NCBI GenBank assembly: GCA_017405265.1
Contig: JAFRAS010000007.1
Location: 3,524-67,523, forward strand
Length of the DNA stretch: 64,000 nt
Source of the DNA: Candidatus Saccharimonadota bacterium
Lineage (GTDB): Bacteria > Patescibacteriota > Saccharimonadia > Saccharimonadales > Saccharimonadaceae
Direction of reading: 5' to 3'
Shown: positions 1 to 64,000 of the stretch, piece by piece
Position numbering within the stretch: position 1 is the stretch's first letter
Layout of the letters: the number at the start of each line of letters is the position of its first letter
Program-made: the position numbers and the translations under genes
The notes under the pieces: generated by a model
What the model was told of the DNA's origin: nothing
The model's input: the letters and a program-made list of their open reading frames with translations, nothing else
Databases searched by the model: none

Positions 1-416
1 ATACGATTGACCTCCCTTACGTCACCAAAAAGCTCAACGAAATCGCCGGGAAAAAGGTCGATTTGAAAAATCTCGCCGCCTTCCTCGCCGAACATCTCCA
101 CTATTCTTGCGTCGGTATCATCGTCGGCGGAAAACTCTACTCCTCCGACCCCACTCATTCTCTCGCTCGTCCCGAGCTCGAAGCTCTCCGCGCCCTCCCC
201 TCGCCGAAATCCGGCCTCTGGCAATCTCTTGATCCCGCGAAGCTCTCGCCCGTTTTTGAACAAGCCGGCCTGACCGCCGTCGCCGAGTTGAAAACTCCAG
301 ACGGTCGTCGCGTGGCACAACTTCTCGTGGGTACCCCCTTGTCGAAGAGAAAGTCCGAAAAAAACCTTGCCGACCTCGAAATGATTTTGAACCTGGTTAC
401 CGCCATCATAAAATAG
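1..416 (+). CDS. 3' part of an unknown protein, possibly a GAF-like C-terminal domain; 5'-truncated by the window
   Basis: Frame is open from position 3 to TAG at 416; codon usage matches neighbouring genes. Confidence 0.55.
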   Translation, partial: TIDLPYVTKKLNEIAGKKVDLKNLAAFLAEHLHYSCVGIIVGGKLYSSDPTHSLARPELEALRALPSPKSGLWQSLDPAKLSPVFEQAGLTAVAELKTPDGRRVAQLLVGTPLSKRKSEKNLADLEMILNLVTAIIK

Positions 417-425
417 GGAACGAAA

Positions 426-1400
426 ATGTCTGCCGCCATGCTCAAAAAAACTCGCCTGACCGTCCTCCTCTCTTTGAATGCAGCCGCGATTTTGATTGCC
501 GGCATCCTGATTGCCTCCGCCCTCGGCTTTAATATCGGTGAATTCCACGTCGTCGCCTCTCGCACCGACGAAGTTGACACCGAACTCATCGCCGACGGCG
601 CCGATCTCGAAGCCGCCTCGACTGACAAGTCCGCCATCCACGATTCCACTGGCAGCGGTGGCATTATCTCTTCTGACTTTTCCATTTCCTCCGGCACCCG
701 CACCTGGATTTCGACCGACCCCGTGAATTTCGGCGAACTCTGGAATGAAAATGAAGTGACGATTTACCGCTCCGCCGACATTGACCTCTGTGCCGGTGGC
801 GGTCTTTCGGGTCTTGGCGCCATGTATTGGCAATCGAGCAATCATTCCGTCATCTCGAATTTCTACTCCGGCGCCCGCACCTGGCTCGGCTTTAATAACG
901 AAACTTGTCGTTTCCCGATTGTCGAAAACGTAGGTGACACCGTCGTGACCGCCGGCACTTACGACGGTTCTCGTCGCGATTCCATCACCGTCCACGTCAT
1001 CGACATCCCCGTCGAGGAGTGGAAACGCGAGATTCTGACCCTGACGAACCAAATCCGCGTCGAAAACGGCCTCCCGACTCTCGTCTGGGGGACGACTTGC
1101 GAAAAAGCCGCCCAACTCCGCGCCGAAGAAATTGTCTCTGTCTATTCCCATACTCGCCCCGACGGCTCGCCCTGGTCCACTGTTTGCGAAATCCCCTCGA
1201 CCGGCGGCTCCTCCGGCGAGAACTTAATGGCAGGAAACGCCGCCCCCTCCCCCGAAACCGTCGTCGCCGCCTGGGTGAACTCGAAAGACCACCTCGAGAA
1301 TATCTTAAACCCCGACTTCACCCACCTCGCCGTCGGCCTCGTCTTCGACCCTTCCTCGAAACTGAAGATTTATTGGTCTGAGTTCTTCTCAACTTACTAA
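426..1400 (+). CDS. Membrane-anchored CAP/SCP-domain protein
   Basis: N-terminal TM helix; C-terminal CAP motifs LTNQIRVENGL, SHTRPDG, GENL, WVNSKDHLENIL. Confidence 0.85.
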   Translation: MSAAMLKKTRLTVLLSLNAAAILIAGILIASALGFNIGEFHVVASRTDEVDTELIADGADLEAASTDKSAIHDSTGSGGIISSDFSISSGTRTWISTDPVNFGELWNENEVTIYRSADIDLCAGGGLSGLGAMYWQSSNHSVISNFYSGARTWLGFNNETCRFPIVENVGDTVVTAGTYDGSRRDSITVHVIDIPVEEWKREILTLTNQIRVENGLPTLVWGTTCEKAAQLRAEEIVSVYSHTRPDGSPWSTVCEIPSTGGSSGENLMAGNAAPSPETVVAAWVNSKDHLENILNPDFTHLAVGLVFDPSSKLKIYWSEFFSTY

Positions 1401-1422
1401 TTTTATGATATAATGTGCCTAT

Positions 1423-1498
1423 GGGGTAGTAGCTCATCTGGTAGAGCGCAGCATTCGCATTGCTGAGGTGGGGAGTTCGAGTCTCCCCTACTCCACCA
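1423..1498 (+). tRNA. tRNA-Ala(CGC)
   Basis: Acceptor GGGGTAG/CTACTCC with G3:U70, anticodon arm CAGCA-TTCGCAT-TGCTG, TTCGA T-loop, encoded CCA; TGATATAAT upstream. Confidence 0.97.
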
Positions 1499-1507
1499 CA
1501 AACAACG

Positions 1508-1532
1508 GCGACGCTAACGCGTCGCGCTTTTT
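1508..1532 (+). terminator. Terminator-like hairpin after tRNA-Ala
   Basis: GCGACGC-TAAC-GCGTCGC followed by a T-run; same stem follows tRNA-Glu. Confidence 0.7.
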
Positions 1533-1578
1533 GTTTTCAACAAAAAGCGTGTTTCGCGAAGCGAAACACCGTTGTTTG

Positions 1579-1721
1579 TGGAAGGGCGCGAAGCGATACT
1601 TCTTTTCCTTCGGAAAAGAAGTTAGAGCGAGCGACCTACCACAAAATACTCAATTTTTTGGAAGGGCGCGAAGCGATACTTCTTTTCCTTCGGAAAAGAA
1701 GTTAGAGCGAGCGACCTACCA
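1579..1721. repeat. Two identical 63-bp structured direct repeats (1579-1641, 1659-1721), family D
   Basis: TGGAAGGGCGCGAAGCGATAC-hairpin-GTTAGAGCGAGCGACCTACCA, period 80 bp; third copy at 53583. Confidence 0.9.
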
Positions 1722-1729
1722 TGAAAAGG

Positions 1730-1764
1730 GAAGCTCCGAGAAAAAGTAGTTTTCTCTGCGCTTC
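1730..1764. repeat. Internally deleted remnant of palindrome family A
   Basis: GAAGCTCCGAGAAAA joined to AGTAGTTTTCTCTGCGCTTC matches the two ends of the 50227-50392 element. Confidence 0.7.
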
Positions 1765-1781
1765 TTTAAAAGGTCTCGCAA

Positions 1782-1947
1782 GGGAAGTTCTTAAAACTCG
1801 CTTTTCTGCAGTTATAAAAAATAATCATTTAAAAATTTCTTGAAACAGGTCGAGTACGTGATAGTCCACGGCGCAGACCTGCCTTGAAAGAAATTTTTAA
1901 ATAGATTATTTTTTATAGGCAAAGAAAAAGAGTTTTAAGAACTTCCC
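1782..1947. repeat. 166-bp imperfect palindrome, family A (MITE/REP-like)
   Basis: GGGAAGTTCTTAAAACTC...GAGTTTTAAGAACTTCCC with pairing continuing to the centre. Confidence 0.9.
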
Positions 1948-1960
1948 AAACAACACCTTA

Positions 1961-1989
1961 TTGACAAAATCTCTACTTTGTGCTATAAT
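1961..1989 (+). promoter_or_regulatory. Consensus sigma70 promoter
   Basis: TTGACA-17bp-TATAAT with extended TG. Confidence 0.85.
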
Positions 1990-2039
1990 AGAGACATATA
2001 TTGGTTCCCGAGTGAGCCCGCACCTTAAAGGAGGAAAAT

Positions 2040-2198
2040 ATGAAAACTATTTTAGAGACCCTCGCCAACATTCTTCTGTTCATTTTTATCTGTATTCTCT
2101 ACGTCATCATCTACCCGCTCAGCCTCATCGAAGACCTCATCTACAAGAAGAAATCCCGCGCATCCGAAAAAGCCGAATACTACCACCGCTATCTTTGA
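2040..2198 (+). CDS. 52-aa single-TM peptide (not in the ORF track), type I toxin-like
   Basis: MKTILETLANILLFIFICILYVIIYPLSLIEDLIYKKKSRASEKAEYYHRYL; own promoter, SD AAAGGAGG, terminator. Confidence 0.8.
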   Translation: MKTILETLANILLFIFICILYVIIYPLSLIEDLIYKKKSRASEKAEYYHRYL

Positions 2199-2208
2199 GT
2201 CCTCCTCT

Positions 2209-2231
2209 GCCCCGCCCCGGCGGGGCTTTTT
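2209..2231 (+). terminator. Intrinsic terminator
   Basis: GCCCCGC-CCCG-GCGGGGC-TTTTT. Confidence 0.8.
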
Positions 2232-2339
2232 ATTGCACCCAATAGTTGCTGGCGTTTTTCTCCCGCCGCGCCTATAATCGCGAAAGAAAGGAGGACGAAA
2301 AAATAGATTTACGTTATAATAATTTCAAGGAACTCATGT

Positions 2340-2936
2340 ATGAAATTCAAGGATAATCTCCGAAAAATCCGCACCGCCGCCCATTTTTCGCAAGAAAAAT
2401 TGGCCGAGAGAATGTCCGTATCTCGCCAAACCATCACCAAATGGGAGAACGGCGCGAGTCTTCCGAGCACGGAACACATCTTGAAGCTCGCCGAGGTTCT
2501 TTCTTGTACTTTTGACGAGCTCGTTCTCGGCGAAAAAGTAAGCAATATCAGTACAAAGAAGCCGCCTATGCTAAAAACGCTTTTTACGGCAACTGCTCTC
2601 ATCACGCTGAGTCTCATTTTTGCCTTCGGTCTATTCCGCCTAAGCTTTAATCGCGATAGTCTCGACCGCGCCAAATTGGCGACCTTTGGCGCCTTAGCCG
2701 AAGATTTTGTCGCGAGTACCGACCTTCTCCCCGAAACCGCCGAGAAGAAAATCGTCGGCTACGGTATCTCTGCCGAAGATGGCGCTTTTTACATCAAATG
2801 CGACCTGAAGGACGCCGACGGCCACTGCTCCGCCATCATCTATTTTTGCAAAAACGCCGACGGCTATTTTTACCGTTGCGAGCTCCTTACTGACCCCGAC
2901 TTTCGCCCGAGCGGCACTTATTATCAACTTGTCTAA
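2340..2936 (+). CDS. XRE/Cro-family HTH regulator with TM helix and C-terminal domain
   Basis: LRKIR..FSQEKLAERMSVSRQTITKWENG..P motif; hydrophobic segment ~aa 80-100. Confidence 0.88.
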   Translation: MKFKDNLRKIRTAAHFSQEKLAERMSVSRQTITKWENGASLPSTEHILKLAEVLSCTFDELVLGEKVSNISTKKPPMLKTLFTATALITLSLIFAFGLFRLSFNRDSLDRAKLATFGALAEDFVASTDLLPETAEKKIVGYGISAEDGAFYIKCDLKDADGHCSAIIYFCKNADGYFYRCELLTDPDFRPSGTYYQLV

Positions 2937-2945
2937 AGGAATTTT

Positions 2946-3596
2946 ATGAAAAAAGCCCTACTTGTTATAAGCATAATAATTTTTACGCTTACCGTTATAG
3001 CTTTAATCGCGAGCGCTCCGAAGCCAGACGAAAACTTTTCGGCCGACTCGATTATCGAAGCGTCGAGTAGAACCGGCAATCTCCCCGAAAAAATCATCGG
3101 CGACCCCGACCTTGCCACATTGATAATCTACGAATATGCCGATTATGCCTGCCCGCACTGCTCGGATTTCAACGACGAGATGAACGCTCTCCTTGAAAAA
3201 TATGGCGACCGCCTCGCCTTAGTTTTTCGTAGCTACGACCTCGGACTTTCCAAAAATAGCCAATCTGCCTCCCGCGCCGCCACCGCCGCCGAGATTCAAG
3301 GCTGTTGGAAGGAATATAAAGACCTGCTTTTCAAACACCAATCTGAATGGGTTTACGCCGACAATAAAACCCTGAACGAATTATTACTTAAATATTTCGA
3401 GCGTGCCTCGAGCGGCGCCGGCGACACCGAAAAATTCAAGAATGACATGAAAAGCTCCGAGGTGAAAAAGCGTGTAGATTTTGAACAAAAACTAGGTAAA
3501 AGCATAAACCTCAAAGGCACCCCCACCTTCCGCGCCAACGGCGAAGACTTGCCCCTCGAAACCCTCTCCTCTACCATCGAAAGCCTAATGAAATAG
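2946..3596 (+). CDS. DsbA-family thiol-disulfide oxidoreductase
   Basis: EYADYACPHC and GTPTF cis-Pro loop; N-terminal anchor. Confidence 0.92.
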   Translation: MKKALLVISIIIFTLTVIALIASAPKPDENFSADSIIEASSRTGNLPEKIIGDPDLATLIIYEYADYACPHCSDFNDEMNALLEKYGDRLALVFRSYDLGLSKNSQSASRAATAAEIQGCWKEYKDLLFKHQSEWVYADNKTLNELLLKYFERASSGAGDTEKFKNDMKSSEVKKRVDFEQKLGKSINLKGTPTFRANGEDLPLETLSSTIESLMK

Positions 3597-3612
3597 TGCG
3601 GATATTTTAGAT

Positions 3613-3641
3613 TTGATTTTGTCTCCTTAATGATATATAAT
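3613..3641 (+). promoter_or_regulatory. Sigma70 promoter
   Basis: TTGATT-17bp-TATAAT. Confidence 0.7.
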
Positions 3642-3646
3642 TAAAC

Positions 3647-3776
3647 TGTTCTGAATTTCAAATCTGTAAACGGGTCCGCCACTAATATGATTAGTTGCCC
3701 AAGGATTATGCCCCATGTGGAGCACTCGCTCCAGTAGGCATAAACCGCCCGTCTGCAGAAAATGAAGTTCAGAACA
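3647..3776 (+). ncRNA. Candidate structured RNA/leader upstream of nuclease gene
   Basis: 3647-3660 pairs with 3763-3776 and 3663-3674 with 3748-3759, enclosing two hairpins; G-U wobbles on the + strand. Confidence 0.6.
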
Positions 3777-3832
3777 CTCCATAGCGAGCGTTCCACTTGG
3801 TTTATGGGGCTATAAAATTAAGGAGGGATCCT

Positions 3833-5155
3833 ATGACCAACTGGGAAAAATTATGCGAGCTAATCACTAATGATAAAACTTTTGGTAAGGCGAAACGACG
3901 ATACGGTGGAGACGGAAAAGGGGAGAAAGAGAGAAGGTTCGAGGATCACTTCGCAGAATATTTATTTACGGTTTTCGATTGGGCATCGTCAGAGATTAAG
4001 CGACAGGCGAGTCTACCGGTCGGCAGCAATAATAGAGCTATTCTGGACATTATGCTCGTAAAGGATGAGGAACAACCGTTTATATTCGAATTAAAGAACT
4101 ATACAGTTTTTCCGGATAGTGCCGGGTATGCCGAGATACAATCGCAAATTAAACTGGCAAATACAAATTTCGGTATTTTTACCAATGGAATTACTTTGCA
4201 CTTATTGTATCGCACAAGTTTCGACAAAGACCCAGAAGAAATTTTTTGCGTATCATATCTGGACAGAACAAATGAGGAGGCGATTGAGCTATGTAATCTA
4301 CTAGATGGAAAATCATATTCTACGAAAAACTTGGTGGCTTTTTGCGAAAAGCTCAAGAAGGCAATTAAGACCGAGTATGAAAATAATCCAAGGCTATTTA
4401 TGATCTCGAGCCAGATGAACAAAGAGCGCGACGAGAAGATTCAACGGATGATAGCAAAATATATTAAATGGATAAATGACAATCCGAAAGAGTATGAGGC
4501 AGCTTTCTCATTTAAGAAAGAACGAAAATGGATACGCGATAATATCTTCGATACCGAGAAGTTGCGCACATTGCCGGATGACGAATATTCGCAGCTAATG
4601 CACGAAATCCCAAAACACACATTAGCAATTAATGGATATGCAATGATGATGTTGTATGGAGAAAAAAATGGGAAACCATTACCAGAAATGGGCATTATTG
4701 GAGACCGAAAGAAATTTATCAAATGCATAGAATATCTTAATTCAATCCCGAGAAAAGATGCGCGAGAGGCTTTAAAAAACTTTACGACTAATGGTTCGGA
4801 ATATAAGATATTGGGAGTTGGCAAGATGTTTTGGTCGGAGATGATCAGGTGCAAATTCGATAATATCCCATTGCAGAATAATAAGACGAACAAGTTTTTT
4901 AGAGCAATTGGCATCGAGTTGGGTTTTTCGCCAGAGCAAAAGAGCCAAAGCATAGTTTACTGCTACAATAGGTGGCTCTCCGAATGGAACAAAGACAAAA
5001 ATCATCTGCAGCTCGATTCTTCGGTTCTTAGCCACATGGAACATTTTGCTCTCGCGAGTGAGGAGGGCGAAAAATATCTAAGCCAAGAATTTGGTTATAC
5101 GCCGGAGGGCGAATCCGGCGACCAATCAAAATCATGGATACCGAAAAATCCATAA
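3833..5155 (+). CDS. Restriction-like nuclease: HsdR N-terminal-type PD-(D/E)xK domain plus unknown C-terminal domain
   Basis: LDIMLV...FIFELK, FGIFTNG; SD AAGGAGG before ATG 3833; AT-rich, atypical codon usage. Confidence 0.75.
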   Translation: MTNWEKLCELITNDKTFGKAKRRYGGDGKGEKERRFEDHFAEYLFTVFDWASSEIKRQASLPVGSNNRAILDIMLVKDEEQPFIFELKNYTVFPDSAGYAEIQSQIKLANTNFGIFTNGITLHLLYRTSFDKDPEEIFCVSYLDRTNEEAIELCNLLDGKSYSTKNLVAFCEKLKKAIKTEYENNPRLFMISSQMNKERDEKIQRMIAKYIKWINDNPKEYEAAFSFKKERKWIRDNIFDTEKLRTLPDDEYSQLMHEIPKHTLAINGYAMMMLYGEKNGKPLPEMGIIGDRKKFIKCIEYLNSIPRKDAREALKNFTTNGSEYKILGVGKMFWSEMIRCKFDNIPLQNNKTNKFFRAIGIELGFSPEQKSQSIVYCYNRWLSEWNKDKNHLQLDSSVLSHMEHFALASEEGEKYLSQEFGYTPEGESGDQSKSWIPKNP

Positions 5156-5429
5156 ATTAATCTCTTGATGTGATAAAATATAAGCGAACCCACTGCGCGG
5201 CGAGCATTCACCTACCGCAAAGGGTTCCCTTTTTATGTCAATATCGCTTTTCTGAAGAGGTACGAAAAACTACTTTTTATCTCTCAAAGAAGTCGCACTC
5301 GGGAAGTTTTTCAAAGCGCAAAGCATTTACTATTTCGAACAGTGTAAATTTTTTGCCTATTTCAATTTTTTCGCGGGACAGGTCAGGTATAGAAGCGCAG
5401 AGAAAACTGCTTTTCGCAGCATGAGCAGG

Positions 5430-5600
5430 GGGAAGCTCCTAAACTCTTTTCTTTACGGTATTCCGATTTGTTTTATGTAAAAAATACAGCAGACGCTACG
5501 TTTCAAAATTACGCAGTTTAAAAATTTTGAAACTAGCCCGGATGCTGTATTTTTTACAATAAAACAAGTCGCGTAAAGAAAAGAGCTTTAGGAACTTCCC
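5430..5600. repeat. 171-bp imperfect palindrome with family A-like ends
   Basis: GGGAAGCTCCTAAACTCTTTTCTTTACG...CGTAAAGAAAAGAGCTTTAGGAACTTCCC. Confidence 0.85.
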
Positions 5601-5668
5601 ATAATCTCCTTGACATTTCCCCCACAATAATGTATAATAATCCCAAATCTATCATTTGGGAGTTTTTA

Positions 5669-6085
5669 ATGAATCAAACTAACTATGCCAACCCTCGCCG
5701 CCGCGTGATTATCATTACCGCCATCGCGGGCATTTTGTTGCTTGGCCTTATTATCATCCTCGTCGCCACCATCGCCGGCGGCACCAAACGTCGCGCCTCG
5801 ACCGACCAAACCACCGTCGCGACCACCACTACCGAAACCAAATCCGCCACCGACACCAAAGTCGAGCCCGTCGACAACTCCAATCAGTCCGCCACTAGCT
5901 CAAAGCCCGCCGAAACCGCCACGGCCGTGAAAAACGAGACAAAAACCGAGGTAAAAACCGAAACGAGCACCTCGAACCTCCCGACCACCGGCCCCGAAGA
6001 TTCGCTTCTCCCCCTCGGCGCGATCTTAATCTCCCTCGCGATTTATCTGAACTCTGCGAAAACCGCCCGCCGGAATCTCGCCTAA
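5669..6085 (+). CDS. Small Thr-rich surface protein with LPxTG sorting signal
   Basis: N-terminal TM, LPTTG + hydrophobic + basic tail; TTGACA/TATAAT promoter at ~5609-5637. Confidence 0.8.
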   Translation: MNQTNYANPRRRVIIITAIAGILLLGLIIILVATIAGGTKRRASTDQTTVATTTTETKSATDTKVEPVDNSNQSATSSKPAETATAVKNETKTEVKTETSTSNLPTTGPEDSLLPLGAILISLAIYLNSAKTARRNLA

Positions 6086-6709
6086 CTCAAACTCTCCAAA
6101 TCTCAACCTCTTGAGCCTCTCAACCTCGTATCCCCTCGCGGCAAAAGTCCGCCGAATCTGGCGATTTCGCCCCTCATGCATCTCGACTTCATATTCTCTC
6201 ACCCCAATTTTTTTGAGTTTCAATTTTGAAATCCCGTCAAAAATCTCCACTCCCTCCTCGATTTTAGCAAAATCCTCTGGTAACAATTCTCTATCTAACG
6301 TCGCGTGGTAGATTTTCGTCTTCGAAAATTTCGGGTGCGTCATTCTGAACGCGAAATCTCCGTCATTCGTAAGCAAAATCAGCCCCTCACTATCCGCGTC
6401 GAGTCGCCCGACCGTCTTGAGCTCAAAAAACTCCTTCGGCAGAATCGAATAAATCGTCGGGTTTTCTCCCTGTTGCCGGCGCGAGCAGACGTATCCTCGC
6501 GGTTTATTAAATAAAAGATAAGTAAATTCCGTAAAAAACGGTATTATCTTACCATTATACCACACTTTGTCGTTTTTGTCAACCCTGTCCCCAATCTCGG
6601 CCCTTTTCTCGTTGATTTTCACCTTCCCAGTATCAATCAAAATATCCGCCTCGCGTCGCGAAACTCCGAGCCTCTCCGCTAAAAACTTATTTAATCTGAC
6701 TTTTTCCAT
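6026..6709 (-). CDS. RsuA/RluB-family rRNA pseudouridine synthase
   Basis: S4 domain RLNKFLA, GRLD catalytic motif, EGRNRQIRR. Confidence 0.93.
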   Translation of the reverse strand: MEKVRLNKFLAERLGVSRREADILIDTGKVKINEKRAEIGDRVDKNDKVWYNGKIIPFFTEFTYLLFNKPRGYVCSRRQQGENPTIYSILPKEFFELKTVGRLDADSEGLILLTNDGDFAFRMTHPKFSKTKIYHATLDRELLPEDFAKIEEGVEIFDGISKLKLKKIGVREYEVEMHEGRNRQIRRTFAARGYEVERLKRLRFGEFELGEIPAGGFRRVQINREGD

Positions 6710-7539
6710 TATTGCGCAGAGAAAATCCCGGGCACTGGTTCACTCGGTGTCGCCGGTTCGGCCGGTTTCGGTGCGGTCGGAGCTGCCGGGGCCGCTGTCA
6801 TTGGCGGCTGAGTTGGAATTGCTGACTGAGCAGGCGCCACTGGAGTCGCGGGCATTTCTGGCGCCACCGGAGCCACTGGAGCTTCTGGCACTGCCGGAGC
6901 CTCAGGTGCAGGCGCCGGAGCGACTGGTACAGGAGTCGGAACAGGAGCCGGTGCAGGCGCAGGCGTTGCAACTGGCGCAGGCGTTGGTGCGGGCGGAGTC
7001 ATTGGCGCGGGAGTCGGAGCTACTGGCGCGCCAGGCTGCGGAGACGGCAGTGGCTGCGACGATGGAGGAGTAGCAAAGGGAGCTGTATTTGACATACTGC
7101 TCCCGAGCAACGCATCTCCAGAGGAAGCAGGCGCCGCCGGATTTGCAGCCTGAGCCGCATCCGCAGTCTGGCGGTCATTCAAAACTTCATGAATAGTATT
7201 CACGACATCCTCAATCCCGACCTGGCTCTTCACGAGATATCTATCCGCCCCGAGCGCCTCACCCCGTGCTCTCTGGTCCTCCGACGACAACGCCGTCATC
7301 ATAATCACTTTCACATTCGCCGTCTCGGGCGTCGTCCGGAGAATATCGAGCATATCAAACCCCGAAATCTTCGGCATCATTACATCCGACAAAATCAAAG
7401 TCGGCTTTTCGCGCACCGCCACCGCAAGCGCCTCCTCGCCGTCCCCGGCGGAAACCACGGTATATCCCTCGGCTGTCAGTCGCACGGAATAAATCTCTCG
7501 AAGACTCGCGTCGTCCTCAACTACCATTACCTTTGTCAT
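6709..7539 (-). CDS. Response regulator receiver domain with Pro/Ala-rich tail
   Basis: VVEDD, SDVMMP, YLVK; no DNA-binding output domain. Confidence 0.9.
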   Translation of the reverse strand: MTKVMVVEDDASLREIYSVRLTAEGYTVVSAGDGEEALAVAVREKPTLILSDVMMPKISGFDMLDILRTTPETANVKVIMMTALSSEDQRARGEALGADRYLVKSQVGIEDVVNTIHEVLNDRQTADAAQAANPAAPASSGDALLGSSMSNTAPFATPPSSQPLPSPQPGAPVAPTPAPMTPPAPTPAPVATPAPAPAPVPTPVPVAPAPAPEAPAVPEAPVAPVAPEMPATPVAPAQSAIPTQPPMTAAPAAPTAPKPAEPATPSEPVPGIFSAQ

Positions 7540-7559
7540 ATTTTCCTCCGTTTTCTCTA

Positions 7560-9008
7560 TTATATATTATTATTCGGGTTTTGTATAGGTGGATTTTGCC
7601 TCATCTGCCCTGGCGGCGCCGTCGGCGCAATCGGAACGCTCGGCGCTCCCGGCACACCCGGAGCCATCACCTGAGGCGCCGTCGGCGCATTCACCATTCC
7701 CGCCGGCATCACCGGCACCGCCATCTGTTGCCCATTCGGCACCACCGGCTGCGCCATCACGTTCGTCGTTCTCGCTGCAATCGACTCAATCATATCTTGG
7801 CTCTGCTCCGCTACTCGCCGCTTTTCATATTCGTCCGGCGTCAGCCTCGGCAGGGAAAGATAGAACGTTGACCCCTCCCCGAGCATCGACTCCGCCCAAA
7901 CCTTCCCGCCCATCGACTCAGCTCGGAGTTTCACGATATACAGCCCGAGCCCCGTGCCCCCAATCGTCCGCGTGTCCGAATTGTCCGCGCGATAAAACTT
8001 CTGGAACACGTGCGCGAGGTCGTCCTGCGAAATCCCAATCCCCGAATCCGTCACGTTAATCAGCACCCTGTCCCCGTCCCCAAGCAAATTCACCCACACC
8101 GACCCCCCAGCCTTCGTGTATTTAATCGCATTCTCGATATAATTCGCCATAATTTCGGATAAAAAGTTCACGTCCACATTACTATATAATATCTGTTCCA
8201 CCCTCTGCCCCTTCCCACCGGCCCCGAACCCATACTTCAACCCCTTTTCTTCGCATTTATGCTGATAGCCGTCCGCAATCTGTTTCACTACCGTCGAAAT
8301 GTCTGTCGCGCGCATCTTCGGCTTCATCCGCCCGTCGCTCAGCTTCGTCGTATCGAGCAAATCCTGGAACAATTTCCCGAGATGTTGCGACGATTCGTGC
8401 GCCTGTGTAAGATATTTTCGCGCCCTGTCGTCAATCGTTGCCGTCTGCGGATTCATCGCGAGACCGAGGAACCCCTCAATCGACGCCACTGGCGTTCGCA
8501 TCTCGTGCGACGCCGTCGAAACAAACTCCGCCTGTTCATTTTCCTCCGCGAGCTCCCGCGTAATGTCCCGAAAAGTTACGATTTTATACCCATGCATCCC
8601 CTCTGTCGGGCTAATCACGAGCGCAATCGGCGTCCTCTTGTCCCCCGCCGAAACGAGCATCAGCGTCCGGTCTTGAATAATTTCATTCTGGTGCAAAGCC
8701 GCCTGAATCGGCGACTCCTCCGGGCTAATCGACTGCCCATTTTTATCCGCGAGTAGCACAATTCTCCACGCTTCCGCCCCAATCACCTCCTCCGGTCGAA
8801 AACCGGTGAGCGTCATCCCCGCCGGATTCATATAACGAATTATCCCGCGCCCGTCCATCATCATCACTCCCTCATGAATAGACTTCAGCGCCGTCATCGC
8901 CATCTCGGCGGCCTGGTCGCGCTCGGTCGGCTCGACAAACTCAATCCCCGACGCAATCACGCCTCCGTTATATCCGCTAACTTTTTGCTTACGTTTAAAT
9001 AGGCCCAT
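7560..9008 (-). CDS. PAS-domain sensor histidine kinase
   Basis: H-box ASHEMRTP, ENAIKYT, DSGIGI, GGTGLGL. Confidence 0.93.
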   Translation of the reverse strand: MGLFKRKQKVSGYNGGVIASGIEFVEPTERDQAAEMAMTALKSIHEGVMMMDGRGIIRYMNPAGMTLTGFRPEEVIGAEAWRIVLLADKNGQSISPEESPIQAALHQNEIIQDRTLMLVSAGDKRTPIALVISPTEGMHGYKIVTFRDITRELAEENEQAEFVSTASHEMRTPVASIEGFLGLAMNPQTATIDDRARKYLTQAHESSQHLGKLFQDLLDTTKLSDGRMKPKMRATDISTVVKQIADGYQHKCEEKGLKYGFGAGGKGQRVEQILYSNVDVNFLSEIMANYIENAIKYTKAGGSVWVNLLGDGDRVLINVTDSGIGISQDDLAHVFQKFYRADNSDTRTIGGTGLGLYIVKLRAESMGGKVWAESMLGEGSTFYLSLPRLTPDEYEKRRVAEQSQDMIESIAARTTNVMAQPVVPNGQQMAVPVMPAGMVNAPTAPQVMAPGVPGAPSVPIAPTAPPGQMRQNPPIQNPNNNI

Positions 9009-9084
9009 GCTTTTCCGTTTACATTTTTTCTAGCTTATGCTAAAATTGTATCACAAATTTTAAAACTTGTGGTAATATATTTGT

Positions 9085-10926
9085 ATGAATAAAGACGTTC
9101 TCTATGTAAAATCCGACGATGACATGCGTACTATCGCTGGAAAAATTCGCTCCCTCGCGAAAAAAGTCGTAGCCATCGTTCCTCCCGCCGCCTCCCCCGA
9201 ATTATTCTACTCTTCCGCCAACTTGAAAATGCTCATGCGCGTCGCCAACGCCGCCGACAAAATCGCCGTCGTCATCACCGAAGACCCCGCCATCATCCGC
9301 GCCGCCGTCTCCGCCCGCCTCCCCCTCTCCGCCTCCCTCCACTCAAAACCCTACCTCCCGACCTTAGACAACGTGGATGATCTGACTCGCGAAGAGAAAG
9401 GCCTCCCGAGACAACGCGGAGGTCACGACCGAGCATTAGCGCCGGACGCCCGTGACGACGGGCCGTCCGGACGCGTGTCGCGGGAGGCTCTTTCTCGTAG
9501 CGAGTCGGCACCAGACGCCGCTGACGCCTTCACTTCCGCCCCAGTCGCCGCCGAAGATATTTTCGAAAAACCCGAGAAAAAAATCGAAGTAAAAGAGGAA
9601 ACTTCCGAAGAGGAGCCCAACGAACCCGAAGAAGAAGATGATGAACCCGACGACGACCACCTCGAAGCCGCCGACAAAAAGGTTGACCGCGCCGAGAAAA
9701 AACTGAAAAGCGAAGACCGTCGCGAAGAAAAGAAACGTCGCAAAAAAATTATCCTGATTGCCCTCATCGCCGCCTCCATCGTCGGCCTTCTCGTCCTGCT
9801 CCTCGTCTGGGCCTTCGCCATCGCCCCCGCCGCCGACATTTCGATTACGATAAAAACCACTTCCGCGAACTTCGCCGAGAACGTCTCCTTCGTGAACGAA
9901 CTCTCTGCTGAAGACGCCGAAGCCGGGAAGTTCTACCTCGACCCTCTGACTTATTCCGAGACCAAAGAAGCCACCTTCGAAGCCACCGGAAAAAAAGACA
10001 TCGGTGACCGCGCCCGCGGCAGCCTCACTCTTTACTACACCTTCCGCGCCAACAGCGCCGGCGAATTCACCATCGGCACCACCGTCAGCATCCCCGCCGG
10101 CTCGACCTTCGCCCAGGACGGTAAAAATTACTACACCGACTCCGACGCCGAGATAAAACACGATGTCAGTATTTGCCCCGTCGATAACAACTTCCTCGCC
10201 AACGGCTGCACCCAATCCGTCACCGTCCGCATCTCCTCCGCCGACATTGGCGAAACTTACAACGCGAACGCTAACGCCGTCTGGACCTCCGGAGTCACCG
10301 GCATCACTGCGAAAAACCCCGAAGCCATCTCTGGCGGTTTCGCGAAAACCATCACCGTCCTCTCCCAGGCCGACGTTGATCGCGCCACCGCCGCCCTCAT
10401 CCCCTCCTCGAAGTCCGACATCCTTCCCCTCCTCGAGGACGGTATGAAAAAGAACTACATCTTAATCGACGATTCCTACTCTTACGAAGCTGGCGAGATC
10501 GAACTGAGTAAAACTCAAGACGAAGAAATCAAAGACGGCGAAAAAGTCACCGCAAAACGTAAATTCGACTACAAAATTAACACCCTGGACTCCTCCGCCC
10601 TCGAAAAATTCGTCATTTCCTCGGTGAAAAACCTCGGCGCCGACCAAAAAATCTACGCCGTCACTACCCCCTTCATCCAAAGATACATCGTCAGCGACTC
10701 CGGCATCACTGGCCGTCTCTCTGCCACTTATAAATACGGTCCCGAAGTCACCTCCGACCAAGTCCTCGAAATGGCCAAGGGCCAAAAAATCGGCGACCTC
10801 CGCTCCCGCCTGAAATCCGTCAACGGCGTCGATACCGTGACAATCAACCCCTCCTTCCCCTGGGTCACCGCCGTCCCGAACGATTCGAACAAAATAACCA
10901 TTAACATAGAGGTGAAAGAACAATGA
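9085..10926 (+). CDS. Bitopic membrane protein with baseplate-J-like extracellular region
   Basis: Acidic cytoplasmic linker, one TM, IPAGSTF..G..Y and ISGG motifs; contains a palindromic insert. Confidence 0.65.
   Translation: MNKDVLYVKSDDDMRTIAGKIRSLAKKVVAIVPPAASPELFYSSANLKMLMRVANAADKIAVVITEDPAIIRAAVSARLPLSASLHSKPYLPTLDNVDDLTREEKGLPRQRGGHDRALAPDARDDGPSGRVSREALSRSESAPDAADAFTSAPVAAEDIFEKPEKKIEVKEETSEEEPNEPEEEDDEPDDDHLEAADKKVDRAEKKLKSEDRREEKKRRKKIILIALIAASIVGLLVLLLVWAFAIAPAADISITIKTTSANFAENVSFVNELSAEDAEAGKFYLDPLTYSETKEATFEATGKKDIGDRARGSLTLYYTFRANSAGEFTIGTTVSIPAGSTFAQDGKNYYTDSDAEIKHDVSICPVDNNFLANGCTQSVTVRISSADIGETYNANANAVWTSGVTGITAKNPEAISGGFAKTITVLSQADVDRATAALIPSSKSDILPLLEDGMKKNYILIDDSYSYEAGEIELSKTQDEEIKDGEKVTAKRKFDYKINTLDSSALEKFVISSVKNLGADQKIYAVTTPFIQRYIVSDSGITGRLSATYKYGPEVTSDQVLEMAKGQKIGDLRSRLKSVNGVDTVTINPSFPWVTAVPNDSNKITINIEVKEQ
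9382..9508. repeat. Intragenic coding palindrome, family B
   Basis: Arms CTGACTCGC..GAGAAAGGCCTCCCGAGACA / TGTCGCGGGAGGCTCTTTCTC..GCGAGTCGG; core 61/70 identical to the gatA copy. Confidence 0.92.
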
Positions 10927-12416
10927 AACTCATCGCACTTGACGTCGGCGAAAAACGCATCGGCGTCGCCAAAGCCGACACATCAGTTTTAATCGCCGTC
11001 CCGGTCGGCACTTTCAATGTTGACGGCACCGAATTCGACCAAATCTCTCGCCTCTCCCGGGTTTATGGCTCCACTTTTTTCGTCATCGGCCTCCCTCGTA
11101 ACAGTAAAGGCGAAGAAACCGCCCAGTCCGCCTACTCCCGCAACTTCGCGAAACAACTGAAAGAAAAAATCCCCGGCGCGAAAGTCACCTTCGAAGACGA
11201 ATCTCTGACTTCCGTGATGGCCGAAGACCGCCTAAAAAACAGACCCCACAAAAAGGGCGACATTGACGCCGAAGCCGCGACGATTATTCTCCAGACTTTC
11301 CTTGAGCGCCTCGCGAAAAAAACCGGCACGAAAATCGACAACCCCGAGAATAAAAAACACATCGGAAAATTCTTCGTCGCTCTGATTTCAATTCTCTTAG
11401 TCCTCGGTGTGGCCGCGAGCGGCGCTTTTCTCTGGTATAACAGCTCCCTCTCTCCTGTTGACACTTCTTGTGGCGACGCCTGTAGTAAAGTTGAATTTAG
11501 TGTGAAAGACGGCGAATCGACCGCCGACATCGCGACGAACCTCGAATCCGCGAAACTCGTAAAATCCGCCCTCTCTTTCCGCATTTTGACCCACCTGAAA
11601 TTCTCTGGCGAAACCTATAAATCCGGCACTTATTATTTCTCCACCAACCAATCCCCCGAAGACATCGCGAAAGCCATGGTCGAGGGCGCCGACGCCACCA
11701 ACGTTTTCTGGTTTACTCTTCTTCCCGGTGGTACTATCATGGACGCGAAAAAGGCGTTCAAATCCGCCGGCTACTCCGACGAAGCCATTGAAAAAGGCTT
11801 CTCTGCTGACTTCTCCGGTCGCATGACCACCGAGGGAAAGCCCGAAAACTCCTCTCTCGAGGGCTATCTTTACGGCGAAACTTACCAATTCTACTCTGGC
11901 GAATCCGTCGAAAACATCCTCTCCTCTTATCTCGACGGTCTCGCCATCGTCGTCGCGAAAAATAACCTGAAAGAAAAATATGCGGAGCACGGCCTGAGCC
12001 TTTACGAGGGCATTGTCTTGGCCTCCATCGTCCAAAAAGAAGCCCACTCTGCCGATATGCCGACCGTCGCGAGCGTCTTCTTGAATCGCCTAAAATATGG
12101 CATCCCTCTGGGCTCCGACGTCACCGTAAAATACGCCCTCGACCTCGTCGACCCGAACCGCGAAGTTTACAACAACAACGCCGACGCTCTCGCTATCGAC
12201 TCCTGTTATAACACCCGAAGAAACACCGGTCTGCCTTGTGGCCCCATCTCGAGCCCCGGCCTTTCCGCTCTCCTCGCTGTCGCCTCCCCGGCCGACACTG
12301 ATTATCTCTATTTCCTGACCGGCGACGATGGCGCCATGTATTACGCCCACACCGAAGCCGAACATGAAGCGAACATCCGCGACCACTGCCAAGTTGCTTG
12401 TGCCGCTGCCTTGTGA
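10923..12416 (+). CDS. mltG: YqgF/RuvX fused to endolytic transglycosylase MltG
   Basis: N-terminal ALDVGEKRIGVA, DESLTS, IDAEAATIILQ; C-terminal LEGYLYGETY, LASIVQKEA, YNT..GLP.GPI. Confidence 0.9.
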   Translation: MKLIALDVGEKRIGVAKADTSVLIAVPVGTFNVDGTEFDQISRLSRVYGSTFFVIGLPRNSKGEETAQSAYSRNFAKQLKEKIPGAKVTFEDESLTSVMAEDRLKNRPHKKGDIDAEAATIILQTFLERLAKKTGTKIDNPENKKHIGKFFVALISILLVLGVAASGAFLWYNSSLSPVDTSCGDACSKVEFSVKDGESTADIATNLESAKLVKSALSFRILTHLKFSGETYKSGTYYFSTNQSPEDIAKAMVEGADATNVFWFTLLPGGTIMDAKKAFKSAGYSDEAIEKGFSADFSGRMTTEGKPENSSLEGYLYGETYQFYSGESVENILSSYLDGLAIVVAKNNLKEKYAEHGLSLYEGIVLASIVQKEAHSADMPTVASVFLNRLKYGIPLGSDVTVKYALDLVDPNREVYNNNADALAIDSCYNTRRNTGLPCGPISSPGLSALLAVASPADTDYLYFLTGDDGAMYYAHTEAEHEANIRDHCQVACAAAL

Positions 12417-12431
12417 TATAATAGATAAGTT

Positions 12432-13526
12432 ATGATGGCGAAAAAACGTCTGACAAAACACCTTTTTCTGCAAATTTTCACCTATCTTGCCGTCTCTGCA
12501 GTCGTCTTTTTGCTAATCTTCTTCGGCTCCCTTGAAAAACGCAACGCCACCTCTGTTTTGAACCTGAAAAAGAGCTCTTATGAGGACGTTTCCGTTGACG
12601 AAATCTCCGAACTTTACCTCGCCGCGACCGTCGCCGAGTCCGCCCGCCTCGACTCCGCCCCGACCATCAACACCGATTATTATTCCGCCATTTCCCAATA
12701 CAACATTAACCAGACCTCGAGTTCCCCCTCGAAAATCGAAAAACCGACCATCACTGACACCTCTTCCTATTCTCGCGGTGTCGTCCCCCACGTCGTCGCC
12801 GAGGGCGAAACTCTGGACTCGATTATCGCGAACTCCGGCGTCGCCGGACTCACCTCCGACCAAGTCCGCTGGTCGAACAACATGAAAAACTCGAATGTCA
12901 GCGTCGGCCAAACTCTCTACCTCCCCTCCGTCGCCGGCATCGTTTACACCGTGAAAGACGGCGACACTGTTGACTCTCTGGCGAGCAAATACGGCTCCGA
13001 CGCCTCCTCTATTGTCACCTATAACGACCTCGAAACCGACCAAACTCTCGAAAAAGGCCAAAGAATCATCATCGCCTCCGGCGTCCTCCCCGAAACCGAG
13101 CGCCCCGAATACGTCCCGCCCGCCCCGACCCCGAGATACAACTACTACGTCTCCTACTCCTCTGGTAACCCTTACCCCCGTGGCCAATGCACCTTCTGGT
13201 CCTGGCAATGGCGCAACGACAACATGGGTCCCCAATACGCCATCCCCTCGAACCTTGGCAACGCCCGCTACTGGGACGACAACACTCGCGGCTCTTACGT
13301 CGTCGATAAAAACCCGAGCTACGGCGCCGTCTTCGTCGACGAAGGCGGCTGGTACGGCCACGTCGGTATCGTCACCTCTGTGAACGCCGACGGCTCCATC
13401 GACACCTCCGAAATGAACGTTTATGTCGCCGGCTGTGGTTGGAACATCGTCTGCTCTCGCCACTTCGAGCAGAGCACCTGGTCCGCCTGGTCCTTCATCC
13501 ACCAAAAACAGGGAACCGACCCCTGA
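12432..13526 (+). CDS. LysM x2 + CHAP peptidoglycan hydrolase
   Basis: Two LysM repeats; NPYPRGQCT, GNARYW, YGHVGIV, SEMN. Confidence 0.92.
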   Translation: MMAKKRLTKHLFLQIFTYLAVSAVVFLLIFFGSLEKRNATSVLNLKKSSYEDVSVDEISELYLAATVAESARLDSAPTINTDYYSAISQYNINQTSSSPSKIEKPTITDTSSYSRGVVPHVVAEGETLDSIIANSGVAGLTSDQVRWSNNMKNSNVSVGQTLYLPSVAGIVYTVKDGDTVDSLASKYGSDASSIVTYNDLETDQTLEKGQRIIIASGVLPETERPEYVPPAPTPRYNYYVSYSSGNPYPRGQCTFWSWQWRNDNMGPQYAIPSNLGNARYWDDNTRGSYVVDKNPSYGAVFVDEGGWYGHVGIVTSVNADGSIDTSEMNVYVAGCGWNIVCSRHFEQSTWSAWSFIHQKQGTDP

Positions 13527-13569
13527 TACATCTTGACTTTTTGGCAGGTTTGTGCTATAATAGAGTATT

Positions 13570-14853
13570 ATGTTTATCGATCAGGCGAAAGTGTATGTAA
13601 AAGCAGGCAAAGGTGGCAACGGTGCCATCTCTTTTCGCCGTGAAATCTATATCCCGAAAGGCGGCCCGGACGGTGGCGACGGTGGCCGTGGTGGCTCGGT
13701 AATTTTCAAGGCTGACAACAATGCTGACACTCTGGAAGATTTCCGCTACAATCCGAAACTCATCGCCGAAGACGGTCGCCCCGGCTCCGGCACTCGCTCT
13801 TCTGGTCGCTCCGGCGCCGACCTGATCGTGAAAGTCCCCCTCGGTACCAGCGTTTTGAGAGACGGGAAACTCATCGCCGACCTCGTGAAAAACGGCGAAA
13901 CTGCCGTGATCGCGAAGGGCGGCTCCGGTGGCTACGGCAACGCCCATTTCAAGTCCTCAACCCGCCAGACCCCGACAATTGCCGAACTCGGCGAACCGGG
14001 CGAAGAATTCGAAGCGACTCTCGAATTGAAACTCATCGCCGACGTTGGTCTTGTCGGCCTCCCGAACGCCGGAAAATCCACTTTTCTCTCCGTTGTCTCT
14101 TCCGCCCGCCCGAAAATCGCGAATTACCCCTTCACCACTCTCGTCCCGATGCTCGGTGTCGCAAAAGTTGACGACCACGAGCTCTTAATCGCCGACATCC
14201 CCGGCCTCATCGAAGGCGCGAGCGAGGGAAAGGGCCTCGGCCACGATTTTCTCCGCCACGTTTCCCGTACCGCTGTCATTCTCCACCTCATCGACGTTTA
14301 TAACGACGACGCCGGCCAGGCCTACAAAACGATTAGAACCGAGCTGAAAAAATACGGCGACCTCGCCAAAAAGCCCGAAATTATCGCCCTGACGAAATGC
14401 GAAGGCCTCTCCGAGGATATTCTTGCCCTCCAGATTAAATCCATCAAAAAGCATGCGCGAAACGCCCGCATTTTCACTATCTCCTCCCCCGCCCACCAGG
14501 GAATCACCGAACTCCTCCGCGAATTATATACAACCGTTCGCGACGTTCGGGTCCTGCCTCCTGAAGATTCTCATGATGCCCGGGTGGTGTCGCCGGAGGG
14601 GTCCCAAAAATCGCCTCGCAATGCAATAGATGCTCGGGTGACTCCGTCGGAAAGGCTCCCAAAATCGGCCCGCAACGAAGTGAGGACACGATTTTGGGAA
14701 GGAGACGGAGGCAGGACCCGAGCATCGATATCTTTTTCGGGAGACGGAGGCAGGACCCGAACGCCAGAAAGCGCTTTGCCTACCATTTCTCTGAAGCCTG
14801 CCAAAAAACACCACCGCGAACGCTACTCACTTTACCCCGACGAAGACGAATAA
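13570..14853 (+). CDS. obgE: Obg/CgtA GTPase
   Basis: Gly-rich Obg fold, GLPNAGKST, YPFTT, DIPG; atypical C-terminal tail. Confidence 0.97.
   Translation: MFIDQAKVYVKAGKGGNGAISFRREIYIPKGGPDGGDGGRGGSVIFKADNNADTLEDFRYNPKLIAEDGRPGSGTRSSGRSGADLIVKVPLGTSVLRDGKLIADLVKNGETAVIAKGGSGGYGNAHFKSSTRQTPTIAELGEPGEEFEATLELKLIADVGLVGLPNAGKSTFLSVVSSARPKIANYPFTTLVPMLGVAKVDDHELLIADIPGLIEGASEGKGLGHDFLRHVSRTAVILHLIDVYNDDAGQAYKTIRTELKKYGDLAKKPEIIALTKCEGLSEDILALQIKSIKKHARNARIFTISSPAHQGITELLRELYTTVRDVRVLPPEDSHDARVVSPEGSQKSPRNAIDARVTPSERLPKSARNEVRTRFWEGDGGRTRASISFSGDGGRTRTPESALPTISLKPAKKHHRERYSLYPDEDE
14544..14763. repeat. Nested palindromic/direct-repeat insert in obg 3' end, family C
   Basis: 18-bp perfect IR 14544-14561/14746-14763; inner IR 14629-14639/14716-14726; 21-bp DR at 14701 and 14740. 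Confidence 0.9.
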
Positions 14854-14982
14854 TTTCCGGCGCTTACCCCTGTATTCCCGAACACTTCGGGAATATTTTT
14901 TGCTTTTGTCAACCCCAATCCCCGCCACAATTCCCGAAAAAGTCAATATTGACAATTATTTTGCTCGTGCTAAAATAGAGTT

Positions 14983-15072
14983 ACAATTTGAGCATGAACT
15001 GACGTTGAGAGATGCTCAAATTATGTGGAAAAGAAACAGAGATGGCGTGGGTAAACCGCGCCGTTTCATTTT
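14983..15072 (+). ncRNA. Candidate small RNA
   Basis: TTGACA(14949)-16bp-TAAAAT promoter, hairpin AATTTGAGCAT/ATGCTCAAATT, then a terminator-like hairpin; no credible ORF. Confidence 0.45.
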
Positions 15073-15102
15073 CCATTCAATCCCGCGTGATATAATATTT
15101 TT

Positions 15103-17775
15103 ATGAATAGATTAGACTCCTACCACGAATTTATCAAAAAATACCCCGATTTCACCTTCGAATCTTATTCTTACGACCTAAAAACCGACCATCTCGACCT
15201 CTCTTTTTGTTTTAAAATCGACAATCTCGCCGAATTTCGCCCCTCTTGGCGCTTTCCGCGTAGCAAAAACACCGAAATTGACGAAAAAGTCTTAAACCGC
15301 CTCGTCCTGAACCTCGGTCTCGCCGAGTCGATGTCCTACTGGAAAGCGACCTGCTCCCCGAATTTTCACGTCGAAGCCGGCCCCGTCGCCGACATTTCTT
15401 GGTGGTCTAAACAATTCAAAAACGGTCTCGCCGAATTTTTCTACCGAAACGGACTAATAAATAAGACAAAGCCCATCAATTTTATCGCCGACTCCGACAG
15501 CTCTCACCGCCCGTCCCCGAGCCGCAACCAAGATTCCGTCCTCGTCCCCGTCGGCGGAGGAAAAGATTCTGTCGTTTCTCTGGAGCTCCTAAAAACCACC
15601 AAAAAATCCATCCACCCCTTTGTTATTAACCCGAAAGACGTCCACGAAAACGTCCTGAGTATCGCCGGCCTCGAGAAAAACCTCCTTGCCGCCGAGCGCA
15701 AAATCGACCCGAAGCTCCTCGAGCTGAACGACCGAGGCTTCTTAAACGGCCACACTCCCTTCTCTCTCCTCGTCGCCTTCGCGAGCTCCCTCGCTGCTTA
15801 CCTTAACGGCATCGAAGACATCGCTCTCTCGAACGAGTCCTCCGCCAACGAAAAAACCGCCGAAATCGCCGGCCAAAGCGTCAACCACCAATATTCCAAA
15901 TCCCTCGAATTCGAAAAAGATTTCCGCGCGTACATCGGCTCCGCCACCGGCGCGACCGTGAACTATTTCTCACTCCTTCGCCCCCTCGAAGACACCGCCA
16001 TCGCCGCCCTCTTCGCCGAGCACAAGGAATATTTTGACGCTTTCCGCTCCTGCAACCTCGGCTCGAAAGAATCCCCCTGGGTCTGGTGCAAAAATTGCCC
16101 GAAATGCCTCTTTACGAACCTCATCTTGGCCCCCTTCACCACTCTCGAGGAAAGAAAACGCATCTTCGGTGCCGACCTCTTCGCCGACGCCTCGCTTCTG
16201 CCCATTTTCAAACAACTCATCGGTGACGCCCCCGAAAAGCCCTTCGAATGTGTCGGCACCGTCGCCGAGTCCTACCTCGCCGCCTACGCCGCCTTAAAAA
16301 AACACGAATATAAATCCCTCCCGCCCCTCCTCGAATATTTCGAAAAAACCCACACCGGCGAGGGTGACGACGAAAGAAAAATCCCCTACTTCGCCCTCCA
16401 CCTCTCCTCTTTCGCCCCCGAGCACAACCTCCCCTTTGAATACGAAAAACTGATGAACTCCGCCTACCCCACCCTCTTTCGCGCCTACTTAAAATACAAT
16501 ATCTCAGGCAAATCCGTCTGTGTCCTGGGTCTCGGTCGCGAGGGAAAATCCACTTTAAAAATGCTCGAATCTTTGAAAAATTATAAATCCCTGACCGTCG
16601 CCGACGACAATTTCCCGAAAGATTTCGACAAAAAGGCTTACAAAACCTGCGACATTAAAACCGCTTTAAAAAATCACTACGACCTCTACTTAAAATCCCC
16701 CGGCGTCGCCTCCGATTTCTGGACCAACTCCGAAACCAACCTTTTCCTCGAATTTTACCGCAAGCGCGTCATCGGCATCACCGGCACGAAAGGAAAATCC
16801 ACCACCGCCTCCCTGATGTATCACGTCTTAAAAGAAACGGGGAAAGACGTCGTCCTGGGCGGCAACATCGGCGTCCCTGTTTTCGACCTCGTCGATAAAA
16901 TCGACTCCGACACCATCATCGTCCTCGAACTCTCCTGTCACCAACTCGAATATCTCGACGCCTCCCCGAATATCGCCGTATTAACCAACCTCTATTCCGA
17001 CCACCTCGACCGCTACAAAACCGTCGAAAAATATCACGAAGTAAAAAGCCACATCTATAAATATCAAACCGAAGACAGCGGCTTTTTCATCACCGAAGAT
17101 GTTAACCGAAACGAGCTCGGCCCGAACGTTAACTACCTCCTGGTCCCCACTCCCCCGAAAGAAATCATGAAATACACGAAGCTGACCGGCGACCACTACC
17201 GCGCCGACCTCGGCCTCGTTGATGCCGTCGTTTCCGTCCTCGGCATTCCCATGAAAGAATGCCTAGACGCCTTCAAATCCTTCAAACCCCTCCCCCACCG
17301 CCTCGAGCACGTTTTGAAAAAAGACGGCGTCGATTATTACGACGACTCCATCTCCACCACCCCCGAAACTGCCATCGCCGCCTGCGAAGCCGTCGAATCC
17401 CGCAACTTGAAGTACCTTTTGGTCGGCGGTCTCGACCGCGGCATCGATTACGAGCCTCTCGAAGATTACCTCTTGAATCACTCCGAAGTCGAGCCGATTT
17501 TCTTCTCCGACGCCGGGCGGCGCATCTTTGAGGAAATGTACGAAAAAACCGGCAACATCTACGCTCACGCCGACAACCTCCCCGTCGCCCTCCGCATCGC
17601 CGTCGCCTCCGCCGGCCGCGGCTCCGCCGTCATCCTCTCCCCCGCCGCCGCCTCTTATAACGAATTCAAAAATTTCGAAGAACGCGGCGACTTCTTCCAA
17701 AAATTCGTCCGCGAAACCAACAAATCCGACCTCCCGCCCGACGAATATTCTCTGTCCTACGAACCTGAATTCTGA
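15103..17775 (+). CDS. murL-murD: Fusion of MurL-like UDP-MurNAc-L-Ala-L-Glu epimerase and MurD-type ligase
   Basis: N half: GGGKDS, NGHTPFS, SNESSANE, NHQYSKS, FRSCN, WCKNCPKC, KPFECVG; C half: GLGREG, GITGTKGKSTT, ELS, DHLDRY, HRLE, SPAAASYNEFKNFEERG. Confidence 0.88.
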   Translation: MNRLDSYHEFIKKYPDFTFESYSYDLKTDHLDLSFCFKIDNLAEFRPSWRFPRSKNTEIDEKVLNRLVLNLGLAESMSYWKATCSPNFHVEAGPVADISWWSKQFKNGLAEFFYRNGLINKTKPINFIADSDSSHRPSPSRNQDSVLVPVGGGKDSVVSLELLKTTKKSIHPFVINPKDVHENVLSIAGLEKNLLAAERKIDPKLLELNDRGFLNGHTPFSLLVAFASSLAAYLNGIEDIALSNESSANEKTAEIAGQSVNHQYSKSLEFEKDFRAYIGSATGATVNYFSLLRPLEDTAIAALFAEHKEYFDAFRSCNLGSKESPWVWCKNCPKCLFTNLILAPFTTLEERKRIFGADLFADASLLPIFKQLIGDAPEKPFECVGTVAESYLAAYAALKKHEYKSLPPLLEYFEKTHTGEGDDERKIPYFALHLSSFAPEHNLPFEYEKLMNSAYPTLFRAYLKYNISGKSVCVLGLGREGKSTLKMLESLKNYKSLTVADDNFPKDFDKKAYKTCDIKTALKNHYDLYLKSPGVASDFWTNSETNLFLEFYRKRVIGITGTKGKSTTASLMYHVLKETGKDVVLGGNIGVPVFDLVDKIDSDTIIVLELSCHQLEYLDASPNIAVLTNLYSDHLDRYKTVEKYHEVKSHIYKYQTEDSGFFITEDVNRNELGPNVNYLLVPTPPKEIMKYTKLTGDHYRADLGLVDAVVSVLGIPMKECLDAFKSFKPLPHRLEHVLKKDGVDYYDDSISTTPETAIAACEAVESRNLKYLLVGGLDRGIDYEPLEDYLLNHSEVEPIFFSDAGRRIFEEMYEKTGNIYAHADNLPVALRIAVASAGRGSAVILSPAAASYNEFKNFEERGDFFQKFVRETNKSDLPPDEYSLSYEPEF

Positions 17776-18197
17776 CAATAAACACAAATATCAAAATCCC
17801 CGACTTTGGTGTGTGAAAACCCGCTCCGAGGTATCTTCTCGCGAAGATAAGGAAGTACTCCCTCCTCCGTCCACTTCCCATACGCCTCCCTTTCGGTCCA
17901 CCACCGCGTGAACTGGAGCGCGTCTCGGGTCTCCGGGCAATATTTCCGCATGACCCGCTTTCTCATCTGTATTTTCTCCACATCCACCCCAATTTTTTCG
18001 CGCGCCACCGCCACTACCGTAAGCCCCGCAGAATGGCTAATACTAATAAAAGGCACTCCTCTCTGACCTAATACCGACTCCCCTCTCCTAATCAGCACCG
18101 GCGCCCCGTTTTTCTTATGCGAAAGCGAAAATCGCCCCCGAAAAATCCGCGCGACAATCTCCTCTGCGCTCCGAGAAAACGAATAAAATATCCTCAT
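17757..18197 (-). CDS. 4'-phosphopantetheinyl transferase (Sfp-like, short)
   Basis: SISHS, IGVDVE, WTEREAYGK. Confidence 0.88.
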   Translation of the reverse strand: MRIFYSFSRSAEEIVARIFRGRFSLSHKKNGAPVLIRRGESVLGQRGVPFISISHSAGLTVVAVAREKIGVDVEKIQMRKRVMRKYCPETRDALQFTRWWTEREAYGKWTEEGVLPYLREKIPRSGFSHTKVGDFDICVYCQNSGS

Positions 18198-18427
18198 TTT
18201 TTAAGATAATCGACAATATCCCCGACCGTCTGGAACTTTTTCACGTCGTTGTCCTCAATCTCGACCCCGAACGCCTCCTCGAACGCCGTGACGAGATCGA
18301 CCACGTCGAGCGACTCGAGCTCGAGGTCGTTCATGATATTCGAATCGAGTTTGATTTTCTTCTCCGGCACCTCCGCCGTCTCCGAAATAATTTTGACTAC
18401 TTTTTTCTCTAATTCATCTTCTTTCAT
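18194..18427 (-). CDS. acpP: Acyl carrier protein
   Basis: Acidic 77 aa, DLELESLDVVDL..EEAFGVEI..TVGDIVDYL. Confidence 0.92.
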   Translation of the reverse strand: MKEDELEKKVVKIISETAEVPEKKIKLDSNIMNDLELESLDVVDLVTAFEEAFGVEIEDNDVKKFQTVGDIVDYLKK

Positions 18428-20051
18428 AAAACTCCTTTATTGCTTCGCTTCTGACCACCTTCCGCGCCGAATTTTTCGGCAATTCCTCGCGCGTAAGGCG
18501 AGCCATCGCGACTTGTTGACTTTTTGCTACCCCTCTATTATACTCCAAAATCGCCCGATTAAAATGCTCAAAATCGTCCATAAACGCCTCCTCTGGGTAT
18601 ATCCCCGCGACAATCTGCTCCCCCTCCTGAAACACGATTACTTCGCTCACTCCCTCGATTCTCGCGAGTTTCATTTCGATCTCCTCTGGCGATACGTTCT
18701 CCCCGTTCGAGAGAATAATCAAATTCTTCGCTCTCCCCGTAATCCAAATAAACCCGTCACGGTCCACTCTTCCGAGGTCCCCCGTGTGAAGCCACCCGTC
18801 CCGGATTACTTCGTTCGTCGCCTTGGGATTTTTATAATACCCGAGCATAATATTCTTCCCCCTGGCACAAATCTCGCCCTCAATCGCCCGAACCTCGCAT
18901 CCTTTGACCGCGAGCCCCACCGACCCGTCCCTCCCGTATTCATTCCGGTTCACCGCGAGCACCGGCCCACCCTCCGTAATTCCGTATCCGTTCAAAATCT
19001 CCACCCCAATTTTCCGAAACCACTTCACATATTTCGGGTCGAGCGGCGCTCCGCCCGAAATCACGAACTTGAGATTTCCCCCGAACTCGCTCCGAACCGC
19101 CCGGAAAATCCGCTCCGACGCATCTACTCCGATTTTATTCAAAAATTCCTGCGCAGAAACCCCGAACCTGAGCATCCCCTCTCGCCCCTGTTTTCTCGCC
19201 CCTCGCCAAATCTGCCGATACAGCGTCTCGACCACCGCCGGCACCGCGAACGTGAGCTCCGGCTTCCCCTCTTTCATATCTTTCTGAATGTCCTTGAGGC
19301 TCGACGTGATAATCGTCGTTTTCTGATAATAAAACGGCATCAGCCCCGCCGTAATGAGCCCGAACCCGTGATGAAAGGGCAAAAACGCTTGCGCTGGCCC
19401 CTCACGGAGCTCAAAATTCCGCGTCGCATAACAAATATCCGCGAGCATATTTTCCTGCGAAAGCATCACCCCTTTCGGCTCCCCCGTCGTCCCCGACGTG
19501 AAGAAAATCGCGGATAGTTTTTTCGGAGACGTTAAGGGCGCTCCAATCGAATCTGACCCCTGTTTTTTCGAATTCCCGCCGACGCGTTTTTGGGCTTTTT
19601 CGTCCCAAAGTCCGAGCTCTAAAAACGCCGTCTCTGGCACCCCGCTTTTTCCCCGAAACTCTTTCAAATATTTCTCCGAGAAAAACACCTCGCGCGCCCC
19701 GACGCGCCTTAAGAGCTCGAGAATCTTCGCGAGCTCAAAATCCTTATCAATCGGCACCGCCACATTCCCCGAAACAATAATCGCAAAAAACAGCGCCAAA
19801 TATTCATAACAATTCTCCCCAATAATCGCGATTTTCTCTTCGCCCCGAGGGTATTTTCGCGAAAACTCCTCCGCGAACCGCGAGACATCCTGATAAAACT
19901 CCTCCCCGGACCTTCCCACCATTTTCCCCTCTTTGCGGCACAAAAACGCTACCGGAATCCCCCGCCCCCGCGCGAGGAGTTCGCGAAAATCCGCCAACTC
20001 CTCCTGCGGATAAAACGGATACGCCTTATTTCTCTTTTTTGCCCTTTTCAT
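18414..20051 (-). CDS. AMP-dependent long-chain acyl-CoA/acyl-ACP synthetase
   Basis: FTSGTTGEPKG, GYGITE, LHTGDLG, GRAKNLII.SNGENV.PEEIE. Confidence 0.92.
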   Translation of the reverse strand: MKRAKKRNKAYPFYPQEELADFRELLARGRGIPVAFLCRKEGKMVGRSGEEFYQDVSRFAEEFSRKYPRGEEKIAIIGENCYEYLALFFAIIVSGNVAVPIDKDFELAKILELLRRVGAREVFFSEKYLKEFRGKSGVPETAFLELGLWDEKAQKRVGGNSKKQGSDSIGAPLTSPKKLSAIFFTSGTTGEPKGVMLSQENMLADICYATRNFELREGPAQAFLPFHHGFGLITAGLMPFYYQKTTIITSSLKDIQKDMKEGKPELTFAVPAVVETLYRQIWRGARKQGREGMLRFGVSAQEFLNKIGVDASERIFRAVRSEFGGNLKFVISGGAPLDPKYVKWFRKIGVEILNGYGITEGGPVLAVNRNEYGRDGSVGLAVKGCEVRAIEGEICARGKNIMLGYYKNPKATNEVIRDGWLHTGDLGRVDRDGFIWITGRAKNLIILSNGENVSPEEIEMKLARIEGVSEVIVFQEGEQIVAGIYPEEAFMDDFEHFNRAILEYNRGVAKSQQVAMARLTREELPKNSARKVVRSEAIKEFYERR

Positions 20052-20691
20052 CTTTTTCGACTACTTCCGCCTCTTGAATTTTCTTCACGTCCTTCTTCGC
20101 GCCCGGCTTTTTCCGCATCCCCTTCGCCCACTTTTTCTGCTCCTCAAAGAAATTCGACAGCGTGTCCACGTCGCGCCTGAGCAACATCGCGTTCGCGAAA
20201 TCCGACAGCGCGTAAACAATCATCACCACCCCAATCACCACCACCATCGCGTCCGCGAACGCGAACGGCGCCGACAGCATAATAATCCCACACACCACCG
20301 ACAGCACCGCCGCGACAAATGGCATTTTCCACTGCTCCGAGGTGTTTTTGAGCGCATACGAATAGCGCACCTTGATCAGCCCCGAAACAATAAAATAAAT
20401 CCCGAGCGCCACCGGCACCATCGTTTTCACAATCCCCGGGTTCGCAAAAATCGCTATCCCGCCAATCACCGCAAGCACCGCGACACTCACCGACAGCGAG
20501 AATGTCAGCATACTCGACGAAAACGCCGAAAACAACCCGAACACCCCGAACGCAATAAACACTACCGCAATAATCCTCGAGACCACATCAAACGACGCCC
20601 CCGGCGCAATCACAAAACACAACCCGAGCACCACGAACGCCAGTGACGTCGCCATCGAGATATTCAAGAAATTTTTGATCATTTTTAGCAT
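20026..20691 (-). CDS. HdeD/DUF308-like membrane protein
   Basis: Six hydrophobic helices with the repeated G...P pattern. Confidence 0.75.
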   Translation of the reverse strand: MLKMIKNFLNISMATSLAFVVLGLCFVIAPGASFDVVSRIIAVVFIAFGVFGLFSAFSSSMLTFSLSVSVAVLAVIGGIAIFANPGIVKTMVPVALGIYFIVSGLIKVRYSYALKNTSEQWKMPFVAAVLSVVCGIIMLSAPFAFADAMVVVIGVVMIVYALSDFANAMLLRRDVDTLSNFFEEQKKWAKGMRKKPGAKKDVKKIQEAEVVEKDEKGKKEK

Positions 20692-20739
20692 AATTATTCC
20701 TTTCTATCTCCATTATAGCATATGTGATATAATGGTACC

Positions 20740-21750
20740 ATGAAAACAATTTTAACCGGCATCCGCGTCAACGGCGAAATGACTCTGGGCAACTTCCTCG
20801 GCGCCCTCCTCCCGATGGTTCGCCTCGCGAACGCCCACGCGAAAGATTATAACATCAATATTTTCGTCCCCGACCTCCACACGATCATCAGCGACGTCGA
20901 GGGAAATATTGCAGAAAATACCAAAAAATCCCTGAAATATTTCCTCGCCGCGGGCCTGACCCCGAGCGAAAATCTCCATTTTTATCGCCAGTCTCGCGTC
21001 CCCGCCCACTCCGAACTCTGCTGGATTTTGGACTGCGTCGCCTCTGTCGGCGAACTCTCCCGCATGACTCAATATAAAGAGAAGGGAAATAACCAGCCCT
21101 CCGTGAACGTCGGCATCTTTAACTACCCCGTCTTAATGGCCGCCGACATTCTCCTCTATTCCGCGACTTTTGTCCCCGTCGGCGAAGACCAGTTCCAACA
21201 CTTGGAACTCGCCCGCAACCTCGCCCTCCGCTTCAATAATAAATACGGCGAAGTTTTCACTCTCCCCGCCACCGGGAAAGACCAGGTCGCCTTCATGGGT
21301 GAGGACACCGCCGTCCGCATCCGCGACCTCATCCACCCCGAGAAAAAGATGAGCAAATCCGCCCTCGCCGACAACTCGAAGATTTTAATGTCCGACTCTC
21401 CTGAGCGTGCCGAGAAAAAAATCCTCTCCGCGACCACCGACTCCCTCTCCCGCATCAACTTCGACTTCTTCAACCAACCCGGCATCTCGAACCTCCTCGT
21501 CATCGACTCCCTCTTGACAAATTTACCACTCCATGATATAATAGGCACATGGGCCGGCGAGACCCACTACGGCGATTTGAAAAAATCCGTAGCCTCGCAC
21601 CTCTCGGCCTTCCTTTCCGATTTCCAGTCAAAACTTGAGAGTATCCCCGATTCTCTAATCGACGACCTCTTGGAACAAGGCGAAGCCTACGCTAACTCCG
21701 TCGCGAACTCGAAACTCCTCGAGGTCCAAAAAGCCATAGGTCTCCGATGA
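20740..21750 (+). CDS. trpS: Tryptophanyl-tRNA synthetase
   Basis: TLGN, YPVLMAADIL, VPVGEDQ, KMSKS. Confidence 0.97.
   Translation: MKTILTGIRVNGEMTLGNFLGALLPMVRLANAHAKDYNINIFVPDLHTIISDVEGNIAENTKKSLKYFLAAGLTPSENLHFYRQSRVPAHSELCWILDCVASVGELSRMTQYKEKGNNQPSVNVGIFNYPVLMAADILLYSATFVPVGEDQFQHLELARNLALRFNNKYGEVFTLPATGKDQVAFMGEDTAVRIRDLIHPEKKMSKSALADNSKILMSDSPERAEKKILSATTDSLSRINFDFFNQPGISNLLVIDSLLTNLPLHDIIGTWAGETHYGDLKKSVASHLSAFLSDFQSKLESIPDSLIDDLLEQGEAYANSVANSKLLEVQKAIGLR
21514..21542 (+). promoter_or_regulatory. Consensus promoter internal to trpS
   Basis: TTGACA-17bp-TATAAT with TG extension. Confidence 0.65.
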
Positions 21751-22622
21751 TTCGCACTGGCAAAAAGTTTTCGAAACTCGCCCTCTCCCGCGCCATCAAC
21801 GGCGATCTTTCCGTTGAAAAACCCGAAAACGCCCCCGACCTCATTCGCCTCGACCTCCTCGCCTCCGAACAATTCCCCTCCTACTCCCGCGCCACCCTGC
21901 AAAACTTTATTAAATCTGGCTTTATGAAGCCTTATTCTCGTCCTTCCACATTGGTTCCCAAAGATACTAAATTAAATCTAAACCTTCCCGCTCCAAAGCA
22001 GAAAAAACCGAAACTAAAAGTGATTTTCGAAAATGAATTTGTTTTGGTCGTGGAAAAGCCCGCCGGCCTGCTTTCCGTCGCGAAAGGCGACTACTGCCCT
22101 GAGCCGACCCTCGAGGACTTCGGCTTCATCGTCCATCGTCTCGACCGCGCCACCTCCGGCGTGATTATTCTAGCTAAAGACGAAAAAACCCAAAAATATT
22201 TGCGCTCCCAGTTCCAGAACCGCAAGACGAAGAAAATTTATTTCGCCGTCGTCTCCGGCACCCCGAAATTGCACGACGCGAGAATCGACCTGCCCCTCGC
22301 GCGCAACTTGAAACGCCCGACCACTTTCCTCGTCTCCCCGAACGGCAAGCCCTCCGAAACCGAATACCATACAATAAAATCGAACGGAAAATACTCCCTC
22401 TTAGAGCTCCACCCCTTGACCGGCCGCACCCACCAACTCCGCGTTCACCTGAAATACCTCGGCACGCCGATTTTGGGCGACGACGTGTACGGAGAAGACG
22501 AGAAAGGTCGTCTCTATCTCCACGCCTACTCGCTCGAAATCACGATTCCGACCGCGAATGGTCGCGAACGCAAAATCTTCACCTCGCGTGTCCCCGACGC
22601 CTTTACTAAAATCGTCGAATAG
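21747..22622 (+). CDS. RluA/RluD-family pseudouridine synthase
   Basis: KPAGL, VHRLDRATSG, TGRTHQLRVH, ILGD. Confidence 0.93.
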   Translation: MIRTGKKFSKLALSRAINGDLSVEKPENAPDLIRLDLLASEQFPSYSRATLQNFIKSGFMKPYSRPSTLVPKDTKLNLNLPAPKQKKPKLKVIFENEFVLVVEKPAGLLSVAKGDYCPEPTLEDFGFIVHRLDRATSGVIILAKDEKTQKYLRSQFQNRKTKKIYFAVVSGTPKLHDARIDLPLARNLKRPTTFLVSPNGKPSETEYHTIKSNGKYSLLELHPLTGRTHQLRVHLKYLGTPILGDDVYGEDEKGRLYLHAYSLEITIPTANGRERKIFTSRVPDAFTKIVE

Positions 22623-22637
22623 ATTATAATTACTCCC

Positions 22638-24521
22638 ATGAACTCCAACGATATTCGCGAAAAATTTTTGCGTTTCGAGGAAGAAAAGGGCCACACGAGA
22701 ATCGCTCCCGCCCCTCTCGTCCTCGAGAACGACCCGACCACTCTTTTTACCGGCTCCGGTATGCAACCGCTCTTGCCCTACCTCCTCGGAAAAACGCACC
22801 CCGCTGGCACTCGCCTGACCGACTCCCAGCCCTCCCTCCGTCTCCAAGACATCGAAGACGTCGGCGACCCGCGTCATACCACCGTTTTCGAAATGCTTGG
22901 GAACTGGTCCCTCGGCGACTATTTTAAACGCGAACAAATCGAGAACTTCTTTGAATTTTTGACGAAGGTCGTCCACCTCGACCCCGAAAAAATCTACGTT
23001 ACCTGTTTCATCGGTAGCGAAAAATACGGCATCCCTCGCGACGACGAAAGTGCGAAAATCTGGCAAGACGTCTTTAAGAGTGTCGGCATCGACGCGAAAA
23101 TCGCCGAAATCGGCTCGGCCGAAAATGGTAATCGGCGCGGCGTGCAACCCGGCGAGCGCATTTTCTTCTACGACGACCACGAAAACTGGTGGTCCCGCGG
23201 CGGCGGTCTCGACTCGACCCCAATTGGCGACCCCTGTGGTCCCGATTCCGAAGTTTTCTATGATTTCGGCGAAGATAAACAAGATGTCGAAAAATACGGA
23301 AAAAGTCACCCGGCCTCGGACGGCGCCCGCTTCATGGAAATCGGCAACCAAGTTTTCATGCAATATCGCCGCGAAAAGGACGGGAGTTTTAAAGAACTCG
23401 AGAAAAAGAACGTCGATTTCGGCGCTGGCCTCGAGCGCATCACCGCCGCCTCGATTGACTCCTTCGACGTTTTTAAAATCTCCTCCATTTACCCCCTGAT
23501 CGAAAAAATCGAATCTCTCTCCGGCCAAAAATACGAAAACAACACCGACGAGATGCGAATTATCTCGGACCACCTCCGCGGCGCTTACCTCCTCGCGGCC
23601 GAAGGTCTCACCCCGAGCAACAAGGCCCAAGGTTACGCCATGCGTCGCCTCGTTCGCCGCGCGATTTTGAAAGCCCTCGATCTCGGCATTTCTCAGAATT
23701 TCTTAAAAGAGCTCATCCCTCTCGTCGCCGAAAACTACCGCACTCTCCCCGACTCGATGCTCGTCGCCCGCGACTCCGCCGTCTCCGTCCTCGAAAAAGA
23801 AGAAGATGCCTTCCGAAAGACTTTGAATAAAGGCCTAAGAGAAATGAAAAACTTGACAAAACGCCAGAATAATGTTCTGAATGGAAAAGACCTCTTCAAG
23901 CTCCAGGACACCTTCGGCTTCCCCCTCGAAATCTCGACCGAAGAAGCCTTCAAAGAGGGCATCACTCTCTCCGAAAACTACCGTAAAGAATTTGACGATG
24001 CTCTCGCTGAACAGCGCGAACGCAGTAAAACCGCGAGTAAAGGCATGTTCAAAGGCGGCCTCGAAGACCACGGCGAAATGACCACGAAATACCACACCGC
24101 GACCCATCTCCTCCTCGCCGCCCTCCAATCTCTCGTTGATAAAAATATTGTTCAAAAGGGTAGCAACATCACCGCCGACCGCCTCCGCCTCGATTTTAAT
24201 TTCGATAAGAAACTCGACCCCGAAACTCTGAAAAAAGTTGAAAGTAGAGTGAATGAATGGATAGAAAAAGACCTCCCCGTCGTCTTTTCCGAATATGATA
24301 AATCTTACGCAAAAGATGTTCTGAAAGCCCACGGTCAATTCTGGGACAAATACCCCGAAAAACTGAAAGTTTACACCATCGGCGACTTCGACGCCCCAGT
24401 CTCTCGCGAAGTTTGCGGTGGCCCCCACGTCGAACACACTGGCGTCCTCGGCCACTTCAAAATCGCAAAAGAAGAATCCTCCTCCGCCGGCGTCCGCCGT
24501 ATAAAGGCCATTTTGGAATAA
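22638..24521 (+). CDS. alaS: Alanyl-tRNA synthetase, short form lacking the C-Ala domain
   Basis: FTGSGMQP, FEMLGNWSLGDYFK, HTATHLL, EVCGGPHV; ends at GVRRIKA. Confidence 0.96.
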   Translation: MNSNDIREKFLRFEEEKGHTRIAPAPLVLENDPTTLFTGSGMQPLLPYLLGKTHPAGTRLTDSQPSLRLQDIEDVGDPRHTTVFEMLGNWSLGDYFKREQIENFFEFLTKVVHLDPEKIYVTCFIGSEKYGIPRDDESAKIWQDVFKSVGIDAKIAEIGSAENGNRRGVQPGERIFFYDDHENWWSRGGGLDSTPIGDPCGPDSEVFYDFGEDKQDVEKYGKSHPASDGARFMEIGNQVFMQYRREKDGSFKELEKKNVDFGAGLERITAASIDSFDVFKISSIYPLIEKIESLSGQKYENNTDEMRIISDHLRGAYLLAAEGLTPSNKAQGYAMRRLVRRAILKALDLGISQNFLKELIPLVAENYRTLPDSMLVARDSAVSVLEKEEDAFRKTLNKGLREMKNLTKRQNNVLNGKDLFKLQDTFGFPLEISTEEAFKEGITLSENYRKEFDDALAEQRERSKTASKGMFKGGLEDHGEMTTKYHTATHLLLAALQSLVDKNIVQKGSNITADRLRLDFNFDKKLDPETLKKVESRVNEWIEKDLPVVFSEYDKSYAKDVLKAHGQFWDKYPEKLKVYTIGDFDAPVSREVCGGPHVEHTGVLGHFKIAKEESSSAGVRRIKAILE

Positions 24522-24557
24522 TTTCCCACATTTTTATATTTGTGCTATAATTTGCTT

Positions 24558-25562
24558 ATGATTCTTTTCGACTCCGTTTCGAAATTCTATCCGGGCGACC
24601 AGCACCCCGCTCTTTTCGATGTCTCTCTCCACATCGCACCGAACGAGTTCGTTTTCTTGGTCGGGAAGTCCGGTGCCGGAAAATCGACCTTAATGAAACT
24701 GATTACGAAAGAAGAGCGCCAAAGCTCCGGCAAAATCATCATCGGCGGCATCGACCTCGACTACGTCAAAAAGCGCAACATCCCCCACTACCGCCGTCGC
24801 CTCGGCGTCGTGTTTCAGGATTTCAAACTTCTCCCCCGTCGCACCGTTTTCGAAAACGTCTCCTTCGCCTTAGAGATCGCCGGGATGAGCGGCCGCGAAA
24901 TTCGCCGCACCGTCCCGAAAGTCCTCGACCTCGTGGGACTCTTAGAACAAGCCAACAAATACCCTGACCAACTCTCCGGTGGCCAACAGCAGCGCGTCTC
25001 AATTGCCCGCTCCGTCGCCCGCCAGCCGAAAATCCTGATTGCCGACGAGCCGACCGGAAATTTGGATAAGCTGACCCGCCGCGAGATCGTCGACCTCTTG
25101 AAACGCATCAACGATTTCGGCACCACCGTCCTCGTCACGACCCACGACGAAAACATCGTGAACCTGTTGCAAAAACGCGTCATCACGATTAAAGACGGCC
25201 GCGTCGTCTCGGATCAAAAAGAAAACGGTGTCTATCGCCTCGGCACCGAGCCGAAAATCCAGCCCGTCGGCATTAACTTCTCGAGCAAGACGGGGAAGAA
25301 AACTGGCGAAAAAGCCGACCTCGACAAAGAACCGATAAAGTCCTATAACCCCGCTCGCCCGAACCCCTTCGCCATCCGCGACCGCGCCCGCGTGACAAAA
25401 GTCCCGAAACACGACGTAAAAAATACCACCGACGGCATGATTCCGCGTCGCGCTCCGCGCCCGCTGAAAGTCGCCGAAGAAACTCCAGTAAAGCCCGCCG
25501 CCGCCTTCTTCAACCGTCGCCACGCCCCCGCGAAGAAAAAGGAGATGAAGAATGGCAAATAA
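24558..25562 (+). CDS. ftsE: Cell division ATPase FtsE with C-terminal extension
   Basis: GKSGAGKST, VVFQDFKLL, LSGGQQQR, ADEPTGNLD; adjacent to ftsX. Confidence 0.94.
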   Translation: MILFDSVSKFYPGDQHPALFDVSLHIAPNEFVFLVGKSGAGKSTLMKLITKEERQSSGKIIIGGIDLDYVKKRNIPHYRRRLGVVFQDFKLLPRRTVFENVSFALEIAGMSGREIRRTVPKVLDLVGLLEQANKYPDQLSGGQQQRVSIARSVARQPKILIADEPTGNLDKLTRREIVDLLKRINDFGTTVLVTTHDENIVNLLQKRVITIKDGRVVSDQKENGVYRLGTEPKIQPVGINFSSKTGKKTGEKADLDKEPIKSYNPARPNPFAIRDRARVTKVPKHDVKNTTDGMIPRRAPRPLKVAEETPVKPAAAFFNRRHAPAKKKEMKNGK

Positions 25563-26568
25563 CGAAAACCGCCAAACCTCGAAAAGAAACATCCGTCGCA
25601 TGGCCCAGTCCGAGGGCAGCCATGTCCTCCGCGATTCCGCTCGCGTTTTGAAATACGGCACCGCGAACTTCGCCCGCAACTTCTGGCTCTCCGCCGCCGC
25701 CACTGCCGTGATGACGATTACTCTCATCCTCCTCTTTCTGACCGCCGCCGCGACCATCGTCCTCTCCGAGACTGCCGACTCGATGCGCGAAAAAATCGAC
25801 ATCACAATTTTCTTAAAACCGGGAACAAAAGATGCCACTCTCGGCCAGCTCACCGAAATTATCTCTGAAGATAAGAATGTGAAATCCGTCGTCGTCGCGA
25901 ACTCCGAACAAGAATTCGCCGCCTTCCTCGAGGAGAATAAGGACAACGCCGCCCTGATGGAGACTTTGGAAGACGAGGAAATGAAAGAAATAATGCTAAA
26001 AACCATGCAATCGACCATGCGCCTCAAAGTTTATAACGTCGAAGATCTGACCTCAATTAAGTCTATCGTCGAATCCGACCCTCTCTTCGTGACCAACCTC
26101 GACGAAAAAAAGGAACCGACCTACGACGTGAACGCCAGCGAAATCGCGACGATAACCTCCTGGGCCAACATCGCGAAAAACGGTGGCCTCGTCCTCTCCG
26201 CCATTTTCCTCACCGTCTCGATTTTGATTATCTTTAATACGATTCGCATGGCGATTTTCTCCCGTCGCGAAGAAATCTATATGGAAAAACTCATCGGCGC
26301 CTCGACCGGCTTCATCCGCGGCCCCTTCATCGTCGAAGCCCGAATTTACGGCATCATTGCTGGCCTGATTTCCGCCACTCTCTGCTACTTCGCCTTCCAC
26401 TTCGCCTCCCCCGCCCTGAACGGCTACGGGATTAACACTGGAACCATCGAAAAATACCTCGAATCCTCCTACCTTATCCTCTTCTATCTCGCCATGGTCG
26501 CCCTCGGGATGCTCATCGGCTCCCTCTCCGCCCACCTCGCCCTCCACCGCTACCTGAAAAAAGCCTAA
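25552..26568 (+). CDS. ftsX: Cell division permease FtsX
   Basis: RNFWLS, IFNTIRMAIFSRREEI..KLIGA..FIRGPF. Confidence 0.94.
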   Translation: MANNENRQTSKRNIRRMAQSEGSHVLRDSARVLKYGTANFARNFWLSAAATAVMTITLILLFLTAAATIVLSETADSMREKIDITIFLKPGTKDATLGQLTEIISEDKNVKSVVVANSEQEFAAFLEENKDNAALMETLEDEEMKEIMLKTMQSTMRLKVYNVEDLTSIKSIVESDPLFVTNLDEKKEPTYDVNASEIATITSWANIAKNGGLVLSAIFLTVSILIIFNTIRMAIFSRREEIYMEKLIGASTGFIRGPFIVEARIYGIIAGLISATLCYFAFHFASPALNGYGINTGTIEKYLESSYLILFYLAMVALGMLIGSLSAHLALHRYLKKA

Positions 26569-26580
26569 AAAGAACGAATC

Positions 26581-26624
26581 TGTGCGCACAATGTGTTGAC
26601 ATTGTTTTGCGCACGTGCTATAAT
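26581..26624 (+). promoter_or_regulatory. TA promoter with overlapping inverted-repeat operator
   Basis: TTGACA(26596)-17bp-TATAAT; GTGCGCA-CAATGT..ACATTG..TGCGCAC spans the -35. Confidence 0.8.
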
Positions 26625-26644
26625 GGATTTAGAAAGGAATTATT

Positions 26645-26953
26645 ATGCGTGAAGCCATGACCGCGAATATCAACGTTCGCACCACCCCAAAGCTCAAGGC
26701 AAAAAGCCAGAAACTTTTTGAGGATTGGGGGCTCGACACCTCCACGGCCATCAATATGTTTTTAAAAGATTGTGTCCGCGAAAAATCCTTGCCTTTCCGC
26801 TTCACTCGGGAAGAAGCTCGTTATGTTCCGAACGCTGAGACGGTCGAGGCACTTAAAGAAGCCAAAGAAATTTCGAAAGACAAAAACGCGGTGGGCTATA
26901 CTAATATGAAAGATTTTGTGAGTGCCCTCCATGACGAAGTTAAAAAAGCCTAA
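26645..26953 (+). CDS. dinJ: RelB/DinJ antitoxin
   Basis: INVR..LK....F...GLD.STAINMFL.......LPF, PNAETVEALKE. Confidence 0.9.
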   Translation: MREAMTANINVRTTPKLKAKSQKLFEDWGLDTSTAINMFLKDCVREKSLPFRFTREEARYVPNAETVEALKEAKEISKDKNAVGYTNMKDFVSALHDEVKKA

Positions 26954-27254
26954 TTTTTTCGACGCATCAGACCTAAAATACGAAATTAGACCTACAAAGC
27001 AATTCATAAAGGACTATAAAAAGGCTCTCCTCCGCGGAAAGAAAGAGAAGAAAATACTCGATGTAATTTTTACACTCGCCAAGGGCGAAAAATTACCTCT
27101 GAAATTTCGCGAGCATAAGCTCGCTGGTGAGTATAGCGATTATTTCGAGTGTCACATCGAACCGGACTGGCTGTTGGTCTATTATCTCGAGGAAAATCAC
27201 CTCGTTCTCGTGCTCGCCCGCACCGGCTCCCATTCCGACCTTTTTGGAAAGTAG
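26922..27254 (+). CDS. yafQ: YafQ-family mRNA interferase toxin (start could be ATG 26931)
   Basis: F.KDYK, EHKLAG, ECHIEPDWLLVY, RTGSHSDLF. Confidence 0.93.
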   Translation: MPSMTKLKKPNFFDASDLKYEIRPTKQFIKDYKKALLRGKKEKKILDVIFTLAKGEKLPLKFREHKLAGEYSDYFECHIEPDWLLVYYLEENHLVLVLARTGSHSDLFGK

Positions 27255-27287
27255 CTCGACTTTTCCCTGCATTTGGAGTATAATAGA

Positions 27288-27339
27288 TATATTCGGGAAT
27301 ACCCGCACCGCCCTGGTCAAAAGACCAGGGAATACTTTT
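27288..27339 (+). ncRNA. Candidate three-way-junction small RNA, copy 1
   Basis: TCGACT-17bp-TATAAT then TATATTC-GGG AATA CCC-GCACCG-CCCTGGTC AAAA GACCAGGG-AATAC-TTTT. Confidence 0.65.
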
Positions 27340-27401
27340 CCACAGCCAACGATTTTTAATTTCCTCTCCACATTTCATTCTGCTCATGTTATAATCATTT
27401 C

Positions 27402-30400
27402 ATGATGGTCAAAAAGAAACACGGCTTTTCTTTCAAAACGAAATTTTTGTTGAGTCTCTTTGCTGTTTTTCTTTCTGTCTCCGTTTTTGTCATGAACAAC
27501 CGCTCTGTCTTCGCTGCCGGCGAAGGCGACTGCTATGCTTCCGGCGGTACCTGGCGCGATGGCACTTGTGACTGCGGCTCCGGCCGCACCGTTGGCGCCG
27601 ATGGTCGTTGCGTTCCTTCCGATACGATAATTGACCAAATACAAGGCGGGTCAACCAATGCGATTTACAAAAAATCGTTATTTCTTGGCGCGTATGAATG
27701 TTATACTAATCACGCTAAGATCGGCAACGAATTCACCGCCGGTAGCACCAGATTTGGCAGCAACACCTTTTTTAACGACAATGACATAATTTACCTACCC
27801 ACTGGATTCGAAAATTCACTACATTCATCCAGGGAACACTGCGAATATGTTATGAGCGGTTTTCACGGGAATGACGATAATAATAGCCGAGGAAACGATT
27901 ATTCCACGGGTCTTTTGGAAGAGTTCAACAAAAGTCGCTGGAAACCAAATGCAATAGGCGAAGAGGGCATGCAAAATCTTGGCCTAATTGAACAAGCCGG
28001 TGGCAATAATAAAAAATACGTGCTTAAATTTCAGCTTACTCCCGCCGGAGGTCAGACCACAGAATATACTATAACATACGAGAATCATTCCGCTACTATT
28101 ACTCCTGCCGCTGAAGGCGAAAATTTATGCAATACTACATCCGGACCATGGGGCTCGGCAGACCCCTTTGCTATATGTACGGCTGGAGGATACAGAGTCG
28201 GATGGGCTCATATCGGTAATAACTGGGCTACTTTTGATATGCATAATAGATTTGCGCTGGTAGATAGTAGTAATAGTGTATTAGACGCACAGGGCACGGG
28301 CGGATGGCTATATATATGCAACGACAAAACGCATTTTTCTAGAGAAATTAGCGGCGGCATAATTAGTATGGATTGTGGCGGTACCTATGAGACCACTATT
28401 AATTATGATAATAATGCTCCTACACTTACGGCGATGACTTATGTCGAGGAATCGTCTGAAGGTAGCGGCAAGTATAAGTTCTCCGATCCCCCAGCTGGTA
28501 GTTTTTGGAATATGGTAAAATCCATTACCGGCAAAAATGTCGCCGAGAACATATCCCAGTTTTATTTGACCCCAGACGAGCAAAAAACTTTATATATGAC
28601 CTATATTAACGGCGTCATACATAATAGCGACCTTAAATTCTCTTCTACATGTTACGCTCAGGGTTCAAGCGAATTCCAGGCCGCGAGAACTAATGGAAAC
28701 TATATGGCCATTAATAATGGGCAATGGTGTCTCCTTGAGGGCATGGACTCATTGAATCAGAATAGCGCATGGGATAACATGAAACTAAATGGAAGCGGGA
28801 GCAAAGTGATTAGTCGGGAGGGAAAATTTGCCGTTGTAACTGCCCAGGACGCATCGAAAAATGGCACTAAGCTCGGAGCGACACAAGATAGTTATATTGA
28901 TGCGTTGCGAGAAGTTATAAGATTATTAATGGCTCTCGACGAATTTATTGATGCCGGACAAGAGATACCTACGGTAACACCGACGTCTTCCTCTGAGGAC
29001 TCCGTCTGTCTCAAAGAAAACGCCGCGGGCGCGGTGAGCTGGGCGATTTGTCCAACCATGGAAGGTCTCGCCGAAGGCTCAGACGGCATCTATGCTCTAA
29101 TCAAAGACTATCTAAGGATCGACGCCGACCTTCTCAAAATCGGTGATGGTCACGACGGCACTTATCAAGTCTGGCAATATTTCGTCGGCTTCGCCAATGT
29201 CTTCGCCGTGATTTTTCTCCTCTTTATCGTCTTCTCCCAAGTCACCGGTTACGGAATTAACAACTACGGCGTGAAAAAAGCCCTCCCGAAGCTCCTCGTG
29301 ATGGTGCTTTTAATCAATCTCTCCTTCCTCATCTGTCAGCTCGCCGTTGACCTTTCGAACGTCATCGGCCAGAGCCTGAGTTTGCTTTTAAACTCGGTCG
29401 CTAAGACTGCAATAGGCAATGTCTCCAATCTCACCGTCAGTGCCGCCGGTGTCGGCGAAGTGAATTGGATCCAGGGTTTTGCTATTGGTGGCGCTACTAT
29501 GGGAAGCCTTGTTCCGACCATTATTACAGTTCTTATGTCCACCACTGGTTGGATTGCGGTAATTCTCATTATCTTTGCCGTCCTTGCCATGTTTATCGCT
29601 GTCCTCGCAGTCTTCGTGATGCTCGCCGCTCGCGAAATTTTGGTCGTTGCTCTCGTTGCGCTCTCTCCGCTCGCCTTCGCTTGTAACATTTTCCCCGGTA
29701 CTGAAAAAATCTTTAAGCGCTGGTTTGATATTTTTAAAGGCATGCTTCTTATCTTCCCAATCGCCAGCGGCCTCTACGGCGTCGGTTGCATCATTCAGGC
29801 TATTATTATCTCGTCCCAAGGCGGGCATCTTCAAGTCTGGGAAAGTATCATTGCCGCCCTCGCCCCGATGGCTCCCTTCGTCGCTCTCCCCGGCCTCCTC
29901 CGCTCCTCTCTGAACGCCGTCGGCAACATCGGCACCACAATCCAAGGCCTCGGCAACCGCGCCCGCGGCGGTTTGAACAATGCCTCCCGCGCCGTCCAAA
30001 ACTCCGAACGTGGCCGCGAAGCTCAGCGCCAGCGCCAGATGAACCGCGACGAGCGCATCGTGAACCGTCTCCGCCAACGCGAAGCGAACGGTGCCACCCT
30101 TAGCGACTATAACCGTCGTCGTCTGAATCGCCACGCCGCTTCTTTTAATGCTGCTACGCGCGAGGATATTGCAGCTCAAAACGCCAACCCTGAACTTCTT
30201 GTTGCCGGTACCGCCGCCTACGAAGCTATGGCTGCCGGCGTCCAAAATAAAGAACGCGAAAGCCGCATTGGCGATCGGGTAATGTTATTACAAAACAATA
30301 ATCCCGATAACAACACTCTCTTTACTATGTATCAAGATGCAATTAATTCTGGCGATAATGAGCAGGCCGTCGCGATTGCTCGCTACGCCGGTCGCAGTAA

Positions 30401-31169
30401 GCCGACCGCTAATCAATTTGCTGATTATATCAGAACAAACGGCGGGGTCATGAATCGCGAAGTTGCTCGCGAAATTATGACTGGTGCCAGCGCCGGAACC
30501 TATAAGGCCGCCACCGGCACCCTCTATGAATATGCCTCCCAAATTCATACCAATGACACAGATCATCAAGTTTTCGATGGTGGTGGCAATATTAGAGACT
30601 ACGCCGACTGGGCCACTGCCGATCTCGTCGACGCGCATACTGGCGAACACTATTCGAACATTTCTCTTGCTGTCGAACATAATATGTCGAAGCCCGAGGA
30701 GCTCGCTGGCCAAGGCCGCAGTACTTTGAGCGAAGTCGAGCACGCCAAAAATGGCGTCGCCCACTCCTATACTTCCGGGGCTAACACTAGAAATGTCAAC
30801 TTTACTGCTGGTCGCACCTTTACCGCCGCTGGCAACCAAGCCCTCGAGCGCAACGCCGCCGGCGCCCTCGCTCTCGAAAACGTCGACAACACGAAAGAGC
30901 AAAACTACCGCAATATCGCCAACGGTCGCGGCACCATCGCGCAAGAAAACGCCGCCGCTGCCGCCGATATTGCTGCCGCTCGTCAATCCGACACTCTCGC
31001 CGGCACTTATCGCGACGGCGCTGGTAACATCCGCCGCGTCGTTCGCAACGCCGACGGCACTTATAGCCTCTTCGACGGTAGTAATGTTCAGGTCCACATC
31101 CGTCGTGGTCCTACCAACGCCAACGATGTCGACAGTAATCTTCGTGGCGGTGGCTATACTAAAATCTAG
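27402..31169 (+). CDS. Large polytopic membrane protein with VirB6/TrbL-like core
   Basis: Signal peptide, Cys-containing extracellular region, TM block with LPKL..LLINLSF.ICQLAVDLSN and SPLAFAC..FPGT. Confidence 0.7.
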   Translation: MMVKKKHGFSFKTKFLLSLFAVFLSVSVFVMNNRSVFAAGEGDCYASGGTWRDGTCDCGSGRTVGADGRCVPSDTIIDQIQGGSTNAIYKKSLFLGAYECYTNHAKIGNEFTAGSTRFGSNTFFNDNDIIYLPTGFENSLHSSREHCEYVMSGFHGNDDNNSRGNDYSTGLLEEFNKSRWKPNAIGEEGMQNLGLIEQAGGNNKKYVLKFQLTPAGGQTTEYTITYENHSATITPAAEGENLCNTTSGPWGSADPFAICTAGGYRVGWAHIGNNWATFDMHNRFALVDSSNSVLDAQGTGGWLYICNDKTHFSREISGGIISMDCGGTYETTINYDNNAPTLTAMTYVEESSEGSGKYKFSDPPAGSFWNMVKSITGKNVAENISQFYLTPDEQKTLYMTYINGVIHNSDLKFSSTCYAQGSSEFQAARTNGNYMAINNGQWCLLEGMDSLNQNSAWDNMKLNGSGSKVISREGKFAVVTAQDASKNGTKLGATQDSYIDALREVIRLLMALDEFIDAGQEIPTVTPTSSSEDSVCLKENAAGAVSWAICPTMEGLAEGSDGIYALIKDYLRIDADLLKIGDGHDGTYQVWQYFVGFANVFAVIFLLFIVFSQVTGYGINNYGVKKALPKLLVMVLLINLSFLICQLAVDLSNVIGQSLSLLLNSVAKTAIGNVSNLTVSAAGVGEVNWIQGFAIGGATMGSLVPTIITVLMSTTGWIAVILIIFAVLAMFIAVLAVFVMLAAREILVVALVALSPLAFACNIFPGTEKIFKRWFDIFKGMLLIFPIASGLYGVGCIIQAIIISSQGGHLQVWESIIAALAPMAPFVALPGLLRSSLNAVGNIGTTIQGLGNRARGGLNNASRAVQNSERGREAQRQRQMNRDERIVNRLRQREANGATLSDYNRRRLNRHAASFNAATREDIAAQNANPELLVAGTAAYEAMAAGVQNKERESRIGDRVMLLQNNNPDNNTLFTMYQDAINSGDNEQAVAIARYAGRSKPTANQFADYIRTNGGVMNREVAREIMTGASAGTYKAATGTLYEYASQIHTNDTDHQVFDGGGNIRDYADWATADLVDAHTGEHYSNISLAVEHNMSKPEELAGQGRSTLSEVEHAKNGVAHSYTSGANTRNVNFTAGRTFTAAGNQALERNAAGALALENVDNTKEQNYRNIANGRGTIAQENAAAAADIAAARQSDTLAGTYRDGAGNIRRVVRNADGTYSLFDGSNVQVHIRRGPTNANDVDSNLRGGGYTKI

Positions 31170-31208
31170 CCCCTATAAATTCCTCCCCGCTCGTGCTATA
31201 ATATCCTC

Positions 31209-32303
31209 ATGAAAGTAGCAATAGTTCACGATTGGCTCACCAACATGGGTGGCGCAGAACAGGTCGTCCTGAATCTCCACCGCCTTTTTCCCGATGCGCC
31301 AATCTTCACCACCTTTTTTACTCCCGAAAATCTCCCCTCGGAGTTTAAAAATCTGAAAGTAAAAACCTCCTTTCTTCAAAAAAAGAAACCGGTAACGGAC
31401 CACAAAAAATACTTCCCCCTGATGCCTCTCGCCTTCAAAAAGTTTAACAAAGAGCTCGAAAATTATGATCTCGTGATTTCAATTTCCACCTGTTGCGCAA
31501 AATCCGTAAAGGCAAAAAACGGCGCCCATATTTGCTATTGCAACACCCCAATGCGCTACGCTTGGGACTTCCGTGAAGAATATTTGAAAGACATGAATCC
31601 CGTGAAACGCTTTCTTGCTCGTCTTTTCCTTATTTATATGCGCCACTGGGACAAAAAAACCGCAAAAAATGTCGATTTTTACATCGCCAACTCGAACGAA
31701 ATCAAGTCTCGCATCAAGCGTTGCTATGGTCGCGACTCAGTTGTCGTGAATCCGCCTGTTCGCTGCGACGTTTTTAAGCCGACCTCCGACGAGCCAGGCG
31801 ACTACTATCTCTTCGTTTCGCGCCTTGTCGAATATAAGCGCGCCGATCTCGCGATTAAGGCCTGCGAAAAACTCGAAAAAAATCTGATTGTTATCGGCGA
31901 CGGCCCCGAGCGCGAAAAACTCGAAAAGCTCGCCGCCTCCCACACCACCTTCCTCGGTCGTCTGAGTGACAAAGAAATCGAAAAATATCTCGCGCACGCG
32001 AAAGCCCTCATCTTCCCGGCCTTCGAGGACGCCGGCATCGTCCCCGTCGAGGCCATGTCCGCCGGTCGCCCCGTCATCGCCTTCGGCAAAGGCGGCGCCC
32101 TCGACACCGTAATCGACGGAAAAACCGGCGTTTTCTTCCCGCACCAAACCGTGAAATCCCTGATGAACGCCATAAAAAAGTCCGAAAAAATAAAATTCGA
32201 CCCGAAATTCATCCGAAATCACGCCAAAGCCTTTGACGAGCCCGAGTTTCGTGTTAAAATAATGAAATACGTTAAACAAAATTTACCTAATGAAAAGTTT
32301 TAA
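31209..32303 (+). CDS. GT4 glycosyltransferase
   Basis: VHDWLTNMGGAE, EDAGIVPVEAM. Confidence 0.92.
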   Translation: MKVAIVHDWLTNMGGAEQVVLNLHRLFPDAPIFTTFFTPENLPSEFKNLKVKTSFLQKKKPVTDHKKYFPLMPLAFKKFNKELENYDLVISISTCCAKSVKAKNGAHICYCNTPMRYAWDFREEYLKDMNPVKRFLARLFLIYMRHWDKKTAKNVDFYIANSNEIKSRIKRCYGRDSVVVNPPVRCDVFKPTSDEPGDYYLFVSRLVEYKRADLAIKACEKLEKNLIVIGDGPEREKLEKLAASHTTFLGRLSDKEIEKYLAHAKALIFPAFEDAGIVPVEAMSAGRPVIAFGKGGALDTVIDGKTGVFFPHQTVKSLMNAIKKSEKIKFDPKFIRNHAKAFDEPEFRVKIMKYVKQNLPNEKF

Positions 32304-34719
32304 TCTGAAACGCACTATTCTTCTGGCCTTAATTTTTGCGATTTTCTTAACTTCCTCCTTCGATGTCGCCCTGACTCTCGAACTCTTCGGCTTCACCTTC
32401 CGCCTGACCCAACTTCTGTCAATTGTTTTAATGTTAATAATTGGAATTCAAATTATTATCAAACGTCGCGTCGAAAAGCCTCTGGGTCTAAGATATCTTA
32501 TTTTCTGGATAATCCTATTATTACTCTTTACGTTTAATACAATTTTACCGAAAACGAACTTAGCTTACGACGCCTGGGCAGTTTTCAACGTTGCCCTCGT
32601 CTTCGCCTTCGTGAACCTCCCGCGCGAAAAACTCCTTTTCCACGAAGTTTTGCGTCTCTATATCTTCTCCTTCCTCGTCATGGCGCTTTTTGGCATCCTC
32701 GAATTCATCTTGGGTGCTGCCGGCACCAACTTCCCCTACATTACTCAGTGGTGGAGCGCGACCCTCCCCCGCGTGAACGGCCTCTGTTTTGAGCCGTCCT
32801 ATTTCTCGTCTTACATGCTGATCGGCTGGGCGCTGACTCGCTACCTGATTCACAAAAAATACCCCTTCGCCCGCCACCCCTATCTCATTCTTGTCGCTAT
32901 CGTCCTCTCACTCGCCCTCTCTTCTTCTCGGATGGGTCTTCTCGTGATGACTATTTTTGAACTCATCTTCGGTGTTGTCTCTGTCATCCGCACGAAAAAA
33001 CCGCTCCTCCCGCTTGCGAGTTTCGTCATAACCGTCGCCCTCGCCTTCGGTCTGCCTTACCTTAACGCACGTATCTTCACACCTTCTGGCGGCGAATCCG
33101 CCGAGGAATCTTTCTCTCGCATCATGGACGGCACTGGCATCGGCGGCACCTCCTCGCACTCCTCCGCCGAGCGTATCGACTCCCTGAAGGACACCCTCGC
33201 CGTCTTCCTCGACTCCCCGATTTTGGGTCGCGGTTTTGGCGGCACTTTCGTCGAAATTGCCAAAAAACACGACCTCGACCCCGCGAAAATCTCTCTGCAG
33301 GATGAAGCAGGCAGTATGAACATCACCGCCGAAATTCTCGCCGCCACCGGCATTTTCGGCTTTATCGCCCTTCTTTTCTATCTCGCCGCTCTCTATTCCT
33401 CTCCTCGTCGCCTTTCCGCCGCGCATAAAACCGCCAGCAATTCTCTCGCTCCTTTGAAAGGTCTCCTCTTCGCCCTCCTCATCACCCTCATCATGTTCCA
33501 ACTGAACCAGAACCCCCTCCGTCCCTACATCTGGCTACTTATTGCGATGGTTTCCTACGCTTACGCGACTTTGAATGCCACTCTCCCCCCGAAAAAACAC
33601 CCGAAAATCGCCGTTGACGCCCGAATGCTAAAAATGTCCGGCATCGGCACCTATCTTAAAAATCTCGTTAAAAATGGTTGTTACGACCTCACTCTCGGCG
33701 CCCCCGAGCCGACCGGACTAAAAAACATCCCCTATAACGCTAATATATACGGCATAAAAGAACAGCTAAAATTCCCATATCTTAAACTCTGGCGCGAAAA
33801 CCCCGCCCTCCTCCACTGCCCGCACTACAACATTCCGCTTTTCTACTCCGGAACTCTCGTCACGACCGTCCACGACCTGACCCACCTAAAATACCCCGAA
33901 TTTTTACCTAACAAATTCGGCTACCTCTACGCCCGTTTCATGCTCGGCCGCGCCGTAAAAAAATCCACTCTCGTCCTCACCGTCTCCGAGAACACGAAAA
34001 AAGATATTCTCGAGTATTACCACGTCAACCCTGACAAGATTATTGTGATTCCGAACGGCGTCTCGATAGATTTTAAGCGCTTGCGCAAGGAAGGAACTTT
34101 TGCGACAACGTGCGACGACGTGGAGCACATTAGCGACGAGCCGCGTAACGACGCGCGCGAGGAGCATGTCGCAAAAGTTTCTTCCTTGGGTAGCAAGCGC
34201 GTATTATTGTATGTCGGGAATCTGAAGCCGCACAAGAATCTCAAAAATCTCTTGAAGGCCTTCGCAAAACTCGAAAACCGCGACGATTTGACCTTGCGTC
34301 TCGTCGGCAAATCTTTCGATAATTACAACATTCTCGACAAATTGCCAAAAAAGTTAGGAATTGAGAAAAATCTCGAAATCCTGGGCGAAAAATCCTCCGA
34401 CGAACTCGTAAAAATCTATAATGAAGCCGACCTCTTCATCTTCCCGTCTCTCTACGAAGGCTTCGGCCTCCCCATTCTCGAATCTCTCCGCTGCGGCACT
34501 CCCGTCGTCTGCTCGAACACTTCCTCCCTTCCCGAAGTCGGCGCTGACCTCGTCTCCTACTTCGACCCCACCTCCCCCTCCGACATGGCGCGCGTCATCT
34601 CCGCCCACCTCGACGACAAACTCACCTTCGACTACCAAAAAGCCAAAAAACACTGCGACGCCTTCTCTTGGAAATCTTCCGTTGAGAAAACAAAATCTGC
34701 TTTTAGAGAAGCGCTTTAG
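32290..34719 (+). CDS. O-antigen ligase/polymerase-like membrane domain fused to GT4 glycosyltransferase
   Basis: About 12 TM with R.NGL.FEPS, SSR.G, PILGRGFG; then DARM..SGIGTY, PHKN, YEGFGLPILE. Confidence 0.85.
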   Translation: MKSFNLKRTILLALIFAIFLTSSFDVALTLELFGFTFRLTQLLSIVLMLIIGIQIIIKRRVEKPLGLRYLIFWIILLLLFTFNTILPKTNLAYDAWAVFNVALVFAFVNLPREKLLFHEVLRLYIFSFLVMALFGILEFILGAAGTNFPYITQWWSATLPRVNGLCFEPSYFSSYMLIGWALTRYLIHKKYPFARHPYLILVAIVLSLALSSSRMGLLVMTIFELIFGVVSVIRTKKPLLPLASFVITVALAFGLPYLNARIFTPSGGESAEESFSRIMDGTGIGGTSSHSSAERIDSLKDTLAVFLDSPILGRGFGGTFVEIAKKHDLDPAKISLQDEAGSMNITAEILAATGIFGFIALLFYLAALYSSPRRLSAAHKTASNSLAPLKGLLFALLITLIMFQLNQNPLRPYIWLLIAMVSYAYATLNATLPPKKHPKIAVDARMLKMSGIGTYLKNLVKNGCYDLTLGAPEPTGLKNIPYNANIYGIKEQLKFPYLKLWRENPALLHCPHYNIPLFYSGTLVTTVHDLTHLKYPEFLPNKFGYLYARFMLGRAVKKSTLVLTVSENTKKDILEYYHVNPDKIIVIPNGVSIDFKRLRKEGTFATTCDDVEHISDEPRNDAREEHVAKVSSLGSKRVLLYVGNLKPHKNLKNLLKAFAKLENRDDLTLRLVGKSFDNYNILDKLPKKLGIEKNLEILGEKSSDELVKIYNEADLFIFPSLYEGFGLPILESLRCGTPVVCSNTSSLPEVGADLVSYFDPTSPSDMARVISAHLDDKLTFDYQKAKKHCDAFSWKSSVEKTKSAFREAL
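34077..34200. repeat. Intragenic coding palindrome, divergent family B copy
   Basis: CAAGGAAGGAACTTTTGCGACA / TGTCGCAAAAGTTTCTTCCTTG arms; core GACAACG..CATTAGCG..CGT(A/G)ACGACG..TGTC. Confidence 0.85.
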
Positions 34720-34882
34720 AGGAGAGGACTTCTTTCGAGTCTCGCTCTTTAAGATTCGCGACGGGAAAATGTATATTCCTGACGGACCCGACAGGTTCGT
34801 CCCGAAGGGACGGTTCTGTCGGCGTCCCAGCGTATGACATTTTCCCGAGCGAGTCGCGTAGCGAGAGAGAAGTCCTCTCCTC
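34719..34882. repeat. 164-bp intergenic imperfect palindrome
   Basis: GAGGAGAGGACTTCT/AGAAGTCCTCTCCTC, CGGGAAAATGT/ACATTTTCCCG, apex CGTCCC-GAA-GGGACG. Confidence 0.88.
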
Positions 34883-34911
34883 AAACAGAAGTGTGTTATA
34901 ATAAAGGTATT

Positions 34912-36213
34912 ATGTTACCAGAAGATTTAAAACAGCGCCTCGTCGCATCCCCCGAAAAAATCGTCCACATCGTCGTCATCGGCACGAAACCCGATATTAT
35001 AAAACAAGCCCCCCTGATCCACGAACTCTCCCGCGAGAACAAACTCTTCCTCGTCTGCCACACTGGCCAACATTACGATTACGCTTCTTCCGAAGGTGCC
35101 CTGAATGAATTTGATTTAAAGGTCGACATTAATCTCGAGATAAAAGCCGACACTCTCCCCGAGAAATTGGCCGGCATCGCCGAAAAATTCGGCGCGCTGA
35201 TCTCCGAAATCGTCGCGCTCGGCAAAACCCCGGTGCCCTACGTCCACGGTGACACTCTGACCGCCTCCGCCGCCGCCCTCGGCTCTGCCTATTCTCGCGT
35301 CCCCCTGGCGCACGTCGAAGCGGGCCTTCGCACTCTCTCCCCGCGCTCCGAAATCTTCAAAAAACATCTTCTCGATTTTAACTCCGGTGCCTTTTCTTTC
35401 GAAAACTACTGTGCCGACCTAAAAAACCGCGACAACTACGAAATCGGCTCCTTCGAGCCTTACCCGGAACAAATCGACACTCGCCTCGTTGATCAAATCT
35501 CCGGCTTCAAATTCGCTCCCGTCGAGCTGAATCGTGACATGCTGATTAACGAGCAGCAGGGAAGCGACAAAAATATTTACGTCGTCGGGAACACTATCGC
35601 CGACGCCGTCGCCGAGTCTCTGGCCCGCGGCTCCGACCTTACCGTCCCCTTTGACGATTATCTCCTCTTCTCTGTCCACCGTCGCGAAACCTGCGAAGAC
35701 GAAACCCGTTTCCGAATGATTTACGACGCGATTCAAAACTTGACAAATTCGGGAAACCGTGCTATAATTATTAAATTAGCTATGTTTGTCCAGGCCATGG
35801 ACAAATTCCTCTCCGAGGCGGAGAAAAACGAGCTTAAAAACAACAAAAACATCCTCCTCCTGGACCCACTCGCTCGCCACTCTGACTTCCTGAAACTGAT
35901 GCAAAACGCCCGCCTCGTCGTCGCCGACTCCGGCGGCATCCAAGAAGAAGCGACCGTGATGGGCGTGAAACAGGTTACCCTCCGCTTCGGCTCCGACCGC
36001 CCCGAAACCCTCTTCTCCGGCCACAACATCTTGGCGCCTCTGATCGGTAAAGATTTCATCCGCACGATTATCGAGAATTCTCTCACCGTCGAAAACCCGA
36101 AAGCCCCCCTCTACGGCGAAAATGTCTCCGCGAAGATGCTCGCCCTCGTCGACGCTCACTTCGCCCCCTCCCGCATCTTTCTCTCCGAAGAACAAAAATT
36201 CTTCGGCGCCTAA
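34912..36213 (+). CDS. wecB: UDP-N-acetylglucosamine 2-epimerase
   Basis: GTKPDIIK, HTGQHYD, VHGDT, HVEAGLR, DSGGIQEEA; start placed at ATG after TGTTATAAT. Confidence 0.92.
   Translation: MLPEDLKQRLVASPEKIVHIVVIGTKPDIIKQAPLIHELSRENKLFLVCHTGQHYDYASSEGALNEFDLKVDINLEIKADTLPEKLAGIAEKFGALISEIVALGKTPVPYVHGDTLTASAAALGSAYSRVPLAHVEAGLRTLSPRSEIFKKHLLDFNSGAFSFENYCADLKNRDNYEIGSFEPYPEQIDTRLVDQISGFKFAPVELNRDMLINEQQGSDKNIYVVGNTIADAVAESLARGSDLTVPFDDYLLFSVHRRETCEDETRFRMIYDAIQNLTNSGNRAIIIKLAMFVQAMDKFLSEAEKNELKNNKNILLLDPLARHSDFLKLMQNARLVVADSGGIQEEATVMGVKQVTLRFGSDRPETLFSGHNILAPLIGKDFIRTIIENSLTVENPKAPLYGENVSAKMLALVDAHFAPSRIFLSEEQKFFGA
35740..35768 (+). promoter_or_regulatory. Consensus promoter internal to wecB
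   Basis: TTGACA-17bp-TATAAT with TG extension. Confidence 0.6.
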
Positions 36214-36216
36214 AAA

Positions 36217-36309
36217 AGTTTTTTCAGGTTTTTCCTCCAAAAACCCGAAAAACTTCCCATTTTCACCCACTTTTTCAGGTTTTTGCTTAATAAGCCCGAA
36301 AAACTTTTT
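36217..36309. terminator. Duplicated hairpins between convergent genes
   Basis: TTTTTCAGGTTTTT...CCCGAAAAAC occurs twice. Confidence 0.55.
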
Positions 36310-37222
36310 CCAAAGTTTTCTCAATCGGCGTTCCCGGGAAAAACTCCGCCACCGAACTGTTATCTGCGCAAATGAACGGTGTGTCCGCGGGGCGCATCTT
36401 CGCGGGATCCGTTTCTACGCGAATTTCTTTCTCTGAAAACGAAAGCAGAATATTTAAAATCTCGCGAATTTGATACGCTTTTCCCGACCCCACATTATAA
36501 ATCGGCTGCGCATTTTCCGTCTCGAGTAATTTTCGATAAACATGCACAACGTCCGAAACGTCCGAAAAATCACGATACGCCTCGAGATTCCCGACCCGAA
36601 GAACCGGCTCTCTCTCGCCCCTTTCGATTTCCGCAATCTGTTTCGCAAAACTCGGCACTACAAAATTCTCGGACTGCCCCACTCCAATATGATTAAATGA
36701 CCTTGTCAAAACGATTTTGAGTCCATATTTTTCAGCATAAAGTTTTGCAAAATTCTCCTGCGCAATCTTCGAAATGCCATAAGGATTATTCGAATCGACC
36801 GGGTCAGATTCTTTCAGTTTCAGATTTTCCGGAATTTCGCCTCGCACTACCGCCGCGAGTTCCTCTTCACTCGGCATTTTCGCGCGATATTCCTCGGACG
36901 AGCCGACAAAAAGCGACTTCGTCTCCGGCGAATATTTTCGAATCGCCTCGAGCAAGTTCAACGTTCCGCCGACATTCACGCTCATCGTTTTTGCCGGAAT
37001 CTGCCACGAAACTCCGACCGACGCAATCGCCGCGAGATTAACCAAAAAATCCGGCCGCGTCTCGCGAATTAACTTCTCTGCTACCTCGGCGTCCGTCACA
37101 TCAACCGACCGCGGGAACTGCTCCCCGAGGTCGCAGGGAATCACTTCGTAATCCCCCGAAAATTCTTCGATCAAATGCTTCCCGACAAACCCACCCGCTC
37201 CGAGAATTAGAACCTTTCGCAT
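36287..37222 (-). CDS. rmd: GDP-4-keto-6-deoxy-D-mannose reductase-like SDR
   Basis: GAGGFVG, SSEEY, YGISK, RSFNHIG.GQ, RDFSDV; adjacent to gmd. Confidence 0.8.
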   Translation of the reverse strand: MRKVLILGAGGFVGKHLIEEFSGDYEVIPCDLGEQFPRSVDVTDAEVAEKLIRETRPDFLVNLAAIASVGVSWQIPAKTMSVNVGGTLNLLEAIRKYSPETKSLFVGSSEEYRAKMPSEEELAAVVRGEIPENLKLKESDPVDSNNPYGISKIAQENFAKLYAEKYGLKIVLTRSFNHIGVGQSENFVVPSFAKQIAEIERGEREPVLRVGNLEAYRDFSDVSDVVHVYRKLLETENAQPIYNVGSGKAYQIREILNILLSFSEKEIRVETDPAKMRPADTPFICADNSSVAEFFPGTPIEKTLEKVFRAY

Positions 37223-37225
37223 TCC

Positions 37226-38266
<1,041 letters not shown>

Positions 38267-38279
38267 TTACTATTATACT

Positions 38280-39320
38280 TTATTCCGGCCGAAAATCACG
38301 AATTTTCCCCGCCGACTCCTTTTTGCACACCACGATTTCATTCTCCCCCTCAATCACATATAAATCCTCGACATCGACTAATATCACTCGTTTTTTCTCA
38401 CCGTAAACCACGCAATCTTTCGCCTCCGAGACTTCCACCTCGCCCTTTTTAATATTCCCGTCCTCGTCCGGTTTTACGTAGCGCAAAATCGACGCCCAAG
38501 TCCCAATGTCATCCCACCCGACATCAATCGGGTGGACAAACACTTCGTCTGATGTTTCGAGAATTGCATAATCAACCGAAATATTTTCACATTTATCATA
38601 ATTTTCCGCGAGTTTTGCCATAAAATCGGGAGAAGCCGCATTTGGCAACCCCATAATCACTTCGTGCGTCCGCCTCTGAAACTTAGAAAACGCCGAAATC
38701 ATATAATCCGTGTCAAAAATAAACATGCCGGCATTCCAGAGGTATCTCCCCGACGCGAGATATCCCTTCGCCGTCTCCTCGTCCGGTTTTTCGACAAATT
38801 TCTCAACTCTCCGAATTCCGCTCTCGACATCTTCGCCTGTCCGAATATATCCATACCCCGTTTCCGGTCGGTTCGGCTCAATCCCGAGCGTGCAAATCCC
38901 CGTTTTATGCATAAGCATAAAATTGACAGATTGTCCAATATCTTCTATAAACTTATCTTCATTCACAATCAGCTGGTCGCTCGGCAGTACCACCACCGTC
39001 GCTGGTCCCTTGAGGTCGCTAATATATTTCGACGCGAGTAGAATGCATGGCGCCGTGTTTCTCCCCGTCGGCTCCGCAACGATATTCTTGACCGGGAGAC
39101 TCGGTAACTGCTCCTTCACGAGGTCAATATACTTCGCCCCCGTCCCGACAAAAATATTTTTCTCCGGCAAAATTTTCCGACACCTGTCGTAAGTCTCCTG
39201 AAGCATCGTTTTTTCCGAAATCAACGCCAAAAACTGTTTCGGCTTCTCCTCTGTTGACTTCGGCCAAAACCGCGTCCCTCTCCCCCCCGCCATAATCAAA
39301 ATATAAAAATCTTCTCTCAT
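38280..39320 (-). CDS. manC: Mannose-1-phosphate guanylyltransferase
   Basis: MAGGRGTRFWP, PKQF, ETGYGYI, FVEKP, WNAGMF. Confidence 0.95.
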   Translation of the reverse strand: MREDFYILIMAGGRGTRFWPKSTEEKPKQFLALISEKTMLQETYDRCRKILPEKNIFVGTGAKYIDLVKEQLPSLPVKNIVAEPTGRNTAPCILLASKYISDLKGPATVVVLPSDQLIVNEDKFIEDIGQSVNFMLMHKTGICTLGIEPNRPETGYGYIRTGEDVESGIRRVEKFVEKPDEETAKGYLASGRYLWNAGMFIFDTDYMISAFSKFQRRTHEVIMGLPNAASPDFMAKLAENYDKCENISVDYAILETSDEVFVHPIDVGWDDIGTWASILRYVKPDEDGNIKKGEVEVSEAKDCVVYGEKKRVILVDVEDLYVIEGENEIVVCKKESAGKIRDFRPE

Positions 39321-39391
39321 AAAAACTCCACTATTTTCCCATTATATCACGCCCGTTTCTAATTTTTAAAAAATAATGTATAATAGATTTT

Positions 39392-40540
39392 ATGCGCATA
39401 GGAATTGACATTAACCCCCTGACCGAAACCCGCACTGGAGTCGGCAACTATCTTTACGAAATCCTACTTTGGCTAAACGAAAATGCCAAACACCACGAAT
39501 TTTTTCTCTATTCGCCCGCTTCCGATTATCTTGAGCTCCCGAAGCTCGGCAAAAATTTTCATTTAACGAAGCTTCAGTCCAAGCACCGCAACATCGCGAA
39601 TCAAACCGAGCTCCCGAAACTCTTGAAAAACGACCAAATCGAAGTTTTTTGGGGCTCCGCTTTCCATCTCCCCGCTCGCAATCGCTACACTAAAAACATC
39701 CGTTTCGTTCTCACTATTCATGACCTCTGGGCCGAATTCTCACCTCTCGCCCCGAAAAGCCTGAAACTCAACTTAATCGCCCACTTAATGCGTCGCGACG
39801 CCAAAAACGCCGACACGATTATCGCTATCTCTGAATACACCAAACGTGAAATCCGTCGTCACTACGGCATCCCAGCGAAAAAAATCCCCGTAACTTATCT
39901 CGCTCCCTCGACTTTTGACCAAAAAACTCCCACCCGCGCCGAAGAAACCAAAATCCTGAAAAAATACCACCTCGTAGACGACGACGGAAACCTAATCGAC
40001 TACCTTTTCTTCCTCTCCACTATCCAACCTCGTAAAAATCTCGACACCGCAATCAAAGCCTTTAATCTCTACAAATCCGAGCACGAAGGTTCGAATCTGA
40101 AATTCATCGTCGCCGGCAACCGTGGTTGGGGCTCGGACCAGACCTTCGAACTAATGGAAAACTCCCCCTATAAATCCGATATCATCCGCCCCGGCTACAT
40201 CACCACCGAAAAATCCGTTTTTTATCGCAACGCTCGTGCCTTCGTCTATCCCTCTCTTTGCGAAGGCTTCGGCCTCCCTGTTCTTGAGGCCTTCGCCTAT
40301 AATTGCCCCGTGATTACCGCGAAAAACTCCTCTCTCCCTGAAGTTGGCGGTGACGCCGCCTTTTACATCAACAAAGCCACCGACGAAAAATCCCTCGCTG
40401 CCCTAATCGAGACAGTCGTGAACCAGTCCGCTCTCTCTCGAGAAAAACGTATTTTGATGGGCAAAAAACAACTCTCGAAATTCTCTTGGGAAAAATGTGC
40501 TCGTGAAACTCTCGAAATTATAGAAGGGAATAAGAAATGA
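39392..40540 (+). CDS. GT4 glycosyltransferase
   Basis: TGVGNY, TIHDL, PRKN, EGFGLPVLEA. Confidence 0.92.
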   Translation: MRIGIDINPLTETRTGVGNYLYEILLWLNENAKHHEFFLYSPASDYLELPKLGKNFHLTKLQSKHRNIANQTELPKLLKNDQIEVFWGSAFHLPARNRYTKNIRFVLTIHDLWAEFSPLAPKSLKLNLIAHLMRRDAKNADTIIAISEYTKREIRRHYGIPAKKIPVTYLAPSTFDQKTPTRAEETKILKKYHLVDDDGNLIDYLFFLSTIQPRKNLDTAIKAFNLYKSEHEGSNLKFIVAGNRGWGSDQTFELMENSPYKSDIIRPGYITTEKSVFYRNARAFVYPSLCEGFGLPVLEAFAYNCPVITAKNSSLPEVGGDAAFYINKATDEKSLAALIETVVNQSALSREKRILMGKKQLSKFSWEKCARETLEIIEGNKK

Positions 40541-41616
40541 AGCTCGCTATCGACGCTCGCTTTGTCGGCAAAACCGGCATCGGCACTTATACCGCCAATC
40601 TCTTGAGGTCCGACCTCTATTCCGTCGCTCTCGGCGACCCGAAAATTTTAAAAGAATTTGGCAAAAAAGTCATCCCATTTACCGAAAAAGTCTATCATTT
40701 GGGCGAGCAAACTCATTTTCCGAAAAAGACCCTCGTCTCTGAAAAAATCGACCTGCTCCACGTCCCGCACTATAATATCCCTCTCTTTTACCGCGCCCCT
40801 CTCGCTGTCACTATTCACGACGTCACCCCAATCGCCTTTAGTCCCTATCATCGCTCAAAGCTCTATCCCTATACCATCTTTATGATAAAAGAGAGTCTGA
40901 AAAAAGCCGAAATTGTCTTCGCTCCCTCAAAATACAGCAAATCTGACCTCTTAAAATACTTCCCGAAGACGGACTCCGACAAAATTCACGTCATCTATAA
41001 CTCCGTTGACGACCGTTTCCGCCACAAATCCGCCAAAGAAGTTGCTTATTTATACCAAAAATACCCCAAAATTTCGCGCGACAAGGCCCTTCTGCTTTTT
41101 GTCGGCCTCCAGGCGGCTCACAAAAATTTGCCGATGCTTCTCGAGGCATTTAGAGCCCTCCCGCGCGACAAATATCAGCTTATCATCATCGGTGGCGGCA
41201 CTAAGGCCGAAATGGACGCCGTCGCCACCTCTGTTTCCTCCTCCGGGACTAAAAACGGCGTCGTTTTTACCGGTCATCTCACGCCGGACAAGATAATCGA
41301 CTTTTATAATCTCGTCGACCTCTTCGTCTTCCCCTCTCTGTACGAAGGCTTCGGCCTCCCCGTTCTCGAGGCTTTGAAATGTGGCACTCCTGTCGTTTCC
41401 TCGAATCTCACCTCTCTCCCCGAAGTTGGCGGGAAATTCGTCACTTATTGCGACCCGACCGACTCCTCCGACATTGCCGAAAAAATCAAAGAAACCGTGG
41501 GTAAACCCCTAAAATCAGGCCTCGACGCCTGGCTTTCCCAATTTTCCATCGAAGCCCAAGTCTCCGCCATGCAAAAAGTCTATCAAAAATACTCCAGGGA
41601 ACAACAAAATGCCTAA
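40537..41616 (+). CDS. GT4 glycosyltransferase
   Basis: DARF..TGIGTY, HKN, YEGFGLPVLEA. Confidence 0.92.
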   Translation: MKLAIDARFVGKTGIGTYTANLLRSDLYSVALGDPKILKEFGKKVIPFTEKVYHLGEQTHFPKKTLVSEKIDLLHVPHYNIPLFYRAPLAVTIHDVTPIAFSPYHRSKLYPYTIFMIKESLKKAEIVFAPSKYSKSDLLKYFPKTDSDKIHVIYNSVDDRFRHKSAKEVAYLYQKYPKISRDKALLLFVGLQAAHKNLPMLLEAFRALPRDKYQLIIIGGGTKAEMDAVATSVSSSGTKNGVVFTGHLTPDKIIDFYNLVDLFVFPSLYEGFGLPVLEALKCGTPVVSSNLTSLPEVGGKFVTYCDPTDSSDIAEKIKETVGKPLKSGLDAWLSQFSIEAQVSAMQKVYQKYSREQQNA

Positions 41617-42622
41617 AAAACTCCTCACCATTTCCATCGCCGCCTATAACGTCGAAAAAACCATCATAGAAACACTCGAGTCTCTCTTGATAAAAAATCT
41701 CGACCTCCTTGACGTTATAATCGTTAACGACGGCTCGACCGATTCAACGAAAGAATTGGTCGAAAATTTCATCAAAGAGCATCCCGGGTCTTTCCGCCTC
41801 ATTAATCAGAAAAACGGTGGCTACGGCTCCACTATAAACGCCTCCATCAAAAACGCCACCGGCAAATATTTCCGCCCTCTCGACGGCGACGACTGGGCCG
41901 ACTCTAAAAAGTTGGATAAATTTTGCGAAATATTAAAAGACGAAGATGGCGACCTTATTATTACTCCATTCAAAACCATTAACGAATCGACCGGCCAATC
42001 TTTTATCACTAATTTCGCCCACTCGTCTTTTTCGAACAAAAAAATCGACGCCGCTATTTCGGAGCTTGAGTCCTACGTCCCGATGCACTGCGTTACTTAT
42101 AAAACCTCACTCCTTCAAAAAAATCAAATTGCGCTCACCAGGCATTGTTTTTATACTGACACGGAATATGTTTTATTACCATTCAAATATGCGAAAACTG
42201 TATCCGCCTACAATCTCGCCATCTATCTCTACCGTTTTGGCACCGCCGAACAATCCGTCAGTCCCAAAAGCCGCGCCCGCCATTATGAAGATATGATTAC
42301 TGTAACCAAAAGATTCATCAATGATTTCTCCTCGTCACTTCGTCGCACGGAATCCGAATCATATATTAACGACTTCGTTATTGAACTTTGCGCCCGATGC
42401 TTCCTTAGTTTCCTTTTTATCTTAAAACCGACCAAAGCGCATTATACCGCTATTAAAAAATACCTAAAATTCATAGACGAAACTGACCCCAGTATCTTGC
42501 GTGTGCTCGAGAATAAATTCAGAACAGTTAGAACCGTCAATAAGGGAGGATATTTTTCCTATCTCATTGTTTTTCTTGTTACCAAATTTAAACAAATTAA
42601 ACACCGAGGGAACGCAAGATGA
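41609..42622 (+). CDS. GT2 glycosyltransferase
   Basis: AYNVE, VNDGSTD, NGGYG, LDGDD. Confidence 0.93.
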   Translation: MPKKLLTISIAAYNVEKTIIETLESLLIKNLDLLDVIIVNDGSTDSTKELVENFIKEHPGSFRLINQKNGGYGSTINASIKNATGKYFRPLDGDDWADSKKLDKFCEILKDEDGDLIITPFKTINESTGQSFITNFAHSSFSNKKIDAAISELESYVPMHCVTYKTSLLQKNQIALTRHCFYTDTEYVLLPFKYAKTVSAYNLAIYLYRFGTAEQSVSPKSRARHYEDMITVTKRFINDFSSSLRRTESESYINDFVIELCARCFLSFLFILKPTKAHYTAIKKYLKFIDETDPSILRVLENKFRTVRTVNKGGYFSYLIVFLVTKFKQIKHRGNAR

Positions 42623-44085
42623 CGAAGTCTATCAAAAAGAACTATCTCTATAATTTAATTTTCCAAATCCTCTCAGTTATTCTTCCGCTCATTACGACAC
42701 CGTATCTGTCTCACGTCCTGGGCTCCGAGCAGATAGGCGTTTACGGATTCACTCTTTCAATCGTAACTTATTTTGTGCTCGCCGGCTCACTTGGGGTTTC
42801 AATGTATGGTCAGCGCGAAATCGCACGTCTCCAAAACGACCCCAAAAAACGCACCCGCGCTTTTTGGCAAATCAACATTTTAAAATGGATTGCGACCGGA
42901 CTGTCTTTGATAATTTACTATTTCGCGTGTATTCAAAACACCGACTACGGCTTCTACTATAAGATTTTCACTCTCGAATTATTCGCAAACGCCATTGATA
43001 TCTCTTGGTTCTACCAAGGTATCGAGGAATTCCGCATCACCGTCATTCGCAACATCATTATAAAACTGCTAAGCCTAGTTTGTATCTTTATTTTTGTAAA
43101 AACGCCCAGCGACACGGGCATCTATATATTAATCTATTGCCTCTCGAACTTAATCAGCAACGGCTACCTCTGGATTATTCTCCCGAGATTTATAAAAAGA
43201 GTTCCGCTCCGTCTAAAAACCGCAAAAAAGCACTTAATGCCGATTTTTCTGATGTTTCTGCCCCAGGTCGCCGTCCAGATTTACACCGTTCTCGACCGCA
43301 CGATGCTCGGCGCTATCACCGGCGACATGCACGAAGTCGGCATATACGAACAATCCAATAAAATTAACCGCGCCGCCCAAACATTTGTCACTGCTCTCGG
43401 CGTAGTGATGCTGTCCCGCGTAGCCAGCTTATCTGTCAGTAAAAAAATAGACGAAATCCGCGCCATTATTAGCAAGGCCTTTCATTTGGTATGGCTTCTT
43501 GCACTGCCCATGGTGGCCGGCATTATCGCGGTCGCCCCGAATCTCGTCCCCTGGTTTTTGGGAGACGACTTTTTGAATGCTACTCAGGTTCTTCAAATTG
43601 GCTCGCTCTTGATTCTCGCCGTCGGTCTCAATAACGTATCTGGCATTCAATATCTGGTTGCTACCGGAAAGCAAAATCTCTTCACTATTAGCGTTATCGC
43701 CGGCGCTTTGGTTAATGCCATAGGAAATTTACTCCTCATCCCCACCCTCGGTGCCAAGGGAGCCATCATTTTCTCCGTCGTCGCCGAATTCACAATTTTG
43801 CTCATCCAGCTTATTATGATCCGAAAAACAGTTCGCTTAAGAGACGTTTTTGGGCGCTGCTGGCCGAATTTCCTAGCGAGCGCACTGATGTTTATAATCG
43901 TCTTTTTGCTCGGGCAAAAGTTATCTCCGAGCATCCCGCACACGATAATAATGGTTGCCGTAGGAGCGGCCATCTACGCCATCGTATTATTTACGACAAA
44001 AGACGAGCTGGTGTTTTCGGTACTATCCTCGATAAAAAATAAAATCATCACCCCACCCAATAAAAACAAAGGAACCTCAAAATGA
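42619..44085 (+). CDS. wzx: Wzx flippase
   Basis: SIKKNYLYNL..PLITTPYLS; 12-14 TM; LDRTMLG. Confidence 0.92.
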   Translation: MTKSIKKNYLYNLIFQILSVILPLITTPYLSHVLGSEQIGVYGFTLSIVTYFVLAGSLGVSMYGQREIARLQNDPKKRTRAFWQINILKWIATGLSLIIYYFACIQNTDYGFYYKIFTLELFANAIDISWFYQGIEEFRITVIRNIIIKLLSLVCIFIFVKTPSDTGIYILIYCLSNLISNGYLWIILPRFIKRVPLRLKTAKKHLMPIFLMFLPQVAVQIYTVLDRTMLGAITGDMHEVGIYEQSNKINRAAQTFVTALGVVMLSRVASLSVSKKIDEIRAIISKAFHLVWLLALPMVAGIIAVAPNLVPWFLGDDFLNATQVLQIGSLLILAVGLNNVSGIQYLVATGKQNLFTISVIAGALVNAIGNLLLIPTLGAKGAIIFSVVAEFTILLIQLIMIRKTVRLRDVFGRCWPNFLASALMFIIVFLLGQKLSPSIPHTIIMVAVGAAIYAIVLFTTKDELVFSVLSSIKNKIITPPNKNKGTSK

Positions 44086-46058
44086 ATGTAAAAGCGACTA
44101 TAAAGAAAATTATCCCAAGCTACATATTTTATAAACATCACGAACGAAAATATAAGAATGAACTGCAAGAGCGTTTTTCGAGCAACCATGTCCCAAATTC
44201 CGACGCCACAAGACTGAAAATCATTCGTTCCAAAGACGACTATTCTTCTCTAAAGAAATTAATGAAAACTGTACAGATAAATAGCAACACTTATTACTTT
44301 TACAGTCTGGACTATTTTACGCATATTTTTTCCCAGGGCGCCATTACCGACAACTTGACCATCGACTACAGTCTGGCCATGTTGCCACTTTCAGAGATAG
44401 AAAAAAATAATCAAAAACTGCGCAATTCCGATTCGATTTTCGAAGCCATCCGCGTTTACATTTCACGCGCCACAGAATATCTCCGCCAACATCCGAGTTC
44501 TCGCAACGACTTGCTCTGCTCGTATTTAGAAAACATCCTCGATTCCTCGCCGAAGTCATTTGACGAAGCCCTGCAACGTATTCTTTTTTACAATCAGCTC
44601 CTCTGGCAAACAGGCCACCGCTTGATGGGGCTTGGGCGTCTTGATTTAATTCTCTATCCTTATTACGAAAACGACATTAAATCCGGCCTTATTGATTCCA
44701 AAAAGGCCGCCTTTATGGTGTCCGAATTCATGAAAACCCTGCACAAAGACTATGTCTTCAAAAGCAATGCGCTCCTTGGTGACACCGGCCAACTCATTAT
44801 TCTCGGCGGCTACGACAAAAAGGGTCGAACCGTATCGAACGCTTTGACTAAAATTTTTATCACCGTAGCAGGCGAACTTCAGCTCCCAGATCCGAAGATT
44901 TTGTTGCGTGTCACAAAAGATACAAATCGCGAGATTTTTTCGCTATCTCTTAAAAGTATTCAATCCGGTCTCGGTTTTCCTCTTTTTGCCAACGACGAGG
45001 TCATAATTCCAAGCCTCATTTCTTCTGGATTTGACAAAGAAGACGTTTGGAACTACGCTACCTCCGCCTGTTGGGAACCAATCATCCCGTCCAAAAGCAC
45101 CGACCATAACAACTATAGCAATATAATCTTATTAGAGCCACTGCATCGTATTTTAGACGAAGAAGATTTGTCAAAAATCGACGACTTTTCTTCACTATTA
45201 TCAATATATAAAAAATGCCTAAAAAATTATGTCACAGACATGATGGAGGAAAGTATGGGGCTCCGCCTCGCGTTCGACCCGCTTTTATCTATTTTTACCT
45301 CTGGCGGCAAAAAGCATAAAGATATTGCCGAGGGCGGCGCCAAATATAACAATATTGGCTACCTCAGCCTTTCTTTTGGAAATCTAATAAACTCCTTACT
45401 TATCATAAAAAAATATGTCTTTGAAGATAAAAAATACACGCTGGCGGAATTAGACGAGCTTCGCAAAAAAGAAAAGATGCCGACTCTTCCGGTTTTCCCA
45501 GAATTCGGTTGCGATGATGCCGAAATTATTAACCTAACCAACTCGATTATGGCGGTAATTTCTGAAACTTTGAAGGGGAGAAAAAATAGTCTGGGAGGAT
45601 TTTACAAAGTCGGCTACAGCTCCCCATCTTACATCTCGGCCTCCAGCCAAACCTCAGCGTCTTTTGACGGTCGCAAAAATGGCGACCCTTTCATGGTCCA
45701 CATTTCTACTAATGCCGCGCTCTCTTACACCGAGCTGATGTCTTTTGCCGGCAAACTAAAATATTCAAACTCGGTGTGTAACGGCAACGTCCTGGATTTT
45801 ATCGTGTCGCGCGACTTTATTGATAATAACTTTGACAAATTTGTTGACTTTTTAATGTTTAGCACCGAAAGTGGCTATTTCGAAACGCAAATGAACGTGA
45901 CGAGCTCGAAGCTCCTCATTGAAGCCAAGAAAAATCCCAAAAAGTTCCCCAATCTCATCGTTCGCGTTTGGGGCTTTTCCGCCTACTTTAATGATCTGCC
46001 GGAAGAATATAAAAATGTGCTCATCGAGCGCGCCCTAAAAAGCGAAGGTAAAAAATGA
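44082..46058 (+). CDS. Glycyl radical enzyme (PFL superfamily), unassigned subclass
   Basis: GRLDLILYPYY, single-Cys loop SACWEP, C-terminal LIVRVWGFSAYF. Confidence 0.9.
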   Translation: MNVKATIKKIIPSYIFYKHHERKYKNELQERFSSNHVPNSDATRLKIIRSKDDYSSLKKLMKTVQINSNTYYFYSLDYFTHIFSQGAITDNLTIDYSLAMLPLSEIEKNNQKLRNSDSIFEAIRVYISRATEYLRQHPSSRNDLLCSYLENILDSSPKSFDEALQRILFYNQLLWQTGHRLMGLGRLDLILYPYYENDIKSGLIDSKKAAFMVSEFMKTLHKDYVFKSNALLGDTGQLIILGGYDKKGRTVSNALTKIFITVAGELQLPDPKILLRVTKDTNREIFSLSLKSIQSGLGFPLFANDEVIIPSLISSGFDKEDVWNYATSACWEPIIPSKSTDHNNYSNIILLEPLHRILDEEDLSKIDDFSSLLSIYKKCLKNYVTDMMEESMGLRLAFDPLLSIFTSGGKKHKDIAEGGAKYNNIGYLSLSFGNLINSLLIIKKYVFEDKKYTLAELDELRKKEKMPTLPVFPEFGCDDAEIINLTNSIMAVISETLKGRKNSLGGFYKVGYSSPSYISASSQTSASFDGRKNGDPFMVHISTNAALSYTELMSFAGKLKYSNSVCNGNVLDFIVSRDFIDNNFDKFVDFLMFSTESGYFETQMNVTSSKLLIEAKKNPKKFPNLIVRVWGFSAYFNDLPEEYKNVLIERALKSEGKK

Positions 46059-46795
46059 TAATCACTAACATCCAGAGATTCTGTCTCCAAGACGGCCCCG
46101 GAATTAGAACCACGGTTTTCTTGAAAGGTTGCCATTTGCGCTGCCCATGGTGTTCGAATCCCGAGACTCAGGAGCGCGAAATCCAGACATCCATAGACGG
46201 CGATCAAATTTTTGGAAAAGAATATTCAGCGGACGAAGTTTTCGAGATTATAAAAAAAGACAAGACTTATTACAAAAACGGCGGCGGCGTTACTTTTTCT
46301 GGCGGCGAGCCAATTTGGTGGATCGACGAACTAATCCCGCTTTTTGAAAAAATTCATAAAATCGGAGCAACTATCGCCGTCGAAACCACCGGCAGCGTCC
46401 CGCGTCCTTTTTACGAAAAAGCGCTACCATATATCGACTATTATCTCGTCGATTTAAAAATTCTCGTCTCAAAAGATGCCGAAAAAATCCGCCTCGACCC
46501 AAACGTGTACCAAAAAAACATCAAATGGCTGCTCTCGAAAAAATGCAAGCTCAATTTTCGCACCCCGCTCGTCCCCGGCTTCACTTTCACAAAAGAAAAT
46601 ATCAAACTGATTAAAAAATTTTTATCCGAAAACAATATTACGGAACTCGAAGTTTTTGAAACGCACGAATTTGGCAAGCAAAAATATGAACTCCTCGGCC
46701 GAAAGATGCAACATTTTTCAAATCTCACCAAAGAAGATTATAATTTTCTGGAAAAAACTCTCTCTCCGATAAAAGTGAAATATCTAAAGTGGTAG
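46055..46795 (+). CDS. GRE-activating radical SAM enzyme
   Basis: DGPGIRTTVFLKGCHLRCPWCSNPE, GGVTFSGGEP. Confidence 0.94.
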   Translation: MIITNIQRFCLQDGPGIRTTVFLKGCHLRCPWCSNPETQEREIQTSIDGDQIFGKEYSADEVFEIIKKDKTYYKNGGGVTFSGGEPIWWIDELIPLFEKIHKIGATIAVETTGSVPRPFYEKALPYIDYYLVDLKILVSKDAEKIRLDPNVYQKNIKWLLSKKCKLNFRTPLVPGFTFTKENIKLIKKFLSENNITELEVFETHEFGKQKYELLGRKMQHFSNLTKEDYNFLEKTLSPIKVKYLKW

Positions 46796-46814
46796 TTCGT
46801 GTTATAATTATCTC

Positions 46815-47942
46815 ATGGACAAATATGACTTCCTCATCATCGGCTCTGGCATCTTCGGTGCTACTGTTGCCGAGCGCCTGAAATCCGCCGGAAAAAAAGT
46901 TCTCGTCATCGACCGCCGCGCCCACCTCGCCGGCAATATTTACTCCTATATGGACGAAAAAACCGGCATCGAAGTCCACGCCTACGGCTCCCATATTTTC
47001 CACACTGAATCTGACGAAGTCTGGGATTATATCACTAAGTTCGCCGATTTTAACGATTACGTCCACACTGTCCACACTCGCCACGACGGCAAGCTCTACC
47101 CCATGCCCATCAACCTCGACACAATTAATCTGTTCTATGGCACGAATTTATCCGCCGCCGAGGCCGAAAAATTCATTAAACAAAAAGCCGAAAAAATCGA
47201 CCGCCCGAAAAACTTCGCCGAACAAGCCAAATCTCTCGTCGGCACCGAACTTTTCGAAGCTTTCTTAAAAAACTACACCGAAAAACAGTGGCGCGACTCC
47301 GCCGAACATCTCCCCGCCGCCCTCCTCTCGCGCATCCCCGTCCGCTTCTCCTCCGACGCCCGCTATTTTATGTCCGCGAAGCATCAGGGCATCCCGAAAA
47401 ACGGCTACACGAACCTTATCAAAAACCTCTTAAAAGGCATTGATTATAAATTAAATACCAGCTTCAAAGACCTCGAGCCGAGCCTAAAAAACCAAACTAT
47501 AATCTACACCGGCGCCATCGACGAGCTCATGGACTACGAATTTGGCGCTCTCCCCTATCGCTCCCTCCGTTTCGAAACCGAAACCGTCGAAAACTCGGCA
47601 CAAAAAGAAGCCGTGATTAACGAGGCCGACGCCGACGTCCCCTACACCCGCACCCACTCTTATAAATACTACCAAATCCACTCCCCCGAAATCATCAACC
47701 AACCTCTCTCGGTCATCTCCCGCGAATACCCCGCCGACTTCAAAATCGGTGCCGAAGCCTACTACCCTGTAAACAACGAAGATTCCGAGGCTCTGTATCA
47801 AAAATATTTGAGTGCCGCGCGCGAAAAATACCCGAACATGTACTTCGGCGGCCGTCTTGGCGCCTTCCGCTACTGGGACATGGACATCGCCGTAAAAAAC
47901 GCCCTTGACCTGTCAGAAAAAATTTTAAAGGAGACGAAATGA
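46815..47942 (+). CDS. glf: UDP-galactopyranose mutase
   Basis: GSGIFG, HAYGSHIFHT, YTEKQW, LPYRSL, YYPVN, GRLG. Confidence 0.95.
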   Translation: MDKYDFLIIGSGIFGATVAERLKSAGKKVLVIDRRAHLAGNIYSYMDEKTGIEVHAYGSHIFHTESDEVWDYITKFADFNDYVHTVHTRHDGKLYPMPINLDTINLFYGTNLSAAEAEKFIKQKAEKIDRPKNFAEQAKSLVGTELFEAFLKNYTEKQWRDSAEHLPAALLSRIPVRFSSDARYFMSAKHQGIPKNGYTNLIKNLLKGIDYKLNTSFKDLEPSLKNQTIIYTGAIDELMDYEFGALPYRSLRFETETVENSAQKEAVINEADADVPYTRTHSYKYYQIHSPEIINQPLSVISREYPADFKIGAEAYYPVNNEDSEALYQKYLSAAREKYPNMYFGGRLGAFRYWDMDIAVKNALDLSEKILKETK

Positions 47943-48964
47943 ATATCCTCTTGACCGGCGGCACCGGCTATATCGGTTCCCACGCCGCCGTCGAACTTTT
48001 GAACCTCAGCCACGACCTTACTCTGCTCGACAATCTGAGCAATAGTAAGCCAACTGTCGTCGAAAAAATCGCCGAAATCACCAAAAAATCCCCCGAATTT
48101 ATAAAAATCGACCTGCTCGACGAGCCGAGCCTTAATGATTTTTTCCAAAATCACTCTTTCGACCTCGTCATCCACTTCGCCGGCAAAAAGGCCGTCGGTG
48201 AATCCGTCGAAAAACCGCTCGAATACTACGAAAACAACGTAAAAGGCTCGATTAACCTCTTCAAAGCCATGTCGAGACACGGCATAAAGAAGCTCATTTT
48301 TTCCTCCTCTGCCACCGTTTATGGCATGCGTGATGTCGAAAAATTCACTGAAGACATGGAAACCGGCATGAATATCAGCTCCCCCTACGGCCGCTCGAAA
48401 TTCATGATTGAAGAAATTTTGAAAGACCTCGCCGCCTCCGACCCGGACTGGCAAATTTCACTCCTGAGATATTTTAACCCAATAGGGAACCATCCCTCCG
48501 GTCTCATCGGCGAAGACCCGAACGGCACCCCGAATAACTTAATGCCGATTATTATGAAAGTCGCAAAGGGCGAAATCCCCGAGCTGAAGATTTATGGCAC
48601 CGATTACGACACCGAAGATGGCACCTGTCTTCGCGATTATATCCACGTCGTCGACCTTGCGAAAGGCCACGTCGCCGCGATGAACTACCTCTCGCCTGGC
48701 GTCTCGATTTATAACCTCGGCTCCGGCGTCGGCACCTCGGTGAAAGAAATGGTCGAGGCTTTCGAATTCGCCTCGGGAAAACCTCTCCCCCACTCTTTCG
48801 CTCCCCGTCGCCCCGGCGACATCGCCCGCATCATTGCCGACCCGGCGAAAGCCAACCGTGAGCTAAACTGGCGTACTACCCTCTCAGTCAAAGACGCCAT
48901 GAAAGACACGCTTACTTTTCTCAAAAAATCCCCCGCGAGCAGGGAGAACAACTATATACCCTAA
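47939..48964 (+). CDS. galE: UDP-glucose 4-epimerase
   Basis: GGTGYIGSH, KAVGESV, RYFNPIG, RDYIHVVDLA. Confidence 0.96.
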   Translation: MNILLTGGTGYIGSHAAVELLNLSHDLTLLDNLSNSKPTVVEKIAEITKKSPEFIKIDLLDEPSLNDFFQNHSFDLVIHFAGKKAVGESVEKPLEYYENNVKGSINLFKAMSRHGIKKLIFSSSATVYGMRDVEKFTEDMETGMNISSPYGRSKFMIEEILKDLAASDPDWQISLLRYFNPIGNHPSGLIGEDPNGTPNNLMPIIMKVAKGEIPELKIYGTDYDTEDGTCLRDYIHVVDLAKGHVAAMNYLSPGVSIYNLGSGVGTSVKEMVEAFEFASGKPLPHSFAPRRPGDIARIIADPAKANRELNWRTTLSVKDAMKDTLTFLKKSPASRENNYIP

Positions 48965-49011
48965 TTATACCACACTTTCCATTTTTTGTCAACTGATGCT
49001 ATAATTTTCTT

Positions 49012-49713
49012 ATGAAATCTAAAGAAGAGCCCACCTCCCGCCACCAGGATGCTACGGTCCCCGCAGACTACCCCTATAACAAGCGCCCGAACCCCCTCGA
49101 GAGACTAATTTACTTCCTCCTCTTCCTCTACGCGAAATTTCACCTAAAATTCATCTTGAAAACCACTGTAAAAAACAAGAAAATCCTCCCGAAAAACTCC
49201 CCCTTCTTCCTCTACGCGAACCACACCCAACCCCTCGGCGACCCCTTCCTCGCCGTCACTCTGTTCTACCCGAACACCCCCCGCGTCCTCGTCTCCCCGG
49301 CGAACCTCGGGATTCCTTTCATCGGCCGCTTTCTCCACCTCGCCGCCCTCCCCATCCCGAGCGACTTGAAAACCCTGAAGCGCTTCAATCGCGCTTTGAA
49401 AGACGCTTACGAAACCAATCACCCCATCATCATCTTCCCCGAGGCCCACGTCCTCCCTTATTGCCCGATCATCCGCGAAATCTCCGAAAAATCCTTCCGC
49501 CCCGCCGCGAAACTCCGCTCCGACGTTTACGTCATGACCACGACCTACAAAAAGCCCAAATTCGGCAAAAAACCGAGAATTATCGTCCACCTCGACGGCC
49601 CCCTCTCCCCCGACCCTGCCAAAACCGCCTCTGAAAACGCCTCCTTCCTCTGCACCACTACCCTCAAAACCCTCCACTCTCGCACCAAAAACAATTACAT
49701 CTATTACCCATGA
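49012..49713 (+). CDS. PlsC-like glycerolipid acyltransferase
   Basis: ANHTQPLGD and IFPE blocks. Confidence 0.78.
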   Translation: MKSKEEPTSRHQDATVPADYPYNKRPNPLERLIYFLLFLYAKFHLKFILKTTVKNKKILPKNSPFFLYANHTQPLGDPFLAVTLFYPNTPRVLVSPANLGIPFIGRFLHLAALPIPSDLKTLKRFNRALKDAYETNHPIIIFPEAHVLPYCPIIREISEKSFRPAAKLRSDVYVMTTTYKKPKFGKKPRIIVHLDGPLSPDPAKTASENASFLCTTTLKTLHSRTKNNYIYYP

Positions 49714-49737
49714 CGTTTTTATGGTATAATAACAGAT

Positions 49738-50127
49738 ATGGAAGAAAAACGCTTCAGGGAGTGGATTGAATTAAAGGAAAGAATTCATTTTAGCAATTCC
49801 TTGCCAAAAATCAAAGAGGACGACATTTGGTGGTGTAGCTTTGGCGAGAATGTCGGCATAGAAATTAACGGTAAAAATAAGCTCTTTTCTCGCCCAGTTT
49901 TCATCTACAAAAAGCTCAGCCGCTTCGGTTTTATAGGCATACCACTGACTTCGCAGGACAAGACCGGCTCGTGGTATGTGAAATTCGATTTCCAAAACAA
50001 GCCCCAAACCGCCGTATTGTCCCAGATTAGAACCTTCAGTGTTTCTCGGCTTTCGAGCCGCATGGGGAGACTAGACAAAAGCGACGCAAGGAAGATTAGG
50101 AACGCAGCCAGAGCATTTTTTAGCTAA
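49738..50127 (+). CDS. Orphan PemK/MazF-family toxin
   Basis: DIWWCSFGENVGIEINGK..FSRPV..IPLTS..QIRT. Confidence 0.88.
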   Translation: MEEKRFREWIELKERIHFSNSLPKIKEDDIWWCSFGENVGIEINGKNKLFSRPVFIYKKLSRFGFIGIPLTSQDKTGSWYVKFDFQNKPQTAVLSQIRTFSVSRLSSRMGRLDKSDARKIRNAARAFFS

Positions 50128-50176
50128 AAAATATTCCCAACTCTTTCGAGTTGGGCCGCGGCTATTGCCGAATATA
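50126..50176 (-). ncRNA. Candidate three-way-junction small RNA, copy 2, convergent with pemK
   Basis: Minus-strand TTGACA(50210)-17bp-TATAAT then TATATTC-GGC AATA GCC-GCGG-CCCAACTC GAAA GAGTTGGG-AATA-TTTTT. Confidence 0.7.
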
Positions 50177-50226
50177 CCCTCATTATATCAAACATTAAGC
50201 GCTTTGTCAATAGTCAAGGCCAAAAG

Positions 50227-50392
50227 AAGCTCCGAGAAAACTGCTTTTTCGCTGTTATGAAAAAACTCTCTATTTTGAAATTTTTGCGAAACAAGCCGAG
50301 TACGCGACAGTCCGCGACGCAGGCTTGACTTGAGCAAAAATTTCAAAGAGAGATTTTTTCATAGGCGAGAAAAAGTAGTTTTCTCGGAGCTT
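50227..50392. repeat. 166-bp imperfect palindrome, family A
   Basis: AAGCTCCGAGAAAAC...GTTTTCTCGGAGCTT; core alignable to 1782-1947. Confidence 0.9.
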
Positions 50393-50416
50393 TTACAAAT
50401 GTGCTATAATAAACTT

Positions 50417-51610
50417 ATGTTTATCCGCCGAAACCACAAAAACCGCGAAAACCTCGAAACTCGCAAAAAACACCTAAAAGGTGACACTTTAGTCGAAGTC
50501 ATGCTCGCCATGGCCGTCTTCGGCGCGGTGATTATTTCGACCGTCAGCATCATGAACCACGGCCTCCAATCCGCCGAAGCCACCCTCGAGGACTCCATGG
50601 CCCGAAACGCCATCGACGTCCAAGCCGAATCCCTCCGTTTCGTCGCCGAAGTTTACACCGCCGAAATCCGCGTTGACCCGACGAAATACGAATACGCCGC
50701 CGTCTGGAAATACATCACCGACCACGCCGTCGCCCCCGCCGAATTCGAAGCAAAATACCGCTACGGCTCCCTGACCTGCACCGATTATTACGACGACTCC
50801 GAGCTAAACTCCGAATCCTCGAAGGTCAAGGCCGGCGAAAGCTTCGTCCTGAACCCCCACAAACTCGATAAAACCTCCGCCCACGACGCCATCTCTTACT
50901 TCTCCACCGGCGCCGACGAGTCAAAAGTCAAAAAAATCGTCATTCCATCGAAAGACAACGACAATTTTATCCCCGCCGACACCTACCCTCGCCTCATTTT
51001 CGACTCCGATTTGAACGCCAACTTGATCGACGAGGGAACAAGAGAATCCGTGAGCCAGGTCGCCGGCCTCTGGGTCACCGCCGTCTGCGACAGCACCGGC
51101 GTCGTCGGCAACCGTTGCAACGCTTACAATGTCACCAACGCCCCAAAATACTACGATTTCTACATCCGCACCTGTTGGACCCCGCCCGGCTCCGACTTTG
51201 CCACCACCATCGGCACCACCATCCGCCTGAAAAACCCTGCCATCACCGCCAGCACCACCGGCTCCGGCGTCGTCACCCCGACCGTTTACAACATCACCTA
51301 CGATTTCAACGGCGGCCGCTTTGAGACTGAACTCGAAACCACCTTCTCCGACATCGCCTCCACTCTCGCCGGCGGCTCTCTGAATGTCCGTGCTCTCTCC
51401 GACCTCACCTACCGCGCCCACCTCTCTCTGAACTACTGGACGACGAACGCCGACGGCTCCGGCACCCGTTACTACCCTGGCTCCTCTATTACCCCGCCCG
51501 ACAACATGACCCTCTACGCCCAGTGGCGCGACGTTACCTGCGCCGACTACCGCGCCGACCCCTCCCTTACCCTCCCCGACGGCCTAACTTGCGACGAGGA
51601 GGACTCCTAA
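50417..51610 (+). CDS. Type IV pilin-like protein with C-terminal InlB B-type repeat
   Basis: KG|DTLVEVMLAMAVFG prepilin motif; ITYDFNGG..WTTNADGSGT.Y..G....N.TLYAQW. Confidence 0.85.
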   Translation: MFIRRNHKNRENLETRKKHLKGDTLVEVMLAMAVFGAVIISTVSIMNHGLQSAEATLEDSMARNAIDVQAESLRFVAEVYTAEIRVDPTKYEYAAVWKYITDHAVAPAEFEAKYRYGSLTCTDYYDDSELNSESSKVKAGESFVLNPHKLDKTSAHDAISYFSTGADESKVKKIVIPSKDNDNFIPADTYPRLIFDSDLNANLIDEGTRESVSQVAGLWVTAVCDSTGVVGNRCNAYNVTNAPKYYDFYIRTCWTPPGSDFATTIGTTIRLKNPAITASTTGSGVVTPTVYNITYDFNGGRFETELETTFSDIASTLAGGSLNVRALSDLTYRAHLSLNYWTTNADGSGTRYYPGSSITPPDNMTLYAQWRDVTCADYRADPSLTLPDGLTCDEEDS

Positions 51611-52092
51611 TGTTCCTCGAATCCTCCACCTCACTCCAAAAATCCCGCCGCCGCGCGAAAAAATCCGACCGTTCCTTCTCTGATTTCGCCCGCATTATCG
51701 CCGCCGCCGTCATCGTCATCTCTGTCCTCACCCTCGCCGTCAACGTCGCCATGAACGAAATTTTCCGCGAAGACCGCGTCGCCGAGCGCGCCCTCGCCTC
51801 CCTCGCGAAGGATTACTACGAAAATTACTATTTCGACCATTTCAAAGAAACCACCTCCGACCCCACCGACACCTTAAAAAAATACTCCGAAATCGGCTTC
51901 CCCTCCGTCTCTCTCCGCCAGCTCCTCCTCGTGGACAACCGCCGTTTCGCCCCTTATGCCTCCTCCTTTAAAAACTCCCGCTATGCCTGTAACCAGGAAC
52001 TCACCACCATAAAAATCTACCCGAAAGAGCCTTACGGAAAAACTGACTACGACGTAAAGCTCAATCTCTCCTGCTCCTGGCTAAATTCGTGA
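51610..52092 (+). CDS. Hypothetical single-TM protein
   Basis: ATG overlaps the upstream stop; one TM; native codon usage. Confidence 0.7.
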   Translation: MFLESSTSLQKSRRRAKKSDRSFSDFARIIAAAVIVISVLTLAVNVAMNEIFREDRVAERALASLAKDYYENYYFDHFKETTSDPTDTLKKYSEIGFPSVSLRQLLLVDNRRFAPYASSFKNSRYACNQELTTIKIYPKEPYGKTDYDVKLNLSCSWLNS

Positions 52093-52104
52093 TATAATTA
52101 CCTT

Positions 52105-53406
52105 ATGAAAAAGTTCAACACCTCCCCCGTCTCTGGCACCGAGGAGTTTCTCCCCGCGACCCAGCGCATTTTTGACGCTTACCTCGAGAAAATCCGCGAG
52201 GTTTACCACAAAAACGCTTACCAGAATCTCGAGACTCCCCTGATTGAACGCACCGAAGTTCTGTTGAAAAAAGCCGGTGGCGACACCGAAAAACAGATTT
52301 ACAAACTAATAAAAACCTCCGAAGACCCCTCGGATTCCTCCGAAGCTCTCCGTTTCGACCACACTGTCCCCCTCGCCCGCTACGTCGTCGAACACGAAAG
52401 CTCCCTCGCTTTCCCCCTGAAAGTCGCCCAAATCGGCCCCTCTTTCCGCGGCGAGCGCGCCCAGCGCGGTCGTTTCCGCGAATTCATCCAAGCCGACATT
52501 GACATCTTAGGCCGCGGCTCCCTCGACGAATTCTACGATTTCGACGTCATTTCGACCCTTTATTCCGCCCTCTCCTCCCTTGACGTCCCCGGCGTTTTCG
52601 TTCGCATCTCCTCCCGCCGCCTCTGGAATGCCCTCTTTTCCGCCCTGGACATCACCGAAAAATCCGCCGAAATTCTCGGTATTATCGACCACGCCGAAAA
52701 AGTCCCCGAAGAAAAAACCCTCGCCTCTCTGAACTCTCTCGGCCTCCCCGAGGGCTCCGTCGAGGTTCTCTTGAAAGCCCTCTCTGTTCACGGTTCTCTC
52801 GACGCCGTTTCCGCCCCCCTCTTCTCTTTGGCCGAATCCCTCTCTTATCACGATTTTTCTGCCTCCCTCGGCTCTCTTCTTGCCCTCGCCTACTCTCTGG
52901 AATCCGCCGGCGTCGCCTCCGAGGTTGACCTCCGCATCGTCCGCGGTCTCGATTATTACACCGGCACTGTTTTCGAGTTCGGTCTAAAAGACTTCCCCGA
53001 AGTCGGCTCCATCGCCGGTGGCGGAAGATACGAGAATTTGACCTCCTATTTCTCCGACCAAAAATTCGAAGGCGTTGGTGGCTCGATTGGCTTCTCTCGC
53101 CTCTTCTTCGCCCTCCGCGAGAAAAACCTCCTCCCTGCCCCCTCTCTCCCCGTTGACTACCTTTTCATCCCCATCACCCCCGACGACCGCCTCTATTCCG
53201 CCTCTCTGGCCCAAAAAACGCGAGAGTACGGCCTTGTCGCCGACACCCTTTATATGACGAAGCCTCTCTCCGATCGCCTCTCTTACGCCTCAAAAATCGC
53301 GAAATACGCCGTAATAATCGGCGAATCCGAGCGCCAGGGCGGCGAAATCACGAAAAAAGACCTCGAATCCGGCGAAAAATCCCTTTTCAGCCTTGAAAAT
53401 CTTTAA
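52105..53406 (+). CDS. hisS: Histidyl-tRNA synthetase
   Basis: LRFDHTVPLARY, FRGERAQRGRFREF, VRGLDYYTG, GGGRY. Confidence 0.97.
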   Translation: MKKFNTSPVSGTEEFLPATQRIFDAYLEKIREVYHKNAYQNLETPLIERTEVLLKKAGGDTEKQIYKLIKTSEDPSDSSEALRFDHTVPLARYVVEHESSLAFPLKVAQIGPSFRGERAQRGRFREFIQADIDILGRGSLDEFYDFDVISTLYSALSSLDVPGVFVRISSRRLWNALFSALDITEKSAEILGIIDHAEKVPEEKTLASLNSLGLPEGSVEVLLKALSVHGSLDAVSAPLFSLAESLSYHDFSASLGSLLALAYSLESAGVASEVDLRIVRGLDYYTGTVFEFGLKDFPEVGSIAGGGRYENLTSYFSDQKFEGVGGSIGFSRLFFALREKNLLPAPSLPVDYLFIPITPDDRLYSASLAQKTREYGLVADTLYMTKPLSDRLSYASKIAKYAVIIGESERQGGEITKKDLESGEKSLFSLENL

Positions 53407-53429
53407 TTTTTGTGCTAAACTGTCCCTAA

Positions 53430-53504
53430 GGTCTCGTAGTATAGCGGTTAGTACATCGGGTTTTCATCCCGACAATGCGGGTTCGACTCCCGCCGAGATC
53501 ACCA
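53430..53504 (+). tRNA. tRNA-Glu(TTC)
   Basis: GGTCTCG/CGAGATC acceptor, TCGGG-TTTTCAT-CCCGA arm, TTCGA loop, CCA. Confidence 0.97.
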
Positions 53505-53582
53505 CGAAATTAGCGACGCTTTGGCGTCGCGTTTTTTACGAAGTAAAAAACGGGCTTTTGCCCCGCAGAAGCCCTAATTTCG

Positions 53583-53645
53583 TGGAAGGGCGCGAAGCGA
53601 TACATCTTTTTCGAAGAAAAAGATGTTAGAGCGAGCGACCTACCA
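53583..53645. repeat. 63-bp family D repeat
   Basis: Flanks identical to the 1579/1659 copies; central hairpin ACATCTTTTTC-GAA-GAAAAAGATGT. Confidence 0.9.
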
Positions 53646-53716
53646 AGAGGGAAGCGACCTCAAAAGCGCTTATTTTAAAACATTCTAAACACAACCGCAA
53701 TAAAATGCTAAAGGTA

Positions 53717-53745
53717 TTGACTTTTTCGCCAATGTGTGCTATAAT
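53717..53745 (+). promoter_or_regulatory. Sigma70 promoter ahead of a ~180-nt leader
   Basis: TTGACT-17bp-TATAAT. Confidence 0.75.
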
Positions 53746-53932
53746 TAAACCATTCTGAGGCTTTTCGAAGAGTTTGAGTCTTAGAAGCCCATTAAAATCG
53801 AATCATCCCAGATACAAATCTATCTGTATCTGGAATGTGCTAACGCGCATTTTTCTTCTTTATCTCGGTTAAAAACCGTTTCATATATATGTAACCCGTT
53901 TCCCAATCGACTTTAGAGGAGGAGAATGTAAA

Positions 53933-54352
53933 ATGAATTTCTTCGGTTGGATGTTCGTCATCATCACCTTCCTGACCGGCACTGCTTCGGTCGGGACTTT
54001 CGTGGAATCCGCCCTGGATTACCACGGATGGAAACCCTGGGTCATCGGCCTCGCTGGCGGCTTAGTCTTCGGCCTGCTCGACGTCATCGTCGTGTCTGGC
54101 GGACAAGGCTGGCTGGCTCTGGCACTGGTGGTCCTGGTCGCTGCTAGCGAAATCGTGTTTGCCAACAAACCCGCTCGCTGGCTCGGCACCGCACTCGCGA
54201 GTTCGTATGTCTATGCGTTCTCGCTGTCTCTGGGCTACAACCCCCGCGCCCTGAGCGCTTGGGCTGGCGCCCTTATCCTGGCGCTCATCTCCATCGCAGC
54301 CGTTTGGATCTGCTACGGAGTGAGCAAATACATTGACAACCATAGGAGGTGA
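53933..54352 (+). CDS. Small multi-TM membrane protein
   Basis: SD GAGGAGG; 4-5 hydrophobic helices. Confidence 0.75.
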   Translation: MNFFGWMFVIITFLTGTASVGTFVESALDYHGWKPWVIGLAGGLVFGLLDVIVVSGGQGWLALALVVLVAASEIVFANKPARWLGTALASSYVYAFSLSLGYNPRALSAWAGALILALISIAAVWICYGVSKYIDNHRR

Positions 54353-55884
54353 AGGTCATGAGAATCTTCTCGCGCATCGTTGCTATTCTGACGGCGTTGG
54401 TCATCGCGGCCTTCGCCGTCTCGGCTATCTGGCCTGACACCTGGGCCGCGGTCGAAAACTGGTGGAACACCACCTTTGCTCGTCGCCCCCCGGAACAGCC
54501 CGAACAGCCAGAAGAACCTGAGGAACCCGAAGAACCGGACGAACCGGAGACAACTCTGATTCCCATCACGGAACCGGAAGTAACTCTGATTCCGATTTCT
54601 GAGGCGACCGCCACTCCTGGGCCTGCCCTGGCCTGGAATGGCTTACCTTACGACTACTTCTACTTCAACGGCAATTCCGCCGCTGAAAACCCCGTTTACT
54701 TCGGTAAACTGGGAAGTGAGAGCAACGGTCCGGACCAGCTCGCGATTCAAAATTACGAGCGGGGAAGAATCAATGCTTCTGTGGTCCCCACTAACCCGAA
54801 GAAATGGTCGAACGCCGAAAAGACCGACCGCATCGCCTGGGATAAATCCGCGATTTATCGCGTCGGATTTTATCAGGCTGAAGCTCTGAGCGAATGGGTG
54901 GCTCGCGCCCCCAAAACTCTCATGCCCGCCGGTCTGAAAAGCATGGACGACACCGCGTTTGATGAGTTGCTGTCTTTCGATAGCAACGGCCCTGCCTGGC
55001 GCACTGAGGCTCTGACGAAGCTCTATAATGCTCTGAACAGCCCCAAGACAACCTGGCAGTATGCCATTAAAACCGGCACGGTCCGTTGCATGTATTGGGA
55101 CGGTCGCTCTGAAAAGCGCCCCGAGTATCTCACCTTGAGTTCGGAGAGTGTAAAAAACGAATTGTTCGTGATTATCACCTTCGAAAACGGCGAGAAACTC
55201 ACGCTGGACGTCCAGAGGAGTTACGAGCCTCTGATGGGGAAAAAGCAGCCGACGGTGACTGAGGAAATCACCCCCGTAGTCACTCTGAAGCCTACTCCGA
55301 CCCCGACGCCCGTCGTCACGGAGACTCCCACAGAGAAACCCACGGAAACCCCGACCGAGAAACCTACGGAAACTCCCACGGAAAAACCCACGGAGACTCC
55401 GACTGAAAAGCCGACAGAGACTCCCACGGAGAAACCTACGGAGACTCCAACAGAGAAGCCGACGGAAACGCCGACTGAGAAGCCGACGGTCACCCCGGCA
55501 CCGGTCACCCCGACCCCGATTCCTTCAAAGAATCCGGACGGTGGCCCCCAGGGCCAGACGGAGGGTGAAGACCTCCCTTTTTCGGGGGGCACTAATCCTC
55601 CGATTGGTGCCGACGAAACTCCGGAACCCGAGCCGAAGCCTCAGCCGACCGAATATGTCGCGCCGACCGTGGTAGTAACTACTCCCACCCCGGCGCCGGT
55701 GGTCGTAACGGAAGCTCCCGCTCCGACCAATCCCCCGGCCGAGGCCACGCCGACGCCGAAGATTGACGAAGGAGAGGAACACAAAACGGATTTGAGCGAA
55801 CAGCATCAAAATCCGCCCGAACCGGAGCCTGGTCTCGAGGTTGAGCCTGAAGGCTACAGTGAGGACCCGGCGCCCCCGCGTTAA
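54349..55884 (+). CDS. Membrane-anchored Pro/Thr/Glu-rich surface protein
   Basis: N-terminal TM, PEE repeats, globular middle, (ETPTEKPT)7 stalk. Confidence 0.8.
   Translation: MKVMRIFSRIVAILTALVIAAFAVSAIWPDTWAAVENWWNTTFARRPPEQPEQPEEPEEPEEPDEPETTLIPITEPEVTLIPISEATATPGPALAWNGLPYDYFYFNGNSAAENPVYFGKLGSESNGPDQLAIQNYERGRINASVVPTNPKKWSNAEKTDRIAWDKSAIYRVGFYQAEALSEWVARAPKTLMPAGLKSMDDTAFDELLSFDSNGPAWRTEALTKLYNALNSPKTTWQYAIKTGTVRCMYWDGRSEKRPEYLTLSSESVKNELFVIITFENGEKLTLDVQRSYEPLMGKKQPTVTEEITPVVTLKPTPTPTPVVTETPTEKPTETPTEKPTETPTEKPTETPTEKPTETPTEKPTETPTEKPTETPTEKPTVTPAPVTPTPIPSKNPDGGPQGQTEGEDLPFSGGTNPPIGADETPEPEPKPQPTEYVAPTVVVTTPTPAPVVVTEAPAPTNPPAEATPTPKIDEGEEHKTDLSEQHQNPPEPEPGLEVEPEGYSEDPAPPR
55321..55488 (+). 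repeat. Seven 24-bp coding tandem repeats (ETPTEKPT)
   Basis: Identical peptide, seven different DNA versions. Confidence 0.95.
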
Positions 55885-56016
55885 GCACACGCACTTTATC
55901 GTCCCCCGGGGTCGCCCCCGGGGGGCAATCCCAAATTTGTTTCTGAGACGATTCGATTTTAATTTAACAATTAGGCTTGTAACACTTCGATAATACTCAA
56001 TTAACGAAAGGATTTT

Positions 56017-57252
56017 ATGAATAAATCTCTTAAATCTGGCGCTCTTCTCGCTTCGGCCGCTGCCGTCGCGTTCCTGAGCGTCCCGACCTTCGCCTATGGT
56101 CCCGCTCGTGCTGAGTTCACGATGGAGACCCCGGCGACCTACGTCACCTTCAACTCGATCGTTGACAACAACAAAGAAGTTGGGAACGAGTTTAACTTCT
56201 TCTCCACTTCTCTTTACACTGGCAATTATGCCGACAACTCGTGGAAAGACGAGATCACCGTCGAAGACGGTAAAGAATACATCCTTCGGATGTATGTCCA
56301 CAACAACGCTTACTCTGGTTCCGGCCTTGTCGCCGAAGACACCACGGCTTACGTGATTCTTCCGACTACCAGCGCCTCTGAGCTTACCGTTTCTGGTAAA
56401 ATCTACTCGAGTAATGCCAACCCCCAGAAAGTCTGGGACTCTGCCACTTTCAAATCGAAAAATGGCGAAAAATTCAACCTTGCCTACGTTGACGGCACGG
56501 CTGAATACTACAACACGAAAAACGGTGAACTCAGAAAGTTCACCCTGGGCAAGGAATTGCTCTCCTCTACCGGCGCCCTCTTGGGTTACGACACGATGGA
56601 CGGCAAAATCCCCGGCTGTATCGAATATTCCGGTTATGTTACGCTCCGCGTGAAAGCTCAATTCGAGCAGACCGCTGACCTCGACATTACCCAGGAAGTC
56701 CGCGTCAAAGGTTCCGACACTTGGGCCGAATCGACGGCCGCGAACTGTGGTGACACGGTTGAATACCGCATCCACTACAAAAACACCGGTACCGCCATCC
56801 AAAAAGACGTGTTGATTCGCGAGACTCTGCCCTCTGGTCAGACTCTCGTCCCCGGCACTACCCAGGTTTATAACCAGGGTAACGACGGCGTCATCGTTTC
56901 CGACAACATTACCAGCGAATCTGGTATCAATATTGGTAACTACGCCGCTGGTGGTGGCGCTTGGATCTACTTCGAAGCTACCGTAAACAGTGATGTTTGC
57001 GAATGTGGCGATGCCGATGTGATTCAGCGCGCCAAAGTCGAAGCCAACGGTGGTTATCAAACCGAGTCCGATGAGACTGATGTCAATATCGACATCAAGG
57101 CCTGCGAAACTCCGGTAACCCCTGTTGACCCGACTCCCGAAAAGATGCCGACGACCGGCCCTGCCGACGTCGTCACTGGCGTCGTTGCCGCGACGGCTCT
57201 CACTACCGCCACTGGCTACTTCGTTGCAAGCCGCAAAAAACTCAATCGGTAA
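56017..57252 (+). CDS. Secreted DUF11/pilin-like Ig-domain protein with sortase-type signal
   Basis: Signal peptide, GDTVEYRIHYKNTG..ETLPSG, MPTTG + TM + RKK. Confidence 0.82.
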   Translation: MNKSLKSGALLASAAAVAFLSVPTFAYGPARAEFTMETPATYVTFNSIVDNNKEVGNEFNFFSTSLYTGNYADNSWKDEITVEDGKEYILRMYVHNNAYSGSGLVAEDTTAYVILPTTSASELTVSGKIYSSNANPQKVWDSATFKSKNGEKFNLAYVDGTAEYYNTKNGELRKFTLGKELLSSTGALLGYDTMDGKIPGCIEYSGYVTLRVKAQFEQTADLDITQEVRVKGSDTWAESTAANCGDTVEYRIHYKNTGTAIQKDVLIRETLPSGQTLVPGTTQVYNQGNDGVIVSDNITSESGINIGNYAAGGGAWIYFEATVNSDVCECGDADVIQRAKVEANGGYQTESDETDVNIDIKACETPVTPVDPTPEKMPTTGPADVVTGVVAATALTTATGYFVASRKKLNR

Positions 57253-57285
57253 ATAGTTTATCCGCTACTTACTGACAAAGAAGGA

Positions 57286-57360
57286 CCCCCGCTTGAAAAG
57301 CGGGGGGACTTTTTTGTATGTATATACAAGAAAAGCCTCCGTGAAAAGCGGAGGCTTTTT
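57286..57360 (+). terminator. Tandem intrinsic terminators
   Basis: CCCCCGCTT-GAA-AAGCGGGGG then T-run; AAAAGCCTCCG...CGGAGGCTTTT. Confidence 0.8.
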
Positions 57361-57386
57361 GACTTTTGTGCTATAATAATATTATT

Positions 57387-60300
57387 ATGGCAGACGACTA
57401 CGATGATGAAAATCTTGAGCAGGAGGACGGCGAGGGGCGCTCGAATCTTTATAATGCCGCTCAGTCCGAGTGGCTGGCCGAAGCGACCGGAAAAAAGTCC
57501 GCTTCGCGTGAGCTGACCGCCGGCGCGAACCCCGAGAACGAGAATAAAAAATCCCTCGCGAGCCGCGACGCTCGTGACACTTTTCTCAATGCCGAAAAAT
57601 CCGCCGAGAGGGGCGGTCGCCTGAAAAAAACCGCCGAACGTGCCGAAACTGCCACGTCCTACGTCTCGAATGTGAAGGGCAAGGGCGCCACCGAAACCGC
57701 CACCGTGAACGGTAAAAAGGGCAAAAACGGCAAAAAGAAAGCCGGCCTGAGAGGCAAAAAGGGCGTCCTCGTCGTCATTGTGATTTTGCTCGTAGTTTTC
57801 GCTGGCACCTCTTTTATCTCTCAGTCTTTCCAGGGTTTCTCCTTCTCTCAAAACGTGATTTTAAAAAAGGACACTTCCTCCGCCGTCATCGAAGACCGGC
57901 TGAAAGACATTTTGGCCTACCAGCTTAACCCCTCCGACGAAGCTATCGCGATGGAACAAGAAATGGGAACGAGAAACTACGAACTCTCCGACTATATGCT
58001 CGAGCTTTTCGCCGAGCATAACCTCGTTGTTATTCCGACTACGCTTGCCGACGGCACTACCGTTCGCGTTTTGGCCTATCAAGAACCCTCGACGAACACC
58101 ATCGCCGCCGTGACGAAAACCACCGCCGACCGCGCCGAGCTGATGACCGCGCTCGCCGCCCAAACCGGCTCAAGTGTCGTCTCTCTCGACACGAATTTGA
58201 ACGTTTTCGGCGTCGCGGACGCCTCCGCCGCCACCTCGCTCGAAGATTCTTATTTCGAAGTTGCCCGCATCATCGCGAACTCCTCCTGGCACGACGCTAC
58301 TTCCGACGCCTATGTGAAGCGCCTGGGCCAAGACCGCACGAAATACAACGCTGACGCCTACGACGCCGACAAAACCGCGATTCAAAAATCTGAACAGAAT
58401 AAACGCCTGACCGAACAGGGGACCATGTCGAGCGATTCTAACTCTTCCGACGAATGCGAACAAACAATAGTTCATTATGGCACTCAAGTTCAAGTTGGCA
58501 CCGACGAAGAGACCGGAGAGCCTATTTACGAAACAGAAGAAACTGGTACCCAGACTACTAAAGTCTGTAAAAAAATTAACAAAAAAACCGGCGAAGAAAC
58601 TGTAGAAGAAACAGTTACTCCTGAAACCCCGCCCCCTGGCTCTCCCATTCCAGGCCGCACTGAACACTCAAAAGTCCCCGAAAGTCTCTTCGACGAAGAC
58701 CTCGTTAAAGAGCGCGAACAATATGAGGGCACAGAATACACCACCTACGTCGAGGACGCCTTAATTGAGCGTCTGACCAAGGTTGCCGCCCAAAACCAGA
58801 ACATCGGAACCTGGGTCACCGTTTTACTCACCGGCAACATCGATAGGGACTGCGCCGCCGCGAAAGCTGCCACTTCGACTAACGCTGTAGTTTATTCTAT
58901 TCGTCGTGCTCAATCCGTCAACGCCGCTTCTTCTTATCTCATCGCGATTCAAAAGGCTCAAGCCGGCGACGGTGGCACCGAAATGAACTATTACCAAAAC
59001 CTCGCGAACATTCCCGTAACCCAAACCGATGATTCGGGCAACACGACTAAAAAGGCTATGACTGAGTCCGACGCCTTTAATACTTATTTTTCCGACGACT
59101 ATTTCGTCTCCGAGGACGACCCCTTTGTTTATGACTACTCTACCGAAAAAACTCTCCATACTGCTTTCGACTCTGGCGCCACCTCTGCGGATGCTTATAA
59201 ATACTGCACGAATGAAAATAAACAGGCCATTCATTATACTGATATTGCTGGTCTTCTTTCCTCTTCCCAAAAATCTGACTTCACTGAGGAATTCGAATCC
59301 GCAGGCAAAGCATCTGATTTTACTGCCGATATCTGGGCGGCCATCCGCGATGCCATTGGTTGGAATGACACTGTAAAGCGCGTAATCGATAACGCCTCTC
59401 CCGAAATTAACAAAGCTCTCCAAAACGATCCTTTGACCGACTTTGGCGGCGAGAATACCGCCGTCGCGATTAATAACGGCATCGATTTCTATGTCGCCGG
59501 CCAACTCCGCCAAACTTCCGGCACCTTCGGTAACGAATCCGAAGTCATCGCGACCTATACGAAAGTGAATGAGCGCATCGCTCGCACCGCGACCTACGAC
59601 CAACGTAACCTTTCGCCTTTCGACACTTCCTCGAATTACACTTTCCTCGGCTCTCTCTTGACCACTCTGACTCCCGTCGCTTCGCATCTTCACTCCTTCT
59701 CCTCCTTCCTTTCCTCTGCCGCCTCGACCGTTTCCTCTTCTTTCTTTAATATTATCCCCTCCGCCTCTGCCCTCACTGCCGACCAAACCGCGAAACTTGC
59801 CGCCACTTTGAAACATGATTGTTATTTCTCTGCTGACGATAGTGTCGATATGGTTGCTACTGTTGAGTGCGTTAATATTCCGGCTCACAACATGACTCAT
59901 ATCAATACCCCCTACGAAGAAATTGTCACCAAAATGAAAGACGGCGGTTATATTACCGACGATCTGAAGCCTGTCGCCGAAAGCGAATATGATTACTGGC
60001 TTCATTATTGCACTCAATCCGAATCGGCTATAAACAATTACGATTTTTCCTTTATGGAGCCAACCAAGAACAATCTTAACAAAGTTGACGAAGACTATGG
60101 TTTTCTTCGCACCAAGAAATCTTGTGGCGGCAACCACGAGAAAACTGATCTCTACGCCCTCTTCTCCCAATTCACCCTCGACAACCGCATCATCGCCCTC
60201 GCGAACGGCACCGGCTACTCCACCGTCGCCGCCTACTTAAACGACTATTACGTAGAGCATCCCATCGACGAGTCCTACGAAGGCCTCATCTCTCGCTACT

Positions 60301-60527
60301 CCGGCCTCCCGAAAGAAGAAGTCGTCGCCTATCTTGAGACTGCGAAATATTGGGACGAAATCGCGAGCTACGACCCGACCACTCGCTACCAATTCGACGA
60401 AGCCCCGACTCCCGCCGCCATCTTCTTCGAATCGACCTCCCTCATCGCCGACCTCGAGCCCGAATTTGCTAAAAAGTTGAAAGAAGTCGTTTACCAAGAG
60501 ACGCGTTATCGCAATTTTGCCGCCTAA
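57387..60527 (+). CDS. Large hypothetical membrane-anchored protein
   Basis: About 1046 aa, charged N-terminus, TM near aa 125-145; start after TGCTATAAT. Confidence 0.75.
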   Translation: MADDYDDENLEQEDGEGRSNLYNAAQSEWLAEATGKKSASRELTAGANPENENKKSLASRDARDTFLNAEKSAERGGRLKKTAERAETATSYVSNVKGKGATETATVNGKKGKNGKKKAGLRGKKGVLVVIVILLVVFAGTSFISQSFQGFSFSQNVILKKDTSSAVIEDRLKDILAYQLNPSDEAIAMEQEMGTRNYELSDYMLELFAEHNLVVIPTTLADGTTVRVLAYQEPSTNTIAAVTKTTADRAELMTALAAQTGSSVVSLDTNLNVFGVADASAATSLEDSYFEVARIIANSSWHDATSDAYVKRLGQDRTKYNADAYDADKTAIQKSEQNKRLTEQGTMSSDSNSSDECEQTIVHYGTQVQVGTDEETGEPIYETEETGTQTTKVCKKINKKTGEETVEETVTPETPPPGSPIPGRTEHSKVPESLFDEDLVKEREQYEGTEYTTYVEDALIERLTKVAAQNQNIGTWVTVLLTGNIDRDCAAAKAATSTNAVVYSIRRAQSVNAASSYLIAIQKAQAGDGGTEMNYYQNLANIPVTQTDDSGNTTKKAMTESDAFNTYFSDDYFVSEDDPFVYDYSTEKTLHTAFDSGATSADAYKYCTNENKQAIHYTDIAGLLSSSQKSDFTEEFESAGKASDFTADIWAAIRDAIGWNDTVKRVIDNASPEINKALQNDPLTDFGGENTAVAINNGIDFYVAGQLRQTSGTFGNESEVIATYTKVNERIARTATYDQRNLSPFDTSSNYTFLGSLLTTLTPVASHLHSFSSFLSSAASTVSSSFFNIIPSASALTADQTAKLAATLKHDCYFSADDSVDMVATVECVNIPAHNMTHINTPYEEIVTKMKDGGYITDDLKPVAESEYDYWLHYCTQSESAINNYDFSFMEPTKNNLNKVDEDYGFLRTKKSCGGNHEKTDLYALFSQFTLDNRIIALANGTGYSTVAAYLNDYYVEHPIDESYEGLISRYSGLPKEEVVAYLETAKYWDEIASYDPTTRYQFDEAPTPAAIFFESTSLIADLEPEFAKKLKEVVYQETRYRNFAA

Positions 60528-60545
60528 TTGTGGTATAATAGAACA

Positions 60546-60833
60546 ATGAAAATCACGCGCGAGGATATTGACCATCTTGCCGAACTCTCGAATTTTTCGC
60601 TCGAAGACGCCGAAAAAGAGAGTCTAAAAGGCGATTTGGAAAATATAATACAATATATTTCAGAATTGTCAAACTTAGATACCGACGGCATCTCTCCCAC
60701 TTTCCAAGTTTTTGAAATGGAAAATGTCTGGCGCGACGACGAAATTCTGGCGCAAGATGCCGACCGCGAATCTCTTCTCGCCTTGACAAAGGAAGAAGAG
60801 GATCACCAAATTAAAATCCCGAAGGTGCTCTGA
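60546..60833 (+). CDS. gatC: Asp/Glu-tRNA amidotransferase subunit C
   Basis: ITREDIDHLAELS, NVWRDD, KIPKVL; precedes gatA. Confidence 0.93.
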   Translation: MKITREDIDHLAELSNFSLEDAEKESLKGDLENIIQYISELSNLDTDGISPTFQVFEMENVWRDDEILAQDADRESLLALTKEEEDHQIKIPKVL

Positions 60834-60834
60834 T

Positions 60835-62273
<1,439 letters not shown>

Positions 62274-62277
<4 letters not shown>

Positions 62278-62693
62278 ACATCCAGCCTTTCGTTTTTGGC
62301 ATCGCCGTCGTAATTATTGGCGTTTTAGTTTTTCTCGCCATCCTCGCGACCTCTCGTCGCCCACACAAATTCAACCGCGAAAAATACCAGTCCGACTTCC
62401 TCGCCATCGAAACCTCCCTCGAAAAGGACAACCGTGCCTCTTACAATATGGCGCTCATCTCGGCCGACAAACTCCTCGACCGCGCCCTTTTCGAAACTGG
62501 CGTGAACGGAAAGACTATGGGCGACCGCCTGAAAAAATCCGGCGAAAAATTCACTGAATTGAACTCTGTCTGGTACGCCCACAAACTCCGAAATCGCATC
62601 GCCCACGAGCCAGGTTTTTCGATTGAATATTCCGCCGCCCGCCACGCCCTCGCCGTTTATAAACAAGCATTACAAGATTTAGGAGCGATCTAA
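62274..62693 (+). CDS. Hypothetical single-TM protein between gatA and gatB
   Basis: ADKLLD.AL, GKTMGDRLK, AHKLRNRIAHE; translationally coupled on both sides. Confidence 0.75.
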
Positions 62694-64000
62694 TGAAAAA
62701 ATACGAAATCACCATCGGCATCGAATGCCACGTCCAACTCGCGACTAAAACGAAGTTATTCTCCGAGGTCGATAACGACGCCCGCGGAAAGTCCCCGAAC
62801 TCTTGCGTCTCCCCTGTCGATTACGCCCTCCCCGGCATGCTCCCGCGTTTGAATAAAGCCGCCGTCGAAATGGCCGTGACCGCCGGTCTCGCCCTGAACT
62901 CGACCATTAACTTAAAATCCCGCTTCGACCGGAAGCACTATTTCTATCCCGACCTCCCGAAAGGCTACCAAATCACCCAGCTCTACTCTCCGATTATCGG
63001 TCCGGGTTACGTCGAACTCCCCTCCGGCACGAAAGTCCGCATCGAGCACGCCCATCTCGAAGAAGACGCTGGAAAACTCACTCACTTCGACACTTATTCT
63101 CTCGTGGACTTAAACCGCGCCGGTACTCCTCTAATCGAAATCGTCTCGATGCCCGACATCCACTCCGCCGAAGACGCCCGCGACTACTGCAAAGAACTCT
63201 GGCGCCTCATGACCTATTCCGGCGTCTGTCTTGGCGACCTCTATAACGGCAACATGCGCTTCGACGTCAACATCTCCCTCGCCGAACCGGGCGCCGAAAA
63301 ACTCGGCACTCGCGCCGAGATAAAGAACCTGAACTCTTTCCGCTCCGTCGAGCACGCTGTCGCCTACGAATACGAACGCCAGTCGAAACTCCTCGACCGT
63401 GGCGAAAAAGTGAAACAAGAAACCCGCGGCTTCTCCGACGCCACCGGAAAAACCACCTCCCAGCGCTCAAAAGAGGAGTCTCAGGATTACCGCTACATGC
63501 CCGAGCCCGACCTCCCGCCCCTGAACCTCCCCGAGTCCCTTGTCGAAGAAAAGAAAAAGTCTCTCCCGCTCTTGCCAAGTGACTATCGTCGTATGTTCGG
63601 AGGTCTTATCCCGGAGAACATTCTCGAGATTCTCTTAGATTACCCTTCGCTCATGCAAAAACTCGCCGAAGTTGACAAAAAATTTGCGACAAAAGTCGCG
63701 AACCTCTTCTCCTCTGTCCTCCTTGCCGAAGAAAACGCGAGCCTCTTAAACGACCCTCTCCCGAGCAAAGACCAACTCGAGGATTTGATTTCTATGCAAG
63801 AAAACGGCGACCTCTCTTCGACCGCCGTAAAATCCGTTTTCTTAAAATTCTTTGACAAAGAAATGCATTTTAAGTCCACCGAAACTATTGCGAAAGAACT
63901 GAACCTAATCCAAGAAAACGACACTGATACTCTCGAAAAAATCGTCGAAGACGTCGTGAGCGACCCCGCCTGCGAAAAAGCCGTCGCCGACTTCAAGTCC
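62693..64000 (+). CDS. gatB: Asp/Glu-tRNA amidotransferase subunit B, 3'-truncated by the window
   Basis: MKKYEITIGIECHVQL.TKTKLFS, FDRKHYFYPDLPKGYQITQ, DYRYMPEPDLP read directly from the DNA. Confidence 0.96.
   Translation, partial: MKKYEITIGIECHVQLATKTKLFSEVDNDARGKSPNSCVSPVDYALPGMLPRLNKAAVEMAVTAGLALNSTINLKSRFDRKHYFYPDLPKGYQITQLYSPIIGPGYVELPSGTKVRIEHAHLEEDAGKLTHFDTYSLVDLNRAGTPLIEIVSMPDIHSAEDARDYCKELWRLMTYSGVCLGDLYNGNMRFDVNISLAEPGAEKLGTRAEIKNLNSFRSVEHAVAYEYERQSKLLDRGEKVKQETRGFSDATGKTTSQRSKEESQDYRYMPEPDLPPLNLPESLVEEKKKSLPLLPSDYRRMFGGLIPENILEILLDYPSLMQKLAEVDKKFATKVANLFSSVLLAEENASLLNDPLPSKDQLEDLISMQENGDLSSTAVKSVFLKFFDKEMHFKSTETIAKELNLIQENDTDTLEKIVEDVVSDPACEKAVADFKS

What the first reader, a model, noticed from the sequence alone, without database searches (positions are those of the whole stretch)
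27256..27339. Second copy of the same RNA motif immediately 3' of the yafQ toxin
TCGACT-17-TATAAT begins just after the yafQ stop and is followed by TATATTC-GGG AATA CCC-GC..-CCCTGGTC AAAA GACCAGGG-AATA-C-TTTT. The AATA loop, linker GC and termini are conserved while stems covary. Both copies in 64 kb abut RNase toxin genes of different folds, here co-directionally.
Basis: seen in the sequence. Interest (0 to 1): 0.8.

Follow-up and report, generated by a model that had tools for sequence, protein, structure and literature searches.

The report
Orphan small RNA behind yafQ
The element after yafQ is a real, intact gene for a ~50-base two-hairpin RNA, but it is a stray copy of an RNA that normally sits tail-to-tail with an antidote-less MazF/PemK toxin and is probably that toxin's antidote; its place beside yafQ looks incidental.

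Summary
At 27256-27339 there is a sigma-70-like promoter, then AUAUUC, a 4-bp hairpin (CGGG-AAUA-CCCG), a GC-rich terminator hairpin and a U-run.

It is homologous to the copy at 50126-50215(-). A covariance model also finds two further copies on other contigs, so this 519-kb Saccharibacteria genome holds four.

Across 151 genomes of the genus, 70 carry the RNA. Of 115 copies with flanks examined:
- 78 face an intact PemK/MazF-like gene tail-to-tail, with the U-run typically overlapping its stop codon.
- 15 face a PemK stump.
- 22, including this one, have no PemK trace.

YafQ is not a regular partner. Of 14 yafQ genes in the genus, only this one abuts the RNA, and dinJ-yafQ already has its own protein antitoxin.

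The best reading is an orphan copy of the PemK-partner RNA. This RNA is a probable RNA antitoxin, like CJpv3 facing pVir0047 on the Campylobacter jejuni plasmid pVir. The orphan copy also supplies the only predicted terminator for the dinJ-yafQ operon.

This scan has already reported the PemK-RNA pair on this genome (copy B) and on several other genomes. About half of the orphans do lie beside other toxin-type genes, without fixed geometry, which fits clustering in accessory islands.

The parts
26596..26624 (+). Consensus promoter (TTGACA-17-TATAAT with TG) of the dinJ-yafQ operon
   Evidence: 12/12 match
26645..26953 (+). dinJ/relB-family antitoxin gene
   Evidence: Pfam RelB 8.7e-12; NCBIfam RelB_DinJ 4.4e-18
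26922..27254 (+). yafQ-family toxin gene (RelE fold); stop codon 27252-27254
   Evidence: Pfam YafQ_toxin 1.4e-31; similar to solved YafQ/HP0894 structures, down to 1.4e-17
27256..27284 (+). The small RNA's own promoter: -35 TCGACT, 17-nt spacer, -10 TATAAT, no TG extension
   Evidence: 10/12; slightly weaker than the family mean of 10.6
27288..27339 (+). Orphan copy (copy A) of the ~50-nt PemK-partner small RNA
   Evidence: covariance model R1, 65.3 bits, E = 3e-13; fold z = -4.9
27294..27305 (+). Hairpin 1: CGGG-AAUA-CCCG, the conserved and covarying 5' stem-loop
27311..27339 (+). Hairpin 2 (8 bp, loop AAAA) plus AAUAC-UUUU: intrinsic terminator of the RNA and the only predicted + strand terminator after yafQ
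50126..50215 (-). Copy B of the same RNA gene with a 12/12 promoter, convergent with PemK
49738..50127 (+). Solo PemK/MazF-like toxin gene, the regular partner of the RNA family; its stop codon abuts the U-run of copy B
   Evidence: Pfam PemK 6.3e-9; AlphaFold2 model pLDDT 83.5, and the top 50 Foldseek hits are all MazF family (MazF, YdcE, MoxT and similar)

Best explanation
27256-27339 is an orphan paralogue of a small-RNA gene family whose regular place is tail-to-tail with an antidote-less PemK/MazF-type endoribonuclease gene. The family RNA is about 50 nt. It starts about 7 nt after a strong -10 box with AUAUUC, forms a conserved 4-bp hairpin, and ends in a variable GC-rich terminator hairpin plus U-run. 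It is most likely the RNA antitoxin of PemK. By inference it pairs with the toxin mRNA's 3' end, which must run across the RNA gene, in a type I-like way; direct binding to the toxin (type III-like) is not excluded. Copy A has lost, or never had, a PemK neighbour. It sits at a lineage-specific rearrangement after ftsX, directly behind a complete dinJ-yafQ module. It is probably still made, both from its own promoter and as the 3' end of the dinJ-yafQ transcript, which its terminator ends. If it has a function, it is probably a spare antidote acting in trans on the genome's three PemK toxins: its first 18 nt are identical to those of the copy on contig C4. It is not a partner of YafQ. Shown: the sequence, fold, family membership and gene-neighbour statistics. 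Inferred: expression, the antitoxin role, and any action in trans.
For: Family membership:
- R1 E = 3e-13. There are four copies in the genome, and the other three each face one of the genome's three PemK genes.

Partnership with PemK:
- 70 of 151 genus genomes carry the RNA.
- Of 115 copies, 78 face an intact convergent PemK, with a modal overlap of 2 nt between the U-run and the stop codon (36 of 78). A further 15 face PemK stumps.
- In the reverse direction, about 118 PemK hits were found in 66 genomes. Of 20 that lacked a model hit, most show a divergent promoter plus two-hairpin RNA at the stop codon.
- No conserved protein antitoxin ORF lies beside PemK in the loci clustered.

RNA structure:
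- Hairpin 1 is paired in 100% of cells, with compensatory changes in 3 of 4 pairs. The terminator stem covaries in 8 of 8 pairs.

Toxin identity:
- The fold is MazF-like.

Precedent:
- A PemK homologue on C. jejuni pVir (30634-31038) is faced by a promoter-driven hairpin RNA.
- Dugar et al. 2013 list it as CJpv3: 77 nt, 31119 to 31043, very strong TSS, seen on Northern blot (PMC3656092 supplement).
- A pVir antisense RNA, CjrA, is described as a type I antitoxin (PMC10470494, PMC7826846).
- The same arrangement occurs on Nitratiruptor and Helicobacter suis plasmids.

Orphan status and the terminator role:
- No PemK trace lies within 1300 nt.
- The only + strand terminator after yafQ is the RNA's own.
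- yafQ adjacency is 1 in 14.
- None of 27 relatives has dinJ, yafQ, the RNA or the large ORF after ftsX.
Against: - No expression data for this organism could be obtained.
- The antitoxin role is inferred from gene neighbourhood and from a Campylobacter precedent whose primary paper is not held. I could not verify that CjrA is CJpv3, or that CjpT is pVir0047.
- A purely cis-antisense mechanism does not explain why the 5' 18 nt are nearly invariant across loci whose toxins are only 42-71% identical to the window's PemK.
- Copy A's promoter is weaker than those of the three PemK-paired copies in this genome (10/12 and no TG, against 11-12/12 with TG), so it may be a decaying relic.
- The 5' part of the RNA shows no extra complementarity to toxin translation-initiation regions.
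Confidence: 0.6

Rival explanations
1. Copy A is a neutral relic: what is left of a PemK-RNA module after the toxin was deleted or displaced during the rearrangement that brought dinJ-yafQ next to ftsX. It is retained only because its hairpin terminates the dinJ-yafQ transcript.
For: PemK stumps with intact RNA genes are common (15 of 115). Some apparent orphans keep a PemK remnant only a few codons long after the U-run, as in L009 and L061, by my reading of the output. Copy A's promoter lacks the TG extension and has a poor -35. The locus lies at a synteny break. The hairpin is the only terminator after yafQ.
Against: Copy A scores among the best family members (65.3 bits), with a perfect hairpin 1 and a consensus TATAAT. 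Orphans as a class keep promoters (mean 9.8 against 10.6), though finding them with the model biases the sample towards intact ones.
Confidence: 0.25
2. The RNA is a general companion of RNase or other toxins of several folds (PemK, YafQ, CdiA_C-like, VapC). For example it could be a shared antidote, decoy or regulator, and it would serve YafQ here.
For: About 10 of 22 orphans lie within 700 nt of another toxin-type gene: 6 CdiA_C-like, 1 VapBC, 1 Fic, 1 RelA/SpoT-like and 1 DinJ-YafQ. CdiA_C-like genes occur beside the RNA only where PemK is broken or absent (0 of 78 against 10 of 37).
Against: There is no fixed geometry: the neighbours are convergent, divergent or co-directional, at 34-334 nt. 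CdiA_C-like genes are very common (at least 235 hits in 112 of 151 genomes), and only about 10 are near the RNA. Thirteen of 14 yafQ genes lack a directly adjacent RNA. The yafQ and vapC genes at these loci carry their own protein antitoxins.
Confidence: 0.08
3. The RNA is a protein-binding (type III-like) inhibitor or pseudosubstrate of the MazF-fold toxin rather than an antisense RNA. Copy A would then inhibit all three PemK paralogues directly.
For: AUAUUC and hairpin 1 are nearly invariant across loci with diverged toxins, while the terminator stem drifts freely. ToxN, which is inhibited by the RNA ToxI, has a Kid/MazF-like fold (from my own knowledge). No complementarity to toxin 5' regions was found.
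Against: There are no tandem repeats and no upstream placement as in ToxIN. The Campylobacter RNA CjrA is described as an antisense type I antitoxin. Nothing here tests binding.
Confidence: 0.2

Closest known systems
CJpv3 small RNA facing pVir0047 (PemK/MazF family) on Campylobacter jejuni 81-176 plasmid pVir; probably the cjrA/cjpT type I toxin-antitoxin pair of Shen et al. 2016
   Same: The toxin is homologous (36% identity over 80% of the query, E = 1e-11). The RNA gene is convergent, has a strong -10 box, folds into hairpins, and ends a few nt past the toxin stop codon. The RNA was detected experimentally (77 nt, Northern blot).
   Different: CJpv3 is longer (77 nt, about three hairpins) and has no recognisable sequence similarity to this RNA. 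Copy A has no PemK neighbour at all. The identity of CJpv3 with CjrA was not verified here.
Type I toxin-antitoxin systems with convergent 3' overlap (txpA/RatA, bsrG/SR4 of Bacillus subtilis; from my own knowledge)
   Same: A small antisense RNA with its own promoter and terminator converges on the 3' end of a toxin gene.
   Different: Those toxins are small membrane peptides, whereas here the partner is a MazF-fold RNase. Overlap with the toxin mRNA is inferred, not shown. Copy A has no cis target.
Type III systems (ToxIN, CptIN, TenpIN; from my own knowledge)
   Same: An RNA antidote for an endoribonuclease, whose fold is Kid/MazF-like in the case of ToxN.
   Different: Those antitoxins are tandem repeats upstream of the toxin, in the same operon, and are processed by the toxin. 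Here there is a single unit with its own promoter on the opposite strand.
Orphan (solitary) antitoxin genes and 'anti-addiction' modules (from my own knowledge)
   Same: An antidote gene kept without its toxin, in a genome that holds related toxins elsewhere.
   Different: The known examples are proteins. Action in trans is untested here.

Membership tests
PemK-partner small RNA family of this Saccharibacteria genus (model R1) | Sequence and structure match: AUAUUC, a 4-bp hairpin, then a GC-rich terminator hairpin, an invariant A and a U-run | tested here: met
   65.3 bits, E = 3e-13; fold; column counts
PemK-partner small RNA family of this Saccharibacteria genus (model R1) | Own sigma-70-type promoter whose -10 box ends 3-6 nt before the model start | tested here: met
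   TCGACT-17-TATAAT, 3 nt before the model start; the family mode is 5 nt
PemK-partner small RNA family of this Saccharibacteria genus (model R1) | Convergent PemK/MazF-like gene whose stop codon meets the U-run | tested here: not met
   No PemK ORF or tblastn fragment within 1300 nt; the downstream neighbour is a co-directional 1255-aa ORF
Type I toxin-antitoxin antitoxin RNA | Antisense overlap with, or base pairing to, the toxin mRNA | tested here: inconclusive
   For paired copies, no toxin-strand terminator is predicted before the RNA gene, so overlap is likely. There is no pairing with translation-initiation regions. Copy A has no cis target, only 18 nt identical to the C4 copy.
Type I toxin-antitoxin antitoxin RNA | Toxin is toxic and the RNA neutralises it | not testable with these tools
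   Needs expression assays
Type III toxin-antitoxin (ToxIN-like) | Tandem direct repeats of the antitoxin RNA upstream of the toxin, in the same orientation | tested here: not met
   Single unit, opposite strand. A few loci hold two tandem copies of the whole gene, not processed repeats.
DinJ-YafQ type II module (is the RNA part of it?) | Recurrent adjacency of the RNA to yafQ genes | tested here: not met
   1 of 14 yafQ genes in 151 genomes abuts the RNA; one more lies about 1.1 kb away across a PemK module
Any Rfam family | Match at the gathering threshold | tested here: not met
   Only two tRNAs in the whole window

The most novel reading that the evidence does not exclude
Orphan copies such as this one are kept on purpose as trans-acting spare RNA antidotes. 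They would protect the cell against its own or incoming PemK toxins (anti-addiction). Or the RNA is a broader toxin-island element that newly arriving toxin cassettes (YafQ, CdiA_C-like) recruit, here as a shared terminator and regulator.
Probability: 0.15. Interest if true: 0.65.

Novelty: new member of a known kind. Interest (0 to 1): 0.38.

Why it matters
The PemK-RNA pairing is of real interest. MazF-family toxins are textbook type II toxins with protein antidotes, so a widespread subfamily apparently controlled by a tiny RNA is barely described. That pairing has already been reported by this scan, including for copy B of this window.

What this finding adds:
- About a fifth of the RNA genes survive without any toxin.
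- One of them has become the 3' end and terminator of an unrelated toxin-antitoxin operon.
- Such orphans gather in toxin-rich islands.

This is useful for annotating Saccharibacteria genomes and for choosing constructs to test action in trans. It does not reveal a new kind of system.

Tried and rejected
- Metagenome scan: an exact scan for copy A's terminator found nothing.
- Primary paper: Shen et al. 2016 is not held. Searches for cjpT gave nothing relevant, and the supplements of PMC7826846 give no coordinates for cjrA.
- Three-way junction: a closing helix (5' UAUU with 3' AAUA) is paired in 78% of cells, has no compensatory change, and is unpaired in 8 of 22 sequences at two positions. 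It is not supported.
- Trans pairing with translation starts: the RNA's 5' end against toxin translation-initiation regions gave -10.3 kcal/mol for cognate pairs and -10.35 for shuffled RNA. Rejected.
- PemK remnant downstream of copy A: none by tblastn or by eye.
- Other searches: no Rfam match, no PADLOC match for PemK, YafQ or the CdiA_C-like protein, and no PDB sequence match for PemK.
- Integron attC site: considered from memory and rejected, because the element has no GTTRRRY core and carries its own promoter.
- A fifth model hit in the genome (C4:26753-26794, E = 0.03) is an ordinary terminator without hairpin 1.

Full report
**The observation**

The yafQ stop codon lies at 27252-27254. 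It is followed by TCGACT (27256-27261), a 17-nt spacer and TATAAT (27279-27284). Then come TATATTC, the hairpin C-GGG/AATA/CCC-G (27294-27305), GC, the 8-bp hairpin CCCTGGTC-AAAA-GACCAGGG (27311-27330), AATAC and TTTT (to 27339).

The consensus scans list the promoter (10 of 12, no TG extension) and the terminator hairpin. RNAfold gives the two hairpins as the minimum-energy fold: -20.9 kcal/mol, z = -4.9, and none of 200 shuffles folds as well. Pfam, NCBIfam and similarity to solved structures confirm that the upstream genes are a RelB/DinJ antitoxin and a YafQ toxin.

**How many copies this genome holds**

The window lies on contig 3 of a 519-kb, 8-contig, 86%-complete genome.

An 18-nt core pattern finds three copies. 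A covariance model built from 22 copies (R1) finds a fourth, more diverged one:

| Copy | Place | Context |
|---|---|---|
| A | window 27288-27339 (+) | directly behind yafQ |
| B | window 50126-50176 (-) | convergent with a PemK gene |
| C | contig 4, 6964-7011 (-) | convergent with a PemK gene |
| D | contig 5, 2060-2111 (-) | convergent with a PemK gene |

The genome has exactly three PemK/MazF-like genes, and copies B, C and D each converge on one of them, with the U-run meeting the stop codon. Copy D has CGAC-AACUA-GUCG in place of CGGG-AAUA-CCCG, so two pairs are changed on both sides. Copy A is the odd one out.

**The family in relatives**

R1 finds the RNA in 70 of 151 genomes of the genus, about 130 hits. 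I fetched flanks for most of them and located 111 copies there. With the four copies of this genome, that gives 115.

Clustering all flanking ORFs gives one dominant neighbour, a PemK-like ORF on the opposite strand immediately downstream:
- 78 of 115 copies have an intact convergent PemK. The modal overlap between the model's 3' end and the stop codon is 2 nt (36 of 78).
- 15 more have a tblastn-detectable PemK fragment.
- 22 have none. One of these lies at a contig end.

In the reverse direction, about 118 PemK-like matches occur in 66 of 151 genomes. Twenty of them had no model hit. When fetched, most showed a diverged RNA of the same build at the stop codon: a -10 box, AUAU(U)n, a short hairpin, then a terminator hairpin. 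The pairing is therefore close to universal for this toxin subfamily.

No conserved small ORF that could be a protein antitoxin emerged beside PemK. An AlphaFold2 model of the window's PemK (pLDDT 83.5) matches MazF-family structures in all of the top 50 Foldseek hits.

**RNA structure**

Over 108 distinct sequences, hairpin 1 is paired in 100% of cells. Three of its four pairs change on both sides (G:C to A:U in 22 sequences, to C:G in 15; C:G to U:A in 2). All eight pairs of the terminator stem also change on both sides. Sliding the partners by one column drops pairing to 48-57%. That alignment was fitted to the model, so the counts lean towards it. The independent MAFFT alignment of 22 sequences gives the same picture.

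A closing helix between the 5' UAUU and the 3' tail has no compensatory change and is broken in a third of sequences at two positions. I do not accept a three-way junction. The single-stranded AUAUUC and an A just before the U-run are nearly invariant.

**Is yafQ a partner?**

No.
- The YafQ family has 14 genes in 13 of 151 genomes.
- Comparing coordinates with the RNA hits, only the window's yafQ directly abuts the RNA.
- One other (G103) lies about 1.1 kb away, on the far side of a PemK gene that has its own two RNA copies.
- The second yafQ of this very genome (contig 2, 10652-10915) has no RNA.
- dinJ-yafQ is a complete type II pair with its own 12/12 promoter.

**What the orphans sit next to**

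Among the 22 orphans, the neighbours within 700 nt include:
- a stand-alone CdiA_C-like protein (PF18451, about 1e-9) at six copies;
- a VapC-Phd pair;
- Fic proteins;
- a RelA/SpoT-like protein;
- DinJ-YafQ;
- housekeeping genes (ribosomal proteins, YchF, an inositol monophosphatase, an epimerase).

The CdiA_C-like genes lie convergent, divergent or co-directional to the RNA at varied distances. They are very common in the genus (112 of 151 genomes, at least 235 hits), so about 10 of them near the RNA is enrichment of the accessory-island kind, not a one-to-one partnership. One oddity: they occur beside the RNA only where PemK is broken or absent (0 of 78 against 10 of 37). Some of these loci are related, so the contrast is overstated.

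**The local history of copy A**

In 27 of 27 relatives examined, the gene after ftsX is the homologue of contig 4, 135.8-136.8 kb, of this genome. None has dinJ, yafQ, PemK or the 1255-aa ORF there. Copy A therefore lies at a lineage-specific rearrangement or insertion.

The nearest relatives are only about 57% identical in FtsX, so the steps cannot be traced. I found no PemK remnant in the 62 nt between the U-run and the next gene's start codon.

**What copy A probably does**

The only predicted + strand terminator after yafQ is the RNA's own second hairpin. The dinJ-yafQ transcript should therefore run through copy A and end there.

Copy A also keeps a consensus -10 box at the right distance, though with a poor -35 and no TG. 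Orphans as a class have slightly weaker promoters than paired copies (mean 9.8 against 10.6; TG in 41% against 68%).

Its first 18 nt are identical to those of copy C and differ at two compensating positions from copy B. It could therefore stand in for them, whether the mechanism is pairing with the toxin mRNA's 3' region or binding the toxin. I rate "spare antidote" and "relic used as a terminator" as the two live readings for copy A itself.

**Mechanism of the family**

On the toxin strand of copy B's locus, no terminator is predicted before the RNA gene. The toxin mRNA should therefore be fully complementary to the RNA, as in type I systems that overlap at their 3' ends.

The RNA's 5' end shows no special complementarity to toxin translation starts. 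The near-invariance of AUAUUC and hairpin 1, across toxins that are only 42-71% identical to the window's PemK, is not explained by cis-antisense pairing alone. It keeps a protein-binding (type III-like) mechanism open.

**Comparison with what is known**

tblastn finds homologous PemK genes on plasmids of Campylobacter, Helicobacter and Nitratiruptor. On C. jejuni 81-176 pVir the gene (30634-31038) is faced by a -10 box and hairpins ending just past its stop codon. The same arrangement holds on the Nitratiruptor and H. suis plasmids.

The supplement of Dugar et al. 2013 lists this RNA as CJpv3: 77 nt, 31119 to 31043, between pVir0047 and pVir0048, detected on Northern blot, with a very strong transcription start (PMC3656092). 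Two papers cite Shen et al. 2016 for CjrA, an antisense RNA that is the antitoxin of a type I system on pVir. That paper is not held, so the identity of CjrA/CjpT with CJpv3/pVir0047 remains my inference. Rfam has no matching family.

**Earlier notes of this scan**

The scan had already reported the PemK-RNA pair for copy B of this window and for several other genomes. Those notes gave me the lead to pVir and to Dugar et al. I checked both myself.

**Verdict**

The element is an orphan member of a PemK-partner small-RNA family, and its adjacency to yafQ is incidental. As a finding it is a new member of a barely described but already noted kind, and its interest is modest.

Noticed in passing
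L042:1720-2103(-), L009:1649-2038(-), L025:1041-1466(-) and others: Stand-alone CdiA_C-like (PF18451) genes of about 127-141 aa are very common in this genus (112 of 151 genomes, at least 235 hits). Beside the small RNA they occur only where PemK is broken or absent (0 of 78 against 10 of 37 copies). In L009 one sits where most of PemK used to be, which suggests toxin-cassette replacement.
   Followed up: partly
L043 (G101:C22), ORF ending next to the small RNA; also the long open frames (G109:C2, G109:C39, G190:C68, G034:C20): Some PemK-like genes carry an in-frame N-terminal HTH (XRE-like) extension, giving ORFs of 212-237 aa, and still have the convergent RNA.
   Followed up: no
window 26568-27401 compared with G000:C4:135800-136830: Synteny break after ftsX. 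In 27 of 27 relatives the gene after ftsX is the homologue of a gene that lies on contig 4 in this genome. Here ftsX is followed by dinJ-yafQ, the orphan RNA and a 1255-aa ORF with no Pfam match.
   Followed up: partly
window 1542-1641, 1622-1721, 53546-53645: A ~100-nt repeat (76-79% identity) lies just downstream of two tRNA genes (tRNA-Ala at 1423 and tRNA-Glu at 53430), twice in tandem at the first site.
   Followed up: no
window 24522-24561, 48976-49015, 50381-50420, 52069-52108, 27384-27404: A recurring TGnTATAAT box lies 6-7 nt before an ATG, which suggests that many genes here are transcribed as leaderless mRNAs.
   Followed up: no
L018 1468-1519 and 1661-1712; L058 1601-1658 and 1725-1777; L017 1500-1563 and 1612-1677: Several loci hold two tandem copies of the whole small-RNA gene ahead of one PemK gene or stump.
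   Followed up: no
window 61313-61405 (-): ARAGORN calls a tRNA-SeC here, but Rfam's tRNA model does not match at the gathering threshold. It is probably a false call.
   Followed up: no
L048 904-1602 and L055 904-1602: At two orphan RNA copies, an inositol-monophosphatase-family gene converges on the RNA with its stop codon overlapping the U-run, the same geometry as PemK.
   Followed up: no
G000:C2:10652-10915 (-): A second yafQ-family gene in this genome has no copy of the small RNA near it.
   Followed up: partly

Follow-up and report, generated by a model that had tools for sequence, protein, structure and literature searches.

The segment at positions 34077-34200 of the 64,000-nt stretch of DNA analysed here (the window) is quite probably a non-autonomous hairpin repeat of Candidatus Nanosyncoccus, which spreads at the DNA level and in which the fold, not the peptide, is conserved. 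It lies within a gene for a glycosyltransferase fusion protein and is a real member, beyond chance, of a repeat group that we call family B. The host gene and the parts of this copy (the GT4 copy) are as follows.

32290-34719, plus strand: host gene, coding for an 809-aa fusion of an O-antigen-ligase-like membrane domain (Wzy_C) and a GT4 glycosyltransferase (ORF, Pfam).
34077-34200, plus strand: GT4 copy of family B, the whole 124-nt hairpin, placed in subfamily B2 and encoding aa 596-637 (match to covariance model R1, fold).
34077-34084, plus strand: 5' side of the outermost 8-bp helix, pairing with 34193-34200 (fold of the extended segment).
34086-34107, plus strand: 5' arm of the 22-bp closing stem (MFE structure).
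34108-34166, plus strand: core, with the end of GACAACG, a degenerate hairpin-1 region, CATTAGCG and hairpin 2 (alignments A1/A2, cmsearch alignment).
34140-34157, plus strand: hairpin 2, loop AACG, within the core.
34167-34188, plus strand: 3' arm of the closing stem, starting with TGTC (MFE structure).

Family membership was examined with the covariance model R1, built from the six other copies of the genome with the GT4 copy left out. On the plus strand R1 matched 34074-34200 with 44.0 bits (E 4.5e-12); the palindrome read in reverse scored 15.5 bits, and no other palindrome of the window exceeded 14.1 bits. A sequence-only HMM gave 15.2 bits, a score reached by none of 500 palindromes with the same arms and shuffled cores (mean 0.3, maximum 12.1). 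The initial annotation had called the segment a family B copy and had suggested a covariance model as a check; the held-out, strand-specific score, above both the shuffled-core and the other window palindromes, confirms the call. It is extremely improbable that chance or local evolution produced the segment as a palindrome of the GT4 linker, or that it is a module of the peptide, such as a conserved inserted domain. The canonical hairpin 1 is unrecognisable in it and its R1 score is far under the 110-142 bits of the six other copies, as such a reading would have it, but the held-out E value, the strand specificity and the shuffled cores speak against it, as do close core relatives in other species, the absence of the element from homologues and the paralogue, and a peptide that is read in another phase and modelled as disordered.

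The GT4 copy folds with an MFE of -59.9 kcal/mol (z = -8.63), and 0 of 200 shuffles were equally stable. Positions 34086-34107 pair with 34167-34188 with one G-U and zero mismatches; this 22-bp stem, with the 8-bp outer helix, agrees with the long closing stem (20-30 bp) expected of family B. All of the motifs named earlier are present: GACAACG at 34104-34110, CATTAGCG at 34128-34135, TGTC at 34167-34170 and, at 34142-34155, the hairpin CGCGT/AACG/ACGCG, compared with CCCGT/GACG/ACGGG in the copies at 9.4 kb and 61.5 kb. Hairpin 2 has the 4-nt (G/A)A(C/A)G loop and a stem of the CCCGT/ACGGG type, and its CGCGT/ACGCG stem is a two-sided change that preserves pairing, with the same variant in copy L106. 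Hairpin 1 (GGYY-ACG-RRCC, then CGAG) is not found, 13 positions being unaligned in cmsearch, and the subfamily relatives L170 and L203 likewise deviate in this region. Over 33 nt the hairpin-2 half shares 97% identity with L106, which comes from another species (G073), and the copy resembles gatA inserts of the L170/L203 type. By these sequence resemblances the GT4 copy belongs to a distinct subfamily (B2). It had been described as divergent, which is not to be read as decayed, since it has subfamily relatives in other species. CATTAGCG also resembles the CS-6 motif of plasmid single-strand origins; its reading as a CS-6-like motif was dropped, since the motif is not conserved across the family.

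In the host protein, Pfam places Wzy_C at aa 200-362, Glyco_transf_4 (PF13439) at aa 499-594 (E 2.7e-13) and Glycos_transf_1 (PF00534) at aa 623-777 (E 2.1e-34), so both GT-B halves are present, the C-terminal one with an EX7E-type domain profile. The element-encoded aa 596-637 lie between these two Rossmann halves of GT4, in the interdomain linker where the initial annotation had placed them. The AlphaFold model of the GT4 domain has a GT-B fold (mean pLDDT 89.9, pTM 0.87), and pLDDT below 50 is confined to domain residues 163-193 (nt 34096-34188); the element stretch is predicted to be the sole disordered part of this otherwise confident model. Compared with the 15 nearest homologues (51-56% identity), the linker has 20 additional residues and lacks a stretch conserved in them, YLY.KY.IP. 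A second GT4 gene in the window served as reference for an uninterrupted linker.

40537-41616, plus strand: paralogous GT4 without the element (BLASTP, 37% identity).

The linker of this paralogue is about 19-20 aa shorter (BLASTP), and in the alignments that had been suggested as a check the element is missing from the paralogue and from the 15 homologues. When GT4-domain orthologues were sought in 60 genus genomes (E <= 1e-40), only the same-genome paralogue passed, and in a search of 5.8 billion proteins the host protein formed a singleton cluster, its closest relatives being about 51-56% identical. No empty-site allele of the host GT4 gene was found in the collections searched.

Two sister copies in the window are read in the canonical frame.

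9382-9512, plus strand: sister copy in a 613-aa ORF at 9085-10926 (R1 109.6 bits, fold z -6.8).
61537-61665, plus strand: sister copy in gatA, ORF 60835-62277 (R1 115.1 bits).

The GT4 copy had been said to be read partly in a different frame, and codon positions bear this out: the G of GACAAC is at position 3 in the GT4 copy, whereas the gatA and 9.4-kb copies have it at position 2. The peptide quoted for it likewise matches the translation. Relative to these sister copies, its 5' and 3' parts are shifted by one base and the hairpin-2 loop alone is in phase (CGT-AAC-GAC, versus CGT-GAC-GAC in the sisters). The phase is mixed because the spacers around hairpin 2 are 1 nt and 2 nt shorter, which is a subfamily trait; in-situ frame repair was rejected as their origin, since the same spacing is present in subfamily members of other species. 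The difference from the sister copies would then result from a different codon phase at entry, together with the shorter spacers of the subfamily. In the sister copies the 5' frame used by the GT4 copy is closed by a loop TGA, and this alternative 5' phase is also used by the sense copies L026, L033, L034 and L040. Across the genus, translation of family B uses no fewer than three sense and three antisense phases, besides its intergenic copies, and all genic copies leave the host frame open, whichever of the six phases is used. The GT4 copy is carried in frame and stop-free, and its translation probably yields a disordered loop of about 31 aa at the protein surface. We infer translation through a hairpin of -60 kcal/mol because the frame is open and because other hosts (gatA, murE, recG) are essential single-copy genes. 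The element is tolerated by its host, with no sign of host use.

The fold is conserved. In the family alignment 94.6% of the cells are paired, against 64% in shuffles, two-sided changes occur in 37 of 41 pairs, and compensatory changes are found in all helices. With the several phases in use, the excess of paired cells and the two-sided changes uphold the initial view that conservation is at the level of nucleotides and structure, not of the peptide. Of 58 copies, 49 have their model strand on the strand richer in C, with GC skew as a stand-in for replication direction, no origin having been mapped; there are nine exceptions among the 58, and at the gatA site the rule is kept in 8 of 12 cases and broken in 4 of 12. 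The plus strand of the contig (C3) has a GC skew of -0.14 to -0.28, and the GT4 copy, being on this strand, follows the rule. Genic copies are 11 sense and 14 antisense to the host gene. Orientation thus follows GC skew and not gene direction, and for this reason the conserved structure is most likely a fold of single-stranded DNA rather than of mRNA.

A functional RNA within the mRNA, either a regulatory or processing hairpin (an RNase III site or a translational pause) or an excised intervening sequence, would also account for the very stable folds with strong z-scores and for the compensatory changes across all helices. Moreover, in 50 of 58 copies the fold of the model strand is better than that of its complement, and transition mismatches in the arms favour G-T on the model strand, G-U in RNA (86 versus 50, p = 0.003); a constraint at the RNA level could be an alternative cause of both. 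We nevertheless consider a functional RNA improbable, since genic copies are antisense about as often as sense, about one third of the copies are intergenic and orientation tracks GC skew instead of transcription. Excision would make an open frame needless, yet the host frame is open in every genic copy, and the subfamily, through its mixed phase, escapes the stop codon in the loop. Rfam 15, with its ribozymes, introns and riboswitches, gave no element match for the GT4 and canonical copies, only tRNAs reaching the gathering score; microRNA/RNAI matches at permissive E-values were judged to be chance. Among the stop-containing copies examined, none was seen to be flanked by a split gene.

Family B matches were found in 32 of 36 Candidatus Nanosyncoccus genomes and in none of 24 other families of the order (0/24); four genus genomes of 80-99% completeness had no match. 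The relatives are named Ca. Nanosyncoccus or Saccharibacteria MAGs and are of ruminant gut origin. From this distribution, family B appears to be a hairpin DNA repeat confined to the genus. Species carry between 0 and at least 32 copies, with seven in the 519-kb genome to which the window belongs (G000), and positions are not conserved except at tolerance hotspots such as the gatA loop. These features bear on the possibility that selection on the cell, rather than selfish spread, maintains the hairpins as DNA signals that serve the host on one strand of replication, for example in priming, processing or recombination. The strand polarity relative to GC skew, the covarying, conserved core and the lack of an identified transposase are in line with such signals. 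However, the range in copy number, the four genomes without a match, the unconserved positions and the many copies that interrupt coding sequence, where intergenic placement would be cheaper, make this explanation very unlikely.

The preferred reading, a mobile repeat, is informed by the outer arms. Near-identical cores (about 95%) within one genome carry unrelated, self-complementary outer arms, and for most copies this led us to reject arms that merely diverged with compensatory changes; that reading is retained for the G000 copies, the arms of which are still similar to one another. In relatives, comparison of the filled gatA sites L203 and L170 with the empty site L208 shows that the native loop stays upstream of the core and that the sequence after the core is its inverted repeat, with a net gain of 30 aa, the length of the core and a single arm together. 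A further case, L183 compared with L200, concerns an element whose core is different: an arm of 23 nt exactly matches the reverse complement of the native sequence kept opposite. The gatA copy of the window has a loop about 30 aa longer than in 82 empty-site orthologues, and in both gatA and recG of G000 the net gain is one arm below the hairpin length. Insertion into existing palindromes at gatA was rejected, the empty sites being of 8-16 codons and not palindromic. The murE copy of G000 is a clean 120-nt insertion with arms common to two other copies, which means that a core with a target-derived arm is not universal; no direct duplication is seen beside this insertion. At the GT4 linker the 60 nt gained fall short of the hairpin length by about two arms, so some 10 native residues would also have to have been deleted or overwritten there.

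Candidate mobilisers were also considered. Y1_Tnp (PF01797) occurs in only 2 of 41 genus genomes and is absent from G000. A reverse transcriptase was set aside: RVT_1 was found in 31 of 41 genus genomes, but its presence does not follow the number of copies, 32 of which occur in G010 without an RT, while G032 has zero copies and one RT. Taken as a mobile repeat, the element would have a core of some 60-70 nt, folded into two small hairpins on a junction, with a stem of 20-30 bp closing it, and in the GT4 copy it would have been inserted into the linker between the two Rossmann halves. Spread would occur at the DNA level and be coupled to replication, as suggested by copies that are polarised by GC skew and with which no TIR/TSD signature or Y1 transposase was seen to go. 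The best-resolved inserts are the core plus an inverted copy of the adjoining native sequence, made perhaps by fold-back or template-switch synthesis, or by an unspecified trans-acting enzyme with the same result.

The closest analogue of family B appears to be the Rickettsia palindromic elements. According to PMC10969869, RPE-1 to RPE-10 (Ogata et al. 2000/2002) are palindromic repeats of about 100-150 bp in a small host-dependent genome. Many of them sit in frame in housekeeping genes that are otherwise unrelated, at sites where the protein structure permits it, and are translated into additional peptide, each family having one conserved peptide and one frame. Family B is likewise a palindromic repeat of about 100-150 bp in frame within ORFs. 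It differs in using up to six phases and both orientations, in outer arms that are mostly locus-specific, with one arm copied from the target in the resolved cases, in an orientation polarised by GC skew, and in belonging to another phylum. Classical MITEs (Correia/NEMIS, ERIC, RUP and BOX among others) have shared terminal inverted repeats, direct duplications of the target site and a cognate transposase (PMC10969869). Family B is also short, non-autonomous, structured, multicopy and sometimes intragenic, but its copies share the centre while their termini vary, no direct duplication is seen at the clean murE insertion, and a partner transposase was not found.

Family B also forms hairpins whose orientation is tied to the replication strand, as in REP/BIME with RAYT and in IS200/IS605, hairpin repeats whose insertion or orientation depends on the replication strand and on single-stranded DNA. 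These systems rely on a Y1 HUH transposase, and REPs are extragenic and of about 35 nt; in the genus, in contrast, Y1_Tnp is nearly absent while the repeat is in most genomes. Quasipalindrome template-switch mutagenesis (Ripley-type strand switching) copies a nearby sequence in inverted form and makes hairpin stems perfect as the DNA is replicated, which recalls the target-derived arm of family B and its near-perfect arms around a more divergent core. It is known for point mutations and short patches, not for bringing a conserved core of 60-70 nt into new loci. A wider proposal, which we regard as doubtful, is that family B and at least one other hairpin family of the genus may be a new kind of mobile DNA without terminal repeats of its own, in which the core is copied at replication, the stem is made by fold-back of host flank, no dedicated transposase takes part and in-frame writing into essential genes occurs. 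Under this proposal the GT4 copy would be a single instance, from a subfamily that has frame properties of its own.

The genomes of Saccharibacteria are among the smallest of any free-replicating cell, yet dozens of hairpins of 110-130 nt are tolerated in this genus within genes such as gatA, murE, recG and GT4. The GT4 copy is the clearest evidence in the window that the fold and not the peptide is conserved, its core being related to those of its sisters and read in another phase. In annotation, insertions of about 30-40 aa of low complexity, rich in Arg/Ala/Gly/Pro/Ser, should be expected in Nanosyncoccus proteins and should not be taken for domain features or assembly errors. If the arms are made from target DNA at insertion, this would be a transposase-independent, replication-coupled spread of structured DNA, and also a route by which disordered loops may be added to proteins.

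The GT4 copy, the hairpin element at 34077-34200, lies within an open reading frame whose protein is a fusion, according to Pfam, of a Wzy_C domain (an O-antigen-ligase-like membrane domain, aa 200-362) and a GT4 glycosyltransferase. Every motif listed in the initial annotation is present. The whole element folds into a single long hairpin (MFE -59.9 kcal/mol, z -8.6), in which two helices enclose a core of about 60 nt.

Features of the GT4 copy, its host gene and the sister copies (window positions)
32290-34719, plus strand: host open reading frame, 809 aa, containing 34077-34200
aa 499-594 of the 809-aa protein: Glyco_transf_4 (Pfam)
aa 623-777 of the 809-aa protein: Glycos_transf_1 (Pfam)
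34077-34084 paired with 34193-34200: outer 8-bp helix
34086-34107 paired with 34167-34188: 22-bp stem, one G-U
34104, plus strand: GACAACG
34128, plus strand: CATTAGCG
34142-34155, plus strand: hairpin 2, CGCGT/AACG/ACGCG
34167, plus strand: TGTC
9382-9512: sister copy inside a 613-aa ORF
61537-61665: sister copy inside gatA

The surface-polysaccharide locus made up of 32290-34719 and its neighbours to 42622, in which this genus-specific repeat is present, looks strain- or species-specific.

Family B is a hairpin DNA repeat of the genus Candidatus Nanosyncoccus. Besides these three copies, the genome (519 kb in 8 contigs) harbors four more: one antisense within recG, one antisense within a Mur ligase gene (murE), one in the dnaK-ackA intergenic region adjoining a tRNA gene and one at the end of a contig. 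A covariance model (R1) was built from the six other copies, with the GT4 copy held out, and the window was scanned with filters off. The held-out copy scored 44.0 bits on the plus strand (E 4.5e-12, whole window scanned), against 15.5 bits for its reverse strand, which retains the palindrome and not the core, and at most 14.1 bits for other palindromes in the window. With a sequence-only HMM the GT4 copy scored 15.2 bits, while 500 constructs carrying its arms and a shuffled core averaged 0.3 and reached at most 12.1. Since the shuffled cores, the reverse strand and the other palindromes all score below the GT4 copy, the comparison with shuffled palindromes proposed in the initial annotation leaves the finding standing. 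The observation is confirmed: the element genuinely belongs to a repeat family resembling the Rickettsia palindromic elements (RPE) and is informative, though taken alone it adds one further copy.

The copy had also been described as partly read in another frame, and this holds for its 5' part and its 3' arm. The G of GACAAC occupies codon position 3, versus position 2 in the gatA and 9.4-kb copies, which shifts the reading of the 3' arm and of the 5' part, CATTAGCG included, by one base. The hairpin-2 loop keeps a single phase in all three (CGT-AAC-GAC in the GT4 copy, CGT-GAC-GAC in the others), because the GT4 copy is one base shorter before hairpin 2 and two shorter after it. Applied to the two sister copies, its 5' phase meets a TGA stop in the loop. 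Local repair as the origin of these spacer differences was rejected: a core-only DNA search found identical spacing in copies of other species of the genus. In these the hairpin-2 half is 88-97% identical (genomes G073, G099, G017, G015 and others), and gatA inserts of the type found in relatives L170 and L203 also share the 5' half. R1 scores of these relatives are 20-39 bits, lower than that of the GT4 copy itself. With equal spacing and related halves, the GT4 copy is a normal member of a second family B subfamily. The shift in its phase argues well for inheritance of the fold and not of the peptide, which supports conservation at the level of nucleotides and structure.

Alignment with the paralogue at 40537 and with homologues places the element, as annotated, in the linker between the GT-B halves. 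The stretch from the last N-half strand to the first C-half strand has 40 aa, versus 20 in the 15 nearest homologues and the paralogue, and YLY.KY.IP, conserved in the homologues' linker, is absent from the host. The nearest relatives of the fusion are metagenome proteins with about 51-56% identity; no orthologue above this level was found in a collection of 5.8 billion proteins, nor any match at E <= 1e-40 among 60 other genomes of the genus. AlphaFold2 modelled the GT4 domain with confidence (47 aligned sequences, mean pLDDT 89.9, pTM 0.87); a single segment falls below pLDDT 50, residues 163-193, which corresponds to nt 34096-34188. As this lone segment coincides with the element, the GT4 copy is predicted to encode a disordered loop of the interdomain linker. 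The net gain of 60 nt is far below the hairpin length of 111-124 nt: native sequence may make up part of the arms, or else some 10 native residues have been lost or overwritten. Both arm peptides can be loosely aligned to the homologues' K-rich native linker.

The origin of the arms can be followed in gatA, whose loop TTLPDYY-RIG is an insertion hotspot: 28 of 110 orthologues in the genus carry an insert, belonging to several subfamilies and in both orientations. Inserts are 20-60 aa long (site at about 61540-61660 of the window; loci L163-L242 and L069-L098) and empty sites have 8-16 codons. The relatives found through gatA are Candidatus Nanosyncoccus or Candidatus Saccharibacteria MAGs from the gut of sheep, goat, yak, buffalo, deer and cattle. 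Some inserts are double or nested (L214, L191, L073), and in L183, L186, L092, L191 and L215 the loop is occupied by another hairpin family, whose core differs (peptide ..GHAQGRSAKP..). In the filled sites L203 and L170, compared with the empty L208, the entire native loop is retained 5' of the core (12 of 13 codons colinear), the sequence 3' of the core is an inverted repeat of that loop, and the 30 aa gained correspond to the core and a single arm. L183, whose core is different, was compared with the empty L200: one of its arms, 23 nt long, exactly reverse-complements native sequence kept on the opposite side. Within each of two genomes (G021 and G015), copies with about 95% identical cores bear mutually unlike outer arms; each arm pair is nearly perfectly self-complementary, and what the stems have in common is limited to their innermost 7-12 bp. 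The gatA (+30 aa for a 112-nt hairpin) and recG (+31 aa for 117 nt) copies of the window's genome are consistent with core plus one arm. The murE copy does not fit this pattern: it is a clean insertion of 120 nt whose arms are common to two other copies, and no direct duplication of the target is visible at it. These three, which lie beyond the window or at its edge, are near-identical in arms and core, and one is the Mur ligase copy:

C2:74815-74946 (C2 and C3 being contigs of this genome)
C2:31254-31384
C3:22-151

Because the murE arms are shared in this way, whole hairpins can also be copied, and such copying does occur.

Beyond the window's genome, R1 matched 32 of 36 members of the genus, with up to 32 hits in one genome, and none of 24 genomes chosen to represent the order's other families. 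Of 38 copies sampled from 30 genomes, about two thirds fall within long open frames (11 sense, 14 antisense), using at least three sense and at least three antisense phases; the remainder are intergenic, with no split genes seen around them. One 458-aa open frame of genome G020 contains two opposed copies 30 nt apart (L023:1501-1619, minus strand, and 1649-1802, plus strand). In the family alignment 94.6% of cells are paired, versus 64% when shuffled and at most 44% with partners slid, and both sides have changed in 37 of 41 pairs, both internal hairpins included; being model-fitted, the alignment is biased towards the model, but the difference is large. The element has no match in Rfam.

The strand matched by R1 is the C-rich strand in 49 of 58 distinct copies (2.5-3 kb surroundings, element masked). 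Six copies of the window's genome, the GT4 copy among them, lie on the C-rich strand as this rule predicts, and the seventh lies at the skew switch. GC skew is very strong in contigs C2, C3 and C4, mostly 0.14-0.35 absolute per 10 kb save near a sign change close to the C2 end (about 70-82 kb). At the orthologous gatA site, 8 of 12 copies follow the rule, the window's own included. The orientation is a tendency with exceptions, and the rule presupposes that skew indicates the direction of replication. The leading strand is usually G-rich; with skew as proxy, the model strand would be the lagging-strand sequence. An inversion is suggested by gatA itself, which is on the C-rich strand here but on the G-rich one in 67 of 80 relatives. 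A role of the hairpin at the RNA level is less likely: in its favour, folding is better on the model strand in 50 of 58 copies, and arm mismatches on that strand lean to G-T (86 versus 50), but the independence of copy orientation from gene direction and the maintained open frames argue against it.

Neither of two candidate mobilisers explains the family. Of 41 genomes of the genus, 2 have Pfam Y1_Tnp (IS200/RAYT type) and 31 have reverse transcriptases (370-450 aa), whose presence is unrelated to copy number. The window's genome has two RVT_1 genes (ORFs of about 447 aa) on contig C8, at 2158-2790 (minus strand) and 15140-15664 (plus strand).

The best-supported reading is that family B is a selfish, non-autonomous DNA hairpin that would spread at the replication fork. 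The folded core would matter for the element's own spread, accounting for covariation from one subfamily to another, and the closing stem would at least often be finished by inverted copying of neighbouring host sequence, probably through fold-back/template switching or some enzyme. Only in-frame, stop-free copies in tolerant loops would survive. Such fork spreading would explain why copies use many phases and lie in both orientations, why their polarity follows skew, why variable loops of essential genes are hotspots, and why TIR, TSD and transposase are absent.

Since termini differ between copies, family B is not a classical MITE, and without a Y1 transposase it is not derived from REP/RAYT or IS200/IS605 either. 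It most resembles the Rickettsia palindromic elements, where a reduced genome likewise carries palindromic repeats in frame within its housekeeping genes (PMC10969869). Unlike them, family B has no family-specific peptide and frame, its arms are locus-specific and partly target-derived, and it shows strand polarity. By literature search we found no published account of elements of this kind in Saccharibacteria, and the RPE-like family to which the GT4 copy belongs is apparently undescribed. For this copy, the analysis yields its subfamily and frame logic, its structural placement, and filled/empty evidence for a target-derived arm.

Follow-up and report, generated by a model that had tools for sequence, protein, structure and literature searches.

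Glycyl radical enzymes (GREs) and their activases form a textbook pair. Why would such a pair be encoded in a surface-polysaccharide operon of a Nanosyncoccus-like Saccharibacterium? The question is raised by a 64,000-nucleotide stretch of this organism's DNA (the window), in which a GRE and an activase are members of a nine-gene polysaccharide operon. The characterised PFL-like GREs are all catabolic, and class III RNR reduces nucleotides (PMC13450708), in agreement with what the earlier sequence-only reading of the window had said of them. The words polysaccharide, glycan, UDP, and biosynthetic are all absent from a June 2026 review of the GRE superfamily. Our literature search for glycyl radical enzymes in polysaccharide, galactofuranose, or flippase contexts returned nothing relevant and no paper on the family described below. 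Our preferred explanation, which we hold to be reasonably probable, is that an intact, oxygen-sensitive GRE and its PflA-like activase belong to an uncharacterised surface-polysaccharide family, were acquired as a module beside native glf-galE, and carry out radical C-O chemistry on a galactofuranose (Galf) unit before flipping. The position of an acquired module beside native galactofuranose genes points to an undescribed radical step in the making of a cell-surface sugar chain.

The operon and its gene coupling

All nine genes are on the + strand. A pair of GT4 genes heads the operon (39392-40540 and 40537-41616, Pfam), followed by a GT2 glycosyltransferase gene (41609..42622, Pfam) as the first gene of a low-GC, acquired block. 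Next is a Wzx-type flippase from the GRE-associated lineage (42619..44085; PF01943, 2e-29). The short GRE itself (44082..46058) has the ACWEP and RVWGF motifs of its family, Cys330-x-Glu332, Gly631, and basic N-terminal helices, and was assigned by Pfam, NCBIfam, AF2/Foldseek, and family invariants. The radical-SAM glycyl-radical activase (46055..46795) is a PflA-sized protein of 246 aa, assigned by TIGR02494, its five Cys, and its adjacency in related loci. Downstream are the UDP-galactopyranose mutase Glf (46815..47942; TIGR00031, 327 bits against a 304-bit cut-off), the UDP-glucose 4-epimerase GalE (47939..48964; NCBIfam and identity to congeners), and a PlsC-type acyltransferase with native GC content as the final gene (49012..49713, Pfam).

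The reported overlaps of GRE with wzx and of activase with GRE were confirmed. An ATGA at 44082-44085 is common to the wzx stop and the GRE start, and another at 46055-46058 to the GRE stop and the activase start. A purine-rich, RBS-like stretch lies 5' of both starts. Overlaps also occur at GT4a/GT4b, GT4b/GT2, GT2/wzx, and glf/galE, and the gap between the activase and glf is 19 nt.

The remaining glycan locus (within 31209..39320) encodes a GT4, a Wzy_C-GT4 fusion (809 aa), and a UDP-GlcNAc 2-epimerase, with ManC, Gmd, and an Fcl-like gene of a GDP-6-deoxyhexose pathway on the minus strand; the Wzy_C domain protein is at 32290-34719. A Wzx flippase (PF01943), a Wzy_C protein, and GT4 and GT2 genes in one locus indicate a Wzx/Wzy-type system, which occupies ~3% of the host genome. 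No initiating phosphoglycosyl transferase was found among the 20 window ORFs scanned. With Wzx, a Wzy_C protein, GT2, GT4, Glf, and GalE all in the window, the locus resembles Galf-containing Wzx/Wzy loci. It differs from them in its transferable unit of GRE, activase, and one particular Wzx lineage, and we know of no described locus of this kind that includes a radical enzyme.

Fold and active site of the glycyl radical enzyme

The GRE matches the PFL-like (PF02901, 1.8e-56) and Gly_radical (PF01228, 9.6e-10) families of Pfam. Its 658 aa contain the single Cys (C330) in SACWEP and the Trp in RVWGF (628-632, with G631) that the sequence-only reading had described. In the alignment to glycerol dehydratase, the Cys, Glu, and Gly fall on C433, E435, and G763, and RVWGF falls on RVAGY. 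Structure prediction, which had been proposed together with these claims, gave an AF2 model with a pLDDT of 93.3 and a GRE fold. The top Foldseek matches are GRE dehydratases and PflD, with TM of 0.76-0.80 to propanediol and glycerol dehydratases, PflD, and CutC. The PFL-like ten-stranded barrel, the RVxG[FY] loop, the catalytic Cys, and a nearby radical-SAM activase are all present, and C330-W-E332 is the Cys-x-Glu motif of the 1,2-eliminase/isomerase class.

The protein falls outside the characterised GRE classes. Its identity to solved GREs is 19-23%, and several of the active-site residues found in them are missing. It is below the cut-off of TIGR01774 (PFL2-3; 223 vs 678 bits) and far below every equivalog cut-off (CutC, 131 vs 1050; HypD, 129 vs 1100; sulfopropanediol dehydratase, 154 vs 1000 bits). 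The single Cys of ACWEP and a TIGR01255 score of 37 vs 994 bits separate it from pyruvate formate-lyase, and ESM Atlas gives only the generic name 'PFL family'.

Glycerol dehydratase (PDB 1R8W/1R9D) and 1,2-propanediol dehydratase (5I2G) share with the window GRE the barrel fold (Foldseek E 3e-35 to 3e-34, TM 0.76-0.77), the Cys-x-Glu and RVxG glycyl loops, His281 (His179 in the window GRE), NDEVIIP, DGR, and a dedicated radical-SAM activase encoded next door. However, the window GRE is ~130 aa shorter and 22-23% identical, and these dehydratases are catabolic whereas its own context appears anabolic, with an activase that has no ferredoxin insert. Compared with glycerol dehydratase, the general-acid His164 is replaced by Asn91 (Asn in 54 of 59 family representatives), Tyr339 by Gly236, His446-Asp447 by Asn343-Asn344, Val434 by Trp331, and Ala762 by Trp630, and Tyr640 is deleted. 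The Gly-His motif is also found in PflD and propanediol dehydratase. Tyr339, Asp447, and Tyr640 line the small-diol pocket of glycerol dehydratase, and the alignment to glycerol dehydratase and PflD suggests that the pocket of the window GRE is larger or different.

Radical cleavage of C-O bonds in sugar-like rings has been described for PflD and YbiW, which abstract hydrogen at a carbinol carbon with Glu-assisted deprotonation (PMC13450708). These enzymes (8ID0, 8YJO, 8ID7) convert 1,5-anhydromannitol-6-P and 1,5-anhydroglucitol-6-P to 1-deoxyfructose-6-P. PflD is the best sequence match of the window GRE among solved structures (profile E 1e-91), and both enzymes share with it Thr-Gly at positions 235-236. 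In contrast to the window GRE, they are catabolic ('anhydroglycolysis'), ~770-810 aa long, and without linkage to GTs, Wzx, or glf; their identity to it is 20-22%. PflD, the one of the two in the residue alignment, retains the Gly-His, His-Asp, and Tyr residues that are missing from the window family.

The activase

In Pfam, the activase matches Fer4_12 and Radical_SAM. Its match to TIGR02494 (213 bits vs a 174-bit cut-off) is in two stretches, and the larger one picks up at profile position 98, which is residue 51, indicating that the ferredoxin-like insert is missing. The protein has just five Cys, three of them in CX3CX2C. The claimed lack of the insert is well supported by both observations. 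The length of ~246 aa, the one CX3CX2C cluster, and the lack of an auxiliary-cluster domain are shared with PflA-type activases. However, the score is under the PflA equivalog cut-off (131.6 vs 231.75 bits), and the sequence is nearer to the ferredoxin-insert dehydratase activases (TIGR02494) than to PflA. It looks like a dehydratase-type activase minus its insert.

A family associated with polysaccharide loci

Judged by its conserved residues, the GRE belongs to a distinct, unnamed family of ~660 aa. Eight positions do not vary among 59 family representatives (A329, C330, W331, R628, V629, W630, G631, and F632), and 57 of the 59 retain E332. Asp234, Lys272, and Asp572 (invariant) and His540 (57/59) are specific to the family. 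One-genome-per-species data hold 272 relatives, and cultured carriers include [Clostridium] aerotolerans DSM 5434 and Breznakiella homolactica RmG30. A single-sequence locus search returned mostly more distant GREs (32% identity or less), which lack ACWEP/RVWGF and were not counted as members. Searches with tblastn using the window Wzx, Glf, GT2, and GT4 found no such neighbors beside them, and by these measures they mark the family boundary.

We compared 80 loci, which come from Bacillota of the gut and rumen, from Methanobrevibacter, and from other organisms. The GRE is adjoined by the activase in 77-79 of them and by a co-inherited Wzx lineage in 53-56; the closer a GRE is in identity to the window GRE, the closer its Wzx tends to be to the window Wzx (r = 0.71, n = 49). 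The recurrent annotated neighbors are the activase, the Wzx lineage, Glf, GT2s, the DUF4422/GT111 galactofuranosyltransferase (25 loci), an initiating sugar transferase (Bac_transf, 8 loci), and GalE. Each recurrent neighbor that could be annotated is a glycan gene, with only weak Pfam matches for groups c8 and c10, and all are on the same strand. Full-length relatives of the window GT2 (34-39% identity) lie 5' of the GRE in ~8 loci. Natural GT2-GRE, GT8-GRE, and Wzx-GRE fusions exist. Catabolic contexts were not seen in the neighborhoods of related loci. The homologues thus do not lie mostly outside polysaccharide loci, and the glycan role put forward in the sequence-only reading gains support as an interpretation of this context, although the function of the enzyme is still an inference. 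Some of the apparent Wzx-GRE fusions may stem from frameshift artefacts at the ATGA overlap.

Across the family, the median net charge of the first 40 aa of the GRE is +8, and 58/59 representatives have +3 or more; over the whole protein, the charge is ~0 per 40 aa. Together with the Wzx fusions, this basic N-terminus points to a membrane-proximal enzyme. These features also bear on whether the GRE might dehydrate a small diol or polyol, as glycerol and propanediol dehydratases do, to make a substituent that is not a carbohydrate and is then attached to the glycan. The GRE is nearest to diol dehydratases by structure and NCBIfam, it keeps the CxE motif, and one related locus holds a cytidylyltransferase-domain protein. 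We regard this explanation as very unlikely, however. Of the diol-holding residues, His164, Tyr339, and Asp447 are substituted and Tyr640 is deleted; related loci have no conserved aldehyde-handling enzyme near the GRE; and the GT and Wzx fusions and basic N-terminus suggest that the substrate is a glycan or is lipid-linked.

Acquisition by the Saccharibacterium

The host genome is 519 kb (completeness 85.6%), in line with the metabolically minimal organism supposed earlier. A search of 400 other genomes of the host's class found no member of the GRE family. The GT2-wzx-GRE-activase block is in the lowest 2-7% of genome GC, and the operon genes 5' of it are host-like in composition. The window Wzx is 40-51% identical to the cassette Wzx proteins and just 35-37% to those of two congeners. 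In contrast, Glf (64-68% identity to congeners) and GalE (58-63%) are native. By composition and similarity, the block (41609-46795) is a foreign low-GC module, acquired from other gut anaerobes and inserted directly upstream of native glf-galE. A chimeric contig was rejected because similarity places the downstream glf, galE, and HisRS in the Saccharibacteria.

The small genome agrees with the view that a GRE is unexpected in such an organism, but that view is tempered by an nrdD gene and an adjacent nrdG-like activase gene, a second glycyl radical system. Horizontal acquisition into a genome already running NrdD/NrdG would explain the presence of the GRE. The pair could also be a passenger, a catabolic or decaying GRE brought in with wzx and having no role here. 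The foreign block and the lack of family members in the 400 class relatives fit that idea. Also in its favor, flavodoxin was not found in the host genome, and the metK-like gene (270 bits vs a 309-bit cut-off) has stops at the ends of its match; at 85.6% completeness, neither is evidence of absence. Several observations speak against a passenger. Neither the GRE nor the activase ORF is disrupted, no family-invariant residue has been lost, the two are coupled in translation within the operon, and the family was never found in catabolic contexts. The retained NrdD and NrdG-like activase also mean that SAM and reductant must be available. We therefore consider a passenger extremely unlikely.

Linkage to galactofuranose genes

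DUF4422/GT111 is a galactofuranosyltransferase (PMC12269835). Either glf or this transferase is within 10 kb of the GRE in 32 of 38 full-flank loci. In five genomes, 5/6 GRE-linked Wzx loci have glf or GT111 beside them compared with 2/13 other Wzx loci, a ~5x higher linkage from a small control whose loci are not independent. Both glf copies of Breznakiella adjoin a GRE, as does the sole glf copy of two small Clostridia genomes. Since 225 of 251 Lachnospiraceae genomes (90%) have glf, genome-level co-occurrence is uninformative there, and only physical linkage was used.

This commonness of Galf might itself account for the linkage if the GRE tailors another sugar or nucleotide sugar, for example by breaking a C-O bond of a pyranose ring, as PflD and YbiW do, or by 2- or 3-deoxygenation. 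PflD, the best solved-structure match, acts on a pyranose-like anhydro-sugar phosphate; both glf and GT111 are missing from six of the 38 full-flank loci, and the fusion partners include GT8 and varied GT2s. However, commonness fits poorly with the excess over control Wzx loci, with the sole glf copies beside the GRE, and with a foreign module exactly at the native glf of the window. We regard a substrate other than galactofuranose as rather unlikely.

Proposed reaction on galactofuranose

In our preferred explanation, Glf would supply UDP-galactofuranose, and the activase, with SAM and [4Fe-4S], would place a radical on Gly631, as shown for GREs generally. Cys330 would then take a hydrogen from a carbinol carbon of the Galf unit. 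The substrate may be UDP-Galf or, more likely, an undecaprenyl-PP-linked repeat unit at the inner membrane face. Glu332 would deprotonate a hydroxyl, and the beta C-O bond would break. The most economical reaction would remove water from the exocyclic C5-C6 diol, a mimic of glycerol or 1,2-propanediol, and give a deoxy-oxo furanose. The dedicated Wzx may then flip the modified unit. No reductase or oxidase is conserved beside the GRE in related loci, which implies that the reactive oxo-sugar would be used as is. The family has Asn in place of the general-acid His of dehydratases and isomerases, and the elimination of hydroxide fits poorly unless His540 or His179 substitutes.

A more specific and only tentative proposal is that this is the first anabolic PFL-like GRE, acting on membrane Galf by 5,6-diol dehydration to a deoxy-oxo-hexofuranose or by radical C5 inversion to L-altrofuranose. 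It would form a plug-in module with its own flippase that moved among Bacillota, Spirochaetota, Bacteroidota, methanogenic archaea, and a CPR episymbiont. L-altrose is the C5 epimer of D-galactose, and we know of no assigned pathway to it. This sugar has been reported in rumen Butyrivibrio exopolysaccharide (PMC4392319); no Butyrivibrio locus is among the 80 compared.

Significance

What is new here, as judged from the sequence, is the module in a Nanosyncoccus-like Saccharibacterium, as a foreign block upstream of native glf-galE. A GRE in glycan assembly, if true, would mean a biosynthetic role for GREs, probably a new sugar in bacterial and archaeal surface chemistry, and a glycan that is strictly anoxia-dependent. 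The two cultured carriers of the family make a direct test possible. The module moves between domains among anaerobes of the gut and rumen and is now found in an ultrasmall Saccharibacterium. In such episymbionts, attachment to the host and recognition by phages and the immune system plausibly depend on surface glycans.

Operon organization

The sequence-only reading had placed a glycyl radical enzyme (GRE) and its radical-SAM activase in a surface-polysaccharide operon, and both ORFs are present, at 44082-46058 (658 aa, PFL-like and Gly_radical domains) and 46055-46795 (246 aa, above the GRE-activase subfamily cut-off). The coupling proposed there also holds, as the wzx/GRE and GRE/activase junctions each show a start/stop overlap of ATGA. 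All nine operon genes are closely spaced on the plus strand. Two GT4 glycosyltransferases (39392-40540 and 40537-41616), a GT2 (41609-42622) and the flippase Wzx (42619-44085) precede the GRE. The activase is followed by the UDP-galactopyranose mutase Glf (46815-47942; TIGR00031, 327 bits vs a 304-bit cut-off), which makes UDP-galactofuranose (UDP-Galf), and by GalE (47939-48964) and an acyltransferase (49012-49713). The wider glycan locus holds a further GT4, a Wzy_C-GT4 fusion and a UDP-GlcNAc 2-epimerase, with ManC, Gmd and an Fcl-like gene in divergent orientation.

For an ORF of 1255 aa directly 5' of the glycan locus (27402-31169, plus strand), Pfam gave no match at E ≤ 1e-4. A perfect sigma-70 consensus (TTGACA-17-TATAAT with TG) lies on the minus strand within 48992-48920 and ends exactly at the galE stop, and a GC-rich hairpin with a T-run follows about 17 nt downstream (48947-48929, minus strand). 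Together they would yield a transcript of about 40 nt, antisense to the 3' end of galE. The arrangement matches that of a promoter plus hairpin opposite the MazF gene (50210-50136).

Conserved neighbourhood and galactofuranose linkage

The dedicated glycan context of the GRE is established. Its homologues were expected in polysaccharide loci and are found there, the annotatable recurrent neighbours being co-directional genes for GT2s, DUF4422 proteins, Glf, GalE and an initiating transferase. DUF4422 corresponds to the galactofuranosyltransferase domain of family GT111 (PMC12269835). Two lesser recurrent neighbour groups (17 and 12 loci) have weak Pfam matches only. Among the best 80 loci, the activase adjoins the GRE in 77-79, and a Wzx of one lineage (40-51% identity to the window Wzx) does so in 53-56. 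There are natural GRE fusions with GT8, with GT2 and with the same Wzx lineage, and divergence from the window proteins covaries between GRE and Wzx (r = 0.71, n = 49). By this adjacency, the fusions and the covariation, Wzx, GRE and activase behave as one heritable unit.

One Lachnospiraceae subclade (loci L058, L074, L080, L085, L089-L091, L093 and L094) has no Wzx adjoining the GRE. There, a conserved protein (about 144 aa, 12 loci), with a weak 2-Hacid_dh_C match only, overlaps the 5' side of the GRE and could be a partner or a reductase fragment.

The GRE is clearly linked, physically, to Galf genes. Among the 38 loci whose flanks both reach 8 kb or more, glf lies within 10 kb in 27, and glf or GT111 in 32. 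Since glf occurs in 90% of Lachnospiraceae genomes, co-occurrence of GRE and glf at the genome level carries no useful information. As a control, we located every PF01943 locus, glf, GT111 and GRE gene in five carrier genomes with good assemblies; in this comparison of small numbers and related loci, glf or GT111 lay within 10 kb of 5/6 GRE-linked Wzx loci vs 2/13 Wzx-type loci without GRE. In two Clostridia genomes of 1.6-1.7 Mb, the sole glf adjoins the GRE. Breznakiella has two GRE copies, each with its own wzx and glf: in B. homolactica RmG30 (NZ_CP067089.2, ~2,884,600-2,916,800; locus L064), two complete glf-activase-GRE-wzx cassettes, separated by 27 kb, contain the two PF01943 matches (E ≤ 1e-5) and the two glf copies of the 4.6-Mb genome. 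Lachnospiraceae MGYG-HGUT-00136 carries glf in two fragments (contig G069:C1, 182785-183470) about 40 kb from its GRE locus and an intact copy on a different contig.

Probable horizontal acquisition by the host

The host is a Saccharibacterium close to Candidatus Nanosyncoccus, with a genome of 519 kb (completeness 85.6%) and a HisRS 47-51% identical to those of rumen and gut Saccharibacteria. Searches of 35 congeners, of 24 further families within the order and of 400 class genomes (186 genera) found no member of the GRE family. Glf is native to the genus, being present in 13/36 congeners, six at 64-68% identity to the window Glf; the congener loci have galE and GT2s nearby, and no GRE or activase was found there. 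The window Wzx has two weak congener relatives only (35-37%) and looks like the Wzx of Bacillota cassettes. By GC content, GT2, GRE and activase rank in the lowest 2.4-3.3% of the genome and Wzx at 6.8%, and Glf and GalE are ordinary (31st-36th percentile). In the tree, the window GRE is sister (support 97) to one Lachnospiraceae and one Bacillales sequence at 52-53% identity. On the simplest reading of these sequence data, the native glf-galE received on its 5' side a GT2-wzx-GRE-activase module that came from an unsampled gut anaerobe. Such a landing site is circumstantial evidence of a functional connection to UDP-Galf.

The host can supply SAM and reductant, as it already carries nrdD next to an nrdG-like gene. 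Its sole metK-like gene (G000:C4, 89476-90438; L095, 1456-2451) scores 270 bits vs a 309-bit cut-off, with an ORF of 331 aa and stops reported inside the match. A flavodoxin was not found in the 85.6% complete genome, which retains two SAM-dependent activases despite both observations.

Fold, active site and possible reaction

The GRE and activase architecture is established. The activase was thought to lack the ferredoxin insert, and indeed its cysteines are the CX3CX2C set and the ferredoxin-like part of the profile is skipped. The AlphaFold model of the GRE, built on an alignment of 59 relatives, has a pLDDT of 93.3 and a pTM of 0.93. Its closest solved folds are propanediol dehydratase, glycerol dehydratase, PflD, CutC and YbiW (TM 0.74-0.80, 20-23% identity), and the sequence scores well under every curated cut-off (223 vs 678 bits for the PFL2-3 model TIGR01774).

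Active sites were compared in a profile alignment with glycerol dehydratase and PflD, considered alongside family conservation. Cys433, Glu435, Gly763 and His281 of glycerol dehydratase are kept as C330, E332, G631 and H179, and the NDEVIIP, DGR and QxN motifs are shared. In contrast, the general-acid His164 is Asn91, Tyr339 is Gly236, His446-Asp447 is Asn343-Asn344 and Tyr640 is deleted, whereas Val434 and Ala762, beside the radical Cys and Gly, are both Trp. Asp234, Lys272 and Asp572 (all invariant) and His540 (57/59) are specific to the family. The pocket therefore appears remodelled, and the conserved Cys, Glu and Gly argue for an enzyme acting in the manner of a CxE eliminase or isomerase. 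The bit scores, the low identity to solved folds and the altered pocket residues bear out the earlier view that the GRE lies outside every characterised class. The N-terminal 40 aa of the family are strongly basic (median net charge +8; at least +3 in 58/59) in a neutral whole protein.

The GRE probably works on the inner face of the membrane, close to Wzx and the glycosyltransferases, where it would take a hydrogen from a carbinol carbon of a Galf unit, and Glu332 would promote beta C-O cleavage. The nearest enzymes act on glycerol, propanediol and dihydroxypropanesulfonate, to which the exocyclic C5-C6 diol of Galf is structurally analogous, so dehydration of Galf to a deoxy-oxo furanose is the most economical guess, a tentative one that we still consider rather unlikely. 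Since the general-acid His is lost and no conserved redox partner was found beside the GRE in related loci, other reactions are possible: a ring C-O isomerisation as for PflD/YbiW, a radical C5 inversion to L-altrofuranose, or action on a substrate other than Galf.

Family extent and novelty

At 42-54% identity the family comprises more than 120 clusters (90% library); 78 representative clusters have E below 1e-100, and a one-genome-per-species collection holds 272 family loci. Its hosts are gut and rumen Clostridia, Bacilli, Negativicutes, Eggerthellaceae, Muribaculaceae, Breznakiella and one Methanobrevibacter clade. Relatives at ≤32% identity have lost the defining Cys-loop and glycyl-loop motifs (ACWEP/RVWGF) and showed no match to the window's glycan proteins beside them, and these differences delimit the family. 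Two Eubacteriales MAG loci (L008 and L009) each carry 3-4 paralogous distant GREs (24-29% identity to the query, without ACWEP/RVWGF) and two activases within 20 kb; these loci differ in kind and are probably catabolic.

A June 2026 review classes GREs as RNR, formate lyases, decarboxylases, X-succinate synthases, eliminases, isomerases and AAREs, and nowhere mentions polysaccharide, glycan, UDP or biosynthesis (PMC13450708). Our targeted literature searches on GREs in a glycan context found nothing relevant. New in this analysis are the occurrence in a Saccharibacterium, the limits of the transferred block, a residue-level signature of the active site and the basic N-terminus.

Follow-up and report, generated by a model that had tools for sequence, protein, structure and literature searches.

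MazF is the textbook type II toxin, and a MazF-family gene that stands alone raises the question of what holds its product in check. We examined such a gene in a 64,000-nt stretch of a Candidatus Saccharimonadota contig (JAFRAS010000007.1; hereafter the window), where positions 49738..50127 of the plus strand encode a predicted PemK/MazF-family endoribonuclease toxin of 129 aa (PF02452, 36.4 bits against a cut-off of 23.1). The genome contains exactly three PF02452 matches, with paralogue C scoring 39.7 bits. In an AF2 model (pLDDT 84.8), the toxin carries the MazF/Kid SH3-like barrel fold, and the top 50 PDB matches returned by Foldseek were all MazF, PemK, MoxT or YdcE (probability 1.00, TM 0.65-0.76). 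A profile of the subfamily matched B. subtilis MazF (4MDX; E 1e-7) in an alignment that begins at residue 22 and places the RPV and PL(T/S) regions of the toxin on GVRPVLV and AAITAQ of 4MDX. R52, P53 and Q96 are invariant in the subfamily, as are P69 and L70, followed by T/S (the PL(T/S) motif); we take the catalytic Arg (RPV) and Thr/Ser (PLT/S) to be the equivalents of R25 and T48 of B. subtilis MazF. Sequence-specific RNA cleavage and growth inhibition by PemK are predicted from family membership. Ahead of the barrel lies an extra N-terminal helix (residues ~3-19) for which solved MazFs offer no equivalent; it is conserved across the subfamily, with W9 and K13 nearly invariant, and travels with the small RNA described below, on Campylobacterota plasmids too. 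None of the PADLOC defence models matched the three PemK paralogues, and no relative of the toxin was found in the viral contigs searched.

The original prediction that no antitoxin open reading frame adjoins the toxin gene was borne out, as no conserved small ORF lies beside it and the genes upstream of PemK differ from locus to locus. MazE (PF04014) likewise had no match in this genome (85.6% complete). At every examined locus, the annotation gives just a solitary 'type II PemK/MazF toxin'. The toxin promoter consists of an extended -10 element (TGgTATAAT, 49722..49730, plus strand) without a good -35, and since this -10 stops 7 nt ahead of the ATG, the toxin mRNA would be leaderless or nearly so. 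A -10 box 6-8 nt ahead of the ATG is repeated at many PemK homologues, and leaderless starts are frequent in this genome.

Facing the toxin gene, we predict from sequence a small RNA (sRNA) gene of ~48-50 nt on the minus strand (50126..50175). Its promoter (50182..50210, minus strand) is made of two perfect consensus hexamers, a -35 TTGACA (50210-50205) and a -10 TATAAT (50187-50182), separated by a 17-nt spacer, and the predicted start is a conserved A at 50175, 6 nt downstream of the -10. Both the consensus minus-strand promoter and the short U-tailed RNA of ~50 nt ending at the toxin stop, as originally proposed, therefore hold: the terminal U-run (50131-50126) shares 2 nt with the PemK stop codon (50125-50127). 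Homologous loci share the promoter and its 6-nt spacing to the leader. Of 114 strong promoters in the genome, 77 have an A at +7 past the -10 box. The only run labelled as RNA (X8) holds the same contigs as the DNA run X7 and covers only the promoter and a neighbouring palindrome, from a relative. Elsewhere in the window (48921-48992), we observed another mini-unit of promoter, hairpin and U-tail, convergent with a non-toxin gene; the genome has at least one of these.

From its 5' end, the sRNA consists of a 5-nt leader AUAUU (50175-50171), a hairpin H1 with a 4-bp stem (CGGC-AAUA-GCCG, 50170-50159), a linker CGG (50158-50156), a hairpin H2 (CCCAACUC-GAAA-GAGUUGGG, 50155-50136) and a tail AAUAUUUUUU (50135-50126), all on the minus strand. 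It scores 84.4 and 30.3 bits with our two sRNA search models, R1 and R2, and folds at -19.8 kcal/mol; the folding z-score is -3.6. The RNA is thus two tandem hairpins with a conserved single-stranded leader and not the three-way junction of the original prediction, whose closing stem P1 (AUAUUC/GAAUAU) gives only -16.7 kcal/mol when folding begins at the predicted start. We rejected P1 for this cost of ~3 kcal/mol and for its lack of conservation; where it did appear in a fold, it drew on bases lying before the start site. Genome copy C, with its tail CACAU, has no P1, and the majority class of relatives, with an ACAAAU leader, has a tail without the complementary AUUUGU. The other two proposed stems are real, P2 being better drawn as the 4-bp H1 and P3 being H2.

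Both hairpins covary, as the original prediction would have them. In a phylum-wide alignment (A7), H1 is 100% paired with both sides changed in 3 of 4 pairs, and H2 has both sides changed in 9 of 9; the covariation score was 0.689 against 0.221 in shuffles (0 of 500 reaching the observed value) and ≤0.18 in slid controls. This alignment was built via a geometry-matched seed (A6, then R2, then A7), H1 having been only 64% paired, with its register blurred, in A5. Both the G.U pairs and the folding energies speak for the strand that the promoter drives. The conserved positions are the unpaired ones, namely the leader (pattern A-Y-W-W-W-U, whose first base coincides with the transcription start), a C that follows H1 without exception and a linker that often reads C(U)GA. 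An 18-nt pattern of leader plus H1 is common to genome copies A, B and C, with B identical to C and A carrying compensatory changes, and the same H1 recurs at three other loci (L006, L007 and L010) despite toxins that are 47-68% identical and an H2 that is different in each. The hairpins end in stable tetraloops (GAAA, GCAA, UUCG, AAUA), which do not resemble kissing loops. In roughly one in four Saccharibacteria copies, H2 is not followed by a U-run, and such copies may therefore read antisense into the toxin gene; at one locus (L025), H1 alone is duplicated. The sRNA matches no known RNA family: Rfam 15 found only tRNAs in the window at gathering score and none over the sRNA, nothing credible over either window copy at E ≤ 10, and no match over the sRNA at 20 related loci, pVir included.

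The sRNA unit accompanies the toxin well beyond the window. It is present at all three PemK paralogues of this genome, at ~35 of the 36 homologues sampled from the family and order (28 at R1 ≥ 30 bits and 7 weaker) and at 40 of 45 loci across Patescibacteria (26/28 and 14/17). Searching from the RNA side, a PemK gene abuts 16 of the 17 best R1 matches in 151 genomes, so the enrichment beside PemK that an RNA partner should show is there. The two genes lie tail to tail at ~75 loci with one exception, the RNA terminating at or within the 3' end of PemK, and several relatives have a PemK frame that continues without a stop through the sRNA gene. The subfamily occurs in 52 of 401 sampled Patescibacteria genomes, and its profile collected 1954 protein clusters (50% identity) at E ≤ 1e-10. 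Like toxin-antitoxin modules, the cassette sits in unrelated gene contexts and on plasmids. Demonstrating its insertion by synteny with same-genus genomes was tried and given up, the flanking genes being too diverged and not syntenic.

A few copies depart from this arrangement. The window holds an orphan unit, copy B (27256..27340, plus strand; R1 56.3 bits), that adjoins no PemK gene and is antisense to nothing. It has a -35 TCGACT (27256-27261), a -10 TATAAT (27279-27284), leader and H1 from 27289 (H1 CGGG-AAUA-CCCG, 27294-27305), H2 at 27311-27330 and a tail to ~27339, and it follows directly and co-directionally on the stop codon (27254) of yafQ, in a relB/yafQ pair assigned by Pfam and NCBIfam. 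The second structure that had been placed at 27288 is therefore real, beginning at 27289, and its H1 does show the compensatory change from GGC/GCC to GGG/CCC; its H2 is a different one. Over leader and H1, copy B is identical to genome copy C (18/18 nt), with an unrelated H2. Another sRNA copy without PemK was found (L074), and at one further locus (L041) a single sRNA unit stands upstream of PemK and co-directional with it, in the order RNA, terminator, toxin. Antisense pairing is impossible at L041 because of this layout, which is a singleton, with no close orthologue of the arrangement in 401 genomes of the phylum.

A homologous toxin with an experimentally observed RNA partner exists on plasmid pVir of Campylobacter jejuni 81-176. 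The toxin gene pVir0047 was found by tblastn (E 1e-11; 36% identity over 80% of the query) and shares the N-terminal helix motif F-D-E-W-N-x-x-K-K. Opposite it lies a convergent sRNA, CJpv3, which was detected by Northern and whose start site had 16164 reads, the toxin gene having 28 (Dugar et al., 2013; PMC3656092). CJpv3 extends from 31119 to 31043, the toxin ORF ends at 31038, and the RNA ends 5 nt past the stop. As in the window, there is no adjacent protein antitoxin and the opposite-strand sRNA has its own TATAAT promoter. However, CJpv3 has 77 nt and three hairpins where the window sRNA has ~50 nt and two, R1 found no match at the pVir locus at E ≤ 0.05, and the pVir pair is plasmid-borne in another phylum, whereas the window pair is chromosomal. 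Plasmids of Nitratiruptor and Helicobacter suis carry homologous toxin genes with the same kind of sRNA unit, and the Nitratiruptor RNA has an AUAAAU leader, H1 and H2 (R1 19.9 bits). The pVir pair is probably the cjpT/cjrA 'type I' system of Shen et al. (2016, Mol Microbiol 101:909), whose CjrA is cited elsewhere as an antisense type I antitoxin. The toxin-sRNA pairing as such is then probably already in the literature. Of the original proposal of a new RNA antitoxin or RNA-partnered nuclease, the partnership stands on pairing and covariation; the novelty does not, given the experimental sighting of pVir0047/CJpv3. In the accessible literature and Rfam, we found no description of the conserved RNA family or of its spread across Patescibacteria.

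We infer that the weakly promoted PemK gene and the convergent ~50-nt sRNA form a two-gene toxin-antitoxin cassette of ~0.5 kb, in which the RNA would replace a MazE-type antitoxin. Because the pairing is kept at all three toxin copies and at nearly all relatives, the RNA is quite probably the antidote, by one mechanism or another. Abundant RNA would neutralize the toxin, which would be released once RNA synthesis stops. By analogy with type III antitoxins, we tentatively favour direct binding to the toxin protein, at a likelihood somewhat short of even and close to that of antisense action in cis. In that case, the groove that takes single-stranded RNA in the MazF dimer would be filled by the single-stranded 5' leader and H1, acting as a substrate or product mimic that cannot be cleaved; the RNA may be held in part by the N-terminal helix peculiar to the subfamily, and H2 with the U-tail would serve mainly as terminator and stabilizer. 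A narrower form, which we regard as possible though less likely than not, lets the first base of the RNA be precisely the one expected after the scissile bond, so that its triphosphorylated 5' leader would be an uncleavable product mimic in the MazF active site with H1 docked on the N-terminal helix, a new mechanistic class. Protein binding rather than antisense is suggested because the unpaired leader, the C after H1 and the linker are the conserved positions, because leader and H1 are kept across copies A, B and C and across L006, L007 and L010 while H2 varies, and because of the tetraloops, the L041 layout, orphan copy B and the helix co-travelling with the sRNA. Against it, a purely protein-binding RNA would not need the tail-to-tail geometry of ~75 loci, start sites in this genome generally show the A and pyrimidine with which the leader opens, L041 is a singleton, the probable homologue CjrA is described as antisense type I by those who cite it, copies without a U-run may read antisense, and the module lies outside type III as defined.

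Type I-like antisense action in cis is the main competing explanation, which we judge possible at distinctly less than an even chance. Since a PemK mRNA without its own terminator would read through the sRNA gene, its 3' UTR would be perfectly complementary to the sRNA, and RNase III cleavage of the duplex would destabilize the mRNA; ORFs that run into the sRNA gene would yield non-stop mRNAs. Such a scheme has precedents in txpA/RatA, bsrG/SR4 and the par fst RNA I/RNA II pair, and it fits the convergent layout of all but one of the ~75 loci, the sense strand without a hairpin and U-run after the stop codon, the RNase III encoded in the genome, the PemK frames open across the sRNA gene in several relatives, the copies without a U-tail that may extend into the ORF and the citation of CjrA of pVir as an antisense sRNA. 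Yet the ORF overlap in the window is just 2 nt, and antisense action alone leaves unexplained the conservation of unpaired leader and linker and of H1 across toxins that are 30-40% identical, when H2 drifts. The loops are closed tetraloops and not kissing loops of 6-7 nt, neither the upstream layout of L041 nor orphan copy B can work in cis, and instead of a membrane peptide the toxin is a soluble RNase of 129 aa. Antisense pairing in trans, between the 5' half of the sRNA and the 5' region of the toxin mRNA, was rejected, with -15.3 kcal/mol for cognate against -16.1 kcal/mol for non-cognate pairs.

It is unlikely that the RNA is a partner and no antitoxin, that is, a substrate, cofactor or guide of a housekeeping or defence RNase, or that the unit is a strong convergent promoter with a terminator whose sole effect is to fix the 3' end of the toxin mRNA or to insulate the genes nearby. 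The mini-unit at 48921-48992 and the orphan copies without PemK (copy B and L074) would suit that explanation, but a terminator would require far less conservation and covariation than leader and H1 show. The unit also keeps to this MazF subfamily, PemK being the neighbour of 16 of the 17 best R1 matches, and the cassette is found in unrelated contexts and on plasmids, as toxin-antitoxin modules are. From established MazF biology, moreover, one would expect a MazF that looks active to be lethal if nothing else inhibited it. Very improbable, in our view, is a self-restrained toxin whose N-terminal helix is a built-in antitoxin in cis, leaving the sRNA incidental. EzeT, with its tethered N-terminal antitoxin domain, is a precedent (PMC4803016), and the conserved helix of ~20 residues without a counterpart in solved MazFs would be the candidate here; however, a near-obligate, covarying sRNA gene would go unexplained, and the helix is short, with conserved Trp and Lys that would suit contact with nucleic acid better than plugging of the groove. 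An RNA antitoxin that binds the toxin directly remains the reading that we favour, tentatively.

On any such reading, a large subfamily of MazF runs without MazE, and because the annotation omits an RNA partner that no RNA catalogue lists, the descriptions of these modules are systematically wrong. Action of the RNA on the protein would carry the type III principle over to the MazF family, with a minimal RNA of a single unit; antisense action would bring a soluble RNase toxin under type I control. Should the product-mimic form be true, it would serve ~2000 protein clusters (50% identity) and belong to neither type I nor classical type III. A cassette of ~0.5 kb with a 50-nt RNA is unusually tractable under either mechanism, and the sRNA is one of few conserved small RNAs known in the ultra-small CPR bacteria.

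Compared with the type II systems MazEF, PemIK and Kis-Kid, the toxin has the same fold and the same catalytic Arg and Thr/Ser motif. Those systems have an adjacent, co-transcribed protein antitoxin gene, whereas PemK here has none, is monocistronic and predicted to be leaderless, and bears the extra N-terminal helix. The solitary MazF-mx of Myxococcus xanthus, also a mazF gene without an adjacent mazE, is neutralized by the transcription factor MrpC (PMC4803016). Its surrogate antitoxin is a distant protein, in contrast to the dedicated RNA gene linked to every PemK copy here.

With the type III systems (ToxIN, CptIN, TenpIN, AbiQ/antiQ), the module shares an endoribonuclease toxin, a small structured RNA instead of an antitoxin protein and an RNA in large excess, by reads in the pVir pair and presumably here; L041 even shows the type III gene order, and an RNA that occupies the RNase active site, as in type III, is the mechanism that we would favour. 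However, the toxin is a true PF02452 MazF and not ToxN/AbiQ, CptN or TenpN (Pfam gives only PF02452). A type III antitoxin is a processed tandem-repeat array upstream of the toxin, with a terminator between the two, whereas the RNA here is a single, convergent, downstream unit with its own promoter and terminator, and type III toxins process their RNA, of which there is no sign for PemK. The type III analogy of the original prediction thus lacks the features that define the class, with neither a ToxN-family toxin nor an upstream repeat array in the module.

Type I systems include convergent, 3'-overlapping antisense RNAs, as in txpA/RatA and bsrG/SR4 of B. subtilis and the par fst RNA I/RNA II of E. 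faecalis. Like these, the PemK module has tail-to-tail genes, a strong RNA promoter against a weak toxin promoter and an RNA complementary to the 3' region of the toxin transcript, if that transcript reads through; with an ORF overlap of just 2 nt, pairing of the sRNA with the toxin mRNA requires such read-through. The txpA/RatA-type toxins are small hydrophobic peptides, and their RNAs measure ~100-220 nt and overlap by tens to >100 nt, in contrast to the ~50-nt RNA, the 2-nt ORF overlap and the unpaired residues conserved across distant loci here. The usual type I toxin is thus unlike the 129-aa soluble MazF-fold protein of this locus; SymE and RalR are among the exceptions, type I systems whose toxins are nucleases.

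The PemK/MazF gene of the window (49738-50127, + strand; 129 aa) scores 36.4 bits with the PF02452 profile, whose cut-off is 23.1. Its -10 box, TGgTATAAT (49722-49730, +), is separated from the ATG by 7 nt, therefore its mRNA is leaderless or nearly so. Many of the strong sigma-70-like promoters of this genome lead directly into an ATG (for example, window 49722-49740), and leaderless mRNAs appear to be common in this Saccharibacterium. As originally predicted, no antitoxin ORF adjoins the toxin, which lies between an acyltransferase gene upstream and a pilin-like protein gene downstream. Across the loci compared, the genes upstream of PemK vary and no conserved ORF was found there, nor was a MazE-family gene found in the window's genome (519 kb, 86% complete). 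Its closest homologues carry database names that assign the genome to Saccharibacteria, and DNA runs containing the stretch are animal gut metagenomes.

The opposite strand carries the small RNA (sRNA) AUAUUCGGCAAUAGCCGCGGCCCAACUCGAAAGAGUUGGGAAUAUUUUUU (50175-50126, -), 6 nt downstream of a perfect TTGACA-17-TATAAT promoter (50210-50182, -); the U-run of the RNA shares 2 nt with the PemK stop codon. The consensus promoter and short structured RNA of the original prediction are thus present, and the second copy reported near 27288 is real, at 27289. The predicted three-way junction did not hold up: the fold with its P1 stem reached -16.7 kcal/mol versus -19.8 kcal/mol for two tandem hairpins (H1, CGGC-AAUA-GCCG; H2, CCCAACUC-GAAA-GAGUUGGG), and P1 is not conserved, being absent from another sRNA copy of the same genome and from the family's main leader class. 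The Rfam search that had been proposed found no known family over the sRNA, either in the window or in 20 related loci. Immediately upstream of the sRNA promoter is a 166-bp palindrome (50227-50392), which is a multi-copy repeat since metagenome contigs stack there at 4-10 times the depth of the flanks; it may terminate the PemK transcript, and its weak hit to Rfam SSRC8_2, at 22.7 bits where the cut-off is 72, is not credible. A second mini-unit (48921-48992, -) has a perfect TTGACA-17-TATAAT promoter followed by AUAUAGUUGUUCUCCCUGCUCGCGGGGGAUUUUU (hairpin and U-tail), is convergent with a GalE-like ORF (47939-48964) whose 3' end it overlaps, and carries a leader, AUAUAGUUGUU, found again behind other promoters of the genome.

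In the AF2 model of PemK (pLDDT 84.8), a MazF barrel is joined by a C-terminal helix and, at residues 3-19, by an extra helix at the N-terminus; the model's best 50 structural matches were all MazF/PemK. Alignment of the PemK profile with B. subtilis MazF (4MDX) begins only at residue 22. The N-terminal helix, in which W9 and K13 hardly vary, is a subfamily signature that plasmid homologues share, and most of the 1954 clusters (50% identity) recovered at E <= 1e-10 by a profile search of 1.84 billion representatives align full length, N-terminal part included. R52, P53, P69, L70, Q96 and R104 are invariant; these match the catalytic RPV and (T/S) motifs plus the Q-x-R motif, and because they are kept, PemK looks, as judged from sequence, like an active enzyme. 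One database entry of 215 aa (P0015), which shares 74% identity with the window's PemK, is annotated as a fusion with HTH_3 domains (PF01381/PF12844) ahead of the PemK part; the entry reflects a gene-calling artefact or else a rare variant bearing a protein antitoxin-like domain.

The window's genome encodes exactly three PF02452 genes, each with a tail-to-tail sRNA unit: copy A belongs to the window's gene, copies C and D to those on contigs 4 and 5, and D has the H1 GAC-AACUA-GUC. Orphan copy B (27256-27340) stands alone after a canonical type II relB/dinJ-yafQ pair (26645-27254; PF04221 + PF15738), its -35 starting 2 nt past the yafQ stop codon. Among 36 PemK homologues of the family and order samples, 28 matched R1, our promoter-plus-RNA model of the unit, at 30 bits or more, and 7 had weaker but recognizable units. 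Across the phylum sample the toxin was found in 52 of 401 genomes (as many as seven copies per genome), and a unit lay on the opposite strand next to the toxin 3' end at 26/28 and 14/17 of the loci fetched. In a scan of 151 family genomes with R1, a PemK gene adjoined 16 of the 17 best hits (>= 47 bits), and the remaining one was orphan B; below 47 bits, the hits were largely generic promoters, besides one or two more orphans and one unit at a toxin remnant. The toxin-sRNA cassette is real and conserved.

Several relatives depart from this arrangement. Intact units stand beside truncated PemK remnants (52 and 41 aa) in L025 (G001; 1683-1786, -), where H1 is tandemly duplicated (GGGAAUACCC twice), and L062 (G004). 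The PemK frame lacks its usual stop and stays open through the antisense sRNA gene and promoter in L038, L019, L023, L024, L026 and L028, extending in L038 (G363; 859-2001, -) into a GNAT acetyltransferase-like domain (380-aa frame). A LOOT RNA (RF03000, 71.3 bits; L036, 3116-3241, -) lies ~1.2 kb from another relative's cassette.

We compared sRNAs in a structure-consistent alignment of 20 sequences from across the phylum. H1 cells were 100% paired and H2 cells 79% paired, with both-sided changes in 3/4 H1 pairs (UA/CG/GU/GC; CG/GC/AU) and 9/9 H2 pairs. Covariation scored 0.689, against 0.221 for shuffles (0/500 attained the observed value) and at most 0.18 with partners slid, figures biased towards the structure by model fitting and sequence relatedness. 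H1 variety is visible by eye (CGGC/GCCG, CGGG/CCCG, CGAC/GUCG, UCC/GGA, CCC/GGG; also UGCC/GGCA, CGCC/GGCG, UGGC/GCCA, CUCUG/CAGAG), and the promoter-driven strand is favoured by the G.U pairs of H2 and by 1.8 kcal/mol on average. Conserved unpaired positions are the 5' leader, A-[CU]-W-W-W-U, a C immediately 3' of H1, in many cases a C(U)GA linker, and an A/U-rich tail. The first two leader bases reflect a general start-site signature, since, counted from the -10 box, +7 is A in 77 and +8 is T in 61 of the genome's 114 strong sigma-70-like promoters; positions 3-6 are not part of it. In many copies from outside Saccharibacteria (L078, L097, L101, L103, L121, L012), C(U)GA(U) precedes H2 and UGA(U)UAUUUU follows it. 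Tandem sheared pairing between the two GA dinucleotides, as in a k-turn-like or GA motif, is possible; the window's copy has no GA-type flanks.

The sRNA is very probably the antitoxin of PemK, given its obligate linkage to an active-looking toxin without other inhibitor, its strong promoter versus the toxin's weak one, the occurrence of the cassette both on plasmids and at unrelated chromosomal sites, and a probable experimental precedent in the RNA antitoxin CjrA and its toxin CjpT. As for mechanism, we infer, at somewhat below even confidence, that the sRNA would act on the toxin protein in a type III-like manner. Among toxins 30-68% identical to one another, the H1 sequence and the unpaired leader and linker are kept but H2 diverges, the likeness between orphan B and copy C is confined to leader plus H1, the hairpin loops are closed tetraloops, and the subfamily-specific N-terminal toxin helix co-occurs with the RNA, all of which argue for action on the protein. 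So does the only non-convergent locus (L041, G490; 1495-1984, -), where sRNA promoter, leader, H1, H2 and U-tail precede a same-strand PemK, with pheT 14 nt past its stop; the gene order is type III-like, but with a single RNA unit, and this singleton had no close orthologue in the 401 phylum genomes.

The sRNA acting in cis as a type I-like antisense RNA is a less probable but serious contender. Consistent with pairing to the toxin transcript, the two genes almost always lie tail to tail, a sense-strand terminator is missing, the window's genome encodes RNase III, the toxin ORF enters the sRNA gene in some relatives, some sRNA copies lack the U-tail, and CjrA is classed as type I (Shen et al., 2016, as represented in papers citing it). 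At the 5' region of the toxin mRNA, no cognate complementarity to the sRNA was found, which counts for protein-level action, and on balance protein binding is slightly favoured over cis-antisense. Since the sRNA start position is fixed, one may speculate that its 5' end mimics a cleavage product.

Using tblastn, we found toxin homologues on Campylobacter, Helicobacter and Nitratiruptor plasmids, annotated as 'type II PemK/MazF toxin'. On C. jejuni plasmid pVir, the toxin gene pVir0047 (30634-31038) faces CJpv3, a 77-nt sRNA encoded against it (31119 to 31043) and 'Detected on Northern blot', with 16164 start-site reads versus 28 for pVir0047 (Dugar et al., 2013, PMC3656092 supplements). Promoter, leader, H1 and H2 are arranged on the Nitratiruptor and H. 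suis plasmids as in the window family. CjrA is likely CJpv3, and CjpT likely pVir0047. By the defining features of types II and III, the window cassette is a member of neither; it is not a new kind but belongs to the barely described pVir0047/CJpv3 module family.
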